Assembly (NCBI RefSeq): GCF_964204645.1
Contig: NC_134025.1
Location: forward strand, 18,823,101 to 18,887,100
Source: Tubulanus polymorphus
Taxonomy: Eukaryota; Animalia; Nemertea
Direction of reading: 5' to 3'
Length of the DNA stretch: 64,000 nt
Below, one piece after another: positions 1 through 64,000 of the stretch. Both the position numbers and the translations under genes were made by a program. The notes beneath the pieces were generated by a model. It saw only the letters and a program-made list of their open reading frames with translations. It did not search any database and was not told the DNA's origin. The first letter of the stretch is position 1; the number at the start of each line of letters is the position of its first letter.

Positions 1-335
1 AGGTAAAAGTCCCCCTTTTTCTGAACGTAGTAAAAGTAGATACAATCTTTAGGTCAATTAATTCATATTTATTGATACATATATCCAATAAATTCATATT
101 TTACTGTTGAAAACCTTAAGGATATCATGAGCATACAAACTAAAATATACACTATTTGAATTAAAACATACTACAAATTAACAGTGCATTAATACTAAAG
201 TAGTACCGTTATTATTAGTACGCAGTTAGTTATCGCAGTCATTGAAAGGGTTCATCGCACATTTCAAATGCATTACACTAGCTTAAATCTATATCTAGAA
301 TTAAAAGTTCGTTATTGCTCATAATTCATGGCATC
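1..335 (+). repeat. Host repeat, diverged direct copy at ~18357-18620
   Basis: Shared GTAGATACAATCTT.AGGTCAATTAATTCATA, TTAAGGATATCATGA, GAAAGGGTTCATCGCACATTTCAAATG. Confidence 0.75.
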
Positions 336-730
336 GCGCAGCTCAAATATACCACAAGTTAACAAGAGTTCACAGGTCAAAGATATTCCAATTCGAATTT
401 AAAGGTATTACAAATAAAAGTTTATCATTCTTATCAATTCTAACAATTTATTGAAATCTAAGAGTTTACTTAAGAATTTATCGAAAGATTTCATTGCACA
501 TTTCAAACATATTTCAGTCTCATTGCAAATTAATAAAATTGGAGTAACATTTTGCTTTGAAATGTTTTTGAAAATGGGGATTTTTACCCACTTTGAATAT
601 TTGGGGATTTCTACCTAGAAGTTTTTTTTACCATAGTGTACACATGGCTGTATGCTGTTCTACTGGACTTGGAGTACTCGCGGCTAGACTTATTATTCCA
701 AGACTGGACGACGCAAGTCGTGCTTTCGAT

Positions 731-1408
731 GGGTCCATACCAATGTTCCCCGGGTCCTATGTTTCCCCAAGGGAAATTAAACATAAAAGGGGTTCTATAT
801 TCCCCGGATCCGATATTCCTGGAAGATTATGGAAAATGTATAAAAAGGTCCTTTGTTCCCATGGCCACATACACTCAATTTCGGCGCCGGGAATTCAGAG
901 CATGATAACGCGCCAGGCTGCCGAGCCTGAAATGCAACCAATGAGTCGATGTGGAAATCGGCACTACATGTATCTTTATCTTTATCTTTATCCTATTAAA
1001 TGAAAATTAACGACATAAAACACAATTAAAAATCTCCCGGGCTAGTCTCAAAGCCTTTTTAAAGTCTGACGTAACTACTGAATAAATTACCTGATCGATC
1101 GATTAATTGTCATCTCGAATTTCTCTCGTTCAGTTCTGGCGTTTGCAAAAAATAAAAGCACCTTGTCTGTATCAAATTTATAGCATCTAGCAAATACATG
1201 ATATGATTGATGGACTATTATTAAAAAGCATAGGTATGGACACCTCCGGTCAACCTTTTTATTATTTGGAGAATATATGGAACCCTCGTTGTATTATTTC
1301 CTTTGGGAGAATATAGAACCCGGGGAATATAGGACCCGGGGAACATGGAACCCGGGGAATATAGGGCCCGGGGAACATAGAACCTGGGAATCTAGGGGTG
1401 ACCCCCCC
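731..1408. mobile_element. Foldback/MITE-like element with inverted ~18-bp subrepeats
   Basis: TTCCCCGGGTCCTAT units near 745-820 versus ATAGGACCCGGGGAA units near 1310-1400. Confidence 0.6.
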
Positions 1409-1520
1409 TTTCGACCGTGTTCATTACTCATCACTTTTCAAATCATTACTGAAACGAAGAATAGTTTAATTGATTTTTATTTCATATGGAAAACAAGTTA
1501 TGCCGGTTACATGTAACCAG

Positions 1521-1895
1521 AGTAATAGGGATAATAGGCTTTCATACCAAAGGTCGAAAGGTCGAGCTCGTAAAAAAATGAAAATAACAATAATTTACAG
1601 TTGAATTAGTCGCGCACACTCCTAATTCAACTGTAAATTATTATTATTTTCACTTTTTACTCACTCGCCCCTTCAACCTTTGATATGAAAGCCTATTATC
1701 CCTATTACTCTTAAAATATTCATATATATGAATAAAATATAAATGAATAACATATATAAGTAACGAGTAATTAACGAGCTCTTATAGAATAGATATAAAA
1801 GTATATATTTACAACATTATTTCAATATTTATATTTGTGTGAGTTAGATTTTTAAACATTAAAAGTGTTAGTAAAGTGTGATTGAAATAATGCAT
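1521..1895 (+). repeat. Left TIR of E1; 1521-1709 is an imperfect palindrome (hairpin)
   Basis: Reverse complement of 17649-18023, one substitution seen; AGTAATAGGGATAATAGGCTTTCATA (1521) pairs with TATGAAAGCCTATTATCCCTATTACT (ends 1709). Confidence 0.95.
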
Positions 1896-1949
1896 GATAT
1901 AAATCATCGAACTTCTAAAAACAATTTAAAAAAAAAATTTAGTATTAAA

Positions 1950-4900
1950 ATGGAAGCAAATAAGTACTACTGTCCAACATGTAATATCAATATAGATAAA
2001 TCCCAAAAAGCAAGACACAATAAAACTAAAACACATTTAGAGAATAAATTGAAACTAGAATATAACGATGATATATTAGAAACTAAATTAGATGAATTAA
2101 AGAATGAAAAAGAAACATACAAATGTGATACATGTAATCAATCATTCACTGATAAAAGATATTATAATGAACATTTAAAATCTAAAAGTCATATTAGAAA
2201 TATGAATAATGATATTTTAGGTGAAGATTATTTTGATAAAGATAATGATAAGAAACAGAAGACAACTAAAAGCATAAAAAATAAATTAAACAATAAAAGA
2301 CCATACATGGAAGATGTAAGAAAATATATTAATTCATTAGATAATAAAAAAGATATAGAGATAACCGAAGCATTTAAAAGTGATATTGGTCCAGCAGCTA
2401 TCGAGTTTAAATTTCATAAAGGAAAAACATTAGAAGAAAATAAAAAACATTTAGAAAATATGAAAAATATCAATATCAAAAATAATTACTGATGTCCTGT
2501 TACTGATATCCTAAAATAAGTATATCAGTTAAAGTAAAGTTTATAAAATCTGAAGATAAACCAATATATAATATAAATTCTCATTCACAACATATTATAT
2601 CTAAACAACATATAGATGATAAATTAGATAAATGTTATAATGAAGTAAAAACTAAAATAGAAGAGAAATATTTTGAAGGATCTGGTTTAATATTTGATGA
2701 AATAATATTTATGACTTTACATGTTTATAACACAAAATATAATAAGTTAACTAAATCGAAACCAATTGATGAAAATAATGTATCATATTATAAAGAACCA
2801 GATATTGAAGCATCGAGTTATATCAAACTACCATTTAAAACTAATGCTGTAATAAATGTACAAAATGAAGATGATAAATGTTTTCTATGGGCTATAATAA
2901 GTTGTTTACATCCAACAGAAGATATTACACATAGTTTTAGATTAACTCATTATAAACCATTTGAAAATAATTATAAGATAGATAAGTATCCTGTTAGAAT
3001 TAAAAACATCCCAAAAATAGAAAGAGATAATAATTTAAGAATAAATGTATTTGATTTAATCAAATTACCAAATACAAAAGGTAACAATATAAAACATTAT
3101 ACATTAGAACCTTTATATCTATCAAAAGATTATGATTCAAACGATGTTATAGATATATTATATTATGAGAATCATTATATGTGGATTAAACAAATAGATT
3201 TATTCTTTAGAACAGAAAGTGATCACCATAATAAAATATATCTATGTAGAAAATGTTTACATAGATTCAGTAATGAAAGTACATTATTAAATCATAAACA
3301 ATTATGTGAAAATCATGATTATTGTAAATTAGTTTTACCAAATGAAAAAGATAAAATATTAGAATTCAAAAAATGTGATTACAAAAATAAAGTACCATTT
3401 GTTATATATGGAGATTTTGAATCATTAAATAAAGAATTAACTGATCAAGATAGAAAAGAAATATATTATAAAAGAAAGAAATTAAATTCTAATGAAAATG
3501 ATTTTTCAGATGAACCACCAAAAACAAATACTATCAAAAAGATTCATCAATCAGCTGCGGCTTTCGGGTTATATATTAAATCTGATTATCCAGAACTAAT
3601 TGAAAGTGAATATTATGATTATAGAAATGAAAATGTTATCAATCATTTTTGTGACTTATTAATTGAATATGAAATAAGATTTAGTAAATTATTGAATACA
3701 AATATAGAAATTATAATGACAGAAGAAGATAAAGAAGAATTTGAGTTTGCAGATAAATGTTATTATTGTGAAAAGATATTTAATTTTAGAGATAAAAAAG
3801 TAAGAGACCATGATCATTTGAATGGAAAGTTTAGAGGCGCCGCGCATGAGAATTGTAACTTACAAGCTAAGAAAATTAATTTTGTACCAGTTATATTTCA
3901 TAATCTATCAGGATATGATGCACATTTATTCATCAAACAGTTATGCCATAAAATAGAAGAAATCAATAATGAAATAGAAAGATTAAATTCAAATAGATCA
4001 AAAGATAAAATACCAACTTATAAATTTAGAATGTTAGCTAAAACATCTGAGAATTATATATCATTCCAATTTGGTTGCCTAAGATTTATAGATTCATATA
4101 GATTTTTAAATAGTTCATTAGATAACTTATCAAAATCATTAGTTGATGATGAATTAAAAATATTAAAGCAACACTATCCAAATAATGATGATTTTCAATT
4201 AATGAGATATATAGGAGCAATTCCATATTCTTTCTATAAAAATCATAATGATTTTAACATAACTGAATTATTAACAGAACAATTTTATGATGAATTAAAA
4301 AATGAATATGTTAAAGATGAAGTATATAACAGAACATTGAATATTTGGAATCATTTCAAAATAGAAAATCATGGGCAATTAGTAGATTTATATCTAAAAT
4401 CAGATGTATTATTATTAACCGATATATTCGGAAGGTTTAGAGATGTAAACCTAAAATATTTTAATATTGATCCTTGTCATTGTTATTCATCACCAGGTTT
4501 AACATGGGATTGTGGATTAAAATTTACAGATATAAAAATGGATTTCTTAACAAATATAGATCAATTACTATTATTTGAAAAATCTATAAGAGGAGGAGTT
4601 TCAGGTGTATTAGGTGATAGATATTTCAATGTAAATGATAACCCTTGATATAAGTTATTATATATAGATGCAAATAATTTGTATGGTTGGGCAATGATGG
4701 AACCACAACCTTATGGAGTATTTGAATTAACTGAAGTTTTACAGAATGAAAATAATGATAAATTTGATTGGAAGAAAAGAATTCTAGATATTGCAGATGA
4801 TTCAGATTCTGGTTACTTCTTTGTTGTAGATTTAGAATATCCTGAACATATTAAATTTAAATCTAGAAATCTAGCATACTGTCCCGAACATAAAACCGTT

Positions 4901-6001
4901 ACTCATGAAGAATTATCAAATTATCAAAAAAGAATTAAACCCGAAAATCTTATTCATACAGAAAAGTTAATGGTAACTCAAGAAGATAAATATAATTATG
5001 TAGTACATTATAGAATGTTAAAGTTTTATTTGAATCAAGGAATGATTCTAAAAAAAGTACATAGATATATTTCATTCAGCCTATCTAAGTGGTTAGAAAA
5101 ATATATAGATTTTACCACCAAACAGAGAACTGAAGCTAAAACTGATTTCGAAAAAGATTTCTTCAAGTTAATGAATAATGCATTCTATGGTAAGACTTGT
5201 GAAAATATTAGAAATAGAAATGATATTGAGTTAGTTAGTAATGGTAAAAGAATTAGACATTTACAATCATATCCTAAGTTCATTGGTAACAGAATATTTG
5301 ATGAAAATTTAGCTGCAGTTAAGATGAGAAGAACATTTATGAAATTTAATAAACCAATCTATGTTGGCGCATCAGTTTTAGAATTATCAAAATTACTAAT
5401 GTATGAATTCTATTATAATGTATTACAACCACTTTTTGTAGAAAAACATATAGAAATATTATATTTTGATACAGATTCTTACATATTAAAGATAAAAACT
5501 GATAACATAACTAATGATTTAAAAACATTAAAACATCATTTTGATTTCAGTAACTATCCTAAAAATCATGAATTATTTAGCAATGATAATAAAAAAGTTA
5601 CAGGGAAGTTTAAGGATGAATTAGGTGGTGAAGATATGATAGAGTTCATTGGTATTAGATCTAAAATGTATTCATATAAAACTAAAGAACATGAATCTAA
5701 AAAGTTAAATGGAATAACCAAAAATGTAGTAGAAAAGAATATTCATTTCAAAGATTACATCAATTGTATATTCAATGAAGAAGTTAGAAAACATAAGATG
5801 AGATGTTTAAGATCTGAAGATCATGAAATGTTTATTGAAGAAATTGAAAAGATAAGTCTAAACCCATTTGATGATAAAAGATATATTTTAGATGATAGAA
5901 TTCATACAGTTGCTTATGGATGTAATTTAGATGAATACTTAAAATTTAAAAGAGAAGAAACAAAAGGGAACGAGATAATGAAAAGAATTCTAACGTGTTA
6001 A
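1950..6001 (+). pseudogene. polB: Protein-primed-type family B DNA polymerase (N-terminal C2H2 fingers, putative OTU-like protease region, exonuclease with endonuclease VII/HNH-like insert); frameshift near 2470-2510 and stop near 4646
   Basis: Motifs IYGDFES, FHNLSGYDAH, FIDSYRF, YIDANNLYGWAM, KLMNNAFYGK, YFDTDS; colinear with E2 gene, which has GGA where E1 has TGA. Confidence 0.92.
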
Positions 6002-6030
6002 TCAAATTTTAATAAAAATATGTATTATAA

Positions 6031-6384
6031 ATGGAGAGTAAACAAGCAAACAGTGAGAACAACAAATTATTTCTAGATAGAATTAAAGATATCACAAATG
6101 TAAAATCTGTAGATTATAAATTCAAAAAGTTAACAGAATTAACAATTCATAAGAAATATCTAATTACAAATATTGATACAGTTACTAATAACTATGGAGA
6201 TAAATTAGTTATACACTTAGTATGTGAAGGATTAAAAGGAAATACATATAAATTCAGAACATATTTACCGGATAGATTTCATAGATTATCAAGTGAAGAC
6301 TTAGAAGAATTATGTTCTGGAGATTTCTATTTCGTATACAAAGGTAAGAATGAAAAAGGGCATCATGAAATAGATTTCGAATAA
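6031..6384 (+). CDS. Conserved 117-aa protein, possibly ssDNA-binding (uncertain)
   Basis: Intact ORF conserved in E2 (54363); FKKLTEL..YG..LPDRF..VYKG pattern; TAAATG start; function is inference. Confidence 0.6.
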   Translation: MESKQANSENNKLFLDRIKDITNVKSVDYKFKKLTELTIHKKYLITNIDTVTNNYGDKLVIHLVCEGLKGNTYKFRTYLPDRFHRLSSEDLEELCSGDFYFVYKGKNEKGHHEIDFE

Positions 6385-6398
6385 AATATGTAAAATAA

Positions 6399-7146
6399 AT
6401 GGTAGAATTAAAAGAATACAGAATATTTGTTGATTCTAGAATGCTTACAAATTATAAATCTCATAATTTACTAGTACAATTAGATAGAGAATTCAAGAAT
6501 TGTGTTGATTTAAAATTAGTTAATATAAGTTTATGTAATTCTTTTTATAATATATCGGATAAAACTATTGATCATAATGCTTTTATGATTCATATTAGAA
6601 ATGTAAATAAATGGTTTCACCTAATTTTAAAACCAGGATTATATAATTTAGAAACATTAGCTCAAGAAATTAATAGAAGAGCACGGTTGAAAATTAGAAG
6701 TGAAGATAAATCTTTAATTAGATTTTTAAAAAGTGATAGCACAAATAAAATTAAAATAAAGGTATATGATATATGGTATAGTGAGAAAACCTATAACTAA
6801 ACTGTTAGGAATTGTACCAGATACCGTTACAGGAAACGTAGATGGTAATTCAAATATAGTACCTTTTACACACTTTTATATTTATTGCAATTTAATCGAG
6901 CCTACAAAAACTTTCGAAGCAACTAAAGAAACAATTTGTAGTTCTAGTATACTTAATATTTTACCGCTGAAAAATGTTAAACAATTTGGAACTCAAATAA
7001 ATTATAATTTAACTGAATGTGATTTTAAACCTTGCATTCCTAAATTTGATAATTTCAAATTAGAAATAAGAAATCATAATGGACATTTAATTGATTTGAA
7101 TAACTTTCCTGTAATTTATGAATTAGTTATAAGATGTAAAGAGTAA
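6399..7146 (+). pseudogene. Probable minor capsid (penton) protein, frameshifted near 6765
   Basis: Two ORFs (6399-6800, 6766-7146) match the single 253-aa ORF of E2; SFYNI..PGLYN and YIYCNLI..LEIRN..LIDLNN patterns resemble Polinton/PLV pentons. Confidence 0.65.
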
Positions 7147-7162
7147 TTTTTTCACTATATAA

Positions 7163-7519
7163 ATGAATATAACTGTTGGGCCGAGTATATGTTTTGGGTT
7201 TGATTTTAAACGTGAGAAAGAAATGAAATTTAACATTAATGATGTAATTACACATATTAAAAATATTGCATTTTCTAATGAAACAACATTTGAGTATGAA
7301 ACAACAATAGATAAAGAAACTTTAATTGTAGAAAAGATTACTAATTTAATTAGAGAATCTTTAAGATTTCATGAATTAGATGAAGATTTTATTATAGATG
7401 ATATTAAAAAAATAATAATTGAAATATATACAAATGAAACTAGTAATGAAATAAATGTTGAATTAATCATAAATAAGTTAACTAAATATTTTGATGATAG
7501 TAATTTTTTTGATAAATAA
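7163..7519 (+). CDS. Hypothetical 118-aa protein
   Basis: Homolog at 55499; TAAATG start. Confidence 0.7.
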   Translation: MNITVGPSICFGFDFKREKEMKFNINDVITHIKNIAFSNETTFEYETTIDKETLIVEKITNLIRESLRFHELDEDFIIDDIKKIIIEIYTNETSNEINVELIINKLTKYFDDSNFFDK

Positions 7520-7741
7520 ATGAGTGATAATAAGTGGATAATAACTGGATTATATAATGGCGCATTACTATCAGTTGGAACTGTTGGTTATTCAATGGTA
7601 TTAAAAAAAGTATTTAAAATGGGAAGTGTTAATGTTGATAGATTTGATATCAATGATATTTTAAAATTAACATTAGCAGTTACTTTATCTAATTTAACTA
7701 TTGATTATTTAGAAAAACAAAAATATATTCCTCCCATATAA
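7520..7741 (+). CDS. Small hydrophobic 73-aa protein
   Basis: Identical protein at 55841; two hydrophobic stretches; TAAATG start. Confidence 0.75.
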   Translation: MSDNKWIITGLYNGALLSVGTVGYSMVLKKVFKMGSVNVDRFDINDILKLTLAVTLSNLTIDYLEKQKYIPPI

Positions 7742-7765
7742 ATGCATCATTATTTTACTAAATAA

Positions 7766-8188
7766 ATGGCTTCTGCAGTTATAACTATTATAGGATCAGC
7801 AATTGTTAACGCTTTAGCATTTACTGGTGGTGGTTATTTATTTAAGCATATTGATAAAAATGGTTCATTAACAGAACAAAGAAGACATAACTTAGCATTA
7901 GAGAAATATAATAAAGCAGCAGAAGAATATAGAGAAAAGAGGCAAAACTATATGGATTGTATTAACAAAGAATTATATGATCAGAAGATTTCACATAGAG
8001 ATTTTCAATCAGTTGATGATGCAATGAGTTTATATAACGCGGTAACCAATAAAGAAAAATTACATCTATACAAACCTAAATTATCAGATTATTATACCCC
8101 AAGTAATGAACAGAAGAAATATGAAATAATATGGATTTTAGGCGGAACAGTTATTGTTATATTTGTTGCTTATAAGTTTACTAATTAG
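7766..8188 (+). CDS. 140-aa membrane protein (hydrophobic N- and C-termini, central helix)
   Basis: Homolog at 56087; TAAATG start. Confidence 0.75.
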   Translation: MASAVITIIGSAIVNALAFTGGGYLFKHIDKNGSLTEQRRHNLALEKYNKAAEEYREKRQNYMDCINKELYDQKISHRDFQSVDDAMSLYNAVTNKEKLHLYKPKLSDYYTPSNEQKKYEIIWILGGTVIVIFVAYKFTN

Positions 8189-8208
8189 TAATTTTTTTTG
8201 CTAAATAA

Positions 8209-8642
8209 ATGGAAGATAAAGTTGATAATATTGATATTATTCCTCATGATATAAATAAAACTAAATTAAAAATATATTTAGAAAAACAAATATTAGAATT
8301 TGAAAGTGACTTAAAGATAAAAAAGAAAAAATATTCAAAATCTAAAATTATATATAATTTGATTATAAGTGGTTCGGTTACAATTAGTTCTGTAATAACA
8401 TTTCTAGCAATATTCAGTCCATTAACACCTTTAGCTATATCAATTGGTGTATTAGGATTAAGTTCAAGTGTTTTAACTGGTATAAGTTCAAAATTAAATA
8501 TAAAAAGTAATAAAGAAAAAATTAAAACTAATATAAAGAAATTAATAAATTAAAGAATACACTAGATTATATAATAAGTTCAAATGGTCATATAACAGTT
8601 GAAGAACAAGATAAATTATTAAAAGAATTAGTTGATTATTAA
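8209..8642 (+). pseudogene. Two-TM membrane protein, frameshifted near 8538
   Basis: Matches intact 144-aa ORF 56529-56963; 1-bp loss in E1. Confidence 0.7.
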
Positions 8643-8658
8643 TTTTTTAGTTATATAA

Positions 8659-10043
8659 ATGGCAGATAGTTTTCCAAAAGCTTTCCAATATAATAAATCA
8701 ATTAAATATAATATTCCAGCAATAGATTTTAATAAAGATATTACATATAGAAATGAAGTTTTAAATTCATTAATTGATTGATATATTTATGTTACTGAAA
8801 GTAATAATTTTCATGTTAAGATGGAAAATATATTTCATGTGTATACAATTAATTTCAAAAATTTAAATGAGGCAAAACAATGGTTATTAAAATCTAATAT
8901 GAAGTATTGGCAGAACCAATTAAATTTTGCTGTTTATTGTGCAACAACAGGATGTGGAATTAGTTGGAATGATCATTTAAACAAACCAAGTTTACCATTG
9001 ATGTTATCACTTTTTAGATTTCATACATATTTTCAAATAAAATTAATATTAGATGAATTAGAATGTCCTTTACCAGGTTCAAAATATTTTAAAGAATTGA
9101 ATAATAATATTAATTTTTCTAAGTTTTATAAAATATGTAATGAATTTAATATTAATTCAAATAAAGATTTTACAGCAAAAATTGGAACAATGGGTGGATT
9201 AGTAATATTATATACTAAAGAATTTGGAAAAATAATGACAAATTCAGATATAAGAACACTAAATTGGAATGAATTACCAAAATATTATAATAATATACAA
9301 CAACAAAACACTAATGGTTGGGTTAATTTCATTTTAGAAAATAGTGAAGGTTTTGCTAAAGCTGGAATACAAAGAATAAATCACTCTATTAGAACTTATT
9401 TGATATGTATTTTAGGTGCGCAAGTTGAAACAAGATCCCCAATAATTGGAAATGATAACACTTCATTCGATGCGCAGAAACAATTCAAAGTATTATTTGA
9501 AGATTCCATTCATAATGATAAAAATAGATCTATTCCAGAAAACATTGTAAGATATCAAAATTATTTAGATGAATCACATATTAGATTAAATTATTGTATA
9601 GGCCCTAATCTATTTATTATTTCTAATGCTTTAGTATTAAAGATGGGAAACATGATTGGTTACAATAATCTAATTAAACTGCAACAATAAATAATTCATT
9701 TGGATTAAATGATATAAATAGAAAGATTATCACTGCTCCAAAATTAATGGAAGGTGAAAAAAATAAAAAACACATTCAATCAACAGAAACTAAAACTAAG
9801 AATATTAAATTAAATAATGATTCTAAAATAAAAGATTACAATACATCAATGCACTCGACAGAAAAAAAAGAAGAACCAATTCCTAATATTGATTTAAACA
9901 AATATTCACCATTTAAAAATCCAAATTTAAATCCTAATGATGTTGATCCAGAAACCGATGAAGACTTTGCAAATCGATTAGATAAATTAAGATCTTCAAC
10001 ACCCGAAACATCGAGAAGAGACACTCTTAGTGAATATGATTAA
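8659..10043 (+). pseudogene. Conserved protein of unknown function (YWQNQLNFAVYCATTGCG), disrupted and joined to a different 3' end after ~9848
   Basis: Matches 464-aa ORF 56981-58375; early stop near 8778, frameshift near 9677. Confidence 0.75.
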
Positions 10044-10073
10044 AAATAAATAATTATTTTTTTTGTTAAATAA

Positions 10074-11321
10074 ATGAGTGGGAGTTATATCAATCCTTCT
10101 AAGAATCATAGAATATCTAATGCTATTAAAGCAGAAAGATCACATCATATAATTACTCATAATCCTTCAAATATTAATCCCGATGAAACTTTATATGTTA
10201 GAATCCCTAGATTAACACAAAATACTTTTTACGTTCCAAATAGTATTTATTTATCAGCCGATATAAAAGTAACCCGTAATAATAATAATTATGTTGTTGA
10301 TAATGTTGGAAGATATTTGATTAAAAAATTAACTATAAAGATTGGTCCAGAAACAGTTTTCTCATTAGATGATTATAATTTATTTATGCATTATAAAGAT
10401 TTATGGTTAACTAAAGAAAATAGAAATAATATGATATTCCAAGGCATCCAATCAGAAAACCAAAATAAATTAAGATCAGAAGCTAATAGCGCAATATTAA
10501 CTAATGCTGTAGATAAATTGATAAAAAGTATATATGGAAGCAAATATAAAATTCCATTAGACTTTGAATTGATAAATGACAACGCACCTTTACATAAATA
10601 CGCAATTCAAGAAGACGTTATATTCGAAATAACATTTGCTCCTGTAAATGAAATTGTAATATCTAGCGTTAATAAAGATATGCGTTATAAATTATCGAAT
10701 ATATGTTTAGAATATGATACAGTAACTGATGAAAATATTTCAAGTATAATTCAAACTAAATACAATCAAGGATTTTCATTATTATATGATTATATTGATA
10801 AATTTAAAACTGTAACTATTAATGCAAATGATGAAATAATTGATGAGAATATTAACTTCCCAAGAAGATCTATTAAAGGTATATTAATATTTTTTACCAT
10901 TGCAACATATACTAATGGCGCAATAAATGTTGATAATTATTATAATCCTGAAATAACAAAAGTAGAAATAACTATCGAAGGAATAGCAAATAAGATATTT
11001 TGTCAAGGAATGAGAATGATTGATCAATGGCCAGAAATTAGAAAACATTTTATGAATGAAAAAGTGAAATCATCTGAAAATTGTAACATTAATCAAATTG
11101 ATTATTATACCGGTAACAAATATGCATTATGGTTAGATTTTAGAACAAGAGAGGATAATTCATTACATGGTTCTGGAAAAAAACTACAGAACACTAAAGA
11201 TGGAATACAATTATTCATGACAAAGAATAAAGGAATCAAAAATTTCAAAATGCACATTTATATTATATCTGACGCGCAATTGAATATTGTAAATTCACAA
11301 TTAGATAGTGTTATGTATTAA
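10074..11321 (+). CDS. Probable major capsid protein (double jelly-roll), 415 aa, intact
   Basis: Size, beta-rich pattern (NPSNI..LYVRIP, YKIPLDFEL, FEITFAP, LSNICLEYD), strong conservation with 59967-61214, context; fold is inferred. Confidence 0.75.
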   Translation: MSGSYINPSKNHRISNAIKAERSHHIITHNPSNINPDETLYVRIPRLTQNTFYVPNSIYLSADIKVTRNNNNYVVDNVGRYLIKKLTIKIGPETVFSLDDYNLFMHYKDLWLTKENRNNMIFQGIQSENQNKLRSEANSAILTNAVDKLIKSIYGSKYKIPLDFELINDNAPLHKYAIQEDVIFEITFAPVNEIVISSVNKDMRYKLSNICLEYDTVTDENISSIIQTKYNQGFSLLYDYIDKFKTVTINANDEIIDENINFPRRSIKGILIFFTIATYTNGAINVDNYYNPEITKVEITIEGIANKIFCQGMRMIDQWPEIRKHFMNEKVKSSENCNINQIDYYTGNKYALWLDFRTREDNSLHGSGKKLQNTKDGIQLFMTKNKGIKNFKMHIYIISDAQLNIVNSQLDSVMY

Positions 11322-11353
11322 AATTTTAACTCTAATAAAAATTTATTATATAA

Positions 11354-12301
11354 ATGGAAGGAGGTAAAGTATATAAACATATTCCATACATCGATACACA
11401 TGAAAATAATGATGGTTTATATTATGTAATACCTTGTAATATAGCTTTGATATTTGATCCTATTTTCAAAATTTATAAAACTAAACTAATAGAAATCGAT
11501 AATAATAAAAGTGGTGTTGTTGATAATTTAAGTAATGTAATTGATAATAATGTAATATCTTCTACATCTAATAATGTAATACCTACTACATCTAATAATG
11601 TAATACCTACTACATCTAATAATGTAATACCTTCTACATCTAATAATGTAATACCTTCTACATCTAATAATGTAATACCTTCTACATCTAATAATGAAAT
11701 ATTATTAAATGTTAGTGAAAATAGAAATTATTGTGATTATTGTAAAGGCGAATTTTCAAACGCTCCATCAAATTGGAATAATCATATGAATACAAATTCA
11801 CATATTACTAATGTTATAAAACGTGTTGGTTTAAAAGAATTTATAGAACACCCATTTAGATATGTTACAAAGTTTGTTTCAAATCAAAAAGTAAATGGTG
11901 AAAAAATATATGAAGATTTATTATTAGCAACACCTAATAAAGATGAATTAGATCTAACCAATGCTAATGAAATATTAGGATCAAACACTGTAAATGAAAT
12001 ATTAGGAGCAAACACTAATAAAGATAATAATGAAAATACAGGAAAGCGCATTGATAATAAAGATTCTATGAAACTTAAATCAGAAAATAAAGATATAGTT
12101 GAGATGACTAATAAGTATATCAATAAACCAATTATTTATGAAGATACGGTTAAAAGGGTGAAGAATAAGTACAAAAATAATAAAGAATTTGAAGAAGAAA
12201 ATTCGGTAGAGAATTTGAATAGATTGTTAGGGTCTGATGATGAATTGGAGAGTGATTCAGAAAGTGATTCAGAAAGTGATCATCTAACACTCAAACAGTA
12301 A
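11354..12301 (+). CDS. Variable zinc-finger protein with 6x NNVIP(S/T)TS repeat and acidic tail
   Basis: CDYC..HMNTNSH finger; open 315-aa ORF; TAAATG start. Confidence 0.7.
   Translation: MEGGKVYKHIPYIDTHENNDGLYYVIPCNIALIFDPIFKIYKTKLIEIDNNKSGVVDNLSNVIDNNVISSTSNNVIPTTSNNVIPTTSNNVIPSTSNNVIPSTSNNVIPSTSNNEILLNVSENRNYCDYCKGEFSNAPSNWNNHMNTNSHITNVIKRVGLKEFIEHPFRYVTKFVSNQKVNGEKIYEDLLLATPNKDELDLTNANEILGSNTVNEILGANTNKDNNENTGKRIDNKDSMKLKSENKDIVEMTNKYINKPIIYEDTVKRVKNKYKNNKEFEEENSVENLNRLLGSDDELESDSESDSESDHLTLKQ
11545..11688 (+). repeat. In-frame 24-bp tandem repeat x6
   Basis: TAATAATGTAATACCT(T/A)CTACATC units. Confidence 0.95.
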
Positions 12302-12304
12302 TAA

Positions 12305-12655
12305 AGGTTGAAAATTGTATAAAATAATAGTAAATAAAAAAGGGGGTTTTAAGTATTAAGGTATCTAATACATATCTAATACGTATCTAATACGTATCTA
12401 ATACGTATTTAATACATATTATTTGAAAATACCTTAAATTATATTTCTTTTTCAAATTTATATTGAAACCTCAGTAATAATGAATAATCTTTATTATTTT
12501 CAAACTTATTCATATATTAGTTGAAAAAAATAAAAATAAATTGGTTGAAAATTGTATGAATAATATTTATTTTAAAAAAGGGGGTTTTAAGTACTAATGT
12601 ATTTAATACGTATTAAATACGTATTAAATACGTATTAGATACATAGGTATACAAA
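12305..12655. repeat. Structured intergenic region between convergent gene arms of E1
   Basis: Two direct copies of GGTTGAAAATTGTAT..AAAAAAGGGGGTTTTAAGTA, each followed by 11-bp quasi-palindromic GTAT(C/T)(T/A)AATAC units. Confidence 0.85.
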
Positions 12656-12658
12656 TAG

Positions 12659-13270
12659 TTATTTTATAAATTTATATTCATATGGAAATTGTAATCTCAG
12701 TAATAATTTTGAACCTTTATTATTCTTTAATTTATTCATATATTCATCATGTAATTCAGTAGGTATAATTTGATTTTCTTCTAATGATTGTTGCATAGAT
12801 TTGTTATCTTTGTTATAAGATAAAACTAGAAATCTTATATTCTCCCTAAAGTCTTTAACAATTGAATTATATTTTTGTTTTAAAACCCATGTTGTTATCC
12901 CAAAATGTCTTCCAGAGAAAGCTAAATAACATAACTCACTTTCTCTAACTTTTGAATCATGTAAATTTGCGCAATCATCTATAATGAATAATGTAATTGA
13001 TCCTTTATAAGTATCAATTGCTATTTTAATACAATTATCTAAATTTTCTTTTACTGTTTTAGGATTTAATATAATAAACTTTTTTATCCTAACTATATCT
13101 CTATTATATGTTTTATTCATTTCATAAGTAGGACAAAATAATATTATGTTATCAAAATGATTCTTATAAATAGTTTCTAACAAATCTAATATGAAATTTG
13201 TTTGACCACAATTGGTTACTCCAGTTATTAACATATTATGCGGTTCGAATATGAATAAATCTTTATTCAT
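12659..13270 (-). CDS. A32/FtsK-like packaging ATPase; Walker A lysine replaced by Q
   Basis: ITGVTNCGQT (E2 has GKT), Walker B FIIDD, SGRHFGIT arginine motif. Confidence 0.85.
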   Translation of the reverse strand: MNKDLFIFEPHNMLITGVTNCGQTNFILDLLETIYKNHFDNIILFCPTYEMNKTYNRDIVRIKKFIILNPKTVKENLDNCIKIAIDTYKGSITLFIIDDCANLHDSKVRESELCYLAFSGRHFGITTWVLKQKYNSIVKDFRENIRFLVLSYNKDNKSMQQSLEENQIIPTELHDEYMNKLKNNKGSKLLLRLQFPYEYKFIK

Positions 13271-14381
13271 TTATTCTTTTAATTTTACTAGATAAAATCC
13301 ATTCATTAAACTTATCATCATATCCTTTATATTTCACCAAAGAATACTTTTTTCCTTTAAGAGTTTTTGTTTTCAATACTTTTTCTATTTTGTATTCTAT
13401 TTCATCTGGATTTGGTACAAGTGATAATTCTTGTTCATAGAAATAACCTAATATTTCTTCATCTTTTAGATCTTCTAGTTTATAAACAAATGGTTTAGTT
13501 AATATTATCTTTTTAATCTTAAATATTTCTTCTGTAAAATTAGGGGTATAACCTTTATAAAATGTTTTTCTACATTTAGATATTCTGACGTGTTGTCCAA
13601 TTTTGAATCTAGGTTCACCGAAATCATGTGTAACAAATGCTCCATATAAATTATTCCAAACAATTTCCGAATTATCTTCTTTTCTAGCTTGTATAGGTTT
13701 CATATTTATAGAACTATGTTTAGAATTATTATAACCTTTCACTAAATCATCTAATACATCGATATATTTATATGTTTCATTAGCAGTAAAATATTTCCAC
13801 ATTCTAGTTTTCAATGTTTTATTAAATCTTTCTATAATAGATGCTTTTTTATCTGAATGTGTTGAAAAATAATCTACATCGTTATCAGATAATAGTTTTT
13901 TAAAATGTTTGTTATAGAATTCCTTACCTTCATCAAATTGTATCTTATCTGGAATAGCTTCTTTAAATATTGATTTAAAAGCATTTGTTACTTCTATTCC
14001 AGTTTTATTTTTGATTGGAATTGACCATGCGTATGGACTGAATATGTCTATAACATTTAATATCCAGAAATATCCTTTGTTGTATTCCTCTAAGTTCTTC
14101 ATGTCAATTAAATCTGCTTGCCATTGTTGATCGATATATGAAACCATAACTTTTCTTGTTAAATAAGTTTTATCCATTTTCTTGTGTATTTGATATGTTG
14201 GTTGATTTTGTAACCATGATTTTAATTCACTATATTTTATACCACCATGTGGGTGCCGTACGGCACCATCACCATTTTGATTATCAGATTTAATTTTATT
14301 CCATAATTCTGAAACGTTAGAATATGATACTTCACTTTCTGGGTTATAATATAAATCTCTTAAATATTGTTCTTTTTTCAT
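13263..14381 (-). CDS. int: Retroviral-like DDE integrase with C-terminal chromodomain
   Basis: WQADLIDM, VIDIFS, QFDEGKEF, IERFNKTLK; YKIEKVLK..LVKYKGYDDKFNEWI. Confidence 0.93.
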   Translation of the reverse strand: MKKEQYLRDLYYNPESEVSYSNVSELWNKIKSDNQNGDGAVRHPHGGIKYSELKSWLQNQPTYQIHKKMDKTYLTRKVMVSYIDQQWQADLIDMKNLEEYNKGYFWILNVIDIFSPYAWSIPIKNKTGIEVTNAFKSIFKEAIPDKIQFDEGKEFYNKHFKKLLSDNDVDYFSTHSDKKASIIERFNKTLKTRMWKYFTANETYKYIDVLDDLVKGYNNSKHSSINMKPIQARKEDNSEIVWNNLYGAFVTHDFGEPRFKIGQHVRISKCRKTFYKGYTPNFTEEIFKIKKIILTKPFVYKLEDLKDEEILGYFYEQELSLVPNPDEIEYKIEKVLKTKTLKGKKYSLVKYKGYDDKFNEWILSSKIKRINE

Positions 14382-14388
14382 CTTATTT

Positions 14389-14745
14389 TAATCCATTAAT
14401 AATAATTTAGATTTAGTTTCAATGGCTTTATGATTTGACTTATTTTCTTGTATAATAGGTTTATTGTCATTGGAATCATCTTTATCATTAGATTTGAATT
14501 TTGATTTATACATTACACCGGATAATATAATAACTGTTACTAATCCAATTGTAATATATAATTTATAATTACTTCCAGCATTAGAAGAATCAGATGGATT
14601 ATTATTTGAATCAATATCAGGTGATTCATTTATATCAGTTAATTTCTTTTTCTTAGCTTTTTTTAATTCTGAAGATCTTTTACCTAATTCTCTTGCCCAT
14701 TTAATTTGTTACTCGGATCTAGCCTTTTTCTTAACGCTATCATTC
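14389..14745 (-). pseudogene. Small basic single-TM protein, internal stop
   Basis: Manual reading gives WARELGKRSSELKKAKKKK..LYITIGLVTVIILSGVMY; homolog in relic near 39535-39890. Confidence 0.5.
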
Positions 14746-15345
14746 ACTTTTAGTTAATTTTTGTTCTGATTCATTTTCTGTTCCACCGTTTGGTTGTAGT
14801 ACAGCGTCATCTGTTTCGTTCTTACCTGATTTATATTCCATAGGTTTGATATTCGAAAATGTTATGACACCAGTAGAAATTAATGTCATAACCGATCCTA
14901 ATTGGAATGAAGCATATCCAACCCATTTTTGTAATTCAGTCATAACTAAATAGTCATTTTTCAAATCACTATATCATTTATTTTCATCATCAATTGGTAT
15001 TAACTGGTAACATAACTTAGAGTAACATTTGACAATACCATCTGAAATAGAATCATTTATTCTAGCTAATCTTGCCTCTTCATAAATCTTAAAATATTTT
15101 ATTACTTTATCTGGTTTCATAGCATCTAATTCTTGGAAAGTAATGATTCTATTTAAAAACTCCTTAGTTTTTCCACCGGCAATCAATAGTTCTAGATGAT
15201 GCTTACAATATAAATAGTATTCATAATCTATATTTCAATTAACTTGAGCACAATTAGTTACAACTGTATCTTTATTATCACTTATACCCAAATCATCTAA
15301 TGTTTTTTCAATATCAATACTATTCTTATTAGATTTCTTTGACAT
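14740..15345 (-). pseudogene. Conserved ~200-aa protein with hydrophobic C-terminal part, disrupted
   Basis: ORFs 14974-15186 and 14740-14964 are continuous in relic ORF 39131-39541; TAAATG start at 15345. Confidence 0.65.
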
Positions 15346-15673
15346 TTATATTAGAGAAAAAAAGCAAAAAAATATTATAAGTATTCTTCAAATGATACTA
15401 GCTAGTTAAAACTAAAGAATTCTAGTATTGACTACTGATACTAGCTATTTGAATTTAAAGAATTTCTATTTGAATCTATTCAAAATATAAAGTATTCTTT
15501 TTTGAAAAGAAAATATTAAAAATATAATAGAATTCACTAGCTAGTTGAAGTTATTGTTTTTTTATTATATTTTATTTAAATTCTATTTGATATCACCATG
15601 TGGGTGCCGTACGGCACCATCTCACTACTATTGTCTATCTATTAGGAGCAGTAATTATAACTGTCCAGATAAG

Positions 15674-16354
15674 TCATTTCGGATCCTTGATATCAAATTC
15701 CTCAACGTATTGTTCATTATTTGGATCATTGTTCCATTGATCAATAAATTTCTTTGCCTTTGTTAACTGTTCTAAATATAACTGTAAATCTAGTTTATTA
15801 GATTTGATTTGATTTTCTTTCTTTTCTAAAGGCCTTAAATTTTTCCAACCCCAAATAAGTTTTTTATTGTATTCATCATTCATGTTAAATTTAGATATTG
15901 GTAACACGTGATCAATATGGTAATAATCCCCATAATTATCTATATTCATTTTATCATCGAATTTAAATATAATCCATGATTTGAGAAATTCATCTGAACA
16001 ACCGAATAGATTAGATAGTGTTTCTGAATGTGTTTCTTTGTTGAATAATTGTGTTAATCTAGATCTTAAGCATAGTTTCAATCTAAAATTAAGATCTGTT
16101 TGATATCTTTCTCTCATATATTCTGTCATATAATCATTATAAGCTTCTCTATTATCTTCTCGATATTGTTTGGTATATAGTTTAAAACAAGTTTTACAAC
16201 AATATTGAAAACCATCTTTGCTAATCTTACGCTTACTAAATTCTGTTAAAGCTAATTTATCTAATTCACATTTAGAACACTTCTTGTAGTATATATTTAT
16301 AACACCAGCAGTGTTATTTGTAATATTGATAATTTGCGGTTGTTCTGGTTCCAT
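15674..16354 (-). CDS. HNH endonuclease with N-terminal Cys4 zinc finger
   Basis: CSKC..FSKRKISKDGFQYCCKTC; NYGDYYHIDHVLPIS..NLRPL..ENQIKSNK. Confidence 0.8.
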   Translation of the reverse strand: MEPEQPQIINITNNTAGVINIYYKKCSKCELDKLALTEFSKRKISKDGFQYCCKTCFKLYTKQYREDNREAYNDYMTEYMRERYQTDLNFRLKLCLRSRLTQLFNKETHSETLSNLFGCSDEFLKSWIIFKFDDKMNIDNYGDYYHIDHVLPISKFNMNDEYNKKLIWGWKNLRPLEKKENQIKSNKLDLQLYLEQLTKAKKFIDQWNNDPNNEQYVEEFDIKDPK

Positions 16355-16489
16355 TTATTATATGTATTTTTTTACTAAATTGGTTAATATTTTAGAATCC
16401 TCTTCCATTTCTTCGACCAACGTCATCCTTTTTCATTCCTCGCTGCTTTTGATAAGTTGTTTCGATTCCTTGATATCTGAATAATACCA

Positions 16490-16950
16490 CTGGGCAAAAG
16501 CGCGCATTCATGCGCGCTTTTGCTTAATGCGCATGCGTTAATCATAATTATATATTCATTATGTAAATTCTGTAAAATAGAAACAACCGAACACAGAAAA
16601 TATCAAAACGTGTTCGCATTAGGCAAAACCGCGCATTCATGCGCGGTTTTGCTCAATGCGCATGCGTTAATCATAATTATATATTCATTATGTAAATTCT
16701 GTAAAATAGAAACAACCGACATGAAATATCTAAACGTGTTCGCATTAGGCAAACCGCGCATTCATGCGCGGTTTTGTTCAATGTACATGCGTTAATCATA
16801 ATTATATATTCATTATGTAAATAGAAACAACCGACATGAAATATCTAAATCATACCACTGAGCAAAACCGCGCATTCGTGCGCGGTTTTGCTCAATGCGC
16901 ATGCGCTAATCCTAATTATATATTCATTCTGAATAGAAACGACCGAACAT
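16490..16950. repeat. Four ~113-129 bp tandem units, each with a ~30-bp GC-rich palindrome
   Basis: GCAAAACCGCGCATTCATGCGCGGTTTTGC-type cores at 16494, 16623, 16749, 16862. Confidence 0.92.
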
Positions 16951-17648
16951 AAAAATTCGCCAACCAGATTTACACAATACATTATACAAGTTGTTCGGCT
17001 TTTTCTTCCAATACAATTTATAATTACAAACATTTTTTCAATTGCTGGTAAATATTTAACTACATCAACAAATGTTAAACTTAATCATTGGAGTCTTAAT
17101 GTTTTTGAAATTCTTATATAGTTTCTTCGTCGATCTTTTGGCGATTCTTGTGTTTCTTGTGCTAATTTCTATTGGTTCGATATCCATTGCTGTTGATTCC
17201 TCAGTCAGAAAGAGTATCTTGAGTTTCTCTATCTCTTCTTGATGCGTATGGCGTTTTATTAATCTAAAAGATATTAGCGGCAACTCTAGCCATCTAAAAG
17301 ATATACTAAATACACTTAAATATATCTAAAGGTTTCATATTTAATAGCCCTAATAACTACAAAAAACAGTACTTACATTTAGATTTAGAATTGTAAACTA
17401 TAAACTCCTAATTTCGTTTCGAGAGATAGAATATCCTGAGCGTAATGTTACAGCGCCTGTTCATTTCCTGCCACGTCATCTGGTTCCGGTTCTAGAGTGT
17501 TCTACACGTTTGCAATATTATGACTCATATGTTTCGGCGTCATAGTAACAGCTGTAACAGCTGTGAATTTATAGATTTATTCAATAGTTCATTACATGAA
17601 ATGTATATAGGCTCAAATAGAATCATGTTCTAGTATAAATAAACAGCT

Positions 17649-18023
17649 ATGCATTATTTCAATCACACTTTACTAACACTTTTAATGTTTAAAAATCTAA
17701 CTCACACAAATATAAATATTGAAATAATGTTGTAAATATATACTTTTATATCTATTCTATAAGAGCTCGTTAATTACTCGTTACTTATATATGTTATTCA
17801 TTTATATTTTATTCATATATATGAATATTTTAAGAGTAATAGGGATAATAGGCTTTCATATCAAAGGTTGAAGGGGCGAGTGAGTAAAAAATGAAAATAA
17901 TAATAATTTACAGTTGAATTAGGAGTGTGCGCGACTAATTCAACTGTAAATTATTGTTATTTTCATTTTTTTACGAGCTCGACCTTTCGACCTTTGGTAT
18001 GAAAGCCTATTATCCCTATTACT
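17649..18023 (-). repeat. Right TIR of E1; hairpin at 17835-18023
   Basis: Reverse complement of 1521-1895, followed by TSD AACCAG. Confidence 0.95.
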
Positions 18024-18619
18024 AACCAGTCTTTCCCGCGGAATTTTCCATTGGATTAAAACAAGGGCCGTCCAATTTTGACGGTATAGAGAGTATGGCG
18101 GTATATATCGTGGGTATTTTACTATGTATTTGTAAAGAGATGTACATTGTTCACAATTTAAATTGTTCATCAAATTTGGCAAATATCTGCTCAGGGTAAA
18201 GAAACGTTCTGTTAATTCTGCTGTTCGCGGTAATCTGGGACAGTTCCCTCTACTTATAATTTTCTTGCCACTTATGGTCAAATAGTGGCTGCGCATTCTG
18301 TAAAATAGACAGTTCGACGATGGGTTAAATTCCCTAAAATCCAAATTCCTCAAAGTAGGTAAAAATCCCCCTCCTTCTGAATGTAGTTTAAGTAGATACA
18401 ATCTTAAGGTCAATTAATTCATAATTATGATACATATATCTAATTTATTATTGCGAAACATCTTAAGGATATCATGATCATACAAACTTTGAATTAAAAC
18501 ATACTACAAATTAACACAGCTTAATGAAAGGGTTCATCGCACATTTCAAATGTATTACACTAGCTTGAATCTTAAATATCTAGAATAAAAAGTTCATTAT
18601 TGCTTATAAATTCATGGCA

Positions 18620-19326
18620 TACTGCCCGATCCTCTCCGAGACCGGTGATACTACTGCTACCCCGATACCAGTGTTACCAGTGATACTGCCCGATCCTTCT
18701 GGAGACCGGTGATACTGCTGCTACCCCGATACCACTGATACCAGTGATACTGCCCGATCCTCCATGAGACCCGTGATACTGCTGTACCCCGATACCACTG
18801 TTAGCAGTGACACTGCGCGATCCTTCAGGAGACCGGTGATAGTGCTGTACCCCGATACCACTGATACCAGTGATACTGGATAATCCTCTTCAGGACCGGT
18901 GATACTAATGCTACCCCACAAATGCTGATGCTGATGCTGATGTGCTGATGCTCGGCACAAATTAGTTGAACCCACATACCGTTTGTGTAATTTTGGAGGA
19001 AGAACATTTTCACGGTGTGCGCCCAGACTTTGGAACCAATTCATTGACTCTCATCAAAAAGTTCTGGATATGTCGCCTGTCCAATTCAAGTCTCACCTCA
19101 AAACAGTACTTTTCCGTGCATTCTATGACACTCCAGAGGAGCGCTTTTGAACTTTTCCTCTTTGGCATGGAATTACAGCCCTTTAAAAGTGTTATTATTA
19201 TTATTATTACCCCGATACCACTGATACCAGTGATACTACCCGATCCTCCAGGGGACCAGTGATACTACTGCTACCCCGATACCACTGATACCAGTGATAC
19301 TACCCGATCCTCCAGGAGACCAGTGA
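18620..19326 (+). repeat. ~63-bp satellite; continues at 25058-25360 after the Gypsy insertion
   Basis: Units GATACTGCCCGATCCTCCAGGAGACCGGTGATACT..GCTACCCCGATACCACTGATACCAGT. Confidence 0.85.
18950..19209 (+). mobile_element. 3' fragment of an L2/CR1-group LINE inside the satellite
   Basis: Degenerate GGRTFSRCAPRLWN..FKSHLKT coding; (TTA)n tail. Confidence 0.6.
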
Positions 19327-19378
19327 TGTGATGGAATATGTCCATCAGTCGTTTTCTATGTTGTAACCGGAGATGCTG

Positions 19379-19456
<78 letters not shown>

Positions 19457-19584
19457 AAAAATACAGAACAATAGGTGATTGTGTTAATATCTTTGGTCTG
19501 CCTTTTTACTGGTTTTTGGGCTCTCGGAGTCGATATTTGGAGGAAACTTCTACTGTAAAACAGGCAGAATAGGACCCCGTTACA
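19327..19584 (+). repeat. 5' LTR of Gypsy element, contains (CT)n
   Basis: 3' end matches 25018-25057; (CT)n at ~19380-19455. Confidence 0.75.
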
Positions 19585-19819
19585 TCCGGTGGGATTTGAT
19601 TGTAAAAAACTAGTTGAGGTGAAATTGAGTTGAAGCGGTGAACACGTTTTTCTCCGTTTAGTCTGTGTAAATTACGGTTACTTTTTGTGTGTACTTTACG
19701 TACTTTTTACCTACTTCGTAATTCCTAGTTCATATTTAGTATTATTTTAGTGCCTGTTTCCCCTAATTTTATTTGCGGCCCTGTATTTTCTGTGTCATTT
19801 ATATAAAAGAATAGTAATT

Positions 19820-21288
19820 ATGTCGGATGTTGAGAATGATGTGTGTGAGCCCTTGGCCTTATCTAGGCCTTTGTCACCAACGGCCGGAGCTGCACATCGT
19901 GAACTCCTGGTTAGTGGGGAGGGTAACCTCTCGTCAAAACCAAAACGTGGCCGTCCAACGAAGACGAAAGCTGAAAATTTAAAAACATCTGAGGATTCCA
20001 TCATCCAGCGACTGACTGAAGTGATGGAGACGGTCATGACGATTGATGCACCCACCCCAAAAATGCACAATATTCCGGCACGCAAGCCCTATACCATGGG
20101 ACACAATTTCCGCGTTTGGCTCGAAAGGTTTGACGCGTTCGCTGACCTGGCTCAGATTAGTTCTCGCATTAACGGGGGCGAACAGCGTAAATCACACCTG
20201 ATGATGCGACTTGACCATGAGGCATACCAGGCTGTCTCGAACCTACGTCTCGACTCGAGTCTGTCGTTTGAGGATTTCTGTCGGCGGCTATCATCCCGTT
20301 TCCAACAAACAGAGACTGTGGATGACTTTAAGATGTTGTTGAAAGGGAGGGACCAAAAGACAACAGAATCTGTGGAACGCTATGCTGACGAGTTAGCAGA
20401 ACTGGCAAGGAATGCCTACCCTGGCATTGTCTTCGAGCTACAGGATGAAATAGCCTACCCGTCTCAGCAAAGCAGTCAATGTATGCGGCCCAGCCAAGTT
20501 CGCTGGCTACAGCAGTCGCTCAAGCACGGACTCTGGAAACAGCGAGACGGTTGACTGAGGGCACGACTCGTAAACAAAAAGTATCCGTTAACCCATCCTC
20601 GCTTGCCAGGGGTCCGGTATCACTCCCGAACTCGCTTCCACCAGCCCCCTGGCCTCACGAAGCGTGATTTCATTACTGGTGCTGTTGCGCGTGACGGACG
20701 TCATATATGATTTGCGAAATACTTCCTTGTTCGGTAAAACGTTCGCTGATTGGTCAATTTAACGGGAAAACCAACAGAAGTCTACTGACGGTTTGTTACA
20801 AGCGCTGTGATTGGTACGACCGGATTCTGGTCGGCTAGTAACGACTCCAACGACTCGTGAGGTCAAGGGGTTCGGGGAACAGCTTTAGCGTAGTGGGTTC
20901 GAATCCCTTGACGGGTGAAGATGCCGTAAACCAGACCCAGCTCGACTCGACTTGCTCAGCCATAGCCAAACAACTCGACGAATTGAAATCAATGATGGGA
21001 ACGCTGATGGCTCGAGTAGGCCATTTGGAAGCAGTTGTCTCTGGTAATGGCAATCGTCGACCGCCTGCTGATGACACATGTAGGCGTTGCAGGGATGCAG
21101 ACCACCCCAAAAACTTGTGCCCACAAGTTAAATGCTATAATTGCGGGGGAGTGGTCACTATTCAAGTAACTGCCACCTACCTCAGGGAAACCAGGGAAAC
21201 GAGAAGCGGGGTTTTCAGGGGGGCAAGGGAAACCCCATCAGGAAATAGTCCCCCCTGTACCGCTGTATATACCCCCCGCAAGACGTAG
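19820..21288 (+). pseudogene. gag: Gypsy gag, frameshifted
   Basis: FRVWLERFD, Q..TESVERYADEL..LA; zinc knuckles CRRC..H....C and CYNC. Confidence 0.75.
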
Positions 21289-21577
21289 GAAAAATCGGAT
21301 GAATATGGCAGATGGCCTTACGTGTGATGCAGTAGAGATGCACCTATTGATGGTTCCCCTCATACTAGCCCCACCACTGTGAGACCATCAAACCATATTC
21401 AAATGATATCGAGACCATCAAACCATATGCAAACGACACCTCAAGATGGATATGTGGTTGCTGGCCCGGCATGTGATTCTAGTGGAGATACACCTACTGA
21501 TGGTCAGCATCCTACTAGAACCATCACTGTTAGGCCACCACAACATACCCAAAGTATAGAAGAAAATCCCCACTGAT

Positions 21578-25019
<3,442 letters not shown>

Positions 25020-27050
25020 CTTCTACTGTAAAACAGGCAGAATAGGACCTCGTTACAGTGATACTAGTGCTACTCCGATACCACTGATACCAGTGATACT
25101 GCCCGATCCTCTCCGGGACCGGTGATACTACTGCTACCCCAATACCACTGATACCAGTGGTACTGCCCGATCCTTCAGGAGACCAGGTATACTAGTGCCA
25201 CTCTGATACCACTATACCAGTGATACTGCCCGATCCTCCAGGAGACCGGTGATACTGCTGCTATCCCGATACCACTGATACCAGTGATACTCCCCGAGCC
25301 TTCAGGAGACCGGTGATACTATAGACACCCCGATACCACTTATACCAGTGATACTACGGACGCTTTCGGCCGGCGTTGTATGTCGTGATGTTCTGTTCTC
25401 ATTGTATTGTCCCATGGCGCCCTCTACATAGCCGCCATCTTAAAATGGTGTTCTGGTACACCACCGAACAACCCAAAATGTGATCACTGACTATCCAGAC
25501 GGCAGCACCGAATTGAATAGCGGTGTAATTCGATGAAACATGGGCGTCTCTGTAAGAGGGCGCCATAATACGACAGCTAAATTACGGTCCTACAATAGGA
25601 GCGCTCCGATAGGGCATTCGATGCGGGCATACGAGGTATCAGTGCCGTGTTTGTTAGACTGGTTGCCGGTCTCTACCTTCAGTTAGAGACCGGTTGATCC
25701 CATCCTCCATTTTGCATTTTCGATGCATGTCAAACATGTCAATATCGAGTTACTTCCAGGTTAAAATGGCGTCTCATCGAATAAGCTAAACTAGGAGTAA
25801 TAACAAAATCGCACTGGAATGATTGATTACAGTAAATCAGCTGATTATCTATGAATCATAAATGTAAACAAAAGGAAAATTAAAGACCGAAGAAAAGGCA
25901 TTAATTGCTGTAAGTATCGAAATAATCCGCTGATATTTACTAGGAATTCAAACAGACAACTGAATTGATACTTAATCATTTTGTAGGTAAGAAAAAGGGC
26001 TCAGCTGCGATAGTCATTCTGAAGGAACTTGGCCGAAGGGGGACATGCTTTCTTTATCAACCGTATGTGAAATATATTCAGTGAATTGTTGTCTTTATGA
26101 TGTGAAAATCACTAAAGTCTGAATAAAGTTTACAATAGTTAAACTCCCTGTCAGTGTTTTGCGAGATCAGATATTTGGATCAACCGCAGCATCTCCACTT
26201 ATATTCTCGATACAGACAGTGAGTTGGGACAGACTTGGGAAAGACCAATAATTCAGATCATCTGGATATTCGCAATATTTTCCTCTCCTCATGGACCAAC
26301 ATGATTTTTGCTAGAAATTAAGTATAAAATCCATCAAGAAACACTCTTTTTACTGCCATTTTATATTTATTGTCCACTTTCTAGTACAAACTCTTAGTCA
26401 ATATACACAGCCTGACAAGACGATACGTATTTTGTGACATTGCAAATTGTGTGACAACAGGATGACACTAATATCTCTAACTTAACTCGAATCACAAAGA
26501 CCAAGTCTTGACCAAGACAGTAGGCCTAAATCCATGCTCGCTCGTGTAGTTATTCATAGATTCCAGCTCTTTAAACCTCATCACTGTTTCAGAATCAAGG
26601 AGTTTCATCGTTATTTGGAATCTAATTTCATGACGATTAGTGCTGGATTCGTTAATCTCTTTGATTCGTGATTGACGTTACTTTCTGAAATTGAATCAAT
26701 ATACATATCACCAACAATTAAACCTGGATTGAGTTTTAAATTCATGTTTCATCCTTTTTTCAAACTGACCATGATATAACAACAATTGATTCGAGCTCAT
26801 TCAATTTAATACGTACAACTTCTAATTCTTAAGAAATTCTGAGTTGTATCTCAGAGAATCAAGATCAGAACACACACAATGACCTACAAATAGACAATCG
26901 ACAGAATATTTGTAAATAAGTATTCATTCACTGTTCACAAGTTTTAAAAGACATTGTCATTGAAGTGAAGTAAGTGAAGTTACCTGTCGTTATTATCATC
27001 ACACTGAAATTGACTATCTCTACTGACTGACGTTCTGAACTGAACAGGCC

Positions 27051-27196
27051 ATGCAGCAGAGGCCACGACACCGGCAATTCGTCTTTTCACTTTAGATGAT
27101 TGATTGATTATTCTGAATGTGACACTGGACATTAGCAATCAATCATCTTAAGTGAACAGACAAATTGCCGGTGTCGTGGTGTCCCTGTTGCTGCAT
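27051..27196. repeat. Imperfect ~145-bp palindrome
   Basis: CCACGACACCGGCAATT..TTCACTTTAGATGATTGATTG versus CAATCAATCATCTTAAGTGAA..AATTGCCGGTGTCGTGG. Confidence 0.8.
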
Positions 27197-27502
27197 TGAC
27201 GACCGTTTCTTCGAGCAGGGTAGATTTTGATGGTGCTGTAACGGAGACATCTTGAATTGTATATCATTATTTTCGAAGCCACACGCAGTACAGGTGCCCG
27301 GAGAAGCGTTACCTGATAGTTTTGGTCGAGTTTCTTTCTTCATTGGTGTAAAAATTGACTCTAAAGCGGTCCATGGAACGTAAATTGAGACACTCTGGGG
27401 GCGGCCATGTTACTTTGTTCACGTGATGAAATACTGAAATCCGATTGGATCCGTATATTCCACGGAAGATGGCGGACGGGTTAAACCTGTCCTATTCTGA
27501 AT

Positions 27503-27590
27503 GTTCGTTCGTTCGTTCGTTCGTTCGTTCGTTCGTTCGTTCGTTCGTTCGTTCGTTCGTTCGTTCGTTCATTCGTTCGTTCGTTCGTTC
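27503..27590. repeat. (TTCG)n microsatellite
   Basis: Direct reading. Confidence 0.95.
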
Positions 27591-28002
27591 ATAAATAAAT
27601 CAGAATTAATTTGTAGATATAAGGTAATTCATATTTTGTTGCTGATGATGACTGGCTCCGATTCTTGTGGATATAGAGATTTTAATTCTATAATTTATTT
27701 TTAATTCATTGCACTCAATTAGTATTTTCACGTGATTGAATCATAACTTCCCATAATGGCGTTTCTTCTGTGATATTTCCTAAATTTTATTCCATAAAAC
27801 GCTTTGTAGCCACGGTTAGGAATGGTCCAATTGGCAGCTAAACTAGGCCAGTCTCTTGCTTATTGTTTAGATTCTGGCTACTTAGAAAAATAGTTGAATA
27901 GTTGACATGCCCTCGAAAATTGGGGAGAAACAGGAAGCTTGAGATAAAATGAATGAGTGATTCGGTTCATAGTTCTGTACTGTATTTGAACTATAACATA
28001 GG

Positions 28003-28510
28003 CCATCCCGACATTCCGACAATCCGACAAACCGGCACTCCCGACATACTGGCACGCTTCCGACATACCGGTGATCCGACAGTCCCGACATACCGGCAAT
28101 CCGACATACCGGCAATCCGATCCCAGCACCTCTGTACAGAGGAACATTAGGAACAAAACACTCCACGATACCGGCACCTTAGGAACTGAACGCCCCACGA
28201 TGCCACAAGGGGAATATTAGGAACCAAACACCCCACGATCCCGGTATTGCTCTACAGGCGATTATTAGGAACTGAATGCCCACGATCCCAGCACCCTTCT
28301 ACAGGGGAATATTAGGAACCGAACGCTCCAGCCTTTGTAATAAATATTTTTAAAACAACTGACATGGTTGAATAATGACTGGAATGTCTGTATGTAGGTT
28401 ACCAGGCCAGGATTGCCGGAGTGTCGGTATGTCGGGATTGCCGGTATGTCGGGAGTGCAAGTATGTCAGGATTGCCGGTATGTCGGGAGTGCCGGTATGT
28501 CGGGAATGCT
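28003..28510. mobile_element. Foldback-like element with inverted arrays of ~18-bp units
   Basis: CCGACATACCGGCAAT units at ~28005-28120, inverted at ~28410-28510; internal TTAGGAAC repeats. Confidence 0.6.
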
Positions 28511-29479
28511 AAGATTGGTATTTCTTCGGTCTGCATTGTGCGTATTGATACGTCAGGTAAAAAGGTCATTGGACTAACTTTTCCATGTTTTATACTTGAG
28601 CCGAGGAGTGTTTGTTTTTTCTATTGAGTAAACTTTGTGTTTTTAGTATATCAAGGTTATGACAGTCTTCCATAACAACATCTTAGACCTATGAATTCCA
28701 TAAGTATTTCGTCATGGGGTAAATAATCAAGTCAGTTTTTGTGTAGGCATCGAAATACACATATTGTGTAGGCATTGAAATACACACATGTTGCTGTGAT
28801 GGGTGCGGCATCTGGTACGGTTGTAGAGAATTACTAAAATCACCGTGGTACATATTAGGATGATAGTAATTTCCATAGACATGCGGCGGTTGTGCCGGAT
28901 AGTTCATGTAGCACACACTTGGTTCTTGATATACTGGCTCATTTATATGAACATTTTGATGAGTCGGTGGTTGAGTTTCATAGCACACGACATATTAGAC
29001 AATGATAAGCATCGATAGAACTCAATCGATTTACGTCAGTGTGAAGTTCATCAAATAAGTTAATATTTCCTTATCTACTAGTTTCTGGGGGGAAATATAC
29101 TCCTCCAATTAATAAGTGTTCGTCCCACCCTAGAAATGAATTTTTGTTTTGTCGCCCCCGTCAATTCATTATTTTGTGCGACATTATTTTGTGCTTTCGC
29201 CTATTTTGAAGTCGATTAATCTGATATAGTGTCGATTTTAAGGTCATTCTGGCAGATTCTTTTCTTTAGAAGTGATATTAAAGCGATTATTCCAGTGATC
29301 CTAATTAATGAAAGATCACATATTATTTCTGTTTTTAAAGATGTTTTTAAATGTTAGTTAATGTTGCGGTTCAAGTAGAATGACCCCAGACTCTGGGGCA
29401 CAATAATAGTGTTTGGTACATGGTCGATTTACTAAATAGGTCATTCGTATCAATACTTTTTCACGATTGATTTGCGGCG

Positions 29480-29700
29480 AGCGACAAAACCAAAATAACG
29501 ATATGTCGCGGGCGACAAAACCAAAATAATGAATTGTCGCGGGCGACAAAACCAAAATATTGAAATAACCAAAATAATGAAATGTCGCGGGCGACAAAAC
29601 AAAAATACTGAAATGTCGCGGGCGACAAAACAAAAACACTGAATTGTCACGGGCGACAAAAACAAATACTGAATTGTCGTGGGCGACAAAACCAAAATGT
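29480..29700 (+). repeat. ~30-bp tandem repeat with internal hairpin
   Basis: TGTCGCGGGCGACAAAACCAAAATA units. Confidence 0.85.
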
Positions 29701-32179
29701 TGCAGAAAGAACTCGAAACTACGACGAATTATTGTATTGACTGTTCTGTTTTAGGTTTTATTACAGCTCGTTTCAGAGACAGACATTCAATCTGGAATTA
29801 ATAACAAACTCCTTACTCAATTGCACAAAGATTGAATATGACAAATTGTATAAAGTATTTTCGTTATGATAATGCTATAATATAAATCAAACTTACAACT
29901 TTCGTCTTATTCTTTTGATTTTCCAGAGAGGTGACAAGCTTTAAATCAACCTCAAGGACACCATTTTAATTTCTGCCCTGAGGCCTATGAATTTACCAGC
30001 GACAGTAGCGCTACTATAAAAGTGTGGGAAATTCAAAATTGTATAAGTTGAAAACTCTAGTTTTTAAACGATCCACTCTCCCGCCACGAAAAATGAATAT
30101 CATAACATGTTAATTACATCTTAAAAACTAAACTTCACATTCATATTAAATTTACCTATACCACTTAAATCAGGTTTCACAATTTACTGTTCTACTACTG
30201 GAAGAAGCACACACAGTTTTGTAATTGGACGTTCCAATAAAGATTTGTGGATGGTTTTAATCTTAACATTTCGAACTTTTCCATCTTTGCCGGGAAATAC
30301 ATCAGTAACCCGGCCTTTTAACCATTTACCGTGTTCTGGCGATGGTTCAAAGAGAAGAACATAGTCGTCGACTTTCATGTCGCGATAACTTGATGCCCAC
30401 TTTTTTCTAGGAACTAGGGTTGGGAAAACATCCCTGTACCACTTTATCCAAAACGTTTTAACTAATTTCTGTACGAATTCTACTCTTTTACGCGGATCCC
30501 GAGTGTCCTCGAAAGGGCCTTGCGGTACGGAAATACCTGATCGACCGAGTAATATCATTCGGACGTATGTAGCTTCCATCATTCGGAACCGTTGGAAGCG
30601 CTCCGTCTGAAACTAATGTCTGAAACTCTAGCGCAGTAAGTTTGTCGACTCCATTCATTATACCCTTAAGCGCTCTCTTTACGGATTTATTAAGCGATTC
30701 CACACAGTCATCAATTTTGATGTGCTGCGGTGGGTGTTGTGAACTCCCACTGAATATGTCGGATAGCACACCACTCAACTATTTCTTTGGACGCGGCAAA
30801 CAGTTGAGTTCCATTATCGGAGAGAACAGAGCATGGAAAACCATGGATACAGATAAACCTCCTAAAGCTTTGTAGAAATTCTATGGCCGAATAATCTGCA
30901 GTGACATCACCATATACGCAACGGGTGACAAGGCACGTGAATAATACTCCCCAATACTTTTGCGTCTTGTTTCGACTTATCTTGATATTGAACTGCCCGA
31001 ATAAATCGCATGAGCAGCAGTAGAATGGCGGTAACGGCTTGAGACGATATGCCGGTAACGACGCCATAAACTGCTCTTCAAATTTTGCTTTCATTTCACG
31101 ACAGAATAGACAATGATAAACCACGGATTTCGATAGTTCGATTATCCAATAATTTGCACGTACTCGAGCCGCGGTGGCTGCAACGCCTGAATGCCCAAAT
31201 TTATGAACGTGTTCCACTATCAATCGTGACAGCCAGTGGTCTTTCGGAGGCAGTATAGGGTGGTTCTCCTCGTATTTAAGATCCGACTCGTCGACTCTCC
31301 CACCCACACGAATTAATCCATCCTTATCAAACGGTTTCAGATTAATATACGCTTTTTCGAAATAAGATTGTGCCATTTTTTATCAGTTGAGTTTTTGCTG
31401 ACAGCATTTCATTTGCAGTAATCGGATTCATTTCAGACGGCGGAACTATCAAATCATGTTGCGTTTTAACTTGCGAACGAGTGCGTTTTGCGATTGTTTT
31501 TGAATTTTCAATTGAGGCGCGTACATTTCTGTAGAAACGCATTATCATCGCAACGATTTTGACGACTTTACTGATCGGACTAAGCCTTGACAGTGTATCG
31601 ATGTCTCTTAGGACTGCTTTGTTTGCATTCTTTATCACCAGTGCTGTCTCTTCTGGCTGAGCGTAAGTAGTTTCTGAACAAGGCCACTGTTCATCTGCGT
31701 ATCTGAGGAAATCAAGACCTGGTATCATCCTTTCGTATAATATGATCGGTCCGTAAACCTCGAGAAATGTCATCTGCGACGTTTAATTCTGACGGAATGT
31801 GCCTCCAATTTTTTATTTTCGTTTTAGTCTGTATTTCGCCCGTACGATTGGCGACAAATACAGGGTCGGTGCGAGATTCATTTCGTATCCAGCCTAATGT
31901 GATCATTGAATCCGTGAAATGCGTGCATGATTTTATCGGAAGTCGTTTTTATTACTTATGTCAAACGGGCTGCTACGACAGCAGACTGAAGTTCCTGTCG
32001 ATCGAGAGTGATCCGTCGAAGTGGGGCAACACGTGATTTCGCAATCAAAATTCTTACATCATACGTTCCATCTTCAAGTGCCCAGCGTAAATAACTCACT
32101 GCACCGAAAACTGATTTTGACGCATCAGAAAAAGTCAGCTCTGGAAATCCAACGGCTGTTGCCGGTACCAAGCAGCGAT

Positions 32180-32700
32180 CTTGAACTTGAACTTGAACTT
32201 GAACTTTAATTTTATTGCTCCATATAATACACAAGTTACATAGGAAATGACAAGCAATAAAATATTAACATCAAGACACAGGGAAAACAGTACAAGAGTG
32301 GACATACATTTAAAATCGCTTTTATAATGGATAACATAGGAATAGAGAATATTTACAAATAAAATATGTTAAACGTAAAACAAAATATAATATTACAGCA
32401 AGGAAACTAGGTGGCGATACAATCAAGTGAATATAATATAAAAGAATCAAAGTGTTGAACGGAGGGCAAATAAAGAGTTAACTAGGTTACACATAAGGCT
32501 GGCAATTTCATAGTCTCCGTTGTTATAGGACATCAAAAATAGGAATTTATCGAAAACACAAAAAGACTCAAACTCTGTAATCGATCTTAACTTCAGGCAA
32601 CTTTTACAATTCCTCGAACCAGTTTTTCTATTTACCTGCAATTTCTGTGGGTAATGCAGTATCCCAATCCAATGATTTTAACCACAGTTCTTGCATCAGA
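32180..32700 (-). mobile_element. Probable LINE 3' fragment with (TTCAAG)n tail
   Basis: (CTTGAA)4 plus TTTATT on + strand (AATAAA and tandem tail on -); interrupts BEL coding. Confidence 0.5.
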
Positions 32701-32729
32701 ATTTTCCCCGTAATAATAACTGGGCAGCC

Positions 32730-33161
32730 AAATCCAAAGATAACAAATTCATATTATTTAGAACATACTGATCCACTCTTTAAAAGACTGAAAATACTGA
32801 GAATTAAAGAAATGAACAAATTACAGTTAGGATGCTTCATGTTTAATTATAACAAATCCATGCTACCTGATTCTTTTAATAATTATTTTCAATTTCGACA
32901 TGAAATCCACAATTATCAAACTCGTAGCCAAAACAATATGGAAATCCCTCGATTTCAAACTCGAAGAAATAAATTTTCGGTAAAGGTTTCTGGTCCAAAA
33001 CTTTGGAATTCACTCGATTCAACTTTGAAGCAGTCGAAGAATGTTTATGTATTTAAAAAGAATTTCAAGCAGTATCTGTTAACGGGTCAATAGTAATTTA
33101 ACATTTGTTTAATATGCGTTTATAGGTCGATCTGAACTTAACTTGTCATTATGGATGTGTG

Positions 33162-33197
<36 letters not shown>

Positions 33198-33403
33198 TAT
33201 GCGTGAGTGTTGTGGTGCAGGGTTGTGTACATGTGTGTGTGTGCGTGTGTTTGATTTCTATGGGCGCCAGGGCCATGTTTTATGGATATAAGTTTGTAAC
33301 TTCTCCTGGTGTCCATCGACTTGAATTACATTATTTTATTATATTATCTTGTTGTAATTTTCTAGTGTAATTTAATTCGTGAATAAAGAAAGAAGAAAGA
33401 AAG
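32730..33403 (+). mobile_element. CR1/L2-group LINE 3' end (ORF2 C-terminus, 3' UTR, tail)
   Basis: HTDPLFKRLKIL..HNYQTR..GPKLWNSL..FKK; AATAAA then GAAA-rich tail. Confidence 0.8.
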
Positions 33404-36245
33404 ATATCAAATGCGCTTAACATCATCTGAAGGACTTGACGTTTGGTCAAACAATCGGACATTTCGAGGGTTTTTGGTGCTGCAACTTGTATTCGAATAG
33501 TGTCACTGTCTTTATTCCACACCGTATCCAGAACTTTCTCATCGCCTGCATTGCTCGAGATACCAGGGAATGATTCACTGGATGACCATGACTTGATTTT
33601 GAAATGACCAGTTTCTAATACTTTATCAATTTCAGCGATACGTTTTTCTGCTGTTTCCGTTTTGTTTACACTTTCAGCAATGTCATCCATATATCTTTGA
33701 TTCAGTACAGTTGCGGCAGCATCGGGATAATCAATTAAATTTTGTTTCGCTGTCACATCTAGGGCTAAGTGTCGGAGACGCGATGTTTCCGAATGTCCAG
33801 ACGTTAGTTACGTATATGTCGGGTTCTCGAGTTGTTTCGAAGTTACGCCAGAGAAAACGGTGTGTATGTCTGGAGACTGGGTCCATTAGTACCTGGTGAA
33901 ACATTCGACTTACATTTTTTCCCGAATGTAGACCCCCCGAAGAAAAATCAAACTACAGGTATTTTCAGTCCACAATTCTACCAAACGTCATGTATTTTGT
34001 GGGATTTTACGGGCCCAAACCCGATGATCGACTTGAGTCAGAACGCCTTGAATTCTGTTACATGTATATCGAAACTAACTCGCCTTTATTGTTCTACACA
34101 ACTCAAAGTTGTTACGTCTCACTTGTGGTGCTAACTATACCGTACTCTGTTTGGGTTATTGTCATTTCCCTGAAGTCTCACCAATTCCACATTCACATGT
34201 CACCAAAAGACAATAGTTTAAATCGCACTCCAGAATATAACCATATAATTAATCCATTGAGATTCTTTCGAGTTGAACTTGAACAATTAAAAATCAATCA
34301 CTTTCCGTAATGACTTTCAATATGAGTTATATTTTCAGTAACAAATCCATTTCTAAGTACATGTATTTGAACTGCTGCACTGATGAAATTGTCTACTTAT
34401 GAATATAATATTTGAAGTGTATACTACATCCTGAAAGTATAATCTAAATCACTGTAGGAGGCAGCACGGTCAATGATAGTATAGAACACGAAACTGATGT
34501 ACATATCAGGCTACATTATATCAGTACTTCATACTTTTGAGTCCTGGAAATCATATTTGTGGTTATGGTTAGTTACTTATGAAACTGCTGTAAGTTTTGA
34601 TTTTGTATTCAAGGCGAGCGTTCGAATACACGTAGTGCTGAATCCAAGCCTACTGATTTGGAAGAACCATGAACACCTACAACTGATTCTACCAGAGAAA
34701 AATTACACGCTATTAGGGAACGACGGCTTAATACATGTACCAGTAAACCTTCTGAAACCGGATCGGTAAGATTTAGAATCATTCATTTGATGTAAATAAA
34801 TGCAAAAGTACATATTCTGACACAAATCTTAATTTTTTGAATAGGGTAATAAATCCACCAAAAGGAAATTAAAAAGTACCCTGAACGTACATGTAGGGTG
34901 GAAAGTTTACACTGAAAATTCGAATTGCTATAAACAAGTTCGAGGAAGTTCTGGTGGCGGAACACGTCAAATAGAAGTTGAGAGAGCCAGCACACGGCAG
35001 GAAATTTTGTAAAGGTTGCTTACGCTTTTGCAAGTTGATCGGAAGATGAATATTTCCTGGCAAACCGTCCGGCAAGGAGCTACCGGAGACATTTATACTG
35101 GACAAATATATTGTCGAGGAAGGTCTGCAAAATGCACCATGCAGGCTTTACATGCATAAAGGAAAGGTACATTCACATCAAAATTTGAACATTTTTTTTC
35201 ACAGAGAAAGCCGTATGACAACGGTTCTCAGGCTCAGGCTCGAATCTGGAACTCCGAAATTACCACATGTTAGCTCTCATTGCGCTTTGGATATGTTGTA
35301 CCTAGGGCTAATTTTATAGCTAAATTTAGCTGAAAGACGGGCACCCACAGACATTACCAGAACAAGGGTCTCTGGAAGCCTGATAATCAATTAATCAATA
35401 CATAGCTTTCGCTTATTATCTTATTTACATCCACCAGATTTAGAAGTATTTCTCTCTATGTAATAATATAGAAACCATAGAGGAATCTGATGAGAATTTG
35501 AGTGTAGATAAGGAGGAAGCAACGAAAGATAAAGAAGCTAAGAATTTGAACGAGTCTACCAAACAGGAAACCGAAATCAAAGAGATAGCTAAGAATTTGA
35601 CCGAGTCAGACAAGGTATACAATTATGAAATACCAAGCAAGGAAGAAGCTTGCAGCTTTTTGAAGGACATGTTTGAATGGGAGGAGAGTGACCGACATGA
35701 CCCCGATCTAGTAGGTGGGCTCGAAGACGTAGATACGAGTGTATACACTCCGGTCTTCATGCACAATCCATTTTGTATATACTTTATCGAGAGTAACGGT
35801 GGACGAGATAGATATGAAACAGTTATGTCAGGTTTGGGGGAATTCGTCTCATTCTCCAATGCAACAATGAGGAATTACAATAAGTTCAGGCAAGATTTTA
35901 CCTGTGCACGCAATGAACGTATTGCATAGGTAACACCACCACTGCTATATTTCTTCTCTGAAACAGATTTAAGCAAAAGTGTTTGGATCGTCGATAATGA
36001 GGCATTTGAGAAATATAACGAATGGGTCGCAACCCAAAAAAGGTTCATCGTTTAAAAAGCATGTTATTGAAGAAATAATTCATTTAGGAAATTCCTAAAA
36101 GTTGGTGGTTTTGAAAGAATTTTCGTTGTATTTTATTTAGAGAGAAATTAAGTTTTTAAAATACATTACTACAAGTCTAGTACACATACAAACAAAGTTT
36201 TTTGCATTATTTTTCTCACTTTATATTTCTGTGCATGTGGGAAAT

Positions 36246-37470
36246 TTATAGACGTTGCAGCATGTTTCCATATAGGTCAATTGCTTCGTTGCATGAAGTC
36301 GGCATTTCCCAGTTGTTATCAAGCATGACGTTTAAGAAAACCTCCGCAATTTCATCACTACAGCCATATTGATTTATCCTGTTCCCTGAATATTCATCCC
36401 TTGGTAGATTGAATGTCTGTACATGGAGAGGCATCGTTTGGTCCTGACCTCCATAAATTTCTGGACAGGTGAATATCATGTTTGATTCACATCGAATTAA
36501 TTTCATCTTTCGCACTCTGTGGTGGCTCCAGTCAAAAACTATTTGATTTAATTCTCTCCTGATTAATTCAGTGAAACAAAATTGCAAAAGGTCATATTGA
36601 TTCTCATTATGTGGGTCATACAAGTTCATTAGAATCACATCTTTGAAGAGGTTTATGACTGCAAATAGTTTTGACGTAAGAAACCCCAATACCGTTCAAT
36701 GCGTTGATTGTGCACAGATTTTCCTATGAGGTAAGGCTTATTGGCCTAGATGTCCTGGTGATACGATCGGAGAAGAGTTTGAAAGTCCAGTATACTCACA
36801 TTTTCACCACCCCGATCTACGCGGGTAAGCACTGGAACACCAGATATTTCATCAACGTAATCCAAATAGGAATTGACCATAGTCTCTGCATGTCTGTTAG
36901 TGTTCCCTACAGTAAGCCATAAAATCTTTCTACTGAAGCCATCCATTGCTCCGTGTATGAAAAATCCAAAATGGGCTAACTTATCATTTTGGTCAATGTG
37001 GATCATGAAGTTAGGTCCTGGACTGGTGTAAGTTCTGCGTCTCAAACGGTTCAGACGACGAGATGCCATAACATCAGGTTGCAGTATGTTCAATAAATCA
37101 TTCACTGTCTTCCTGTAAATACAATGGTAATCTTGTAAAGATTACTCGCTGCATTTGTACTGTGCCTAGATTGATATGACGCCCGTGGTACACATTTCAT
37201 TACTGGTTTTTACTACATTTTTTTTACTACTTGGTTTTTACTACTGCATATTGTAGGCTACCAAAGAATTACTTGTCATATTGCGTACTCATAACTTACT
37301 GTTTAACCGAAAGACCATGCTTAATTCTAAGCTTATTCCAGATAACCCATTCATTTTCCATCGTGCACCAATTCATAGTTTACTGCTGTTAATATCGCAT
37401 CCAGTGGACTTTCTTGGCATCTTCTTTTTAGACCCATAGCTTTTAAACGTCTTTTAATCTGTCGTTTACT
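36246..37470 (-). pseudogene. IS3EU-like DDE transposase, intron-containing, decayed
   Basis: LRRRTYTSPGPNFMIHID..KL..FGFFIHGAMDGFSRKILWL..RVDRGGEN; putative splice sites near 37113 and 37294. Confidence 0.7.
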
Positions 37471-38126
37471 GAAAGGAGCAATAAAAATAAATTCATGAAT
37501 AACACGGATTGAGAAATATTTTGAATTTCGGCCTATTAAAGTGCTAGACTCTGGTGGCAACCCATTTCTAGGATCTCAGTAAATCTGGAATACCGACATC
37601 CAAGGGTTGGCTGATGGATGTTTAACCTTGGAGACGGTCTATGTTTAAAGGGATAGGCTACGGTACTAGGCCTACGCAATTTCATATACCGTACCCCACA
37701 CTACCGCCACTTGGTTGTACAAGAATTGAAACAAGGATTGATTTTACTTGGTAATCCCATGACGGACCATAAGCAGAACCTGGATTTCTAAGTTTCGATG
37801 ACCACTTTTGAAGTAGCGCCTTACTAAATTGTCATAATAAACCATTTTGCTTGGATGGAGGAGTCGTGAACGCAATTAGGTCCTAGGTCGAGCAAAATTG
37901 ACGTAAAGTCCGGGGTTCTCATGAGAAGTCTTCAGAAAAAGTTGATGAGGGAGCGCAAGTTTTATTTTTATTTTATTTTCTTAAAAAAGGTGATAAACCA
38001 TGACCTTGAGATTATGACGATAGCGACACAATTTTTTCGCATAAAAAAAGGATATGCATTTTGAGGGCGAGATAATTTGATTAACATTTTTGTCTTTTCT
38101 TAATTGTTTGGCCATACATTATACAT

Positions 38127-39034
38127 GGGGTCATTCGTTTATTACGTACGCACGGTAAAGGTAGGGTTAATTCTTCAGAAGAGTGACAGATTCGTACAGT
38201 AGGTAGGTGTAGCTAATATCGTAAAGAGTATGTACGCAACAGTTAGTACGTTTTTAAAGAAAATAAATTATTTGTTCATCAAACCACCTTTGTGTTTTTG
38301 CCGCAGTTGTTTTAAAATTTTTCTTTTGATCCGTACATCATTTTAGAAATTTGGTCAAGAGTCGCATGAATGGGTTTATTCAAGCGGGTCTCACTGATTT
38401 AATTCACGTAACCCTCTCAAACCCTGGGATTGAGAGGATGTTCACGGAAATGAAACCGGGAATCGTGTCAAAAGAATCAAGTTGAAGCCTTGACCTCCGT
38501 ATTACAACTGATTATATATTTTATTCTACACTAAAAAAATGCATCATTTAATTAACCGCATGCGCTGGGGGATGGAGACGTGGATGACACCGGGTTATCT
38601 AGTGTTTGCGTTAAAGGATTGAATTACCCAGAGAGTTGAAGCAATAGATTATTAGTGGAATTTAACCTAAAAAGTTGTTATTTGAGTAAAGTTGGCTGTG
38701 TCGTCGACAAATCGTGAATCCAGCGGAAGTTAATAAAAGAGGCCGACATTTCATGATTTTAACGATGTTTTATTGAATATTTTCATTCCATTTGGTTTCA
38801 TATTCATAACTCTTTCTTAATAACCCTTCCATCTTCCTAGCACTGAAACGAGAGGAATAACAACACACACAGTGACAGTTCGGCGACAGACAATTGCGGT
38901 ACGCATATTTCTATTAATTTCAATTAAAAGCGTACGCAGGATAGGAGCATTGTGATAATTTGTGACAGGTGTGCACGGGCGTGGACCTCATTAAAAACGG
39001 CAAATTTTTGCGTACGTAATAAATGAATGACCCC
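38127..39034. mobile_element. Non-autonomous TIR element (MITE), PIF/Harbinger-like
   Basis: 26-bp TIR GGGGTCATTC(G/A)TTTATTACGTACGCA, 3-bp TSD CAT at 38124 and 39035. Confidence 0.8.
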
Positions 39035-40099
39035 CATTGTAACTCAACGAAATGGAGTAGGCCCTAGCATTCCTTGATACTCCCCGGTTTGAACCTAATT
39101 ATTTCCTGACCAGACACGTGGAAAAAGAAAATGATGAGAACCCAGCAATCAATTTTTCGAATTCTGCCGAATGATGATGAATTAGATAACATGAAACCAG
39201 ATAAAGTAATAAAACATTTCAAAATATATGAAGAAGCTAGATTAGCTAGGATAAATGACTCTATTAGTGATGGAATAGTTAAATGTTACTCTAAGTTATG
39301 TTACCGAGTAATACCAATTGATGATGAAAATAAATTATATAGTGATTTAAAAAATGACTATTTAGTTATGACAGAATTACAGAAATGGGTTGGATACGCT
39401 TCATTCCAATTAGGTGGAATAATGACATTAATTTCTACTGGCGTAATAACATTTTCTAACATTAAACCTATAGAATACAAAGATAAAAATAAATCAGAAG
39501 ATATTGAATCCGAACAAAAATTAACTAAAATAAATGAGTGATGATTTTAAGAAGAAGCCTAGATCCGAAAAAAAATTAAATGGGCAGGGAATTAGGTAAG
39601 ATCTTCTGAGTTAAAAAAAGCTAAGAAAAAGAAATTAACTGATATAAATGAACCACAGAAATTATCTGTTATTAATTCGAATGATAATCCATCTAATGCT
39701 TCTAATGCTGGAAGTAATAATAAATTATATATTACAATTGGATTAGTAACAGTTATTATATTCTCCGGTGTAATGTATAAATATAAGTATAAATCTGATG
39801 ATAATGATGGTTATAAACCTATTATACCAGAAAATAAGTCAAATGATAAAATCATTGAAACTAAATCTAAATTATTATTAATGGATTCAAATAAGATGAA
39901 AAAAGAACAATATTTAAGAGATTTATATTATAACCCAGAGAGTGAAGTATCATATTCTAGTGTTTCAGAATTATGGGATAAAATTAATTCTGATAAAGAA
40001 AATATAAAATATAGTGAATTAAGATTATGGTTACAAAACCAACCCACATATCAAATCCACAAGAAAATGGATAAAAATTATCTAACAAGAAAAGTTAAT

Positions 40100-41016
40100 C
40101 AATCAATGGTAGATCACAATATCCGTGATACAACGATACGAGTAAAATCCCACAATAAAAGAATTAGATGAGAAAATGTTTATTAAAACATATAAGAAAT
40201 ATTTCGGGTGGTTACTACCACCCTTCTTCAGTCTAAAATGACTTGCCAAATACAGTATTAATACATGAAATATGAAATAGGACACGAATCGCTGCACATT
40301 ACGTTATGGGGACTAGAGCACTGACATAACTTGAAAGAAGTTTATTACGGGGGCTGAAACCATTATTGAGGTTGACAGAACGATCGGAATGAGTAGTAAT
40401 CAAAGCAGATTCAACTATATGTCGTTTAGTGCGACTACTGTTGGGAAAGATAATATTGGCTCCAGAAAAATCAAAATTGTGTCCGGTAACCAAAGAATTG
40501 GAGACTACCCCACTTTCTAATTTAACCCCATTAAATACATCTCGTTTATGTTCTTTGATACGATCCTTAATATTCCTACCGGTTTCCCCAATGTAAAAAA
40601 GGTTACAATCAGAACAGTTGATTTTATAAACTCCACAATGGACATTAGGGTTCAGATTGTTATTGGAGCAAAAATTAGAAATTTTGTTATTATACTTGAA
40701 AATTAAATCAGTATTCAAATGCTCTTCGTCATTTGAATACTGATTTAATTGTAACCTTTTTTACATTGGGGAAACCGGTAGGAATATTAAGGATCGTATC
40801 AAAGAACATAAACGAGATGTATTTAATGGGGTTAAATCTGCTTTGATTACTACTCATTCCGATCGTTCTGTCAACCTCAATAATGGTTTCAGCCCCCATA
40901 ATAAACTTCTTTCAAGTTATGTCAGTGCTCTAGTCCCCATAACGTAATGTGCAGCGATTCGTGTCCTATTTCATATTTCATGTATTAATACTGTATTTGG
41001 CAAGTCATTTTAGACT
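40100..41016 (-). mobile_element. Penelope-like retroelement fragment (GIY-YIG endonuclease) with inverted partial copy, inserted in relic integrase
   Basis: GVYKINCSDCNLFYIGETGR..RIKEH; ~40230-40600 inverted at ~40750-41016; 13-bp TSD AAGAAAAGTTAAT at 40087 and 41017. Confidence 0.85.
40190..40240 (-). ncRNA. Putative minimal type I hammerhead ribozyme
   Basis: Minus strand CUGAAGA-AGGGUGG-UAGUAA-CCACCC-GAAA-UAUU; stem I imperfect; expected in Penelope repeats. Confidence 0.55.
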
Positions 41017-43749
41017 AAGAAAAGTTAATGTTTCATATATTGACCAACAGTGGCAAGTGGATTTGATGGACATGAAGAACTTAGAAGAATACAACAAAGG
41101 ATATTTCTGGATATTAAATGTTATAGATATATTCAGTAGATACGCATGGTCAATTCCAATCAAAAGTAAAACTGGTATAGAAGTTACCAATGCTTTTAAA
41201 TCAATATTTAAAGAAGCTATTCCAGGTAAGATACAATTTGATGAAGGTAAGGAATTTTATAATAAACATTTAAAAAAATTATTATCTGATAACGATGTAG
41301 AATATTTTTCAACGCATTCAGATAAAAATCTATTATAGAAAGATTTAATAAAACATTGAAAACCAGAATGTGGAAATATTCTACTGCCAATGAAACATAT
41401 AAATATATCGATGTGTTAGATGATTTAGTGAAAGGTTATGATAATTCTAAACATAGTTCTATAAATATGGAACCTGTACGAGCTACAAAAGAAGATAATT
41501 CAGAAATAGTTTGGAATAATTTATATGGTGCGTTTGTTACACATGATTTTGGAGAACCAAAACTCAAAATTGGGCAACACGTTAGAGTATCTAAATATAG
41601 AAAAACATTTTATATAGGTCATACTCCAAATTTTACTGAAGCAATATTTAAAATTAAAAAAATAATATTAACTAAACCATTTGTTTATAAATTAGTAGAT
41701 TTAAAAGATGAAGATATATTAGGTTATTTCTATGAACAAGAATTATCGCTTGCACCAAATCCAGATAATATAGAATACAAAATAGAAAAAGTATTAAAAA
41801 CAAAAACTCTTAAAGGAAAAAAGTATTCTTTGGTGAAATATAAGGGTATGATGATAAATTTAATGAATGGATTTTATCTAGTAAAATTAAAAGAATAAAA
41901 AATGTCCCCTTCCTCGGGGCACGCAGTTGTACGACACGTGCTGGTAAAGTGGTGCTTGTAAAATTTATGCACGGACATAATCCGGCAACTAAAGTTGATG
42001 TGTCTGTTCAATCGATGGATCAGTTAATGGAGAAAGGTAGGCCTAAGTTTATTTGATTTATTAAAAACTAAATTTGAGTAGGTCTAGCGTAACTCGATCC
42101 GTCGATCATCCAGTTAAAAAAAATCTTACTAACTGGGTCTTGTGTTGAAATGATTGATAACTCATAACTGAATCAGTTTAAATCTTCATATTTTTCAGTG
42201 ACGACAAAGTTCCAATATACAACGGAACGATTTGTTTTAACTGATGGCTGTGTAATAGATGATGATGAAGCTCTAGCCGAACTCGAAAAAATGTCGACCA
42301 TAGTAGCTGTGTATCCCGGGATGGATCCACCCACGGGTAAGTAATCAGTTTGTTGAAAAAGCCCCTAGCAGAATATCAAATAATCTATGATTTCCTGTCT
42401 CTGGAACAATTGCTACATTCTAAAGTACCGTTAGCACAACAGAGACCTAGACCTCTTTGCTTGTCAATATGTAGGCCCTAAATCAATGGTGTCATATAGG
42501 AATTATCTCTTTTTATTTGTAGGTCATTTGAGTGGCCCGATACCTGTAGATCATGTGAGCTGCCCCATTCCTGTATCTTCGCAATCAACTGTGGGTTCAG
42601 TAAAATTAGATATCGAAGCCAAGTTAACTGAAATGAGGAAAAGACGACTGGCGGTAGGCCCATTGTTACTCTAAATAAGCTGAAGTGAGAACTATGTCAA
42701 TATGCTCATGCCATCCTCAATTGTTTTGAATAATAGTATTATAACAATCATTACTTCAAAGCATCCAGTAGTATTCTCGTGTATTTTATAGAAATTTTCT
42801 GAGTTGGTATCAACAAAAAAGAAGAAAGTTACATTGAAAGTGAAAGTTGGGTGGAAGAAGTATGATCAGGTCGAACGGAAATATAAACAAGTTTGAAGTT
42901 ACAATGGTGGAGGCAGTCGAGTTCTCGAACAGGACAGAAAGACTGATTACATGACTTTTATTATTTATTATGCCATTTAACAACATTGTTTCAACGAACG
43001 GATGAAAACATGCATTTAGAATTACACGGTGTAGATGGGAAATCGTTACCCTAAGATTATGTTTTGGAGACGTACATTAAAGAAAGCCATTTATGTGGAG
43101 AAATTTTTTTTTTACCGTGTAGTGGCTATCAGAGAAAGTTCTCTCTTGAAGTTTAATGGGTCTTATTGTTGTAATTTATCGCTTTTCTATCAACCCTAGT
43201 AACTGATTCTATTGTTGTAAGTTATGGATAAAAGTGGTTGATTTTGCTAATTGGAGATGTTACACAGCTATTTATGTAAGTACAAATTTGTCAATAGCTG
43301 AGAAGGTTTTAATATTTAATTTGTTCTAGTATTCAATTGCTAATTTTCAATGAATATATTGCAGTTGAATTTAGGTGACAGTAAATTAATTCAAATTTCC
43401 AGGTCAAATGTTCTCTTTATGGCCAGTTTTTGTTAAATATTTCCAAAACGGTTGATTCTAGACCCCAAGTGTTGCATGCCGTTTTAATCAGAATAAAAAT
43501 GTGTTTAATGTAAGCTATTGAGTAAGGTTCTAACTAAACAATTTTGTTTTTCGAAATTTTTAATCCCATCGAAAACTTGGTAAAAAAAAACTGAAATCTG
43601 AGGAAAACCCCAATCAATAGCTGAAATGAAAGAAATTCCTTTACATTGTATTCTGTATGTTGACTGATGGATCATTGCCTCTTTCACCCATGTTGACACA
43701 CTGGGAAACCATTGGTATCGGTCAACTCAGATCGAACACGGTCTATAAT

Positions 43750-46700
43750 AAAAGCTAGTAAATCCAGAAATGACGGTCTTCATGAGAACCTTGAAAACAG
43801 TTTGAATTCAGGTTATATAGAAATTTAATGACACCGAGAATGTGTTTCGTTGTATACCTCTAAGACACACATAGGTATTTGAAGCGTTTACATAATGAAT
43901 GACTCAACGGAAGATACATCAAATAAAAGATCTCGTCGGTCGGAATCTGGTGCTTATGACATCAAACAAAGGTGCATTTTTGCAGAACTGCTGAGCGTGG
44001 CAAGCAGCAAACGTTCAAAGAAAATATTATCGACATTTGCAAAGTCGAAATGATGATTTAGGTCATGAGGTCCAGATTCGTTTATCCGGAGTAATTAGTG
44101 ACTTGCATGCAGTTGATGCGAGATATCACGATGACTGTAGGAAAACATGCATGTCACCCAGATCAGTAGCATCAGCCGGGCAATATGAAGAGAAATGTAA
44201 ATTTGAACCAACAGTCAACTACTGTTTCTGTCATGAAAAAAGATATGTCACGTATTTGGAACTCTATTGAAGTTTTCAATGTTTACAAGGATAATGGTGG
44301 ATTGCTGTCTCGTAGAGTACTTTTGAACAAACTTTTAGATAATATTGGATCCTGGCCTTCTCATTCTGTCTGGAGTAGGTATAGCAAGTTTCCTTATATT
44401 TCGGAGTAAAGCATCAGCTGTAATCAATATAGTAGCATCTAATGATGACGCCGATCCACGTCAGGCATCTATTAAAGCTGTAGCATCCATGATAACTGAA
44501 GAATCTAAAGAACTGTCCTCTGAACAAAGTTATTATAACACTAGAGTCAACCTTGATATTGCAAATGCAGCAGTTAGTCCTACTATCACTACTAAAATGT
44601 ATTTCTGATAAGCTGTATAATACATTACCTGGAAACTTATTAGGGAACATTGTTATAAGTATTGTAAGTAGTAAACCAACTGCCCTTCAGATTTCTCTTG
44701 GAGTACTTATAGACCGTAAATGTATAATTGACCTCATGTATAACTATCGGCTCACATGTTCATATGATGAGGTACTGCGGTTTAAAGCTCCAGCTGCAAT
44801 AGCTTCAACTGTTGATTCCAAAGTCAGAGGAACAGTAAGCTCAGGGCTAGTTCAGTATGCTAATATCTCATCACAGAATGGGCTTCCATCCACGCATTCA
44901 CTTGCAGTCCTTATAACAGTTGAAGATGATAGGGCAATGCATCAAAATAATACCTTGATCCAGCGTATAACAAAGGATGAAATGAAAATGCCGCTGAAAG
45001 AAGATTTCCCGATACAGCGATATCATGGACCAAAAAATCCAGCAATGCCAAGCGAAATTACGAAGCGAAGTCTTCTGTCCCTCAGGATTTTAGCACATCA
45101 AACTATCCAACTAAACAGATGTCAATCGTTGGACTTTGAATTCCTGAAACAGGTCACATCCAAACAAAATGTACCTGAGTTTAATGGCTTTAACACATGC
45201 ATCAGTAGAGAACAAGGGCAGGTTTCACAACCAGCGACAAGAGCTATCTATACGCCATTAATAGACATGGATCCTGCAGATCAAGATACAATGTTGACCG
45301 CGATGGTTGAAGGACAACGTCTGACAACGAATGACCTAGGACAGGAAATCACCCTTATTTACAAATGACCAGCAGCTCTATCGCATCACCGTGAATAACA
45401 CATGGGTGTACAGGGAGCGATTTGTAAATTTCATTCCTAGGTTAGTTGGGATGCATACATTGATGGGTTTTATTGGTTGCGTTGGGAATCTAATTGGCAG
45501 ACACTGGATTGGCTGATATTATGAAATCTGCTTTTGGAGCCAACATGTTAAGTGGGAAGAAATTTCCGCAAAACTTCCGAGCATTACGACTGGTGACTGA
45601 AGAGGTGCTCCGTTCAACATTACAGGACACAATATCCTATGATGAGTTGATGACTTATCTTGAAAAAAACTCTAAGGAAAGCCAAACCACCATACTGTGG
45701 GTGCAAAATTTGATAAAGCCAGTGTTGATAATGATGATGTTTGTTCGTGCAGAACGCGAGGCAGATTGGCCACTCCACCTTACTTTCCTTACTTCTTTGC
45801 TGCGGGACATCACAACTATGCGAGATACGGGCTTTACTACCTTCGGCCAATGGAGAAGCTTAATGGTACTGTGCTAGAACAATTTATGAAAGGTGAGTAT
45901 GTGACGCGTCACCGGAGGGGAGTGTGGAATGGCATATGGTCTGACATGTTTATAGAAACAACGTTTATGAGATATGGAAAGGGACCCCATGGAACACACT
46001 TCAACCAGCGACGGTAAAACGATGGGCGTACAGTACGCACATTTGTCGCCAGATAGTGGATGATTTGGTAACTATGCGTGATACTGGTGGAACTGAGGCC
46101 CGAAAACACAAAGAGGAGAATGCTGCAAGAATCCGATCTGATGATATTGACCGGGCAAAGATTCGGGAATATCTGCTGTATCATATAGATCCTATTATTC
46201 CTGATGGTCATCCAGAAGGCATTGTTAATATTGCAACAGGTAGGATAGGACCTAAAAATGTAAACGTACATAAGGCACCAGTAAGTGGAGAAAAAAAAAC
46301 AAATGAAGCTGTTTGAAGAAAGTTGGCCAAGTGGATTCCACTCTACATTAACCAAGAAAAATGTTATAACGATGGCAGTGACTAGAAAAATTCTGTGTGT
46401 GTGTGTGATCTTGATGTCTTATACTTGAGAGTAATGGGCCTCCAACAAACACGGGACATAGATGTTTCTAAGATGCTTACCTTTGAGCTATCACCTGTAG
46501 CAACCTCCATATTCGATGAAAAGGGGGAAATGCGTATCCCCAATAATAAGGCAACATTGAAGATATCTCTCCAAGTTGAATATCGTCAAACGCTAAACCA
46601 AGATCCTATTACTACTACCATTCTTGATGGATGCGCAATACTTTGGATTATCCACTGGCCAAAAGGAACTGTACATGACTATGTAAACGGCTTTACAAGT

Positions 46701-46895
46701 TACATCTTATCAAAAGTGGAATCATCTGATGGTCACCTAGTTTTTGACAGGTACGCCGATTTCAGCATAAAAAGTGGAACAAGAACACGAGAGGAGGACA
46801 GCTTGCTACGAGGGTGCATAAGTTAAATTTCAACACTCCACTACCACCACAGAAGGTTGTCTTGACAGTGTCTGACAATAAAAAACAGTTAATTG
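43750..46895 (+). pseudogene. Decayed Academ-like transposase with start of an XPG/PIN-like domain
   Basis: DLHAVDARYH, DQQLY, GMH, GKKFPQNFRALR, READWPLHL, PYFFAAGHHNYARY, ILDGCAILW..LVFDRY; many frameshifts; superfamily from recall. Confidence 0.6.
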
Positions 46896-46897
46896 TG

Positions 46898-49367
46898 GTG
46901 TCACTAAACCTAAGACCCCCTAAACCTAAGACCTAAGATCTAAGACCTGTTAGGTCTTATGTTTAGGGGGTCTTAGGTTTAGTGACACCTATATATGATA
47001 TACTTAACCTAAGACCCATAAACCTAAGGCCCCCAAATATCTCGTCCAAAGTACACAAATAACGAATTAGAGCCAGGTCCTATGTTTATGGGTCTTAGGT
47101 TTAGTGACACCTATATATAATATACTAAACCTACTAAACCTAAGACCCATAAACCTAAGACCCTCAAATATCTGATAAATAAACCAGATTTAAATAGGCC
47201 ATCGATGGAAATTTTAACTAATATCTATACATGTATATTAGAACCATTTTGAATAGTCTAAAGTACACAAATAATGATTTAGAGTCGGGTCTTAGGTTTA
47301 TGGGTCTTAGGTTTAGTGACACCTATATATATTATACTAAACCTAAGACCCATAAACCTAAGATCCTCAAATATCTCGTCTCTGATAAATGAACCAGATT
47401 TAAATAGGCCATCGATGGATCATTTTTACTGATACTTATATATTAGAACTTCAAAGTACACAAATAACGAGATATTTGGGGGTCTTATGTTTATGGGTCT
47501 TAGTTTAAGTGACACCTATATATGATATACTAAACATAAGACCCATAAACATAAGACCCCCAAATATCTCGTCTCTGATAAAGATGCCTTTAATATATCT
47601 ATACCTAAAGAATAGATTGATCATGCGTTAAATACATGATAGATCCATCATCGTTACGGCTAGAGAGTTAAACTACATCGGCTGCTGCCGTATGAGCTTA
47701 ATTTTCTTGATTCAAAAGAAAATGTGTGGAGAAAATCTTTGTGAAAATAGACAACTGTAATAATCGGAAGGCAAATGTGAAAATCCGAGAGTTTATCAAG
47801 CGATTGTCCTCGGGAAAATAGAATGCAAAATGCATAATAATAGTCAACTTTTAAGCGCTGCAGAAATGGGAAACAAGTTGTCGAGTTCTTTAGTTTAAAT
47901 ATGGTCAATAATATCTCTAAATTGGACTGCAAGTTTTTTTTTTCATTCTGCATAAAAAAGAAATTGCCATGATGACAACAGGCCTACACATGGCTGTGCT
48001 ATTAAGATAATTTCGTAATGGCTTAAAACAGGTGTACGATACAAATATATCATAAATCACGAAAAAAACAGGTCCCGCTAAACGTCTGTAAATCGCAGAT
48101 GTCGAATGACCTATTTATTTTAGTTGTTCTCCAACTTAGTGTCAGCGGAACACAACAGGCTGAGTTTAAATGATCTTATTCAACCAAATAACTCTCCTCA
48201 TCGAGCTACATTTTTTTTAATATTCATTCTTTTTTTCTAGAGATTTACAAGTAGCTGGTGAACTGACACATGTATTTTAGAACCATTTTTAAATCGTCCA
48301 AAGTACACAAAATAATGAATTAGAGTCGGGTCTTATGTTTATGGGTCTTATGTTTAGTGACACCTATATATAATATACTAAACCTAAGACCTATAAACCT
48401 AGGACCCTCAAATATCTTGTCTCTGATAAATAAACCAAATTTGAATAGGCCATCGATGGATCATTTTAACTAATATCTATATATTAGAACCATTTTGAAT
48501 AGTCTAAAGTACACAAATAATGATTTAGAGTCGGGTCTTAGGTTAATGGGTCTTAGGTTTAGTGACACCTATATATATTATACTAAACCTAATCCCCATA
48601 AACCTAAGACCCCCAAATATCTCGTCTCTGATAAATGAACCAGATTTAAATAGGCCATCGATGGATCATTTTAACTGATACTAATATATTAGAACTTCAA
48701 AGTACACAAATAACGATATATTTGGGGGTCTTATGTTTATGGGTCTTAGGTTTAGTGACACCTATATATGATATACTAAACATAAGACCCATAAACATAA
48801 GACCTCCAAATATCTCGTCTCTGATAAAGATGCCTTTAATATATCTATACCTAAAGAATAGAGTGATCATGCGTTAAATACATGATAGATCCATCATCGT
48901 TACGGCTAGAGAGTTCAAACTACATCGGCTGCTGCCGTATGAGCTTAATTGTCTTGATTCAAAAGAAAATGTGTGGAGAAAATCTTTGTGAAAAGAGACA
49001 ACTGTAATAATCGGAAGGAAAATGTGAAAATCCGAGAGTTTATCAAGCGATTGTCCTCGGAAAAATAGAATGCAAATTGCATAATAATAGTCAACTTTTA
49101 AGCGCTGCAGAAATGGGAAACAAGTTGTCGAGTTCTTTAGTTTAAGTATGGTCAATAATATCTCTCAATTGGACTGCAAGTTTTTTTTTCATTCTGCTTA
49201 AAAAGAAATTGCCATTATGACAACAGGCCTACACATGACTGTGCTATTAAGATAATTTCGTAATGGCTTAAAACAGGTGTACGATACAAATAGATCATAA
49301 ATCACGAAAAAAAACTATCAGGTCCCGCTAAACGTCTGTAAATCGCAGATGTCGAATTACCTATTTA
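46898..49367. repeat. Complex repeat of inverted TAAACCTAAGACC arrays with ~1.25-kb direct duplication
   Basis: 47581 region recurs at 48827 (offset 1246); alternating AAACCTAAGACCC / GGGTCTTAGGTTT blocks. Confidence 0.85.
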
Positions 49368-50016
49368 TTAGGGTTTCTGCTGCTTTCGCAGAAAACCTCT
49401 TGTATTCCTGTTGATTAATGGTCCACTTCCCAGCCAAAAATTTTTCATAAAATGTAACTCCTCTCAGATTCGACTACCAAGAGCTTATAAACGTAATTTT
49501 GAATTCTGTCAGAAATATAACTCAGCGCCTGACCATTTCGAATTTGCGTATAGTCATCTATTATGAATTAATCCCGCATAATTACCGGGTCTAAACAGCG
49601 ACAAGAATAACGCAAAGAATCGTCATCCATTGATAAAAGTGCACCCCTAAGAGCCTAAAATTTACCGCACGACCTTGAGCATCATAGTCAACCGTAAATC
49701 ACGGAATCAGACTTACAAATTAGTCCGGATCCGTCATTTTCCACGAACGATAACTACAGCGGGTGCGTAATAAGTGTCTTATTAATGAAACATGGTGGAT
49801 GGTTGAAATTATTTTCGGCTTAAATTTATCGCGAGTTTTAGGACCTTAATGAATTTCACGAAACCACGATCCTTAAAATGAGTCAATTGGTTAATTCTAT
49901 TCGTAAATCAATTTACGTTGGCTTCATTTCCTGAAGATTTCTGGCTCGATTCAACGTAATATGGACAGAAATGGTAGGAATTTTCATACGGAATTTTACT
50001 TCCGCGTTTACTCGAC

Positions 50017-50222
50017 AGTAATAGGAGTTTAGTTGTTTCATACCAAAGGTCGAAAGGTCGAGCCCGAGAAATTTTCCAAATGTTAAAATAACAATAATTT
50101 CTACTTGAATTAGTCGCGTACACTCCTAATTCAAGTAGAAATTATTATTATTTTAACATTTGGAAAATTTATCAACCTCAACCTTTCGACCTTTGATATG
50201 AAACAACTAAACCCCTATTACT
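50017..50222 (+). repeat. Terminal imperfect hairpin of E2 (206 nt)
   Basis: AGTAATAGGAGTTTAGTTGTTTCATA pairs with TATGAAACAACTAAACCCCTATTACT. Confidence 0.93.
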
Positions 50223-50304
50223 CTTAAAATATTCATATATATATGAATAACATTTAAATCATTGAACTTCTAAAATCAATTTTAATAAAAAATTTAGTAT
50301 TAAA

Positions 50305-53300
50305 ATGGAAGCAAATAAGTACTACTGCCCAACATGTAATATCGATATAGATAAATCCCAAAAAGCAAGACACAATAAAACTAGAACACATTTAGAGAAT
50401 AAATTGAAACTAGAATATAAAGATGATATATTAGAAACTAAATTAGAAGAATTAAAGGATGAAAAAGAAACATACAAATGTGATATATGTAATCAATCAT
50501 TCAGTGATAAAAGATATTATAAAGAACATTTAAAATCTATAAGTCATATTAGAAATAAGAATAATGATATTTTAGGTGAAGATTATTTTGATAATGATAA
50601 CGATAAGAAACATAAGACAATTAAAAGAATAAAAAATAAATTAAACAATAAAAGACCATATATGGAAGATGTAAGAAATTATATTAATTCATTAGATAAT
50701 AAAAAAGATATAGAGATAACCGAAGCATTTAAAAGTGATATTGGTCCAGCAGCTATCGAGTTTAAATTTCATAAAAGTAAAACAATAGAAGAAAATAAAA
50801 AACATTTAGAAAATATGAAAGAAATAATAAAAATAATTACAGATGTTGAATATCCTAAAATTAGTATATCAGTTAAAGTAAAGTTTATAAAATCTGAAGA
50901 TAAACCAATATATAATATAAATTCTCATTCACAACATATTATATCTAAACAACATATAGATGATAAATTAGATAAATGTTATAATGAAATAAAAACTAAA
51001 ATAGAAGAGAAATATTTTGAAGGATCTGGTTTAATATTTGATGAGATAATATTTATAACTTTACATGTTTATAACACAAAATATAATAAGTTAACTAAAT
51101 CAAAACCAATTGATGAAAATAATTTATCATATTATAAAGATGATAGTATAAATGGAACAAGTTATATTAAACTACCATTTAAAACTAATGGTGTAATAAA
51201 TATACAAAATTTTGATAATAAATGTTTTCTATGGGTTATAATAAGTTGTTTACATCCAACAGAAGATATTACACACAGTTTTAGATTAACTCATTATAAA
51301 CCATTTGAAAATAATTATAAGATAGATAAGTATCCTGTTAGAATTAAAAACATCCCAAAAATAGAAAGAGATAATAATATAAAGATAAATGTATTTGATT
51401 TAATCAAATTACCAAATACAAAAGGAAATAATATTAAACATTATACATTAGAACCTTTATACCTATCAAAAGATTATGATTCAAATGATGTTATAGATAT
51501 ACTATATTATGAGAATCATTACATGTGGATTAAACAAATCGATTTATTTTTTAAATCAGAAAATGATTTTGATAATAAGATATATATATGTAGAAAATGT
51601 TTACATAAATTCAGAACTGAAGGTGCATTATTAAATCATAAACAACTATGTGATAATCATGATTATTGTAAATTAGTTTTACCAAATGAAAAGGATAAAA
51701 TATTAGAATTCAAAAAATATGATTACAAAAATAAAGTACCATTTGTAATATATGGAGATTTTGAATCATTAAATAAAGAATTAACAGATAAAGATAGAAA
51801 AGATATATATTATAAAAGAAAGAAATTAAATTCTAATGAAAGTGATTATTCAGATGAACCACCAATAACAAATACAATTAAAAAGATTCATCAATCAGCT
51901 GCAGCTTTCGGGTTATATATTAAATCTAATTATCCAGAACTAATCGAAAGTGAATATTATAATTATAGAAATGAAAATGTTATCAATCATTTTTGTGACA
52001 TTAATTGAATATGAAATAAGATTTAGTAAATTATTGAATACAAATAAAGAATTAATTATGACAGAAGAAGATAAAGAAGAATTTGAGTTTGCAGATAAAT
52101 GTTATTATTGTAATCAAGTATTCTATTCATCTGATAAAAAAGTAAGAGACCATAATCATTTGAATGGAAAGTTTAGAGGCGCTGCACATGAGAATTGTAA
52201 TTTGCAAGCAAAGAAAATCAATTTTGTCCCCATTATATTTCATAATCTATCAGGATATGATGCACATTTATTTATCAAACAGCTATGTTATAAAATAGAA
52301 GAAATCAATAATGAAATAGAAATATTAAATTCAAATAGATCAAAAGATAAAATACCAACTTATAAATTTAGAATGTTAGCTAAAACATCTGAGAATTATA
52401 TATCATTCCAATTTGGTTGTCTAAGATTTATAGATTCATATAGATTTTTAAGTAGTTCATTAGATAACTTATCAAAATCATTAGTTGATGATGAATTAAA
52501 GATATTAAAAGAATATTACCCAAATAATGATGATTTTAAATTAATGAGATATAAAGGAGCGATTCCATATTCTTTCTATAAAAATCATAATGATTTTAAA
52601 ATAACTGAATTATTGAAAGAACAATTTTATGATGAATTAAAAAATGAATATGTTAAAGATGAAGTCTATAATAGAACATTGAATATTTGGAATCATTTCG
52701 AAATTAAAAATCATGGACAATTAGTAGATTTATATTTAAAATCAGATGTATTATTATTAACCGATATATTCGAAAGGTTTAGAGATGTAAACCTAAAATA
52801 TTTTAACATTGATCCTTGTCATTGTTATTCATCACCAGGATTAACATGGGATTGTGGATTAAAATTTACAGATATAAAAATGGATTTGTTAACCAATATA
52901 GATCAATTACTATTATTTGAAAAATCTATAAGAGGAGGTGTTTCAGGTGTATTGGGTGATAGATATTTCAATGTAAATGATAATCCTGGATATAAATTAT
53001 TATACATAGATGCAAATAATCTTTATGGTTGGGCAATGATGGAACCACAACCTTATGGGATGTTTGAAATAACTGAAGTTTTACAAATTGATAAATTTGA
53101 TTGGAAGAAAAGAATCCTAGATATTGCAGATGATTCAGATATTGGTTACTTCTTCGTTGTAGATTTAGAATACCCTGAAAATATTAAATTCAAATCTAGA
53201 AATCTAGCATATTGTCCCGAACATAAAACTGTTAAACATGAAGAATTATCAAATTATCAAAAAAGAATTAAACCCGATAATCATATTCATACTGAAAAGT

Positions 53301-54334
53301 TAATGGTAACTCAAGAAAATAAATATAATTACGTTGTGCATTATAGAATGTTGAAGTTTTATTTGAATCAAGGAATGATTCTAAAAAAAGTACATAGATA
53401 TATTTCATTCAGTCAATCTAAATGGTTAGAAAAATATATAGATTTTAATACTACACAGAGAACTAAAGCTAAAACTGATTTTGAGAAGGATTTCTTCAAA
53501 CTAATGAATAATGCATTCTATGGAAAAACTTGTGAAAATATTAGAAATAGAAATGATATTGAGTTAGTTAGTAATGGTAAAAGGATAAGGCATTTACAAT
53601 CATATCCTAAGTTTATAGGTAACAGAATATTTGATGAAAATTTAGCAGCAGTTAAGATGAGAAGAACTTCTATGAAGTTCAATAAACCTATTTATGTTGG
53701 TGCATCAGTTCTAGAAATTTCAAAATTATTAATGTATCAATTTTACTATAACATATTACAACCCCATTTTGGAGAAAAACACATAGAAATTCTATACTTT
53801 GATACAGATTCTTACATATTAAAGATAAAAACTGATAACATAACAGATGATTTAAAAACATTAAAACATCATTTTGATTTCAGTAACTATCCAAAAAATC
53901 ATGAATTGTTTAGCAATGATAATAAAAAAGTTCCAGGGAAGTTTAAGGATGAATTAGGTGGTGAAGAAATGATAGAGTTCATTGGTATTATATCTAAAAT
54001 GTATTCATATAAAACTAAAGAACATGAAGCTAAAAAGTTAAAAGGAATAACCAAAAGCGTTGTTGAAAAGAATATTCATTTTAAAGATTACATCAATTGT
54101 ATATTTAATGAAGAAGTTAGAAAACATAAGATGAAATGTTTAAGATCTGAAGATCATGAAATGTATATTGAAGAGATAGAGAAGATAAGTCTAAACCCAT
54201 TTGATGATAAAAGATATATTTTAGATGATGGAATCCACACAGTCGCCTATGGTTGCAATTTAGATGAATATATAAAATTCAAAAGAGAAGAAACAAAAGA
54301 AAATGAGATTATGAAAAGGATTCTAACGTGTTAA
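50305..54334 (+). pseudogene. polB: Protein-primed-type PolB (~1340 aa), single 2-bp frameshift near 52000
   Basis: Same motifs as E1; GTGACATTAATT versus E1 GTGACTTATTAATT. Confidence 0.92.
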
Positions 54335-54362
54335 TCAATTTCAATAAAAATTTGTATAATAA

Positions 54363-54704
54363 ATGGAGAGTAAACAAGTACACAGTGAATTCTTAGATAG
54401 AATTAAAGATACTTCAAGCGTCAAATCTGTAGATTATAAATTTAAAAAACTAACTGAGTTAACAATTCACAAGAAATATTTAATTACAAATATTGTTACA
54501 GTTACTAATAAATATGGAGATAAATTAGTAATTCATTTAGAATATGAAGGATTAAAAGGAAATAAATATAAATTCAGAACTTATTTACCAGATAGATTTC
54601 ATAGATTATCAAGTGAAGATCTAGAAGAATTATGTTCTGGAGATTTCTATTTCGTATACAAAGGTAAGAATGAAAAAGGGCACCATGAAATAGATTTCGA
54701 ATGA
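54363..54704 (+). CDS. Conserved 113-aa protein, possibly ssDNA-binding (uncertain)
   Basis: Homolog of 6031-6384. Confidence 0.6.
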   Translation: MESKQVHSEFLDRIKDTSSVKSVDYKFKKLTELTIHKKYLITNIVTVTNKYGDKLVIHLEYEGLKGNKYKFRTYLPDRFHRLSSEDLEELCSGDFYFVYKGKNEKGHHEIDFE

Positions 54705-54719
54705 AAATATGTAAAATAA

Positions 54720-55481
54720 ATGGTAGAATTAAAAGAATACAGAATATTTGTTGATTCTAGAAAACTTACAAATTATAAATCACATAATTTATTAGTACAA
54801 TTAGATAGAGAATTTAAGAATTGTGTAGATTTAAAATTAGTAAATATAAGTTTATGTAATTCTTTTTACAATGTATCGGATAAGTCTATTGAACATAGAG
54901 TCATTTTAATTAATATTAGAAATAAAAATGAATGGGTCTATATATATTTAAAACCAGGGTTATATAATTTAGATACATTAGCACAAGAAATTAATAGAAA
55001 AGCCTGGCACAAATTAGGTAGTAGTTCTGGGTTTAGTATTAGATTTTTAAAAAGTGAGAGTTCTGATAGAATAAAGATAAGGTTGTCTAATAGTGAAAAA
55101 CATAAAATTATGGTAAAAAAACCTATAGCTAAACTGTTAGGAATTCTTCCAGATAGATCTTTTACAAATATTGACGCTACTACACCAAACTTAATACCTT
55201 ACACACATTTTTATATTTATTGCAATTTAATTGATCCTACAAAAACATTCGAAGCAACTAAAGATATAACTTGTAATTCTGGTTTACTAAACATTTTACC
55301 ATTGAAGAATGTTAAAGAATTTGGAACGCAAATAAATTATAATTTAACAGAATGTGATTTCAAACCATGCATTCCTAGTTTTAATAATTTTAGATTAGAA
55401 ATTAGAAATCATAATGGATACTTAATTGATTTGAATAACTTTCCTGTAATTTATGAATTAGTTATAAGATGTAAAGAGTAA
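54720..55481 (+). CDS. Probable minor capsid (penton) protein, intact
   Basis: 253 aa; conserved ends, variable middle; penton-like patterns. Confidence 0.68.
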   Translation: MVELKEYRIFVDSRKLTNYKSHNLLVQLDREFKNCVDLKLVNISLCNSFYNVSDKSIEHRVILINIRNKNEWVYIYLKPGLYNLDTLAQEINRKAWHKLGSSSGFSIRFLKSESSDRIKIRLSNSEKHKIMVKKPIAKLLGILPDRSFTNIDATTPNLIPYTHFYIYCNLIDPTKTFEATKDITCNSGLLNILPLKNVKEFGTQINYNLTECDFKPCIPSFNNFRLEIRNHNGYLIDLNNFPVIYELVIRCKE

Positions 55482-55498
55482 TTTTTTACACTATATAA

Positions 55499-55840
55499 AT
55501 GAATATAACTGTTGGACCGAGTATATGTTTTGGGTTTGATTTTAAACATGGTAAAGAAATGAGAATTAAACTAAATGATGTAATTACTGATATAAAAAGT
55601 AAATCATTTAACAATGCATCAATGATTGATAAAGAAAATTATAATATAGAAAAAGTAATTGATTTAATTAAATCACCTTTAGAATATTATGAATTTAATG
55701 AAGATGGAATTATTGAAGATATTAAAAACATATTAACCAAAATATATGATAATCATAAAACTAGTAATGAAATAAATGTTGAATTAATCATAAATAAGTT
55801 AACTAAATATTTTGATGATAGTAATTTTTTTGATAAATAA
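55499..55840 (+). CDS. Hypothetical 113-aa protein
   Basis: Homolog of 7163-7519. Confidence 0.7.
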   Translation: MNITVGPSICFGFDFKHGKEMRIKLNDVITDIKSKSFNNASMIDKENYNIEKVIDLIKSPLEYYEFNEDGIIEDIKNILTKIYDNHKTSNEINVELIINKLTKYFDDSNFFDK

Positions 55841-56062
55841 ATGAGTGATAATAAGTGGATAATAACTGGATTATATAATGGCGCATTACTATCAGTTGGA
55901 ACTGTTGGTTATTCAATGGTATTAAAAAAAGTATTCAAAATGGGAAGTGTTAATGTTGATAGATTTGATATCAATGATATTCTAAAATTAACATTAGCAG
56001 TTACTTTATCTAATTTAACTATTGATTATTTGGAAAAACAAAAATATATTCCTCCCATATAA
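55841..56062 (+). CDS. Small hydrophobic 73-aa protein
   Basis: Identical to 7520-7741 product. Confidence 0.75.
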   Translation: MSDNKWIITGLYNGALLSVGTVGYSMVLKKVFKMGSVNVDRFDINDILKLTLAVTLSNLTIDYLEKQKYIPPI

Positions 56063-56086
56063 ATGCATATTTTTTTTGTTAAATAA

Positions 56087-56509
56087 ATGGCTTCTGCAAT
56101 TATAACTATTATAGGATCAGCAATTGTTAACGCTTTAGCATTTACTGGTGGTGGTTATTTATTTAAACATATTGATAAAAATAGTTCATTAGGAGAACAA
56201 AGAAGACATAACTTAGCGTTAGAGAAATACAATAAAGCTGCAGAAGAATATAGAGAAAAGAGACAAAACTATATGGATTACATCAATAAAGAATTATATA
56301 ATCAGAAGATTTCACACAGAGATTTTCAATCAGTTGATGATGCAATGAGTTTATATAACGCGGTAACCAATAAAGAAAAATTACATCTATACAAACCTAA
56401 ATTATCAGATTATTATACCCCAAGTAAAGAACAACAGAAATATGAAATAATATGGATTTTAGGTGGAACAGTTATTGTTATATTTGTTGCTTATAAGTTT
56501 ACTAATTAG
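56087..56509 (+). CDS. 140-aa membrane protein
   Basis: Homolog of 7766-8188. Confidence 0.75.
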   Translation: MASAIITIIGSAIVNALAFTGGGYLFKHIDKNSSLGEQRRHNLALEKYNKAAEEYREKRQNYMDYINKELYNQKISHRDFQSVDDAMSLYNAVTNKEKLHLYKPKLSDYYTPSKEQQKYEIIWILGGTVIVIFVAYKFTN

Positions 56510-56528
56510 TAATTTTTATTCTAAATAA

Positions 56529-56963
56529 ATGGAAGATAAAGTTGATAGTATTGATATTATTCCTCATGATATAAATAAAACTAAATTAAAAACATATTTA
56601 GAAAAACAAATATTAGAATTTGAAAGTGACTTAAAGATAAAAAAGAAAAAATATTTAAAAAGTAAAATTATATATTATTTGATTATAAGTGGTTCGGTTA
56701 CAATTAGTTCTGTAATAACATTTTTAGCAATATTCAGTCCATTAACACCTTTAGCTATATCAATTGGTATATTAGGATTAAGTTCAAGTGTTTTAACTGG
56801 TATAAGTTCAAAATTAAATATAAAAAGTAATAAAGAAAAAATTAAAACTAATATAAAAGAAATTAATAAATTAAAGAACACACTAGATTATATAATGAGT
56901 TTAAATGGTCATATAACAGTTGAAGAACAAGATAAATTATTAAAAGAATTAATAAATTATTAA
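56529..56963 (+). CDS. 144-aa two-TM protein
   Basis: Long hydrophobic hairpin IIYYLIISGS..VLTGIS; homolog at 8209. Confidence 0.75.
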   Translation: MEDKVDSIDIIPHDINKTKLKTYLEKQILEFESDLKIKKKKYLKSKIIYYLIISGSVTISSVITFLAIFSPLTPLAISIGILGLSSSVLTGISSKLNIKSNKEKIKTNIKEINKLKNTLDYIMSLNGHITVEEQDKLLKELINY

Positions 56964-56980
56964 TTTTTTTAATTATATAA

Positions 56981-58375
56981 ATGGGGTTTGTAGATAGTTT
57001 TCCAAAAGCTTTCCAATATAATAAATCAATTAAATATAATATTCCAGCAATAGATTTTAATAAAGATATTACATATAGAAATGAAGTTTTAGATTCATTA
57101 ATTGATTTATATATTTATGTTACTGAAACTAATAATTTTAATGCAAAGATGGAAAATATATTTCATGTATATTTGATTAATTTTAAAAAATTGAAAGATG
57201 AAAAACAATGGTTATTAAAATCTAATATGAAGTATTGGCAGAATCAATTAAATTTTGCTGTTTATTGTGCAACAACAGGATGTGGAATTAGTTGGAATGA
57301 TCATTTGAATAATTCTAAATATAAATTAATTCAAAGTTTATTTAGATTTCATACATACTTTCAAATCAGAATAATATTAAATGAATTAGAGTGCGCTTTA
57401 CCAGGATCTAGATATTTTAAAGAATTAGATAATAATATTAATTTATCTAAGTTTTATAAAATTTGCAATGAATTTAATATAGATATAAATAATTCTGATT
57501 TTAGAACAAAAATTGGAACAATAAGATCACTTCCTTGCCCTAGAAAGATTGCAGAATATTGTGCACTTCCCATACCATCTAATAGTTTTTATAATATCTA
57601 TAATAATAAATTAGGTTATGGTAAAATAGAAACAAAGGATTTAGAAACAATCAATTTCAATAAATTACCGAAATTTTATGATAATTTAAAACAAGAAAAC
57701 AATAATGGTTGGGTTTATTTTATTTTAGAAAATAGTGAAGGTTTTACTAAATCAGGTATAGAAAGAATAAATCAATCTATTAGAACTTATTTGATATGTA
57801 TTTTAGGTGCGCAAGTTGAAACAAGATCACCGATAATTGGAAATTTGAATACATCATTCGATACACAAAAACAATTTAAAGTTTTATTTGAAGATTCAAT
57901 TCATAATGATAAAAATAGATCGATTCCAGAAAACATTATAAGATATCAAAATTATTTAGATAAATCTCATGTAAGACTTAATTATTGTATAGGCCCTAAT
58001 CTATTAATTATTTCTAATGATTTAGTATTAAAGATGGGAAACATAATTGGTTATAATAATCTAATTAAAACTGCAACAATAAATAATTCATTTGGATTAA
58101 ATGATATAAATAAAAAGATTATTACTGCTCCAAAATTAATGGAAGGTGAAAAAAATAAAAAACACATTCAATCAACAGAAACTAAAACTAAGAATATTAA
58201 ATTGGTTAATGATTCCAAAATAAAAGATTACAATACATCAGAAAATAATAGAACTGATAAAATTCAACATGATATAATTAAACTAAATGATGATAATAAA
58301 TCCCATGAAAATACTAAATTAGCTATAACTTGTATAGGAATTGTAATCGGAGGAATATTATATTTTAAATTTTAA
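56981..58375 (+). CDS. 464-aa conserved protein with C-terminal membrane anchor
   Basis: Intact ORF; ends LAITCIGIVIGGILYFKF. Confidence 0.78.
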   Translation: MGFVDSFPKAFQYNKSIKYNIPAIDFNKDITYRNEVLDSLIDLYIYVTETNNFNAKMENIFHVYLINFKKLKDEKQWLLKSNMKYWQNQLNFAVYCATTGCGISWNDHLNNSKYKLIQSLFRFHTYFQIRIILNELECALPGSRYFKELDNNINLSKFYKICNEFNIDINNSDFRTKIGTIRSLPCPRKIAEYCALPIPSNSFYNIYNNKLGYGKIETKDLETINFNKLPKFYDNLKQENNNGWVYFILENSEGFTKSGIERINQSIRTYLICILGAQVETRSPIIGNLNTSFDTQKQFKVLFEDSIHNDKNRSIPENIIRYQNYLDKSHVRLNYCIGPNLLIISNDLVLKMGNIIGYNNLIKTATINNSFGLNDINKKIITAPKLMEGEKNKKHIQSTETKTKNIKLVNDSKIKDYNTSENNRTDKIQHDIIKLNDDNKSHENTKLAITCIGIVIGGILYFKF

Positions 58376-58391
58376 TTTTTTTATTATGTAA

Positions 58392-59867
58392 ATGGATGTA
58401 GAAGGTGGAGAAGATTATGAAATGGGAGAAATGGGAAATAATAATGAAGGATATATTGATGATGAACCACAACCCGATTTTAATGAAACTAATATTGATA
58501 ATAATGATGAATCAGCATATAATTCTAATTTAGCAGATAGTGGTTCTAAAGGTCAATCAACAGATGAATTTGATAGAAGAACTAGATCGAGAATAAATCC
58601 TGAAAATGAAAATCCAGATTTAGTAAAACAAAATTTAGAATATAATGAATATATTTATAATTTCAAACCTATATTTGAAAAATCTGGATATAATATAAAT
58701 GCCAGAGGCGCCAGACTTTTAGTACAAGAATTAAAGTTTTTAGATGGTGAATATTATTATCATTTGAAAGATGATTATTATATTGATATCTCTTATAAAA
58801 AACAAAACAAAATATTAGCAGAATCAACTTTGCTTAAGTCTGACTCATTACTATCTAGAATTAAGAGAATAAGAAATAGTAATGAAATAGAAGATGTAAC
58901 ACAAGAAGAAATTATTAAAAATGAAAGAGTATTTAAACAAAGAATTAATGAATTATTTGAAACAATCGATAATAATTTAGAAACAGAAACAACTTCTGAA
59001 CAGAATATAACTTCCAAAACTAGTAAACTTAAATCAAATAAAGTTCCAATTGAAAAACTTTTACCGAATGGGTTACTTGATGCAACAGATCAAGAATTAG
59101 AAGATTTAGATATATTTTCTGACAAAGCAATTAGAGAAATTATTAGTATAAGACTTGCATCTGATAAAATTGCGCATGATAAAAGTATAAGAGATTTTAA
59201 AATTAGAACTTTAGAAAAAGAAAGAACTGATAAAAATAAAGAAATAGAACAATTAAAATTAGATAGAGATAATAAAGTTATTGAAGAAATTGAATTTAAA
59301 AAAAGAAATGCATATTTAGAAAAAGAAATTGATGATTTAGAATATAACATAGAATTACAAAAAGAAGAAATTAAATTATTGTTAAAATCATATGATTATA
59401 ATATTAATAGATTAAAAGTTATTTTTAAAGATTTGTTGATTTAACCAAATTCTAAAATATCATTAAAAGACAGAATAAAGTTATTATTTAAATTAGAAGG
59501 TATAACAATTCTTTCAATTGTAACAGCTGTAACTATGTTATTTACAACAATTGGTTTAGCTATATCAAATGCTTTAAAATCTACTCCTACTCCCACTCCC
59601 AATAAACCAGATAAACCTCCAGGTAATAATTCTATACAAGATAAAGTTAAAGATGGTTTAAAGAAATTAGCAAAATATTTATGGGAACTATCTAAAAAAT
59701 CTGCTGCAGCTTTACCAGGAGTTATTGCTTCAATTGTTGGTTTTATATTGAAATCTGCAGGAAACATTATTAACTTTGCTGCTGAACATATTATTTTATT
59801 TTTAATTACAGTTGTAAGTGCTATTATTTTTGGTTTAGTGAATATGATATCAAAAAATATCAAGTAA
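58392..59867 (+). pseudogene. Large acidic/coiled-coil protein with hydrophobic C-terminal domain, probably one gene frameshifted near 59440; absent from E1
   Basis: ORF 58392-59444 ends where another frame reads ISLKDRIKLLFKLEGITILSIVTAVT into ORF 59535-59867. Confidence 0.6.
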
Positions 59868-59940
59868 ACCATGATATCAAAAAATATCAAGTAAACCATG
59901 ATATCAAAAAATATCAAGTAAACCATGATATCAAAAAATA
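59844..59940 (+). repeat. 27-bp tandem repeat x3.6 covering a stop codon
   Basis: ATGATATCAAAAAATATCAAGTAAACC units. Confidence 0.92.
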
Positions 59941-59966
59941 AATAATTAATTTTTTTTGTTAAATAA

Positions 59967-61214
59967 ATGAGTGGGAGTTATATAAGTCCTTCGAAGAATC
60001 ATAGAATATCTAATGCTATTAAAGCAGAAAGATCACATCATATAATTACTCATAACCCTTCAAATATTAATCCCGATGAAACTTTATACGTTAGAATTCC
60101 TAGATTAACACAAAATACTTTTTATGTTCCAAATAGTATTTATTTATCAGCTGATATAAAAGTAATCGGTAATAATAATAATTATGTCGTTGATAATGTT
60201 GGAAGATATTTGATTAAAAAGTTAACAATAAAGATTGGTCCAGAAACAGTTTTCTCATTAGATGATTATAATTTATTTATGCATTATAAAGATTTATGGT
60301 TAACTAAAGAAAATAGAAATAATATGATATTTCAAGGCATCCAATCAGAAAACCAAAATAAATTAAGATCAGAAGCTAATAGCGCAATATTAACAAATGA
60401 TGTAGATAAATTGATAAAAAGTGTATATGGAAACAAATATAAAATTCCATTAGACTTTGAATTGATAAATAATAATGCACCTTTATATAAATACGCAATT
60501 CAAGAAGATATTATATTTGAGATAACATTTGCTCCTGTAAATGAAATTGTATTATCTAGCGTTAATAAAGATATGAGTTATAAATTATCGAATATATGTT
60601 TAGAATATGATACAGTAACTGATGAAAATATTTCAAGTATAATTCAAACTCAATACAATCAAGGGTTTTCATTATTATATGATTATATTGATAAATTTAA
60701 AACTGTAACTATTAATGCAAATGATGAAATAATTAATGAGAATATTAACTTTCCTAGAAGATCTATTAAAGGTATATTAATATTTTTTACTATTGGAACG
60801 TATACTAATGGTGCAATAAATGTTGATAATTATTATAATCCTGAAATAACAAAAGTAGAAATAACTATCGAAGGTATAGCAAATAAAATATTTTGTCAAG
60901 GAATGAGAATGATTGATCAATGGGTAGAAATTAAAAAACATTTTATGAATGAAAAAATAAAATCATTTGAAAATTGTAACATTAATCAAATTGATTATTA
61001 TACCGGTAATAAATATGCATTATGGGTAGATTTTAGAACAACTGAAGATAACTTATTACATGGTTCTGGAAAAAAACTACAGAACACTAAAGATGGAATA
61101 GAATTATTCATGACAAATAAAAAGGGAATCAAAAATTTTAAAATGCACATTTATATTATATCTGATGCGCAATTAAATATTGTAAATTCACAATTAGATA
61201 GTGTTATGTATTAA
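59967..61214 (+). CDS. Probable major capsid protein, 415 aa, intact
   Basis: Near-identical to 10074-11321. Confidence 0.75.
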   Translation: MSGSYISPSKNHRISNAIKAERSHHIITHNPSNINPDETLYVRIPRLTQNTFYVPNSIYLSADIKVIGNNNNYVVDNVGRYLIKKLTIKIGPETVFSLDDYNLFMHYKDLWLTKENRNNMIFQGIQSENQNKLRSEANSAILTNDVDKLIKSVYGNKYKIPLDFELINNNAPLYKYAIQEDIIFEITFAPVNEIVLSSVNKDMSYKLSNICLEYDTVTDENISSIIQTQYNQGFSLLYDYIDKFKTVTINANDEIINENINFPRRSIKGILIFFTIGTYTNGAINVDNYYNPEITKVEITIEGIANKIFCQGMRMIDQWVEIKKHFMNEKIKSFENCNINQIDYYTGNKYALWVDFRTTEDNLLHGSGKKLQNTKDGIELFMTNKKGIKNFKMHIYIISDAQLNIVNSQLDSVMY

Positions 61215-61246
61215 AATTTTAACTTTAATAAAAAATCTTATATTAA

Positions 61247-62278
61247 ATGGAAGGTGGAATATATGAAATACAATCTCCAAGTGAAATGATATCAGATATA
61301 TATTATATATTACCTTATGATGAATACAGTAAGTATTTTGGAGATTACTTTAATCAATTCAAATATAGAATAAGTAAAATAGATAAGAATATTGAAACAA
61401 AAATAGAAGATAATATTGAACCTAAAATAGAAGATAAGAATGATATTGAATATAAAATAGAAGATAATGTTATACCTTCTACATCGAATGATGATAAGAT
61501 TGAAACAAAAATAGAACATAATATTGAAACTAAAATAGAAAAATCAAATGTTCAACCAAAAGATAACATCAGATGTATGTATTGTGAAGAAGATTTTGAT
61601 AATTATAATGATTATTTATTACACATCAAAAAAGATGAACATATTTTACAATTAGTAAAAACATATGCCAATATATATAAAGATAAATGCAAAGAGGATC
61701 AGAATTATTGTGCCTTCTGTAATGAATGTATAACAAAGGCTAATTGGGCAAAACATTATAAATTAAAAACAAAAGGTGGAAATGATTCAGCCCATGCAAT
61801 ACAAGTATTTAAATCTTGGTGTGAAAAATGTAAAGAATATGTAATATATGATAAACAATTGAATCATAAATACTCAATTAAACATATTGGTACATATAAT
61901 GTAATAGAAGATCCAACAGTTATAAATCCAAAATTTAATAATAATAATATATTAGATTATCGGTGGTATAGAAAAACATTTATAGATTATTTATTGAGTA
62001 ATGATATAGTTACCATATTGAAAAAGTTAGATAACTTTAAACCAAATGTAAGTTATGCAATGAACTTATTTGAACTTAAATATGATGATTTTAGAGAATT
62101 TTTAAATAAACATCCATCTAAAACTGAAATCGAAAATTATATTCCAAAAATATTTTCAAGAAAAACCTTCAATAAATATAAATTTGGGAATCATTTAGGA
62201 CTTATACCAAAGATAATGCAAAGGGATATATATTTAGAATACAATAAGCTTAAAGAAAAATATGAAAATGAAAATTAA
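61247..62278 (+). CDS. Variable multi-zinc-finger protein with KIE(T/D) repeats
   Basis: CMYC..H.....H, CAFC..H, CEKC..H.....H; same locus as E1 11354. Confidence 0.7.
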   Translation: MEGGIYEIQSPSEMISDIYYILPYDEYSKYFGDYFNQFKYRISKIDKNIETKIEDNIEPKIEDKNDIEYKIEDNVIPSTSNDDKIETKIEHNIETKIEKSNVQPKDNIRCMYCEEDFDNYNDYLLHIKKDEHILQLVKTYANIYKDKCKEDQNYCAFCNECITKANWAKHYKLKTKGGNDSAHAIQVFKSWCEKCKEYVIYDKQLNHKYSIKHIGTYNVIEDPTVINPKFNNNNILDYRWYRKTFIDYLLSNDIVTILKKLDNFKPNVSYAMNLFELKYDDFREFLNKHPSKTEIENYIPKIFSRKTFNKYKFGNHLGLIPKIMQRDIYLEYNKLKEKYENEN

Positions 62279-62282
62279 AAAG

Positions 62283-62662
62283 ATTATAGAATTCACTGTA
62301 TATTGATGAATGAATGGATGAGTTGGAAGAGTTGGATGAGTTGGATGAGTGGAAGAGTGGATGAGTATAATAATATATATATTTTACTTTTTAACACATA
62401 AATTGGAAGAATAGTATGAGTATAAATATAATATTTATATTCTTTATTAAATTTAACACAATATATATATATATTATTAAAATAATATTTAAATATAGTA
62501 TAAAATTGATAAAATAACTTCAAATCAAACTCTTACTGTTTTAAAAATAAAAAACATATGTAAATTATATATTATTACACTCATCCATTCATCCACTCAT
62601 CCAATTCATCCAATTCATCCAATTCATCCACTCATCCATCAGTATACAGTGAATTCTATAAT
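62283..62662. repeat. ~380-bp inverted-repeat region between convergent arms of E2
   Basis: ATTATAGAATTCACTGTATA.TGATG and GGATGAGT(T) units versus ACTCATCC units and CATCAGTATACAGTGAATTCTATAAT. Confidence 0.9.
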
Positions 62663-62678
62663 ATTTTGAATTAGGATT

Positions 62679-63237
62679 TTATTTTATAAATTTATATTCA
62701 TATGGAAATTGTAATCTCATAAGTAATTTTGAACCTTTATTATTCTTTAATTTATTCATATATTCATCATGTAATTCAGTAGGTATAATTTGATTTTCTT
62801 CCAATGATTGTTGCATAGATTTTCTATCTTTATTGTAGAATAAAACTAGAAATCTTATATTCTCTCTAAAATCTTTCACAATTGAATTATATTTCTGATT
62901 TAAAACCCATGTTGTTATCCCAAAATGTCTACCAGAGAAAGCTAAATAACATAACTCGCTTTCTCTAATTTTAGAATCATGTAAATTTGCGCAATCATCA
63001 ATTATCTAAATTTTCTTTTACTGTTTTAGGGTCTAATATAATAAACTTTTTTATCTTAACTATATCTCTATTATATGTTTTATTCATTTCATATGTAGGA
63101 CAGAATAATATTATATTATCAAAATGATTCTTATAAATAGTTTCTAACAAGTCTAATATGAAATGTGTTTTACCACAATTGGTTACTCCAGTTATTAACA
63201 TATTATGTGGTTCAAATATAAATAAATCTTTATTCAT
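62679..63237 (-). pseudogene. Packaging ATPase with ~50-bp deletion near 63000
   Basis: GVTNCGKT intact; segment before Walker B missing relative to E1. Confidence 0.85.
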
Positions 63238-64000
63238 TTATTCTTTTAATTTTACTAGATAAAATCCATTCATTAAATTTATCATCATATCCTTTATATT
63301 TCACCAAAGAATACTTTATTCCTTTAAGAGTTTTTGTTTTCAATACCTTTTCTATTTTGTATTCTATTTCATCTGGATTTGGTACAAGTGATAATTCTTG
63401 TTCATAGAAATAACCTAATATTTCTTCATCTTTTAGATCTTCTAATTTATAAACAAAAGGTTTAGTTAATATTATCTTTTTAATCTTAAATATTTCTTCA
63501 GTAAAATTAGGGGTATAACCTTTATAAAAGGTTTTTCTATATTTAGATATTCTAACGTGTTGTCCAGTTTTAAATTTAGGTTCTCCAAAATCATGTGTTA
63601 CAAACGCGCCATAAATTATTCCAAACTATTTCTGAATTATCTTCTTTTCTAGCTTGTATAGGTTTCATATTTATAGAATTATGTTTAGAATTATTATAAC
63701 CTTTCACTAAATCATCTAACACGTCGATATATTTATATGTTTCATTAGCGGTGAAATATTTCCACATTCTAGTTTTCAATGTTTTATTAAATCTTTCTAT
63801 AACAGATGCTTTTTTATCTGAATGTGTTGAAAAATATTCTACATCGTTATCAGTTAATAGTTTTTTAAAATGTTTGTTATAAAATTCTTTACCTTCATCA
63901 AATTGTATTTTATCTGGAATAGCTTCTTTAAATATTAATTTGAAAGAATTTGTAACTTCTATACCAGTTTTATTTTTAATCGGGATACTCCATGCGTATC
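63230..64000 (-). pseudogene. int: Integrase 3' part, 2-bp frameshift near 63610; 5' part beyond window
   Basis: Colinear with E1 13263-14030. Confidence 0.88.

Follow-up and report, generated by a model that had tools for sequence, protein, structure and literature searches.

Background

Polintons, or Mavericks, as a rule have termini of the form AG...CT, and most members carry an adenain/Ulp1-type maturation protease. The available text of PMC12747079 and PMC11071308 lists for these adintovirus-like elements a length of 15-20 kb, long terminal inverted repeats (TIRs), a 6-bp target-site duplication, a protein-primed polymerase (pPolB) with the layout terminal protein-vOTU-exonuclease-polymerase, an integrase, a packaging ATPase and a double jelly-roll capsid protein. 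How they leave the chromosome and how their replication starts rest on models rather than on experiments.

Parvovirus hairpins (the AAV ITR and the left end of autonomous parvoviruses) fold back from the terminal base and combine tandem short repeats in the stem with a mismatch whose place is fixed. Flip and flop ends result both from terminal resolution of the AAV type and from the resolution of poxvirus concatemers. Features of the parvovirus left-end hairpin are described in the text available of PMC1185569, and the telomeres of poxviruses and asfarviruses, AT-rich and incompletely paired, are given as covalently closed, with flip and flop forms, in that of PMC8956199. Streptomyces telomeres are protein-capped and undergo fold-back repair (PMC5449611 and PMC4513846, in the sections available).

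Terminal palindromes have recently been described in related viruses: the accessible part of bioRxiv 10.64898/2026.07.28.741278 describes TIR palindromes adjoining the target duplication, seen in four subtypes of virophages and in one of PLVs. They occur preferentially alongside genes other than pPolB, and hairpin-priming is put forward as a model; the supplements of the preprint may list pPolB-bearing subtypes with palindromes. Our literature search, with subscription journals mostly outside it, returned no report of such ends in animal pPolB Polintons. No fold-back TIRs in pPolB Polintons are described in the available parts of PMC11296320, PMC12747079 and 10.64898/2026.10.13.758929, and the hairpins mentioned in bioRxiv 10.1101/2022.05.25.493380 are protein beta-hairpins only.

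Here we analyse a 64,000-nt stretch of DNA (the window) with a Polinton family in which the first 189-257 nt of each TIR are a fold-back, unlike in the Polintons/Mavericks whose descriptions this search returned. As in the Halocafeteria virophage/PLV elements, the palindrome lies inside the TIR and adjoins the target duplication; those palindromes, however, measure 52 nt in the subtype figured in the available part of the preprint and are mostly found without pPolB, whereas ours are long, imperfect and associated with pPolB and a terminal protein. What appears to be new is the occurrence of such palindromes in a terminal-protein element, with strand polarity and a single isomer, together with covariation of the arms; the same part of the preprint reports no test of covariation or of isomers. 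The reading we prefer, to which we would give an even chance, is that the fold-back serves as an end signal and repair template in protein-primed replication, its two arms being matched by arm-to-arm copying.

The element and its genes

The window contains one complete and one truncated copy of the family, with the following coordinates:

1521..18023 (no strand assigned): E1, complete Polinton/Maverick element of 16.5 kb, with TIR pair, 6-bp duplication and gene set
1515..1520 (+): left copy of the 6-bp target-site duplication of E1
18024..18029 (+): right copy of the 6-bp target-site duplication of E1
1521..1895 (+): left TIR of E1, 375 nt, 99.7% identical to the right TIR
17649..18023 (-): right TIR of E1, 375 nt
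50017..64000 (+): E2, second copy, truncated where the window ends, so that its right end and target duplication lie outside; most of it is ~90-95% identical to E1

The E1 TIRs are long and start with AGTAAT, and the element, low in GC, is flanked by a 6-bp duplication. A single base, at position 1653, differs between the two TIRs, and the base of the right TIR is found there in 341 of 348 reads. The following genes were identified:

50305..52008 (+): N-terminal pPolB ORF of E2, with zinc fingers, a terminal-protein-type domain (~aa 130-260) and a vOTU protease (~aa 290-411)
51971..54334 (+): C-terminal pPolB ORF of E2, with an endonuclease VII-like insert and the polymerase domain (PF03175, E 6.8e-16)
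1890..6001 (+): pPolB region of E1, three ORFs (1890-2492, 2711-4648, 4694-6001)
10074..11321 (+): major capsid protein gene of E1, 95.3% identical in DNA to the E2 copy
59967..61214 (+): major capsid protein gene of E2, double jelly-roll model
12659..13270 (-): A32-type packaging ATPase of E1 (PF04665, E 2e-11)
13263..14381 (-): rve integrase with chromodomain of E1 (PF00665, E 1.1e-7; PF00385, E 8.9e-5)

Because it combines pPolB, an rve integrase (PF00665), an A32 ATPase (PF04665), a double jelly-roll capsid protein and the terminal-protein/vOTU layout, this element is a Polinton. Both pPolB genes in the window are split, that of E2 into two overlapping ORFs and that of E1 into three pieces. 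The structure model of the E2 N-terminal ORF (pLDDT 75.7) shows the terminal-protein/vOTU layout given in the available text of PMC11071308: the terminal-protein-type domain matches Y-family little-finger domains (Z 8.6-7.6; top match: rmsd 2.9, 104 residues aligned), and the vOTU domain matches a viral OTU (Z 7.6, rmsd 2.5, 92 aligned). The predicted priming serine (Ser241) lies in the loop that precedes the last strand and is shared by 42 of 44 aligned rows. The vOTU protease looks intact, and its cysteine and histidine are found both in E2 and in P0001, the polymerase of a relative discussed below. The endonuclease VII-like insert of the E2 pPolB matches PF02945 with E 4.6e-4, below the Pfam cut-off. 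The integrase scores 32.5 bits for PF00665 against a cut-off of 32.6, and PF00385 is likewise just under its curated cut-off. The E2 capsid protein (415 aa) gave a model (pLDDT 90.7, pTM 0.89) that matches the PBCV-1 capsid (E 3e-18, TM 0.66). No Pfam match for an adenain/Ulp1-type maturation protease was found among the scanned ORFs of E1.

A 226-aa ORF at 15674-16354 (-) has a Cys-rich N-terminus and no Pfam match; its C-terminus has what looks, by eye, like an HNH-like motif. A small gene of the 6031-6384 type, which follows pPolB in E1 and E2, sits between hairpin and pPolB in two relatives (L004:312-727, L007:570-940, located by eye on DNA).

The terminal fold-back

The structures at the ends are as follows:

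1521..1709 (+): left terminal fold-back of E1, 189 nt, its first base pairing with its last; loop at 1610-1621
17835..18023 (+): right terminal fold-back of E1; if the + strand folds, its 3' end would come to lie at the stem base
50017..50222 (+): left terminal fold-back of E2, 206 nt; loop at 50114-50125
1521..1566 (+): outer-arm end motif of 46 bp, conserved with the same spacing in E1, E2 and the relatives L007 and L008

According to an earlier note on this DNA, each E1 TIR folds back on itself over its first 189 nt, and E2 over its first 206 nt. DNA folding confirmed this: the left end of E1 reaches -65 kcal/mol (z -17.6) and that of E2 -79.4 kcal/mol (z -22.8), with none of 200 shuffles equally good in either case, and the right end of E1 -76.1 kcal/mol (z -20.2). 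The stems, the loop (12 nt) and the two mismatches it had quoted were likewise all found where it had placed them. The opposite strand folds better (-74.0 kcal/mol for the left end of E1, -89.3 for E2), i.e. the strand with its 3' end at the terminus has a fold 9-11 kcal better in both E1 and E2. The end motif consists of an AGTAA tip, a spacer of variable sequence but fixed length and a tandem AGG(T/G)CGA repeat that lies 30 bp from the end. The inner arm has only a degenerate copy of the motif. On the outer arm it is a candidate protein-binding site, either an origin or a site for the integrase.

These ends resemble parvovirus hairpins in the fold-back from the terminal base, the tandem repeats, the fixed mismatch and the 3' end, which in the predicted folds lies fully paired next to a template. 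Such a 3' end and the better fold of its strand would suit a parvovirus-like self-priming mechanism, in which the 3' hairpin primes the second strand and a site-specific nick reopens it, one isomer being returned or integrated; the same model is proposed for the virophage/PLV terminal palindromes in the available part of 10.64898/2026.07.28.741278. For the nick, the endonuclease VII-like insert of pPolB (PF02945, E 1e-4 to 5e-4) or the small nuclease-like ORF would be candidates. Many of the 120 pPolB homologs listed, however, have PF02945 on record as well, and the available text of PMC11071308 interprets inserts of this kind as homing nucleases; the terminal-protein machinery, too, is retained. 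Moreover, unlike in parvoviruses, no Rep/NS1 was found: Pfam gave no match to a Rep/HUH family among the 38 scanned proteins of the window, where several ORFs are still unnamed, and the virus is a duplex, integrating one with a protein-primed polymerase. All told we regard self-priming as rather doubtful, and equally so the broader idea that this Polinton lineage grafted parvovirus-like self-priming hairpins, resolved to a single isomer, onto a protein-primed virus, the 3' hairpin priming synthesis on the strand that is excised or displaced. If true, replication would be of a hybrid kind, and protein-capped genomes could have turned into hairpin-ended ones by such a route.

Read evidence across insertions

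The family was followed in raw Illumina reads of a 2026 run (X4, ~12% of the run) and in contigs of three older runs. Depth in X4 was ~1,100-3,300x over the hairpin vs ~35-95x over the flank, and 1,567 + 367 reads run into unrelated flanks before 1521/1520 (agreement 0.34-0.35); since reads leave the element into unrelated flanks there, many insertions have this exact tip. The same depth and the same reads rule out a fold-back artefact of the assembly.

A stricter mapping retained 2,051 reads at >=94%, with 40 of 94 variant rows listed and the variants unphased. The two mismatches had been said to be kept. Both are common to E1 and E2, but the inner one (1588/1643) is not family-wide, as reads repair the pair: 1643 A>G occurs in 151 of 318 reads and 1588 C>T in 80 of 506, each restoring a Watson-Crick pair. 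The outer C.A looks kept in the family: 1547 C>T (19.4%) closes it, but 1682 G>A (17.5%) creates a C.A at the next pair towards the loop, with a frequency like that of 1546/1684. The four variants at 17.5-19.4%, unphased as the reads are, would fit a single subfamily in which the C.A has moved one pair inward.

The reads also contain shorter variants, in which the inner stem is swapped for smaller self-complementary pieces with a similar loop. As the joints inside the hairpin replace the inner stem in this manner, the length of the hairpin varies while the fold-back is retained. A minor class changes strand at the paired positions 1577/1652 (29 reads in the first mapping, 11 in the stricter one; also two contigs in X1) and may be a partly inverted (inner inversion) or arm-converted end.

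Covariation of the stem arms

Among 58 registered pairs, 13 differ between E1 and E2, and in 12 of these both sides have changed, all from one Watson-Crick pair to another, only one change being single-sided; the claim that the stems differ between copies yet stay paired thus stands. A hypergeometric P of 1.5e-11 for the double-sided changes is overstated, in that it assumes independent sites while the changes fall into about four blocks. The hairpins are 83.5% identical between E1 and E2, vs 95.3% for two coding stretches. In the reads, the five partner pairs with both sites among the listed variant rows are all complementary, with matching frequencies (1531/1699, 26.8/29.0%; 1536/1694, 20.0/17.8%; 1545/1685, 25.6/28.9%; 1546/1684, 19.3/19.3%; 1597/1634, 11.8/14.6%), and 1598/1633 is an additional covarying pair from the first, less strict mapping; several other variants have no partner among the 40 of 94 rows listed.

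The earlier note had spoken of compensatory covariation. The arms do covary, but stepwise compensatory selection is the less apt description: with 12 double-sided changes against one single-sided, and eight of the 12 within one 9-bp block, such block-wise changes would arise more simply by copying one arm from the other. The pattern would show that the arms meet physically at some stage, and as arm-to-arm copying alone suffices to produce it, covariation by itself need not imply selection for pairing.

The same observations are compatible with a neutral by-product, i.e. an ancestral template switch that inverted a copy of the end, followed by recurrent arm-to-arm conversion that matches the arms without any function. 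The block-wise changes (eight in a 9-bp block), the faster divergence of the hairpin than of coding DNA and a relative without hairpin (L008, below) all fit this explanation, and accidental annealing is named as an alternative in the available part of 10.64898/2026.07.28.741278. It accounts poorly for a hairpin kept over 17% polymerase divergence, during which its length went from 189 to 257 nt, for the polarity of the mismatches, and for the survival of the mismatch at pair 27, which conversion should erase; we consider it unlikely.

Mismatch polarity

The C.A mismatch at pair 27 is common to E1, E2 and L007. In the well-aligned stems, all 10 of 10 distinct transition mismatches read C.A on the 5'-end strand (binomial 0.002), as do 14 of 15 when the poorly aligned inner stem of L007 is added (binomial 0.001); these counts were made by hand, omit a private change of the left end of E1 and comprise events that are not phylogenetically independent. 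On the other strand, which has its 3' end at the terminus, such a C.A is a G.T. Judging from the aligned stems, this polarity and the surviving mismatch at pair 27 point to selection; several of the polar mismatches are CG>CA changes in the inner arm, and strand-biased deamination could be an alternative source.

The polarity, as G.T(U), would also fit an outward transcript, and other fold-backs lie between convergent genes of the elements, so that an RNA hairpin was considered, as a terminator or a precursor of small RNA in a transcript that leaves the element across the TIR. This is very improbable, given that at either end of E1 the nearest ORF is directed inward, that the stem begins exactly at the DNA terminus and that Rfam returned no match for the hairpin.

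Isomers

The intact end motif is on the outer arm at all three ends in the window and in L007, i.e. in one isomer. Flip and flop isomers among copies, which the earlier note had proposed to look for, were sought in the reads and at the window ends, and only one isomer was seen, the scope being E1-like reads and integrated copies; genomic reads need not include replicating virus. Among the 2,051 reads, with 14 joints listed, there is no flop or head-to-head joint (outer arm to internal sequence on the opposite strand); three of the 14 join opposite strands, at 1577/1652 (11 reads), 1584/1652 (4) and 1647/1699 (6). The flop marker 1683 A>G is absent among the 40 of 94 variant rows listed (lowest ~3%), and a loose end behind 1709 is absent among the 6 of 92 listed (lowest 104 reads), compared with 643 before 1520/1521.

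The absence of such joints also speaks against self-priming. In its favour, in the available text of PMC1185569 the parvovirus left end is reported, with doubts, in flip form only, and with the intact motif on the outer arm alone, a flop end with its degenerate outer motif might integrate poorly.

The earlier note had likened the fold-backs to poxvirus, asfarvirus and parvovirus telomeres. Poxvirus/asfarvirus- or AAV-type ends find no support, as the reads of integrated copies showed neither a flop isomer nor a head-to-head junction, while pPolB keeps its terminal-protein domain and vOTU. Covalently closed flip/flop telomeres in the style of poxviruses and asfarviruses, resolved from concatemers and with the mismatches as packaging signals, would share with our ends the AT-rich, incompletely paired hairpin and would suit a virus with an A32-type ATPase and a double jelly-roll capsid, and mismatches matter for maturation in vaccinia (PMC8956199, in the text available). 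The single isomer, the retained terminal protein and the integration of the entire palindrome in duplex form, with a tip of the classic kind and a target duplication of 6 bp, nevertheless leave this explanation with hardly any probability.

Relatives

We gathered 104 loci by polymerase or motif, most of them without a visible terminus and so uninformative either way; four close relatives (L004, L006, L007 and L008) extend upstream of the polymerase gene and can be judged fully or partly. In L007, whose polymerase P0001 is 83% identical, the fold-back measures 257 nt (z -12.5), and either end of its stem shows the same tip; its outer 27 pairs differ from E1 by double changes that are Watson-Crick in 7 of 7 cases, and its two strands fold equally (-69.4/-69.5). 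L004 starts inside a hairpin that ends in the same way as in E1 and L007, and L006 is too short for its hairpin to be judged. L008 (52% identical over the N-terminal ORF, with an open pPolB frame of 1,333 aa) carries the 46-bp motif too, spaced identically, but lacks a return arm (z -0.3). The fold-back, seen in the reads, in L007 and in L004, is a property of the family, and one relative, L008, is without it. A TIR pair is visible in three distant relatives out of the 48 loci that span >=6 kb, and a terminal fold-back starting at the first base is absent from all three. Given L008 and these three, the hairpin is not needed by all such elements, and the end motif is the older, separable part and the hairpin a feature of the lineage.

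Any fold-back at all was found in 18 of the 104 loci, most of them AT-rich or internal and set aside; the long hairpins near the polymerase that remain among the scanned loci are those of L007, L003 and L079. The latter two, both in distant relatives (L003:4657-4840 and L079:7526-7708; 183-184 nt, z -17.1 and -24.1), lie upstream of pPolB with opposite polarity, in that the AGTAGT motif at the stem's foot faces away from the loop. The hairpin of L003 is located between the integrase side and pPolB, as expected of an end-to-end junction, and that of L079 has retroelement sequence upstream; they are possibly a second way of building hairpin ends. In viral contigs, the end motif gave one unrelated coding match and otherwise none, and a capsid-alignment search found no relative.

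A possible role in protein-primed replication

We prefer a role as end signal and repair template because the hairpin begins at base 1, its arms covary, the intact motif is on the outer arm, G.T has a polarity, one isomer is integrated and the terminal-protein and vOTU folds are present; the comparison is of three full hairpins, all from integrated copies. During strand-displacement replication or after excision, the single strand that ends in the hairpin 3' would fold up with its final base paired at the stem's foot. Folding would locally rebuild the duplex end motif for the initiation complex of terminal protein and pPolB, and the folded strand could act as a template for repair of the end. 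Initiation would remain protein-primed, with the result that a single orientation is kept, and occasional fold-back copying between the arms would produce the block-wise double changes and symmetric length variants. From the earlier note, a role at the ends of the free genome survives as the likeliest reading of the fold-back; for poxvirus-, asfarvirus- or AAV-type ends there is no support.

The nearest working analogy for fold-back repair is the Streptomyces telomere, which in the available parts of PMC5449611 and PMC4513846 likewise combines terminal-protein priming with a foldable 3' single strand that can be repaired by extension on the fold-back. Streptomyces has several short palindromes, Tpg/Tap and internal origins, whereas here there is one long hairpin and an unrelated pPolB, so the likeness is by analogy only. 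A young multi-copy family together with a hairpin-less relative as natural control provides substrates with which to ask whether such ends are protein-primed, self-primed or both, and the hairpin next to a separable 46-bp motif bears on the kinship of hairpin-ended and protein-capped viral genomes.

Other features in the window

Large internal fold-backs between convergent genes, at 12300-12745 in E1 and 62265-62680 in E2, differ in sequence and are candidate two-way terminators. The right non-coding region of E1 (16473-16955) contains 3-4 tandem units of 110-130 nt, each with a GC-rich palindrome. At 39179-41899 lies an inverted fragment of a third family copy, from the integrase region and without TIRs (81-92% identical), interrupted at 40230-41016 by an insertion with 186-nt inverted ends. 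An array at 46897-48819 consists of ~200-nt units, each palindromic around a TA-rich centre, and is MITE- or satellite-like. A fragmentary retroelement at 30184-31773 contains DUF5641, a domain linked to BEL/Pao elements, from which an animal is the likely host. Directly to the right of E1, a retroelement of the Gypsy type, bounded on either side by 64-nt repeats, spans 18581-25384.

What the first reader, a model, noticed from the sequence alone, without database searches (positions are those of the whole stretch)
6000..16375. Poxvirus-like TAAATG promoters on nearly all genes of an element with no RNA polymerase
Seen: TAAATG overlaps the start codon at E1 6031, 6399, 7163, 7520, 7766, 8209, 8659, 10074, 11354 and minus-strand 13270, 15345, 16354, and at E2 54363, 54720, 55499, 55841, 56087, 56529, 56981, 58392, 59967, 61247, 63237. 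PolB has TAAAATG and integrase TAAGATG. Most of these TAA are not the stop codon of the previous gene. Known: TAAATG is the poxvirus late initiator, and the virophage mavirus shares its promoter motif with its helper virus. Inference: these genes are read by a pox-like or other Nucleocytoviricota transcription machinery, making this an endogenous virophage-like parasite of a large DNA virus in an animal.
Basis: partly seen in the sequence, partly recalled or inferred. Interest (0 to 1): 0.88.

Follow-up and report, generated by a model that had tools for sequence, protein, structure and literature searches.

The report
Animal Polinton with poxvirus-style gene promoters
A virus-like element integrated in an animal genome carries the same short, fixed-spacing, poxvirus-late-like sequence in front of nearly every gene and has no recognisable RNA polymerase, so it is likely switched on by a co-infecting large DNA virus, as virophages of protists are; this dependence is untested.

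Summary
Observation confirmed and extended. E1 (1521-18023) is a full-length but defective capsid-encoding Polinton without a detectable protease; its capsid resembles Polinton-3_NV, a lineage published as close to the helper-dependent virus PgVV. TAA precedes ATG at 12 of 15 gene starts (background 25/363), always within a longer motif, [AT]5-T(-12)-N8-TAAATG. In related loci it marks one capsid clade (46/53 starts, also at 36-44% GC) plus one outlier (6/6), and is absent from 244 starts of other relatives, 36 of them AT-rich. Head-to-head genes share 19-28-nt two-way versions, so it behaves as a promoter, not a stop-restart or poly(A) signal. T at -3 and no avoidance of AATAAA in coding DNA fit a non-Pol II polymerase. 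Correction: the conserved T sits 1 nt closer than in chordopoxviruses, and TAAATG also occurs in a non-pox giant virus, so the helper need not be a poxvirus. No helper, transcript or start site was observed; an element-encoded factor steering host Pol II remains the main rival (~25%). The scan had not noted this on other DNA.

The parts
1521..18023 (.). Element E1, full-length capsid-encoding Polinton (16.5 kb, ~23% GC), several genes broken
   Evidence: TIRs; TSD; empty-site allele in 3 runs
1521..1895 (+). Left terminal inverted repeat (375 nt); its first 189 nt are an imperfect palindrome
   Evidence: z -17.6
17649..18023 (-). Right terminal inverted repeat
1515..1520 (+). 6-bp target-site duplication (repeated at 18024-18029)
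1950..6001 (+). Protein-primed PolB with N-terminal zinc fingers and EndoVII domain, in three ORFs; start has TAAAATG in the same register as the motif
6014..6033 (+). Promoter motif before 117-aa gene (6031-6384)
6382..6401 (+). Promoter motif before minor-capsid-like gene (6399-7146, split in E1)
7146..7165 (+). Promoter motif before 118-aa gene
7503..7522 (+). Promoter motif before 73-aa membrane gene; here the TAA is also the stop of the previous gene
7749..7768 (+). Promoter motif before 140-aa gene
8192..8211 (+). Promoter motif before SLATT-like 2TM gene (broken in E1)
8642..8661 (+). Promoter motif before conserved 464-aa-type gene with C-terminal membrane anchor (broken in E1)
10057..10076 (+). 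Promoter motif before the major capsid gene
10074..11321 (+). [quoted passage not shown]
   Evidence: model of the E2 copy pLDDT 91.5; PBCV-1 VP54 E 2e-17; by-eye collinear with P3_NV
11337..11356 (+). Promoter motif before 315-aa U1-type zinc-finger gene
12659..13270 (-). A32-like packaging ATPase; promoter motif at 13268-13287 lies inside the integrase gene's end
   Evidence: PF04665 E 2e-11
13263..14381 (-). rve integrase with chromodomain; start has TAAGATG in E1, TAAATG in L001
14388..14743 (-). Broken ~130-177-aa gene; start TGAATG in E1, TAAATG in the partial copy at 39534
15343..15362 (-). Promoter motif before conserved ~210-aa helical gene (broken in E1)
16352..16371 (-). Promoter motif before HNH/EndoVII nuclease (15674-16354), the first gene on its strand
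50017..64000 (+). Element E2, ~91-95% identical copy cut by the window end; TAAATG at 11 listed starts, 9 with the full motif
39131..41898 (+). Partial third copy (E3), integrase interrupted by an insertion with its own inverted repeats

Best explanation
This is an integrated, capsid-encoding Polinton with no recognisable transcription genes whose genes nearly all begin with a 20-bp [AT]5-T-N8-TAAATG motif that is likely a late-type promoter read by the transcription machinery of a co-infecting large DNA virus (Nucleocytoviricota, pox-like but probably not a chordopoxvirus). Shown: the motif, its fixed spacing, its restriction to one capsid clade, its use in both directions between head-to-head genes, and integration with TIRs and a target-site duplication. 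Inferred: each gene is its own transcription unit; transcription would start on the A's of TAAAT, with polymerase slippage adding a poly(A) leader that replaces the unfavourable T at -3; the element would stay silent in the chromosome until the helper supplies late factors, then copy itself with its own pPolB and package itself with its own capsid and ATPase, as mavirus does with CroV.
For: Enrichment in E1. Orthologous starts defined by homology only: clade 46/53 TAA|ATG over 17 loci, L035 6/6, sister group 0/20, outer relatives 0/224; AT-rich non-clade starts 0/36 with A at -3 in 32; GC-richer clade loci 25/29 with T at -12 in 23 of 25. Capsid tree: clade of 16 rows, SH-aLRT 99, 15 with the motif. 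Head-to-head pairs with TAAATG at both ends of 28-, 28- and 19-nt gaps (L010, L035, L001). Among copies in reads, listed variants fall at -14, -9, -8, -6 and outside, none in TAAATG or at -12 in 40 of 52 rows shown. AATAAA in coding DNA not avoided: O/E 0.97 (177) in the clade, 1.03, 1.00 and 1.04 in cytoplasmic-virus controls, 0.75 (z -2.8) in AT-rich relatives without the motif. Architecture matches published poxvirus late promoters (PMC5294985, PMC11980589 passages) and the motif used as a search pattern retrieves poxvirus loci. One promoter class on nearly all genes, replication genes included, is the mavirus pattern (PMC6723459 passages). Capsid collinear by eye with P3_NV, whose MCP groups with PgVV (PMC4028283 passages and supplement 4).
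Against: No helper virus, transcript or start site observed. Conserved T is at -12 here but peaks at -13 (75%, n=36, about 7 orthologous genes) in chordopoxviruses; an entomopox-like contig and a non-pox giant virus have TAAATG without a fixed T at -12, so no sampled virus fits exactly. AT-rich relatives also have A/T runs and TATA/TAAA a few bases before ATG, so compact promoters may be family-wide and element-driven. Several conserved proteins have no assigned function (464-aa, ~210-aa, zinc-finger). pPolB and integrase starts deviate in E1. Coral polintovirus genes are expressed in ordinary coral RNA data (PMC11131425 passages; clade not known). The AATAAA effect is modest and loci are not independent.
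Confidence: 0.58

Rival explanations
1. Autonomous nuclear virus: an element-encoded factor (e.g. the zinc-finger or ~210-aa protein) recruits host RNA polymerase II to compact promoters with TAAATG as a lineage-specific initiator.
For: Unassigned conserved ORFs exist; other relatives have their own short upstream motifs; spacing differs from chordopox; TSV is a nuclear lytic Aquintovirus (bioRxiv 2026.06.19.733378 section 7); earlier scan notes report TBP/TFIIB in other Mavericks (unchecked).
Against: No TBP/TFIIB/VLTF match; ~210-aa protein has no PDB sequence match below E 0.05; zinc-finger gene seen in only 5 loci and not in L035 or L003; T at -3 in 47/53 vs purine in 176/224 relatives; AATAAA not avoided.
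Confidence: 0.25
2. A helper is needed but it is not a Nucleocytoviricota virus with its own polymerase (for example a nudi-/baculo-like virus, an RNAP-less giant virus that reprograms Pol II, or another element supplying factors in trans).
For: A prasinovirus-like locus shows TAA|ATG at 3 of 17 ORFs; E1 integrase start has ATAAG, recalled as the baculovirus late motif.
Against: TAAG occurs at one start only and is TAAATG in L001; architecture and AATAAA neutrality match cytoplasmic viruses.
Confidence: 0.08
3. The motif is an RNA-level signal on long Pol II transcripts: poly(A) signal of the upstream gene, stop-restart coupling, or a splice acceptor.
For: AATAAA overlaps 19 of 46 clade starts; T-runs often follow the upstream stop.
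Against: 0 of 6 L035 starts have AATAAA; TAA ends a long ORF in 4 of 52; AG within -18..-4 in 6 of 52; motif present at first genes and in both directions between head-to-head genes.
Confidence: 0.07
4. Chance product of 77% AT content.
For: TAAATG precedes about 7% of all ATGs in the element.
Against: p 1e-11 or lower against four backgrounds; 0/36 in AT-rich relatives and 25/29 in GC-richer clade members.
Confidence: 0.01

Closest known systems
Mavirus/CroV, Sputnik/mimivirus and PgVV Gezel-14T/PgV (helper-dependent small viruses sharing the helper's promoter; PMC6723459, bioRxiv 2022.07.28.501842 passages)
   Same: pPolB + rve integrase (mavirus), own capsid and ATPase, no RNA polymerase, one short promoter class on nearly all genes, chromosomal integration.
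   Different: Animal host; P3_NV-type capsid; no protease detected; motif is TAAATG-type, not the CroV TCTA or mimivirus motifs; helper unknown and dependence untested.
Entomopoxvirus-associated PLVs (PMC11296320; abstract, passages, section 6)
   Same: Polinton-like elements proposed as hyperparasites of poxviruses in animals; two of them group next to PgVV and the P3_NV/N1A_NV clade.
   Different: Those all encode a cysteine protease and were linked by occlusion-body co-purification; the paper's main text has 0 hits for 'promoter', 'motif' and 'TAAAT'.
Poxvirus late/intermediate promoters (PMC5294985, PMC11980589, PMC12917281 passages)
   Same: A/T core, short spacer, TAAAT overlapping the start codon; A-run and T-run variants; two-way use.
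   Different: Conserved T at -12 vs -13 relative to ATG; stronger A at -4 and -6; used on 80-90% of genes vs about half in the poxvirus stretches.
Polinton-3_NV lineage of Nematostella (PMC4028283 passages and supplement 4)
   Same: Major capsid collinear by eye along its length; animal host.
Yeast cytoplasmic linear elements pGKL1/2 (PMC6211774 passages)
   Same: pPolB-type elements with a TAAAN initiator that gives 5' poly(A) leaders by slippage.
   Different: They encode their own pox-derived RNA polymerase and capping enzyme, have no capsid and do not integrate.

Membership tests
Polinton/Maverick (broad sense) | Protein-primed PolB | tested here: met
   PF03175 E 7e-16 on the E2 ORF; E1 copy 90-93% identical, in three ORFs
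Polinton/Maverick (broad sense) | rve integrase | tested here: met
   PF00665 E 1e-7 (32.5 bits, cut-off 32.6) plus chromodomain
Polinton/Maverick (broad sense) | Terminal inverted repeats and target-site duplication | tested here: met
   375-nt TIRs; 6-bp duplication; empty site in 3 runs
Polinton/Maverick (broad sense) | Double jelly-roll capsid, penton, A32 ATPase | tested here: met
   penton assignment is weak (DUF5901 E 0.002, position and size)
Group 1/2 Maverick-Polintons / adintoviruses | Adenain-like maturation protease | tested here: not met
   No protease family at E<=0.1 in any E1/E2 ORF scanned; E1 is bounded by both TIRs but has lost one other gene, so loss cannot be excluded
Polinton-3_NV lineage (animal elements with Aquintovirus-like capsid) | Capsid of the P3_NV type | tested here: inconclusive
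   Collinear shared motifs by eye with the P3_NV row in PMC4028283 supplement 4; no alignment or tree with P3_NV was run
Virophages (Virophaviricetes) | Virophage-type capsid and protease | tested here: not met
   Fold ranks PBCV-1/iridovirus capsids above mavirus; no protease
Virophages (Virophaviricetes) | Replication depends on a co-infecting giant virus | not testable with these tools
   No helper or RNA data
Poxvirus late promoter | TAAAT(G) overlapping the start codon with upstream A/T core | tested here: met
   46/53 clade starts; 41 of 52 with [AT]5-T-N8 core
Poxvirus late promoter | Conserved T at the 10th base upstream of TAAAT (-13 from ATG) | tested here: not met
   Element: T 93% at -12, 72% at -13; chordopox: 42% at -12, 75% at -13 (PMC11980589 passage)
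Poxvirus late promoter | [quoted passage not shown] | not testable with these tools
   No RNA holder listed

The most novel reading that the evidence does not exclude
A whole clade of Polinton-3_NV-type elements in invertebrate genomes are endogenous virophages of an undescribed pox-like virus of aquatic invertebrates; their promoter (TAAATG with T at -12) is a fingerprint that predicts that virus's late promoter, and the integrated copies give animals a mavirus-style, infection-triggered antiviral reserve.
Probability: 0.3. Interest if true: 0.9.

Novelty: new variant of a known kind. Interest (0 to 1): 0.74.

Why it matters
How animal Polintons are transcribed, and whether any of them are helper-dependent, is open; virions have not been seen and the papers read do not analyse their promoters. 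A clade-specific, position-exact late-type promoter gives a direct sequence-level argument that one animal lineage lives as a virophage, extends provirophage biology from protists to animals, and offers a cheap test (5' ends, reporters) and a search image for an unknown large DNA virus. If the rival holds, it would instead reveal an element-encoded way of making Pol II start two bases before ATG.

Tried and rejected
No whole genome is held for the window, so other Polinton families and helper-virus fragments in this host could not be searched. No RNA holder listed; the one guessed-RNA run had 2 records on the stretch, both outside the element: no evidence either way. No relatives of the capsid or ATPase in IMG/VR. 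T5NT (pox early terminator) is depleted in clade coding DNA (O/E 0.40) but all long A and T runs are depleted too (A7 0.36, T6 0.26; T5VT 0.45 vs T5VV 0.71), so it is not used as evidence. Pol III rejected: 400 T4 runs in coding DNA (T4 termination recalled). Splice-acceptor reading rejected. The 464-aa protein model (pLDDT 74) gave no fold match (best Foldseek E 0.69; best Z 4.5 on its terminal helix): inconclusive, not proof of novelty. The ESM Atlas gave no answer. Search for more invertebrate poxviruses with the entomopox-like scaffold protein returned only itself. Yang et al. 2011 (PMC3196450) was not held. The tree is the quick one, 61 of 85 capsids (24 loci lacked an ORF of 330 aa or more), and L035's position is on a long branch. 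Not-in-print claim rests on searches ('TAAAT' + 'polinton': 11 papers, none on this by title/abstract; two opened, PMC6211774 and PMC11464507); subscription journals and bioRxiv supplements were not searchable.
Full report
WHAT IS THERE. The window holds one full-length element (E1, 1521-18023), a second copy cut by the window end (E2, from about 50017) and a fragment (E3, 39131-41898), all about 23% GC in host DNA of 30-50% GC. E1 has 375-nt terminal inverted repeats, a 6-bp target-site duplication, and an empty-site allele seen in three public runs of the same coded organism, so it is a true, polymorphic insertion; read depth over it is roughly ten times that of the left flank. It encodes pPolB, rve-chromo integrase, A32 ATPase, an HNH nuclease, a double jelly-roll capsid (model pLDDT 91.5; PBCV-1 VP54 E 2e-17), a probable penton and about nine small or unassigned genes. 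Several genes are broken in each copy. No protease, RNA polymerase, TBP, TFIIB or late-factor family was found in 43 proteins scanned; the largest unassigned ORF is 464 aa with a C-terminal membrane anchor. The named relatives of the neighbouring Gypsy element are metazoan apart from one bacterial-MAG label, so the host is likely an invertebrate animal. The capsid is collinear by eye with Polinton-3 of Nematostella (PMC4028283 supplement 4), whose capsid groups with the helper-dependent PgVV (PMC4028283 passages; PMC11296320 section 6).

THE OBSERVATION. All listed sites are real. In E1, TAA precedes ATG at 12 of 14 homology-defined starts against 25 of 363 other sense ATGs (p 1e-11), 5/98 and 9/181 AT-matched ATGs, and 40/469 first-ATGs-after-a-stop, which controls for the fact that an in-frame stop forces an ORF caller to the next ATG. 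A fifteenth start has TGAATG in E1 but TAAATG in E3. The motif is longer than reported: all 12 starts fit [AT]5-T(-12)-N8-TAAATG, against 4 of 42 other TAAATG sites.

COMPARATIVE TEST. 83 capsid loci were fetched. Starts were defined by homology, not by motif, and duplicates removed: the clade around E1 has TAA|ATG at 46 of 53 starts over 17 loci; L035, a long branch in the sister group, 6 of 6; the rest of the sister group 0 of 20; outer relatives 0 of 224. The clade has SH-aLRT 99 in a quick tree of 61 of 85 capsids. Base composition does not explain it: GC-richer members keep it (25 of 29, T at -12 in 23 of 25), AT-rich outsiders lack it (0 of 36, A at -3 in 32). Among the organism's many copies, the 40 of 52 variant rows shown around two promoters include -14, -9, -8 and -6 but not TAAATG or -12.

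PROMOTER, NOT RNA SIGNAL. The TAA ends a long ORF in 4 of 52 starts; AG lies within -18..-4 in 6 of 52; AATAAA overlaps 19 of 46 clade starts and none in L035. Head-to-head genes in L010 and L035 are 28 nt apart and in L001 19 nt apart with TAAATG at both ends; in L035 both read one central AAATTT at -17..-12. That leaves a two-way promoter of about 20 bp per gene with almost no 5' UTR.

WHOSE POLYMERASE. Three things point away from ordinary Pol II. First, a purine at -3 is the usual initiation context (recalled) and is present in 176 of 224 outer starts, whereas the clade has T in 47 of 53; in poxviruses and yeast pGKL elements initiation inside TAAA with slippage gives an A leader that removes this T (PMC6211774 passages). 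Second, against synonymous shuffles AATAAA is not avoided in clade coding DNA (177 seen, 182.8 expected, 11 loci), as in chordopox (144/139.6), an entomopox-like contig (58/57.7) and a giant virus (28/27.0), while AT-rich relatives without the motif avoid it (47/62.5, z -2.8, 16 loci); the effect is modest and loci share ancestry. Third, the layout (A/T core, spacer, TAAAT over the start codon) is the published poxvirus late layout (PMC5294985, PMC11980589 passages), and one class of promoter on nearly all genes, with pPolB's TAAAATG in the same register, is the mavirus pattern (PMC6723459 passages).

AGAINST A SIMPLE POXVIRUS STORY. A scan of IMG/VR with the element's motif returned 119 stretches, 13 of them chordopoxvirus loci. 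With the anchor gene left out, 36 distinct poxvirus promoters from about seven orthologous genes peak at T -13 (75%; 42% at -12), the element at -12 (93%), agreeing with the published 'tenth base upstream of TAAAT' (PMC11980589). An entomopox-like contig has TAAATG at 11 of 21 ORFs and a non-pox giant virus at 7 of 24, neither with a fixed T at -12. So the helper, if any, is not among those sampled. AT-rich outsiders also show A/T runs with TATA or TAAA a few bases before ATG, so compact promoters may be older than this clade. No RNA or helper was found. Earlier scan notes (unchecked) report TBP/TFIIB genes and gene-by-gene promoters in other Mavericks, which keeps the element-factor-plus-Pol II rival alive at about 0.25.

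WHAT IS KNOWN. Promoter sharing between small integrating viruses and giant helpers is known in protists (mavirus, Sputnik, PgVV), and PLVs have been found with entomopoxviruses (PMC11296320), but that paper's main text has no promoter analysis. Ten searches found no report of TAAATG promoters in animal Polintons; subscription papers and preprint supplements could not be seen. Papers were read as passages, plus the outline and section 6 of PMC11296320, section 7 of bioRxiv 2026.06.19.733378 and supplement 4 of PMC4028283.

VERDICT. A real, clade-specific late-type promoter on an animal Polinton of the P3_NV type. It works like a provirophage with probability about 0.58 for a Nucleocytoviricota helper; it is not a member of the virophage class. 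New variant of a known kind; interest 0.74.

Noticed in passing
window 1521-1709, 17835-18023, 50017-50222: Each terminal repeat begins with a ~190-nt imperfect palindrome (DNA hairpin z -17.6) that places an inverted copy of the terminus inside the TIR; bears on the replication mechanism.
   Followed up: partly
L016, L032, L036, L037, L055, L077 and L018, L022, L026, L029, L031, L033, L071 (upstream of the capsid gene): Outer clades carry other recurring motifs just upstream of the capsid start (TCTAAAACGT-like; TTCAATAC-like), suggesting clade-specific promoters across this family.
   Followed up: no
L152 / L205 (IMG/VR metagenome contig, 93.6 kb): An 18%-GC entomopox-like virus stretch (D13, VLTF3, E10, H1, H2 families) with a reverse-transcriptase ORF among its genes.
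   Followed up: partly
L003 10340-10981: A deoxynucleoside kinase gene with the same promoter inside a clade member; P0143 also carries PF01712.
   Followed up: no
P0046 cluster: Capsids 54% identical to E2's are filed under several Bartonella assemblies, probably host-arthropod contamination, hinting that the clade reaches terrestrial arthropods.
   Followed up: no
window 14241-14270 and 15595-15622: A short GC-rich palindromic piece occurs twice in E1, once as an in-frame insert in the integrase gene that reads from other copies skip.
   Followed up: partly
window 16473-16954: Tandem ~130-nt repeats with GC-rich palindromes fill the gene-free region near the right TIR.
   Followed up: no
window 40230-41016: An insertion with nested inverted repeats interrupts the integrase of the partial copy E3.
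   Followed up: no
window 19820-24921; 44185-46826; 46963-48819: Host Gypsy retrotransposon with LTR-like repeats, a degraded unassigned transposon-like gene, and an array of palindromic ~200-nt repeats lie between E1 and E2.
   Followed up: partly

What the first reader, a model, noticed from the sequence alone, without database searches (positions are those of the whole stretch)
7140..15375. Two promoter classes: T-run (late-like) on structural genes, A-run (intermediate-like) on replication genes
Seen: T-rich upstream at 7163 (TTTTTTCACTATATAAATG), 7520, 8209, 8659, MCP 10074 (TTTTTTTTGTTAAATAAATG), 15345 minus (TTTTTTTCTCTAATATAAATG) and 58392. A-rich upstream at PolB (AAAAAAAAAATTTAGTATTAAAATG), 6031, 6399, 11354 and HNH 16354 (AAAAAAATACATATAATAAATG). 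The class is kept in E2 although spacer bases change. Known: vaccinia late promoters carry upstream T-runs (P11 ends TTTTTTTCTATGCTATAAATG, from memory) and intermediate promoters an A-rich core before TAAA. Inference: a two-stage expression programme timed to a helper virus. The probable penton and the ATPase fall in the A-rich class, so the split is not perfect.
Basis: partly seen in the sequence, partly recalled or inferred. Interest (0 to 1): 0.8.

Follow-up and report, generated by a model that had tools for sequence, protein, structure and literature searches.

The report
Polinton with two poxvirus-style promoter types
A virus-like jumping element starts nearly all its genes at a poxvirus-style signal that comes in a T-rich and an A-rich form, which likely lets a co-infecting pox-like virus read its genes, possibly in two waves, although the two forms do not separate structural from replication genes.

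Summary
The sequence observation is real. In Maverick/Polinton copies E1 (1521-18023) and E2, almost every gene starts at TAAATG. Positions -13..-10 before it are TTTT or AAAA at 11 of 12 E1 starts and 2 of 42 internal TAAATG sites (E2: 11 of 11, 1 of 32). The runs follow the ATG, not the upstream stop.

T-form starts meet the published vaccinia late rule (T at -10: 7 of 7 in each copy). A-form starts fail it, and most carry the intermediate-class TAAAAA, but 9-11 nt from the initiator instead of 14. A pox-like contig shows both forms with the short spacing. TAAATG marks one capsid clade (20 of 24 rows, against 0 of 43).

The functional split is wrong as stated: the penton (fold confirmed) and the packaging ATPase are A-form. 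Gene class is kept among close relatives (18 of 21) but not distant ones (13 of 27, 10 of 19), where mixed AAATTT cores dominate.

Best reading: a helper pox-like polymerase reads one A/T-tract plus initiator promoter, likely polarised here into intermediate-like and late-like forms. No RNA data or helper was found, so timing is untested.

The parts
1521..18023 (+). E1: Maverick/Polinton element, 375-nt terminal inverted repeats, flanked by a 6-bp target-site duplication (1515-1520, 18024-18029)
1928..1952 (+). A-form promoter of PolB (10 A at -19..-10, initiator TAAAATG); the PolB frame 1950-6001 is interrupted in E1
   Evidence: PF03175 6.8e-16 on the E2 copy
6013..6033 (+). A-form promoter (TAAAAA, 9-nt spacer, TAAATG) of the 117-aa gene 6031 (function unknown)
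6381..6401 (+). A-form promoter of the penton (split into two frames in E1, 6399-7146; whole in E2, 54720-55481)
   Evidence: AlphaFold pLDDT 94, Foldseek mavirus penton E 5.3e-11
7145..7165 (+). T-form promoter (6 T at 7147-7152) of the 118-aa gene 7163
7502..7522 (+). T-form promoter (7 T at 7504-7510, inside the coding end of gene 7163) of the conserved 73-aa gene 7520
7748..7768 (+).
8191..8211 (+). T-form promoter (8 T) of the two-helix membrane-like gene 8209
8641..8661 (+). T-form promoter (6 T) of a conserved ~440-aa gene (interrupted in E1; whole in E2 at 56981)
10056..10076 (+). T-form promoter (8 T) of the major capsid protein gene (10074-11321)
   Evidence: double jelly roll: pLDDT 86.6, Foldseek PBCV-1/iridovirus/mavirus capsids
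11336..11356 (+). A-form promoter (TAAAAA, 9-nt spacer) of the 315-aa gene 11354 (Cys/His cluster; function unknown)
13268..13288 (-). A-form promoter of the packaging ATPase (12659-13270), lying inside the integrase coding end
   Evidence: Pox_A32 2e-11
13263..14381 (-). rve integrase with chromodomain; no TAAATG promoter in E1 or E3
15343..15363 (-). T-form promoter (7 T) of a conserved ~210-aa gene (interrupted in E1); no same-strand gene ends within 328 nt upstream
16352..16373 (-). A-form promoter (TAAAAA, 11-nt spacer) of the endonuclease VII/HNH gene (15674-16354)
   Evidence: PHROG endonuclease VII 1e-15
50017..64000 (+). E2: second copy, runs off the window. A-form starts 50305, 54363, 54720, 61247, 63237(-); T-form starts 55499, 55841, 56087, 56529, 56981, 58392, 59967
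58374..58394 (+). T-form promoter (7 T) of the conserved coiled-coil gene 58392, whose start is absent from E1

Best explanation
Each gene of this Polinton has a fixed two-part signal, an A/T tract at -15..-9 and a TAAATG that overlaps the start codon, and it is likely read by the RNA polymerase of a co-infecting pox-like virus, with the A-rich form predicted to act as an intermediate-type promoter and the T-rich form as a late-type promoter. Shown: the signal, its fixed position, its two forms, the match of the T form to the vaccinia late rule, the shared TAAAAA hexamer, its restriction to one capsid clade, and the same two forms in a pox-like contig. Inferred: the element has no detected RNA polymerase and would depend on a helper. 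Poxvirus early transcription happens inside the virion core, so the earliest class open to a free-riding genome would be the intermediate one. PolB, the ATPase, the nuclease and the penton would then come first, and the capsid and membrane proteins later. The tract works like a dial: distant relatives sit mid-scale (AAATTT, possibly read at both stages), and only the E1 sub-clade is polarised into two clean forms.
For: T at -10: 7 of 7 T-form starts in E1 and in E2, 0 of 6 and 0 of 5 A-form starts; fuller 'group I' late pattern 5 of 7 and 5 of 7 (rules from Table 1 of PMC11423596). TAAAAA in 4 of 6 E1 and 3 of 5 E2 A-form starts; 8-11 nt before the initiator in 6 of 28 close-relative starts against 0 of 46 internal sites, and 5 of 35 against 0 of 51 in the middle group. 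An A/T tract without a TA step over -12/-11: E1 12 of 13 against 5 of 42; close 27 of 28 against 10 of 46; middle 26 of 35 against 6 of 51; far 13 of 27 against 5 of 40. Pox-like contig L451 (Pox_A32, pox kinase, Pox_L3, Pox_L5, NAD ligase): 11 of 16 ORFs start at TAAATG, 10 of 11 have the tract against 8 of 32 internal sites (9 of 10 without the start my pattern selected, p 4e-4), with T forms and TAAAA(A) forms at 8-11 nt. TAAATG loci are 20 of 24 rows on one side of an SH-aLRT 100 branch and 0 of 43 on the other, including loci of 56-60% AT. Class kept in 18 of 21 close orthologs (p 0.011), also where L003 has rearranged the genes. Vaccinia A32L is intermediate; intermediate genes are mostly DNA-binding/packaging and late genes membrane/morphogenesis. 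Membrane-like helices: 4 of 8 T-form against 0 of 6 A-form proteins (p 0.07).
Against: There is no transcript evidence and no helper was identified. The A-form spacer is 9-11 nt, not vaccinia's 14; only E1 PolB reaches 13, and its E2 copy has 9. Class is at chance beyond close relatives (13 of 27, 10 of 19). Junctions at -13..-11 rise from 0 of 14 to 8 of 28, 17 of 35 and 19 of 27. The MCP core is A-rich in L007, L012 and L013; the penton is T-form in L009 and L068; gene 6031 is T-form in L003. Five contigs of run X1 show a 7-T run in front of the penton start, so class may also switch inside the host. In head-to-head pairs one gene's T tract is the other's A tract. Vaccinia's own double-jelly-roll gene D13L is intermediate, not late. 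In L451 the L3 homolog (late in vaccinia) has a hybrid core. The integrase lacks the signal in E1 and E3. The close relatives are kin, so p 0.011 overstates independence.
Confidence: 0.5

Rival explanations
1. Same pox-like helper, but one temporal class. The element is a single ~7-bp A/T tract (A's then T's, no TA step) one helical turn before the initiator, read by shape in either orientation. A versus T only tunes strength (strong for capsid and membrane proteins) or reflects drift in one sub-clade.
For: Both forms share A at -15 (83%) and T at -9 (93%) in close relatives. Junction positions form a continuum in relatives. Head-to-head spacings cluster at 22-24 nt (5 of 13 pairs), which centres one tract at about -12 for both genes, and at 8-9 nt (3 of 13), where the opposite initiator supplies the T's. 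The 58392-family gene is T-form when tandem (E2, L003) and A-form when head-to-head with the MCP (L009, L010). Class is lost in distant relatives.
Against: Clean gap in E1/E2 (0 of 14 in -13..-11). The TAAAAA hexamer is the published intermediate core. Vaccinia's intermediate and late promoters differ by this same A-versus-T preference. Class is kept in 18 of 21 close orthologs.
Confidence: 0.3
2. The helper is a non-pox giant virus, for example iridovirus-like, and the poxvirus class labels do not apply.
For: TAAATG starts and head-to-head pairs also occur in giant-virus contigs: L129 13 of 19 ORFs; bins G001 and G002 3 of 16 and 3 of 14 in unselected stretches. The G001 capsid best matches the grouper iridovirus capsid (E 1.6e-105). 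The relatives come from metagenomes, while poxviruses are reported only from vertebrates and arthropods (PMC6831550).
Against: Those viruses use looser starts and lack the fixed tract: 2 of 13 in L129 against 9 of 10 in the pox-like contig (p 6e-4). Among 148 scored loci from two pattern scans, the one with the highest TAAATG share was the pox-like contig.
Confidence: 0.1
3. The signal serves host nuclear RNA polymerase II or translation (an A-rich start context plus a short AT-rich leader), with no helper.
For: AAA is the commonest -3..-1 context in loci outside the TAAATG set (46 of 333). The elements are integrated and very AT-rich.
Against: Strict T-A-A before ATG and a tract fixed to within 1-2 nt, in one clade only, including loci of 56-60% AT. 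Head-to-head starts 8-9 nt apart leave no room for a TATA box and leader. TAA is the upstream gene's stop at only 1 of 12 E1 starts.
Confidence: 0.07
4. The T-runs are terminators of the upstream genes (poxvirus early TTTTTNT or polymerase III type).
For: 4 of the 6 stops followed by a T-form start that one search examined have a T-run within 4 nt.
Against: Runs are fixed to the ATG (end at -7/-8) while stops lie 0 to 328 nt away. One run lies in coding sequence, and 15345 has no gene ending nearby. 0 of 8 other stops have a run. Only 4 of 7 E1 T-form cores contain TTTTTNT (read).
Confidence: 0.02

Closest known systems
Vaccinia late and intermediate promoters (PMC11980589 passages and section 5; PMC11423596 Table 1)
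   Same: TAAATG over the start codon; T at -10 in a T-rich run (late); TAAAAA core and no T at -10 (intermediate); head-to-head shared promoters (PMC3185747 passages).
   Different: TAAAAA lies 9-11 nt, not 14 nt, before the initiator; the A form keeps the full TAAATG; the signals are in an integrated ~16.5-kb element with no detected polymerase; timing is not shown.
Mavirus, Sputnik and transpovirons, which share their helper's promoters (10.1101/068312, PMC11464507, PMC11788076, PMC6401483 passages)
   Same: A small integrating or satellite DNA element whose genes carry the promoter motif of a large cytoplasmic virus; the pacmanvirus transpoviron even has early and late motifs.
   Different: Those hosts are protists and the helpers are mimivirus- or asfarvirus-like, with other motifs. 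Here the motif is pox-type, the two forms are both post-replicative, and the helper is unknown.
Polinton-like viruses found with entomopoxvirus occlusion bodies (Barth et al., PMC11296320 passages)
   Same: Supports the idea of Polinton relatives as poxvirus parasites.
   Different: The paper's main text has 0 uses of 'promoter', 'transcription' or 'TAAAT'. I did not test whether its capsid lineages are related to this one.
Mavericks/Polintons, 'adintoviruses' (PMC8502044 passages and section 7)
   Same: Terminal repeats, 6-bp target duplication, protein-primed PolB, rve integrase, ATPase, double-jelly-roll capsid, penton.
   Different: No adenain-type protease was detected. The paper's main text has 0 uses of 'promoter'. 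The sister clade here lacks TAAATG altogether.
Yeast cytoplasmic linear plasmids pGKL1/2 (PMC6831550 passages)
   Same: Protein-primed linear DNA with a TAAAAT-type initiator and slippage-made A leaders.
   Different: They encode their own RNA polymerase and capping enzyme, and their upstream element resembles poxvirus early promoters.

Membership tests
Maverick/Polinton | Long terminal inverted repeats and 6-bp target-site duplication | tested here: met
   375-nt arms, 100%; the same 6-mer on both sides
Maverick/Polinton | Protein-primed PolB and rve integrase | tested here: met
   PF03175 6.8e-16 (E2); rve 1.1e-7, 32.5 bits against a cut-off of 32.6
Maverick/Polinton | Double-jelly-roll capsid, penton, A32-like ATPase | tested here: met
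Maverick/Polinton | Adenovirus-type maturation protease | tested here: inconclusive
Poxvirus late promoter (T form) | TAAATG overlapping the start codon | tested here: met
   All 7 E1 and 7 E2 T-form starts
Poxvirus late promoter (T form) | T at -10 within a T-rich stretch | tested here: met
   7 of 7 and 7 of 7; group I pattern 5 of 7 each
Poxvirus late promoter (T form) | Start inside TAAAT with untemplated 5' A leader; needs late factors | not testable with these tools
   No raw RNA run was available to lay
Poxvirus intermediate promoter (A form) | TAAA initiator, no T at -10, TAAAAA core | tested here: met
   No T at -10 in 6 of 6 and 5 of 5; TAAAAA in 4 of 6 and 3 of 5
Poxvirus intermediate promoter (A form) | 14-nt spacer between TAAAAA and TAAA (vaccinia consensus as printed in PMC11423596) | tested here: not met
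   9-11 nt; 13 only for E1 PolB (E2 PolB 9); 0 of 28 close-relative starts at 13-15. The pox-like contig also has 8-11 nt
Poxvirus intermediate promoter (A form) | Active with intermediate factors alone, before late genes | not testable with these tools
   Needs a reporter or time-course experiment
Virophage-like satellite (mavirus type) | No RNA polymerase of its own | tested here: met
   No polymerase family hit among the E1/E2 and relative ORFs scanned; small unnamed ORFs remain
Virophage-like satellite (mavirus type) | Promoters shared with an identified helper in the same host | tested here: inconclusive
   The same architecture is in a pox-like contig with no known link to this host; no genome of the host is held
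Virophage-like satellite (mavirus type) | Replication depends on co-infection | not testable with these tools
   Experimental
Lavidaviridae (virophage family proper) | Virophage-clade capsid and protease | not tested
   No tree with virophage references; the structural match to mavirus is only about 11-14% identity

The most novel reading that the evidence does not exclude
A whole clade of integrated Mavericks are virophages of pox-like viruses, and the E1 sub-clade has copied both post-replicative stages of the poxvirus cascade: an intermediate-type promoter for its polymerase, nuclease, ATPase and penton, and a late-type promoter for its capsid and membrane proteins. A sliding A/T tract is the dial between the two. 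This would imply an unseen pox-like virus in this host.
Probability: 0.4. Interest if true: 0.85.

Novelty: new variant of a known kind. Interest (0 to 1): 0.66.

Why it matters
How Mavericks/Polintons in animal-like genomes are expressed and mobilised is open; most are assumed to use the host nucleus. A clade-wide poxvirus-type promoter says that some probably depend on a cytoplasmic helper, as mavirus does. It gives a sequence marker for finding them (TAAATG plus the -12 tract), and it predicts a sharp test: transcripts that start inside TAAAT with untemplated A leaders. If the two forms are true stages, a ~16-kb satellite has borrowed a two-step viral cascade. The natural series from A-rich through mixed to T-rich cores would also show how poxvirus intermediate and late promoters interconvert. 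If they are not stages, the finding is still a new helper-promoter link, and the two-class part is only tuning.

Tried and rejected
Terminator reading rejected. Stop-start coupling rejected: TAA is the upstream stop at 1 of 12 E1 starts. 'Structural versus replication' rejected by the penton and ATPase. 14700 was dropped as a start. A match to the poxvirus early consensus in the E1 terminal repeat (about 1574) is absent from E2 and was set aside. Sense-strand TTTTTNT counts were not compared with a null and are not used.

Capsid searches of IMG/VR found no relatives. No RNA holder was listed by the run search; this is no evidence either way. No host genome is held. No vaccinia or named entomopoxvirus DNA could be obtained, so no position-weight matrices were compared; only printed consensus rules were used. 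The L3-family searches returned only the one pox-like contig. L129, L103 and L272 were not held for marker searches.

Functions of gene 6031 and of the 15345, 58392 and 8659 families were not found. My impression that 6031 looks like a single-strand DNA-binding fold is recalled and got no support. No poxvirus RNA polymerase subunit was detected in the ORFs scanned. The careful capsid tree did not finish; the quick tree is used. Yang 2011, 2012, 2013 and Baldick 1992 were not held. No supplements were read; promoter tables in them could change the spacer comparison.

Full report
CONTEXT. The window holds a Maverick/Polinton, E1, at 1521-18023. It has 375-nt terminal inverted repeats and the same 6-mer on both sides. 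A second copy, E2, starts at 50017 and runs off the window, and an inverted fragment, E3, lies near 39000-42000. The DNA between them carries LTR-retrotransposon genes and microsatellites, so the host is a eukaryote, probably an animal (inferred; no genome is held). PolB, integrase and ATPase are named by Pfam. Gene 10074 folds as a double jelly roll (pLDDT 86.6; PBCV-1, iridovirus and mavirus capsids). The E2 gene 54720, the copy of E1 6399, folds as a penton (pLDDT 94; mavirus penton E 5.3e-11). Several E1 genes are interrupted (PolB, penton, 8659, 15345). In run X7 (about 12 in 100 of it read), 27,928 reads lay on 5900-11500, only 688 of them at 99% or more, at depths of about 130-1150. The family therefore has many diverged copies; host coverage is unknown, so I give no copy number.

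1. THE OBSERVATION. It holds. Numbered from the T of TAAAT, 11 of 12 E1 TAAATG starts have TTTT or AAAA at -13..-10, against 2 of 42 internal TAAATG sites; E2 gives 11 of 11 against 1 of 32. Fitting A's-then-T's to -15..-8 puts the junction at -16..-14 or at -10/-9 and never in between (E1 7 and 6 starts, E2 7 and 5). The runs are fixed to the ATG and not to stops.

In X7 reads over 5985-6425, 38 substitution rows reached 18%. Of these, 35 are in the coding part of gene 6031, one is in its spacer and two are just after the penton start. None falls in the A-runs at 6014-6018 or 6383-6386. About a quarter of reads have a one-letter insertion in the 6031 spacer and a one-letter loss at the initiator's first base. 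I read these as one variant with a PolB-like TAAAATG at unchanged distance. About 30% have a three-letter insertion just upstream of the penton's A-run.

2. RELATIVES. A capsid alignment fetched 80 of 199 metagenome loci and 3 genome contigs. TAAATG starts are confined to one capsid clade: 20 of 24 rows on one side of a branch with SH-aLRT 100 and 0 of 43 on the other (quick tree of the 67 loci with a capsid frame of 300 aa or more; midpoint root). The four exceptions are L014, L015, L052 and L053; they are left out of the promoter counts. The trait persists at 56-60% AT (L007, L008) and alongside a very different PolB (L031).

I grouped the TAAATG loci by hand before the tree: close (L001, L003-L005, capsid 70-76%; L002 dropped as a near-copy of L001), middle (L006-L013, L028, L068, plus L072 and L078, which are only 33-36%) and far (L031, L048, L050, L055, L059, L075, L080). 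An A/T tract with no TA step over -12/-11 marks starts in all groups: 27 of 28, 26 of 35 and 13 of 27, against 10 of 46, 6 of 51 and 5 of 40 internal sites. In the five close loci A at -15 (83%) and T at -9 (93%) are shared by both forms (31 starts, L002 included). But the clean split is local: junctions in the E1 gap number 8 of 28, 17 of 35 and 19 of 27. The sign of the class agrees with E1 in 18 of 21 close orthologs (within-locus shuffles p 0.011; two orthologs were assigned by position; disagreements are the HNH gene in L001 and genes 6031 and 7163 in L003). It agrees in only 13 of 27 and 10 of 19 further out. Thirteen head-to-head pairs with TAAATG on both sides are 8, 8, 9, 13, 18, 18, 22, 22, 22, 23, 24, 48 and 66 nt apart. 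At 22-24 one tract sits at about -12 for both genes, T-rich for one and A-rich for the other; at 8-9 the opposite initiator supplies the T's.

3. COMPARISON WITH POXVIRUSES. The review PMC11980589 (passages, section 5) gives late promoters as TAAATG with T at the 10th base upstream, and intermediate ones as TAAA without that T and with an A-preferring stretch 15-19 upstream. PMC11423596 Table 1 (passage) prints late as T, nine bases, TAAATG, and intermediate as TAAAAA, 14 bases, TAAA. Tested directly, all 7 T-form starts in each copy have T at -10 and none of the 6 and 5 A-form starts do. TAAAAA is present in 4 of 6 and 3 of 5 A-form starts, but 9-11 nt away (13 for E1 PolB, whose long A-run is not shared by E2). 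So the T form passes the sequence part of the late definition, and the A form has the intermediate motif but fails the vaccinia spacing.

A pattern scan of IMG/VR with the A form turned up a 17.5-kb pox-like contig (L272/L451: Pox_A32, pox kinase, Pox_L3, Pox_L5, NAD ligase; nearest L3 relatives about 50%). It had the highest TAAATG share of 148 scored loci. There 11 of 16 ORFs start at TAAATG and 10 of 11 have the tract, against 8 of 32 internal sites; without the selected A32 start it is 9 of 10. It has T forms that fit the late pattern and TAAAA(A) forms at 8-11 nt, the Polinton's spacing. This is one contig with no known link to the host. Other giant-virus contigs, one with an iridovirus-like capsid, also use TAAATG, more loosely and without the fixed tract (L129 2 of 13). 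TAAATG alone is therefore not proof of a poxvirus, but the tract position favours one.

4. WHICH GENES. A form: PolB, 6031, penton, 11354, ATPase, endonuclease. T form: capsid, 7163, 7520, 7766, 8209, 8659, 58392, 15345. The integrase has neither. The split is not structural versus replication. It fits vaccinia's categories somewhat better: intermediate for DNA-binding and packaging, including A32L, and late for membrane and morphogenesis genes. Membrane-like helices occur in 4 of 8 T-form and 0 of 6 A-form proteins (p 0.07; for the 58392 family the L003 copy scores and the E2 copy does not). Against the parallel, vaccinia D13L is intermediate and the penton is a virion protein in the A form.

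5. MECHANISM. Shown: a fixed two-part signal, two forms in this sub-clade, clade restriction, and a pox-like twin. Inferred: no polymerase gene was detected, so a helper's enzyme would read it, as for mavirus, whose promoters match its helper's late motif (10.1101/068312 passage). Poxvirus early transcription runs inside the virion core, so a free genome could first be read at the intermediate stage, which would suit PolB. That intermediate and late promoters work on naked DNA in infected cells, and that A/T tracts are read by shape, is recalled. How an integrated nuclear copy would reach a cytoplasmic polymerase is unexplained. I put a pox-like helper at about 0.8 and, given that, true staging at about 0.6, so 0.5 overall; a single class with tuned strength takes 0.3.

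6. NOVELTY. Helper-promoter sharing is known for mavirus, Sputnik-type virophages and transpovirons (passages of PMC11464507, PMC11788076, PMC6401483). Polinton-like viruses travel with entomopoxviruses, but that paper's main text has no use of 'promoter' or 'TAAAT'. Ten searches (listings only, for example 20 of 384 and 25 of 95 papers shown) gave no paper describing poxvirus-type promoters in Polintons. A 2026 preprint on small DNA viruses has 0 uses of 'promoter' or 'poxvirus' (word counts only). The library lacks most subscription papers and I read no supplements. Other papers seen as passages: PMC5294985, PMC8502044 (section 7, 57), PMC4542343, PMC3185747, 10.1101/2024.03.23.586382 (80), PMC6831550. 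An unchecked note from this scan on another genome (e1-8580207) reached the same pox-promoter idea. It is not independent evidence, and the polymerase subunit it reports was not seen in the ORFs I scanned.

7. VERDICT. This is a new variant of a known kind: a Polinton clade with poxvirus-type post-replicative promoters, polarised in this sub-clade into late-like and intermediate-like forms, with timing and helper untested. Interest 0.66; bold case probability 0.4, interest 0.85.

Noticed in passing
window 1521-1709 and 17835-18023; E2 50017-50222: The outer ~190 nt of each terminal repeat is a near-perfect hairpin (-65 kcal/mol, z -19.5). E1 and E2 differ by changes on both arms that keep the pairing, and they have the same orientation. 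This hints at hairpin-type ends rather than plain protein-primed ends.
   Followed up: partly
window 13263-14381 (-) and E3 near 39897: The integrase start has no TAAATG in E1 or E3; in E3 it follows the upstream gene's stop by one base. L001, L003 and L031 integrases do have TAAATG.
   Followed up: partly
window 12300-12660; E2 62265-62680: The gap between the convergent genes 11354 and ATPase holds two similar ~115-nt blocks with an A-run/G-run and short tandem units; in E2 the region forms an 87% inverted repeat. Possible terminator or origin.
   Followed up: no
window 16480-16930: About four tandem ~115-nt units, each with a GC-rich palindrome, lie between the endonuclease gene and the right terminal repeat.
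   Followed up: no
window 11521-11736: Gene 11354 contains a 24-nt tandem repeat of about 7 copies.
   Followed up: no
window 5900-11500: Among the 40 best-supported differences from family reads, E1 has G or C where reads have A or T in 28 and the reverse in 4, as if this copy drifts away from the family's AT-richness.
   Followed up: no
window 39000-42000: E3, an inverted fragment of the integrase region, is interrupted near 40100-41016 by unrelated DNA with 186-nt inverted repeats.
   Followed up: no
L003:10343-10981 (-): A close relative carries a deoxynucleoside kinase (PF01712 1.7e-31) with a T-form promoter.
   Followed up: no
L031:8189-12253 (-): A far TAAATG-clade element has a PolB barely alignable to E2's (27% over 138 aa), so the promoter type follows the capsid module across polymerase types.
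   Followed up: partly
L451 (IMG/VR contig, 17,556 bases): A divergent pox-like fragment (A32, kinase, L3, L5, NAD ligase) whose L3 has only four ~50% unnamed relatives in the protein search.
   Followed up: partly
L129, L103, L104, L111: Giant-virus contigs (L104's bin has an iridovirus-like capsid) in which many genes start at TAAATG, with head-to-head pairs 11-34 nt apart in L104 and L129.
   Followed up: partly
L404-L406 (one IMG/VR contig, 2845-4539): Three head-to-head initiator matches with 8-nt spacing lie within 1.7 kb of one contig; it did not rank among the TAAATG-rich loci and was not examined.
   Followed up: no
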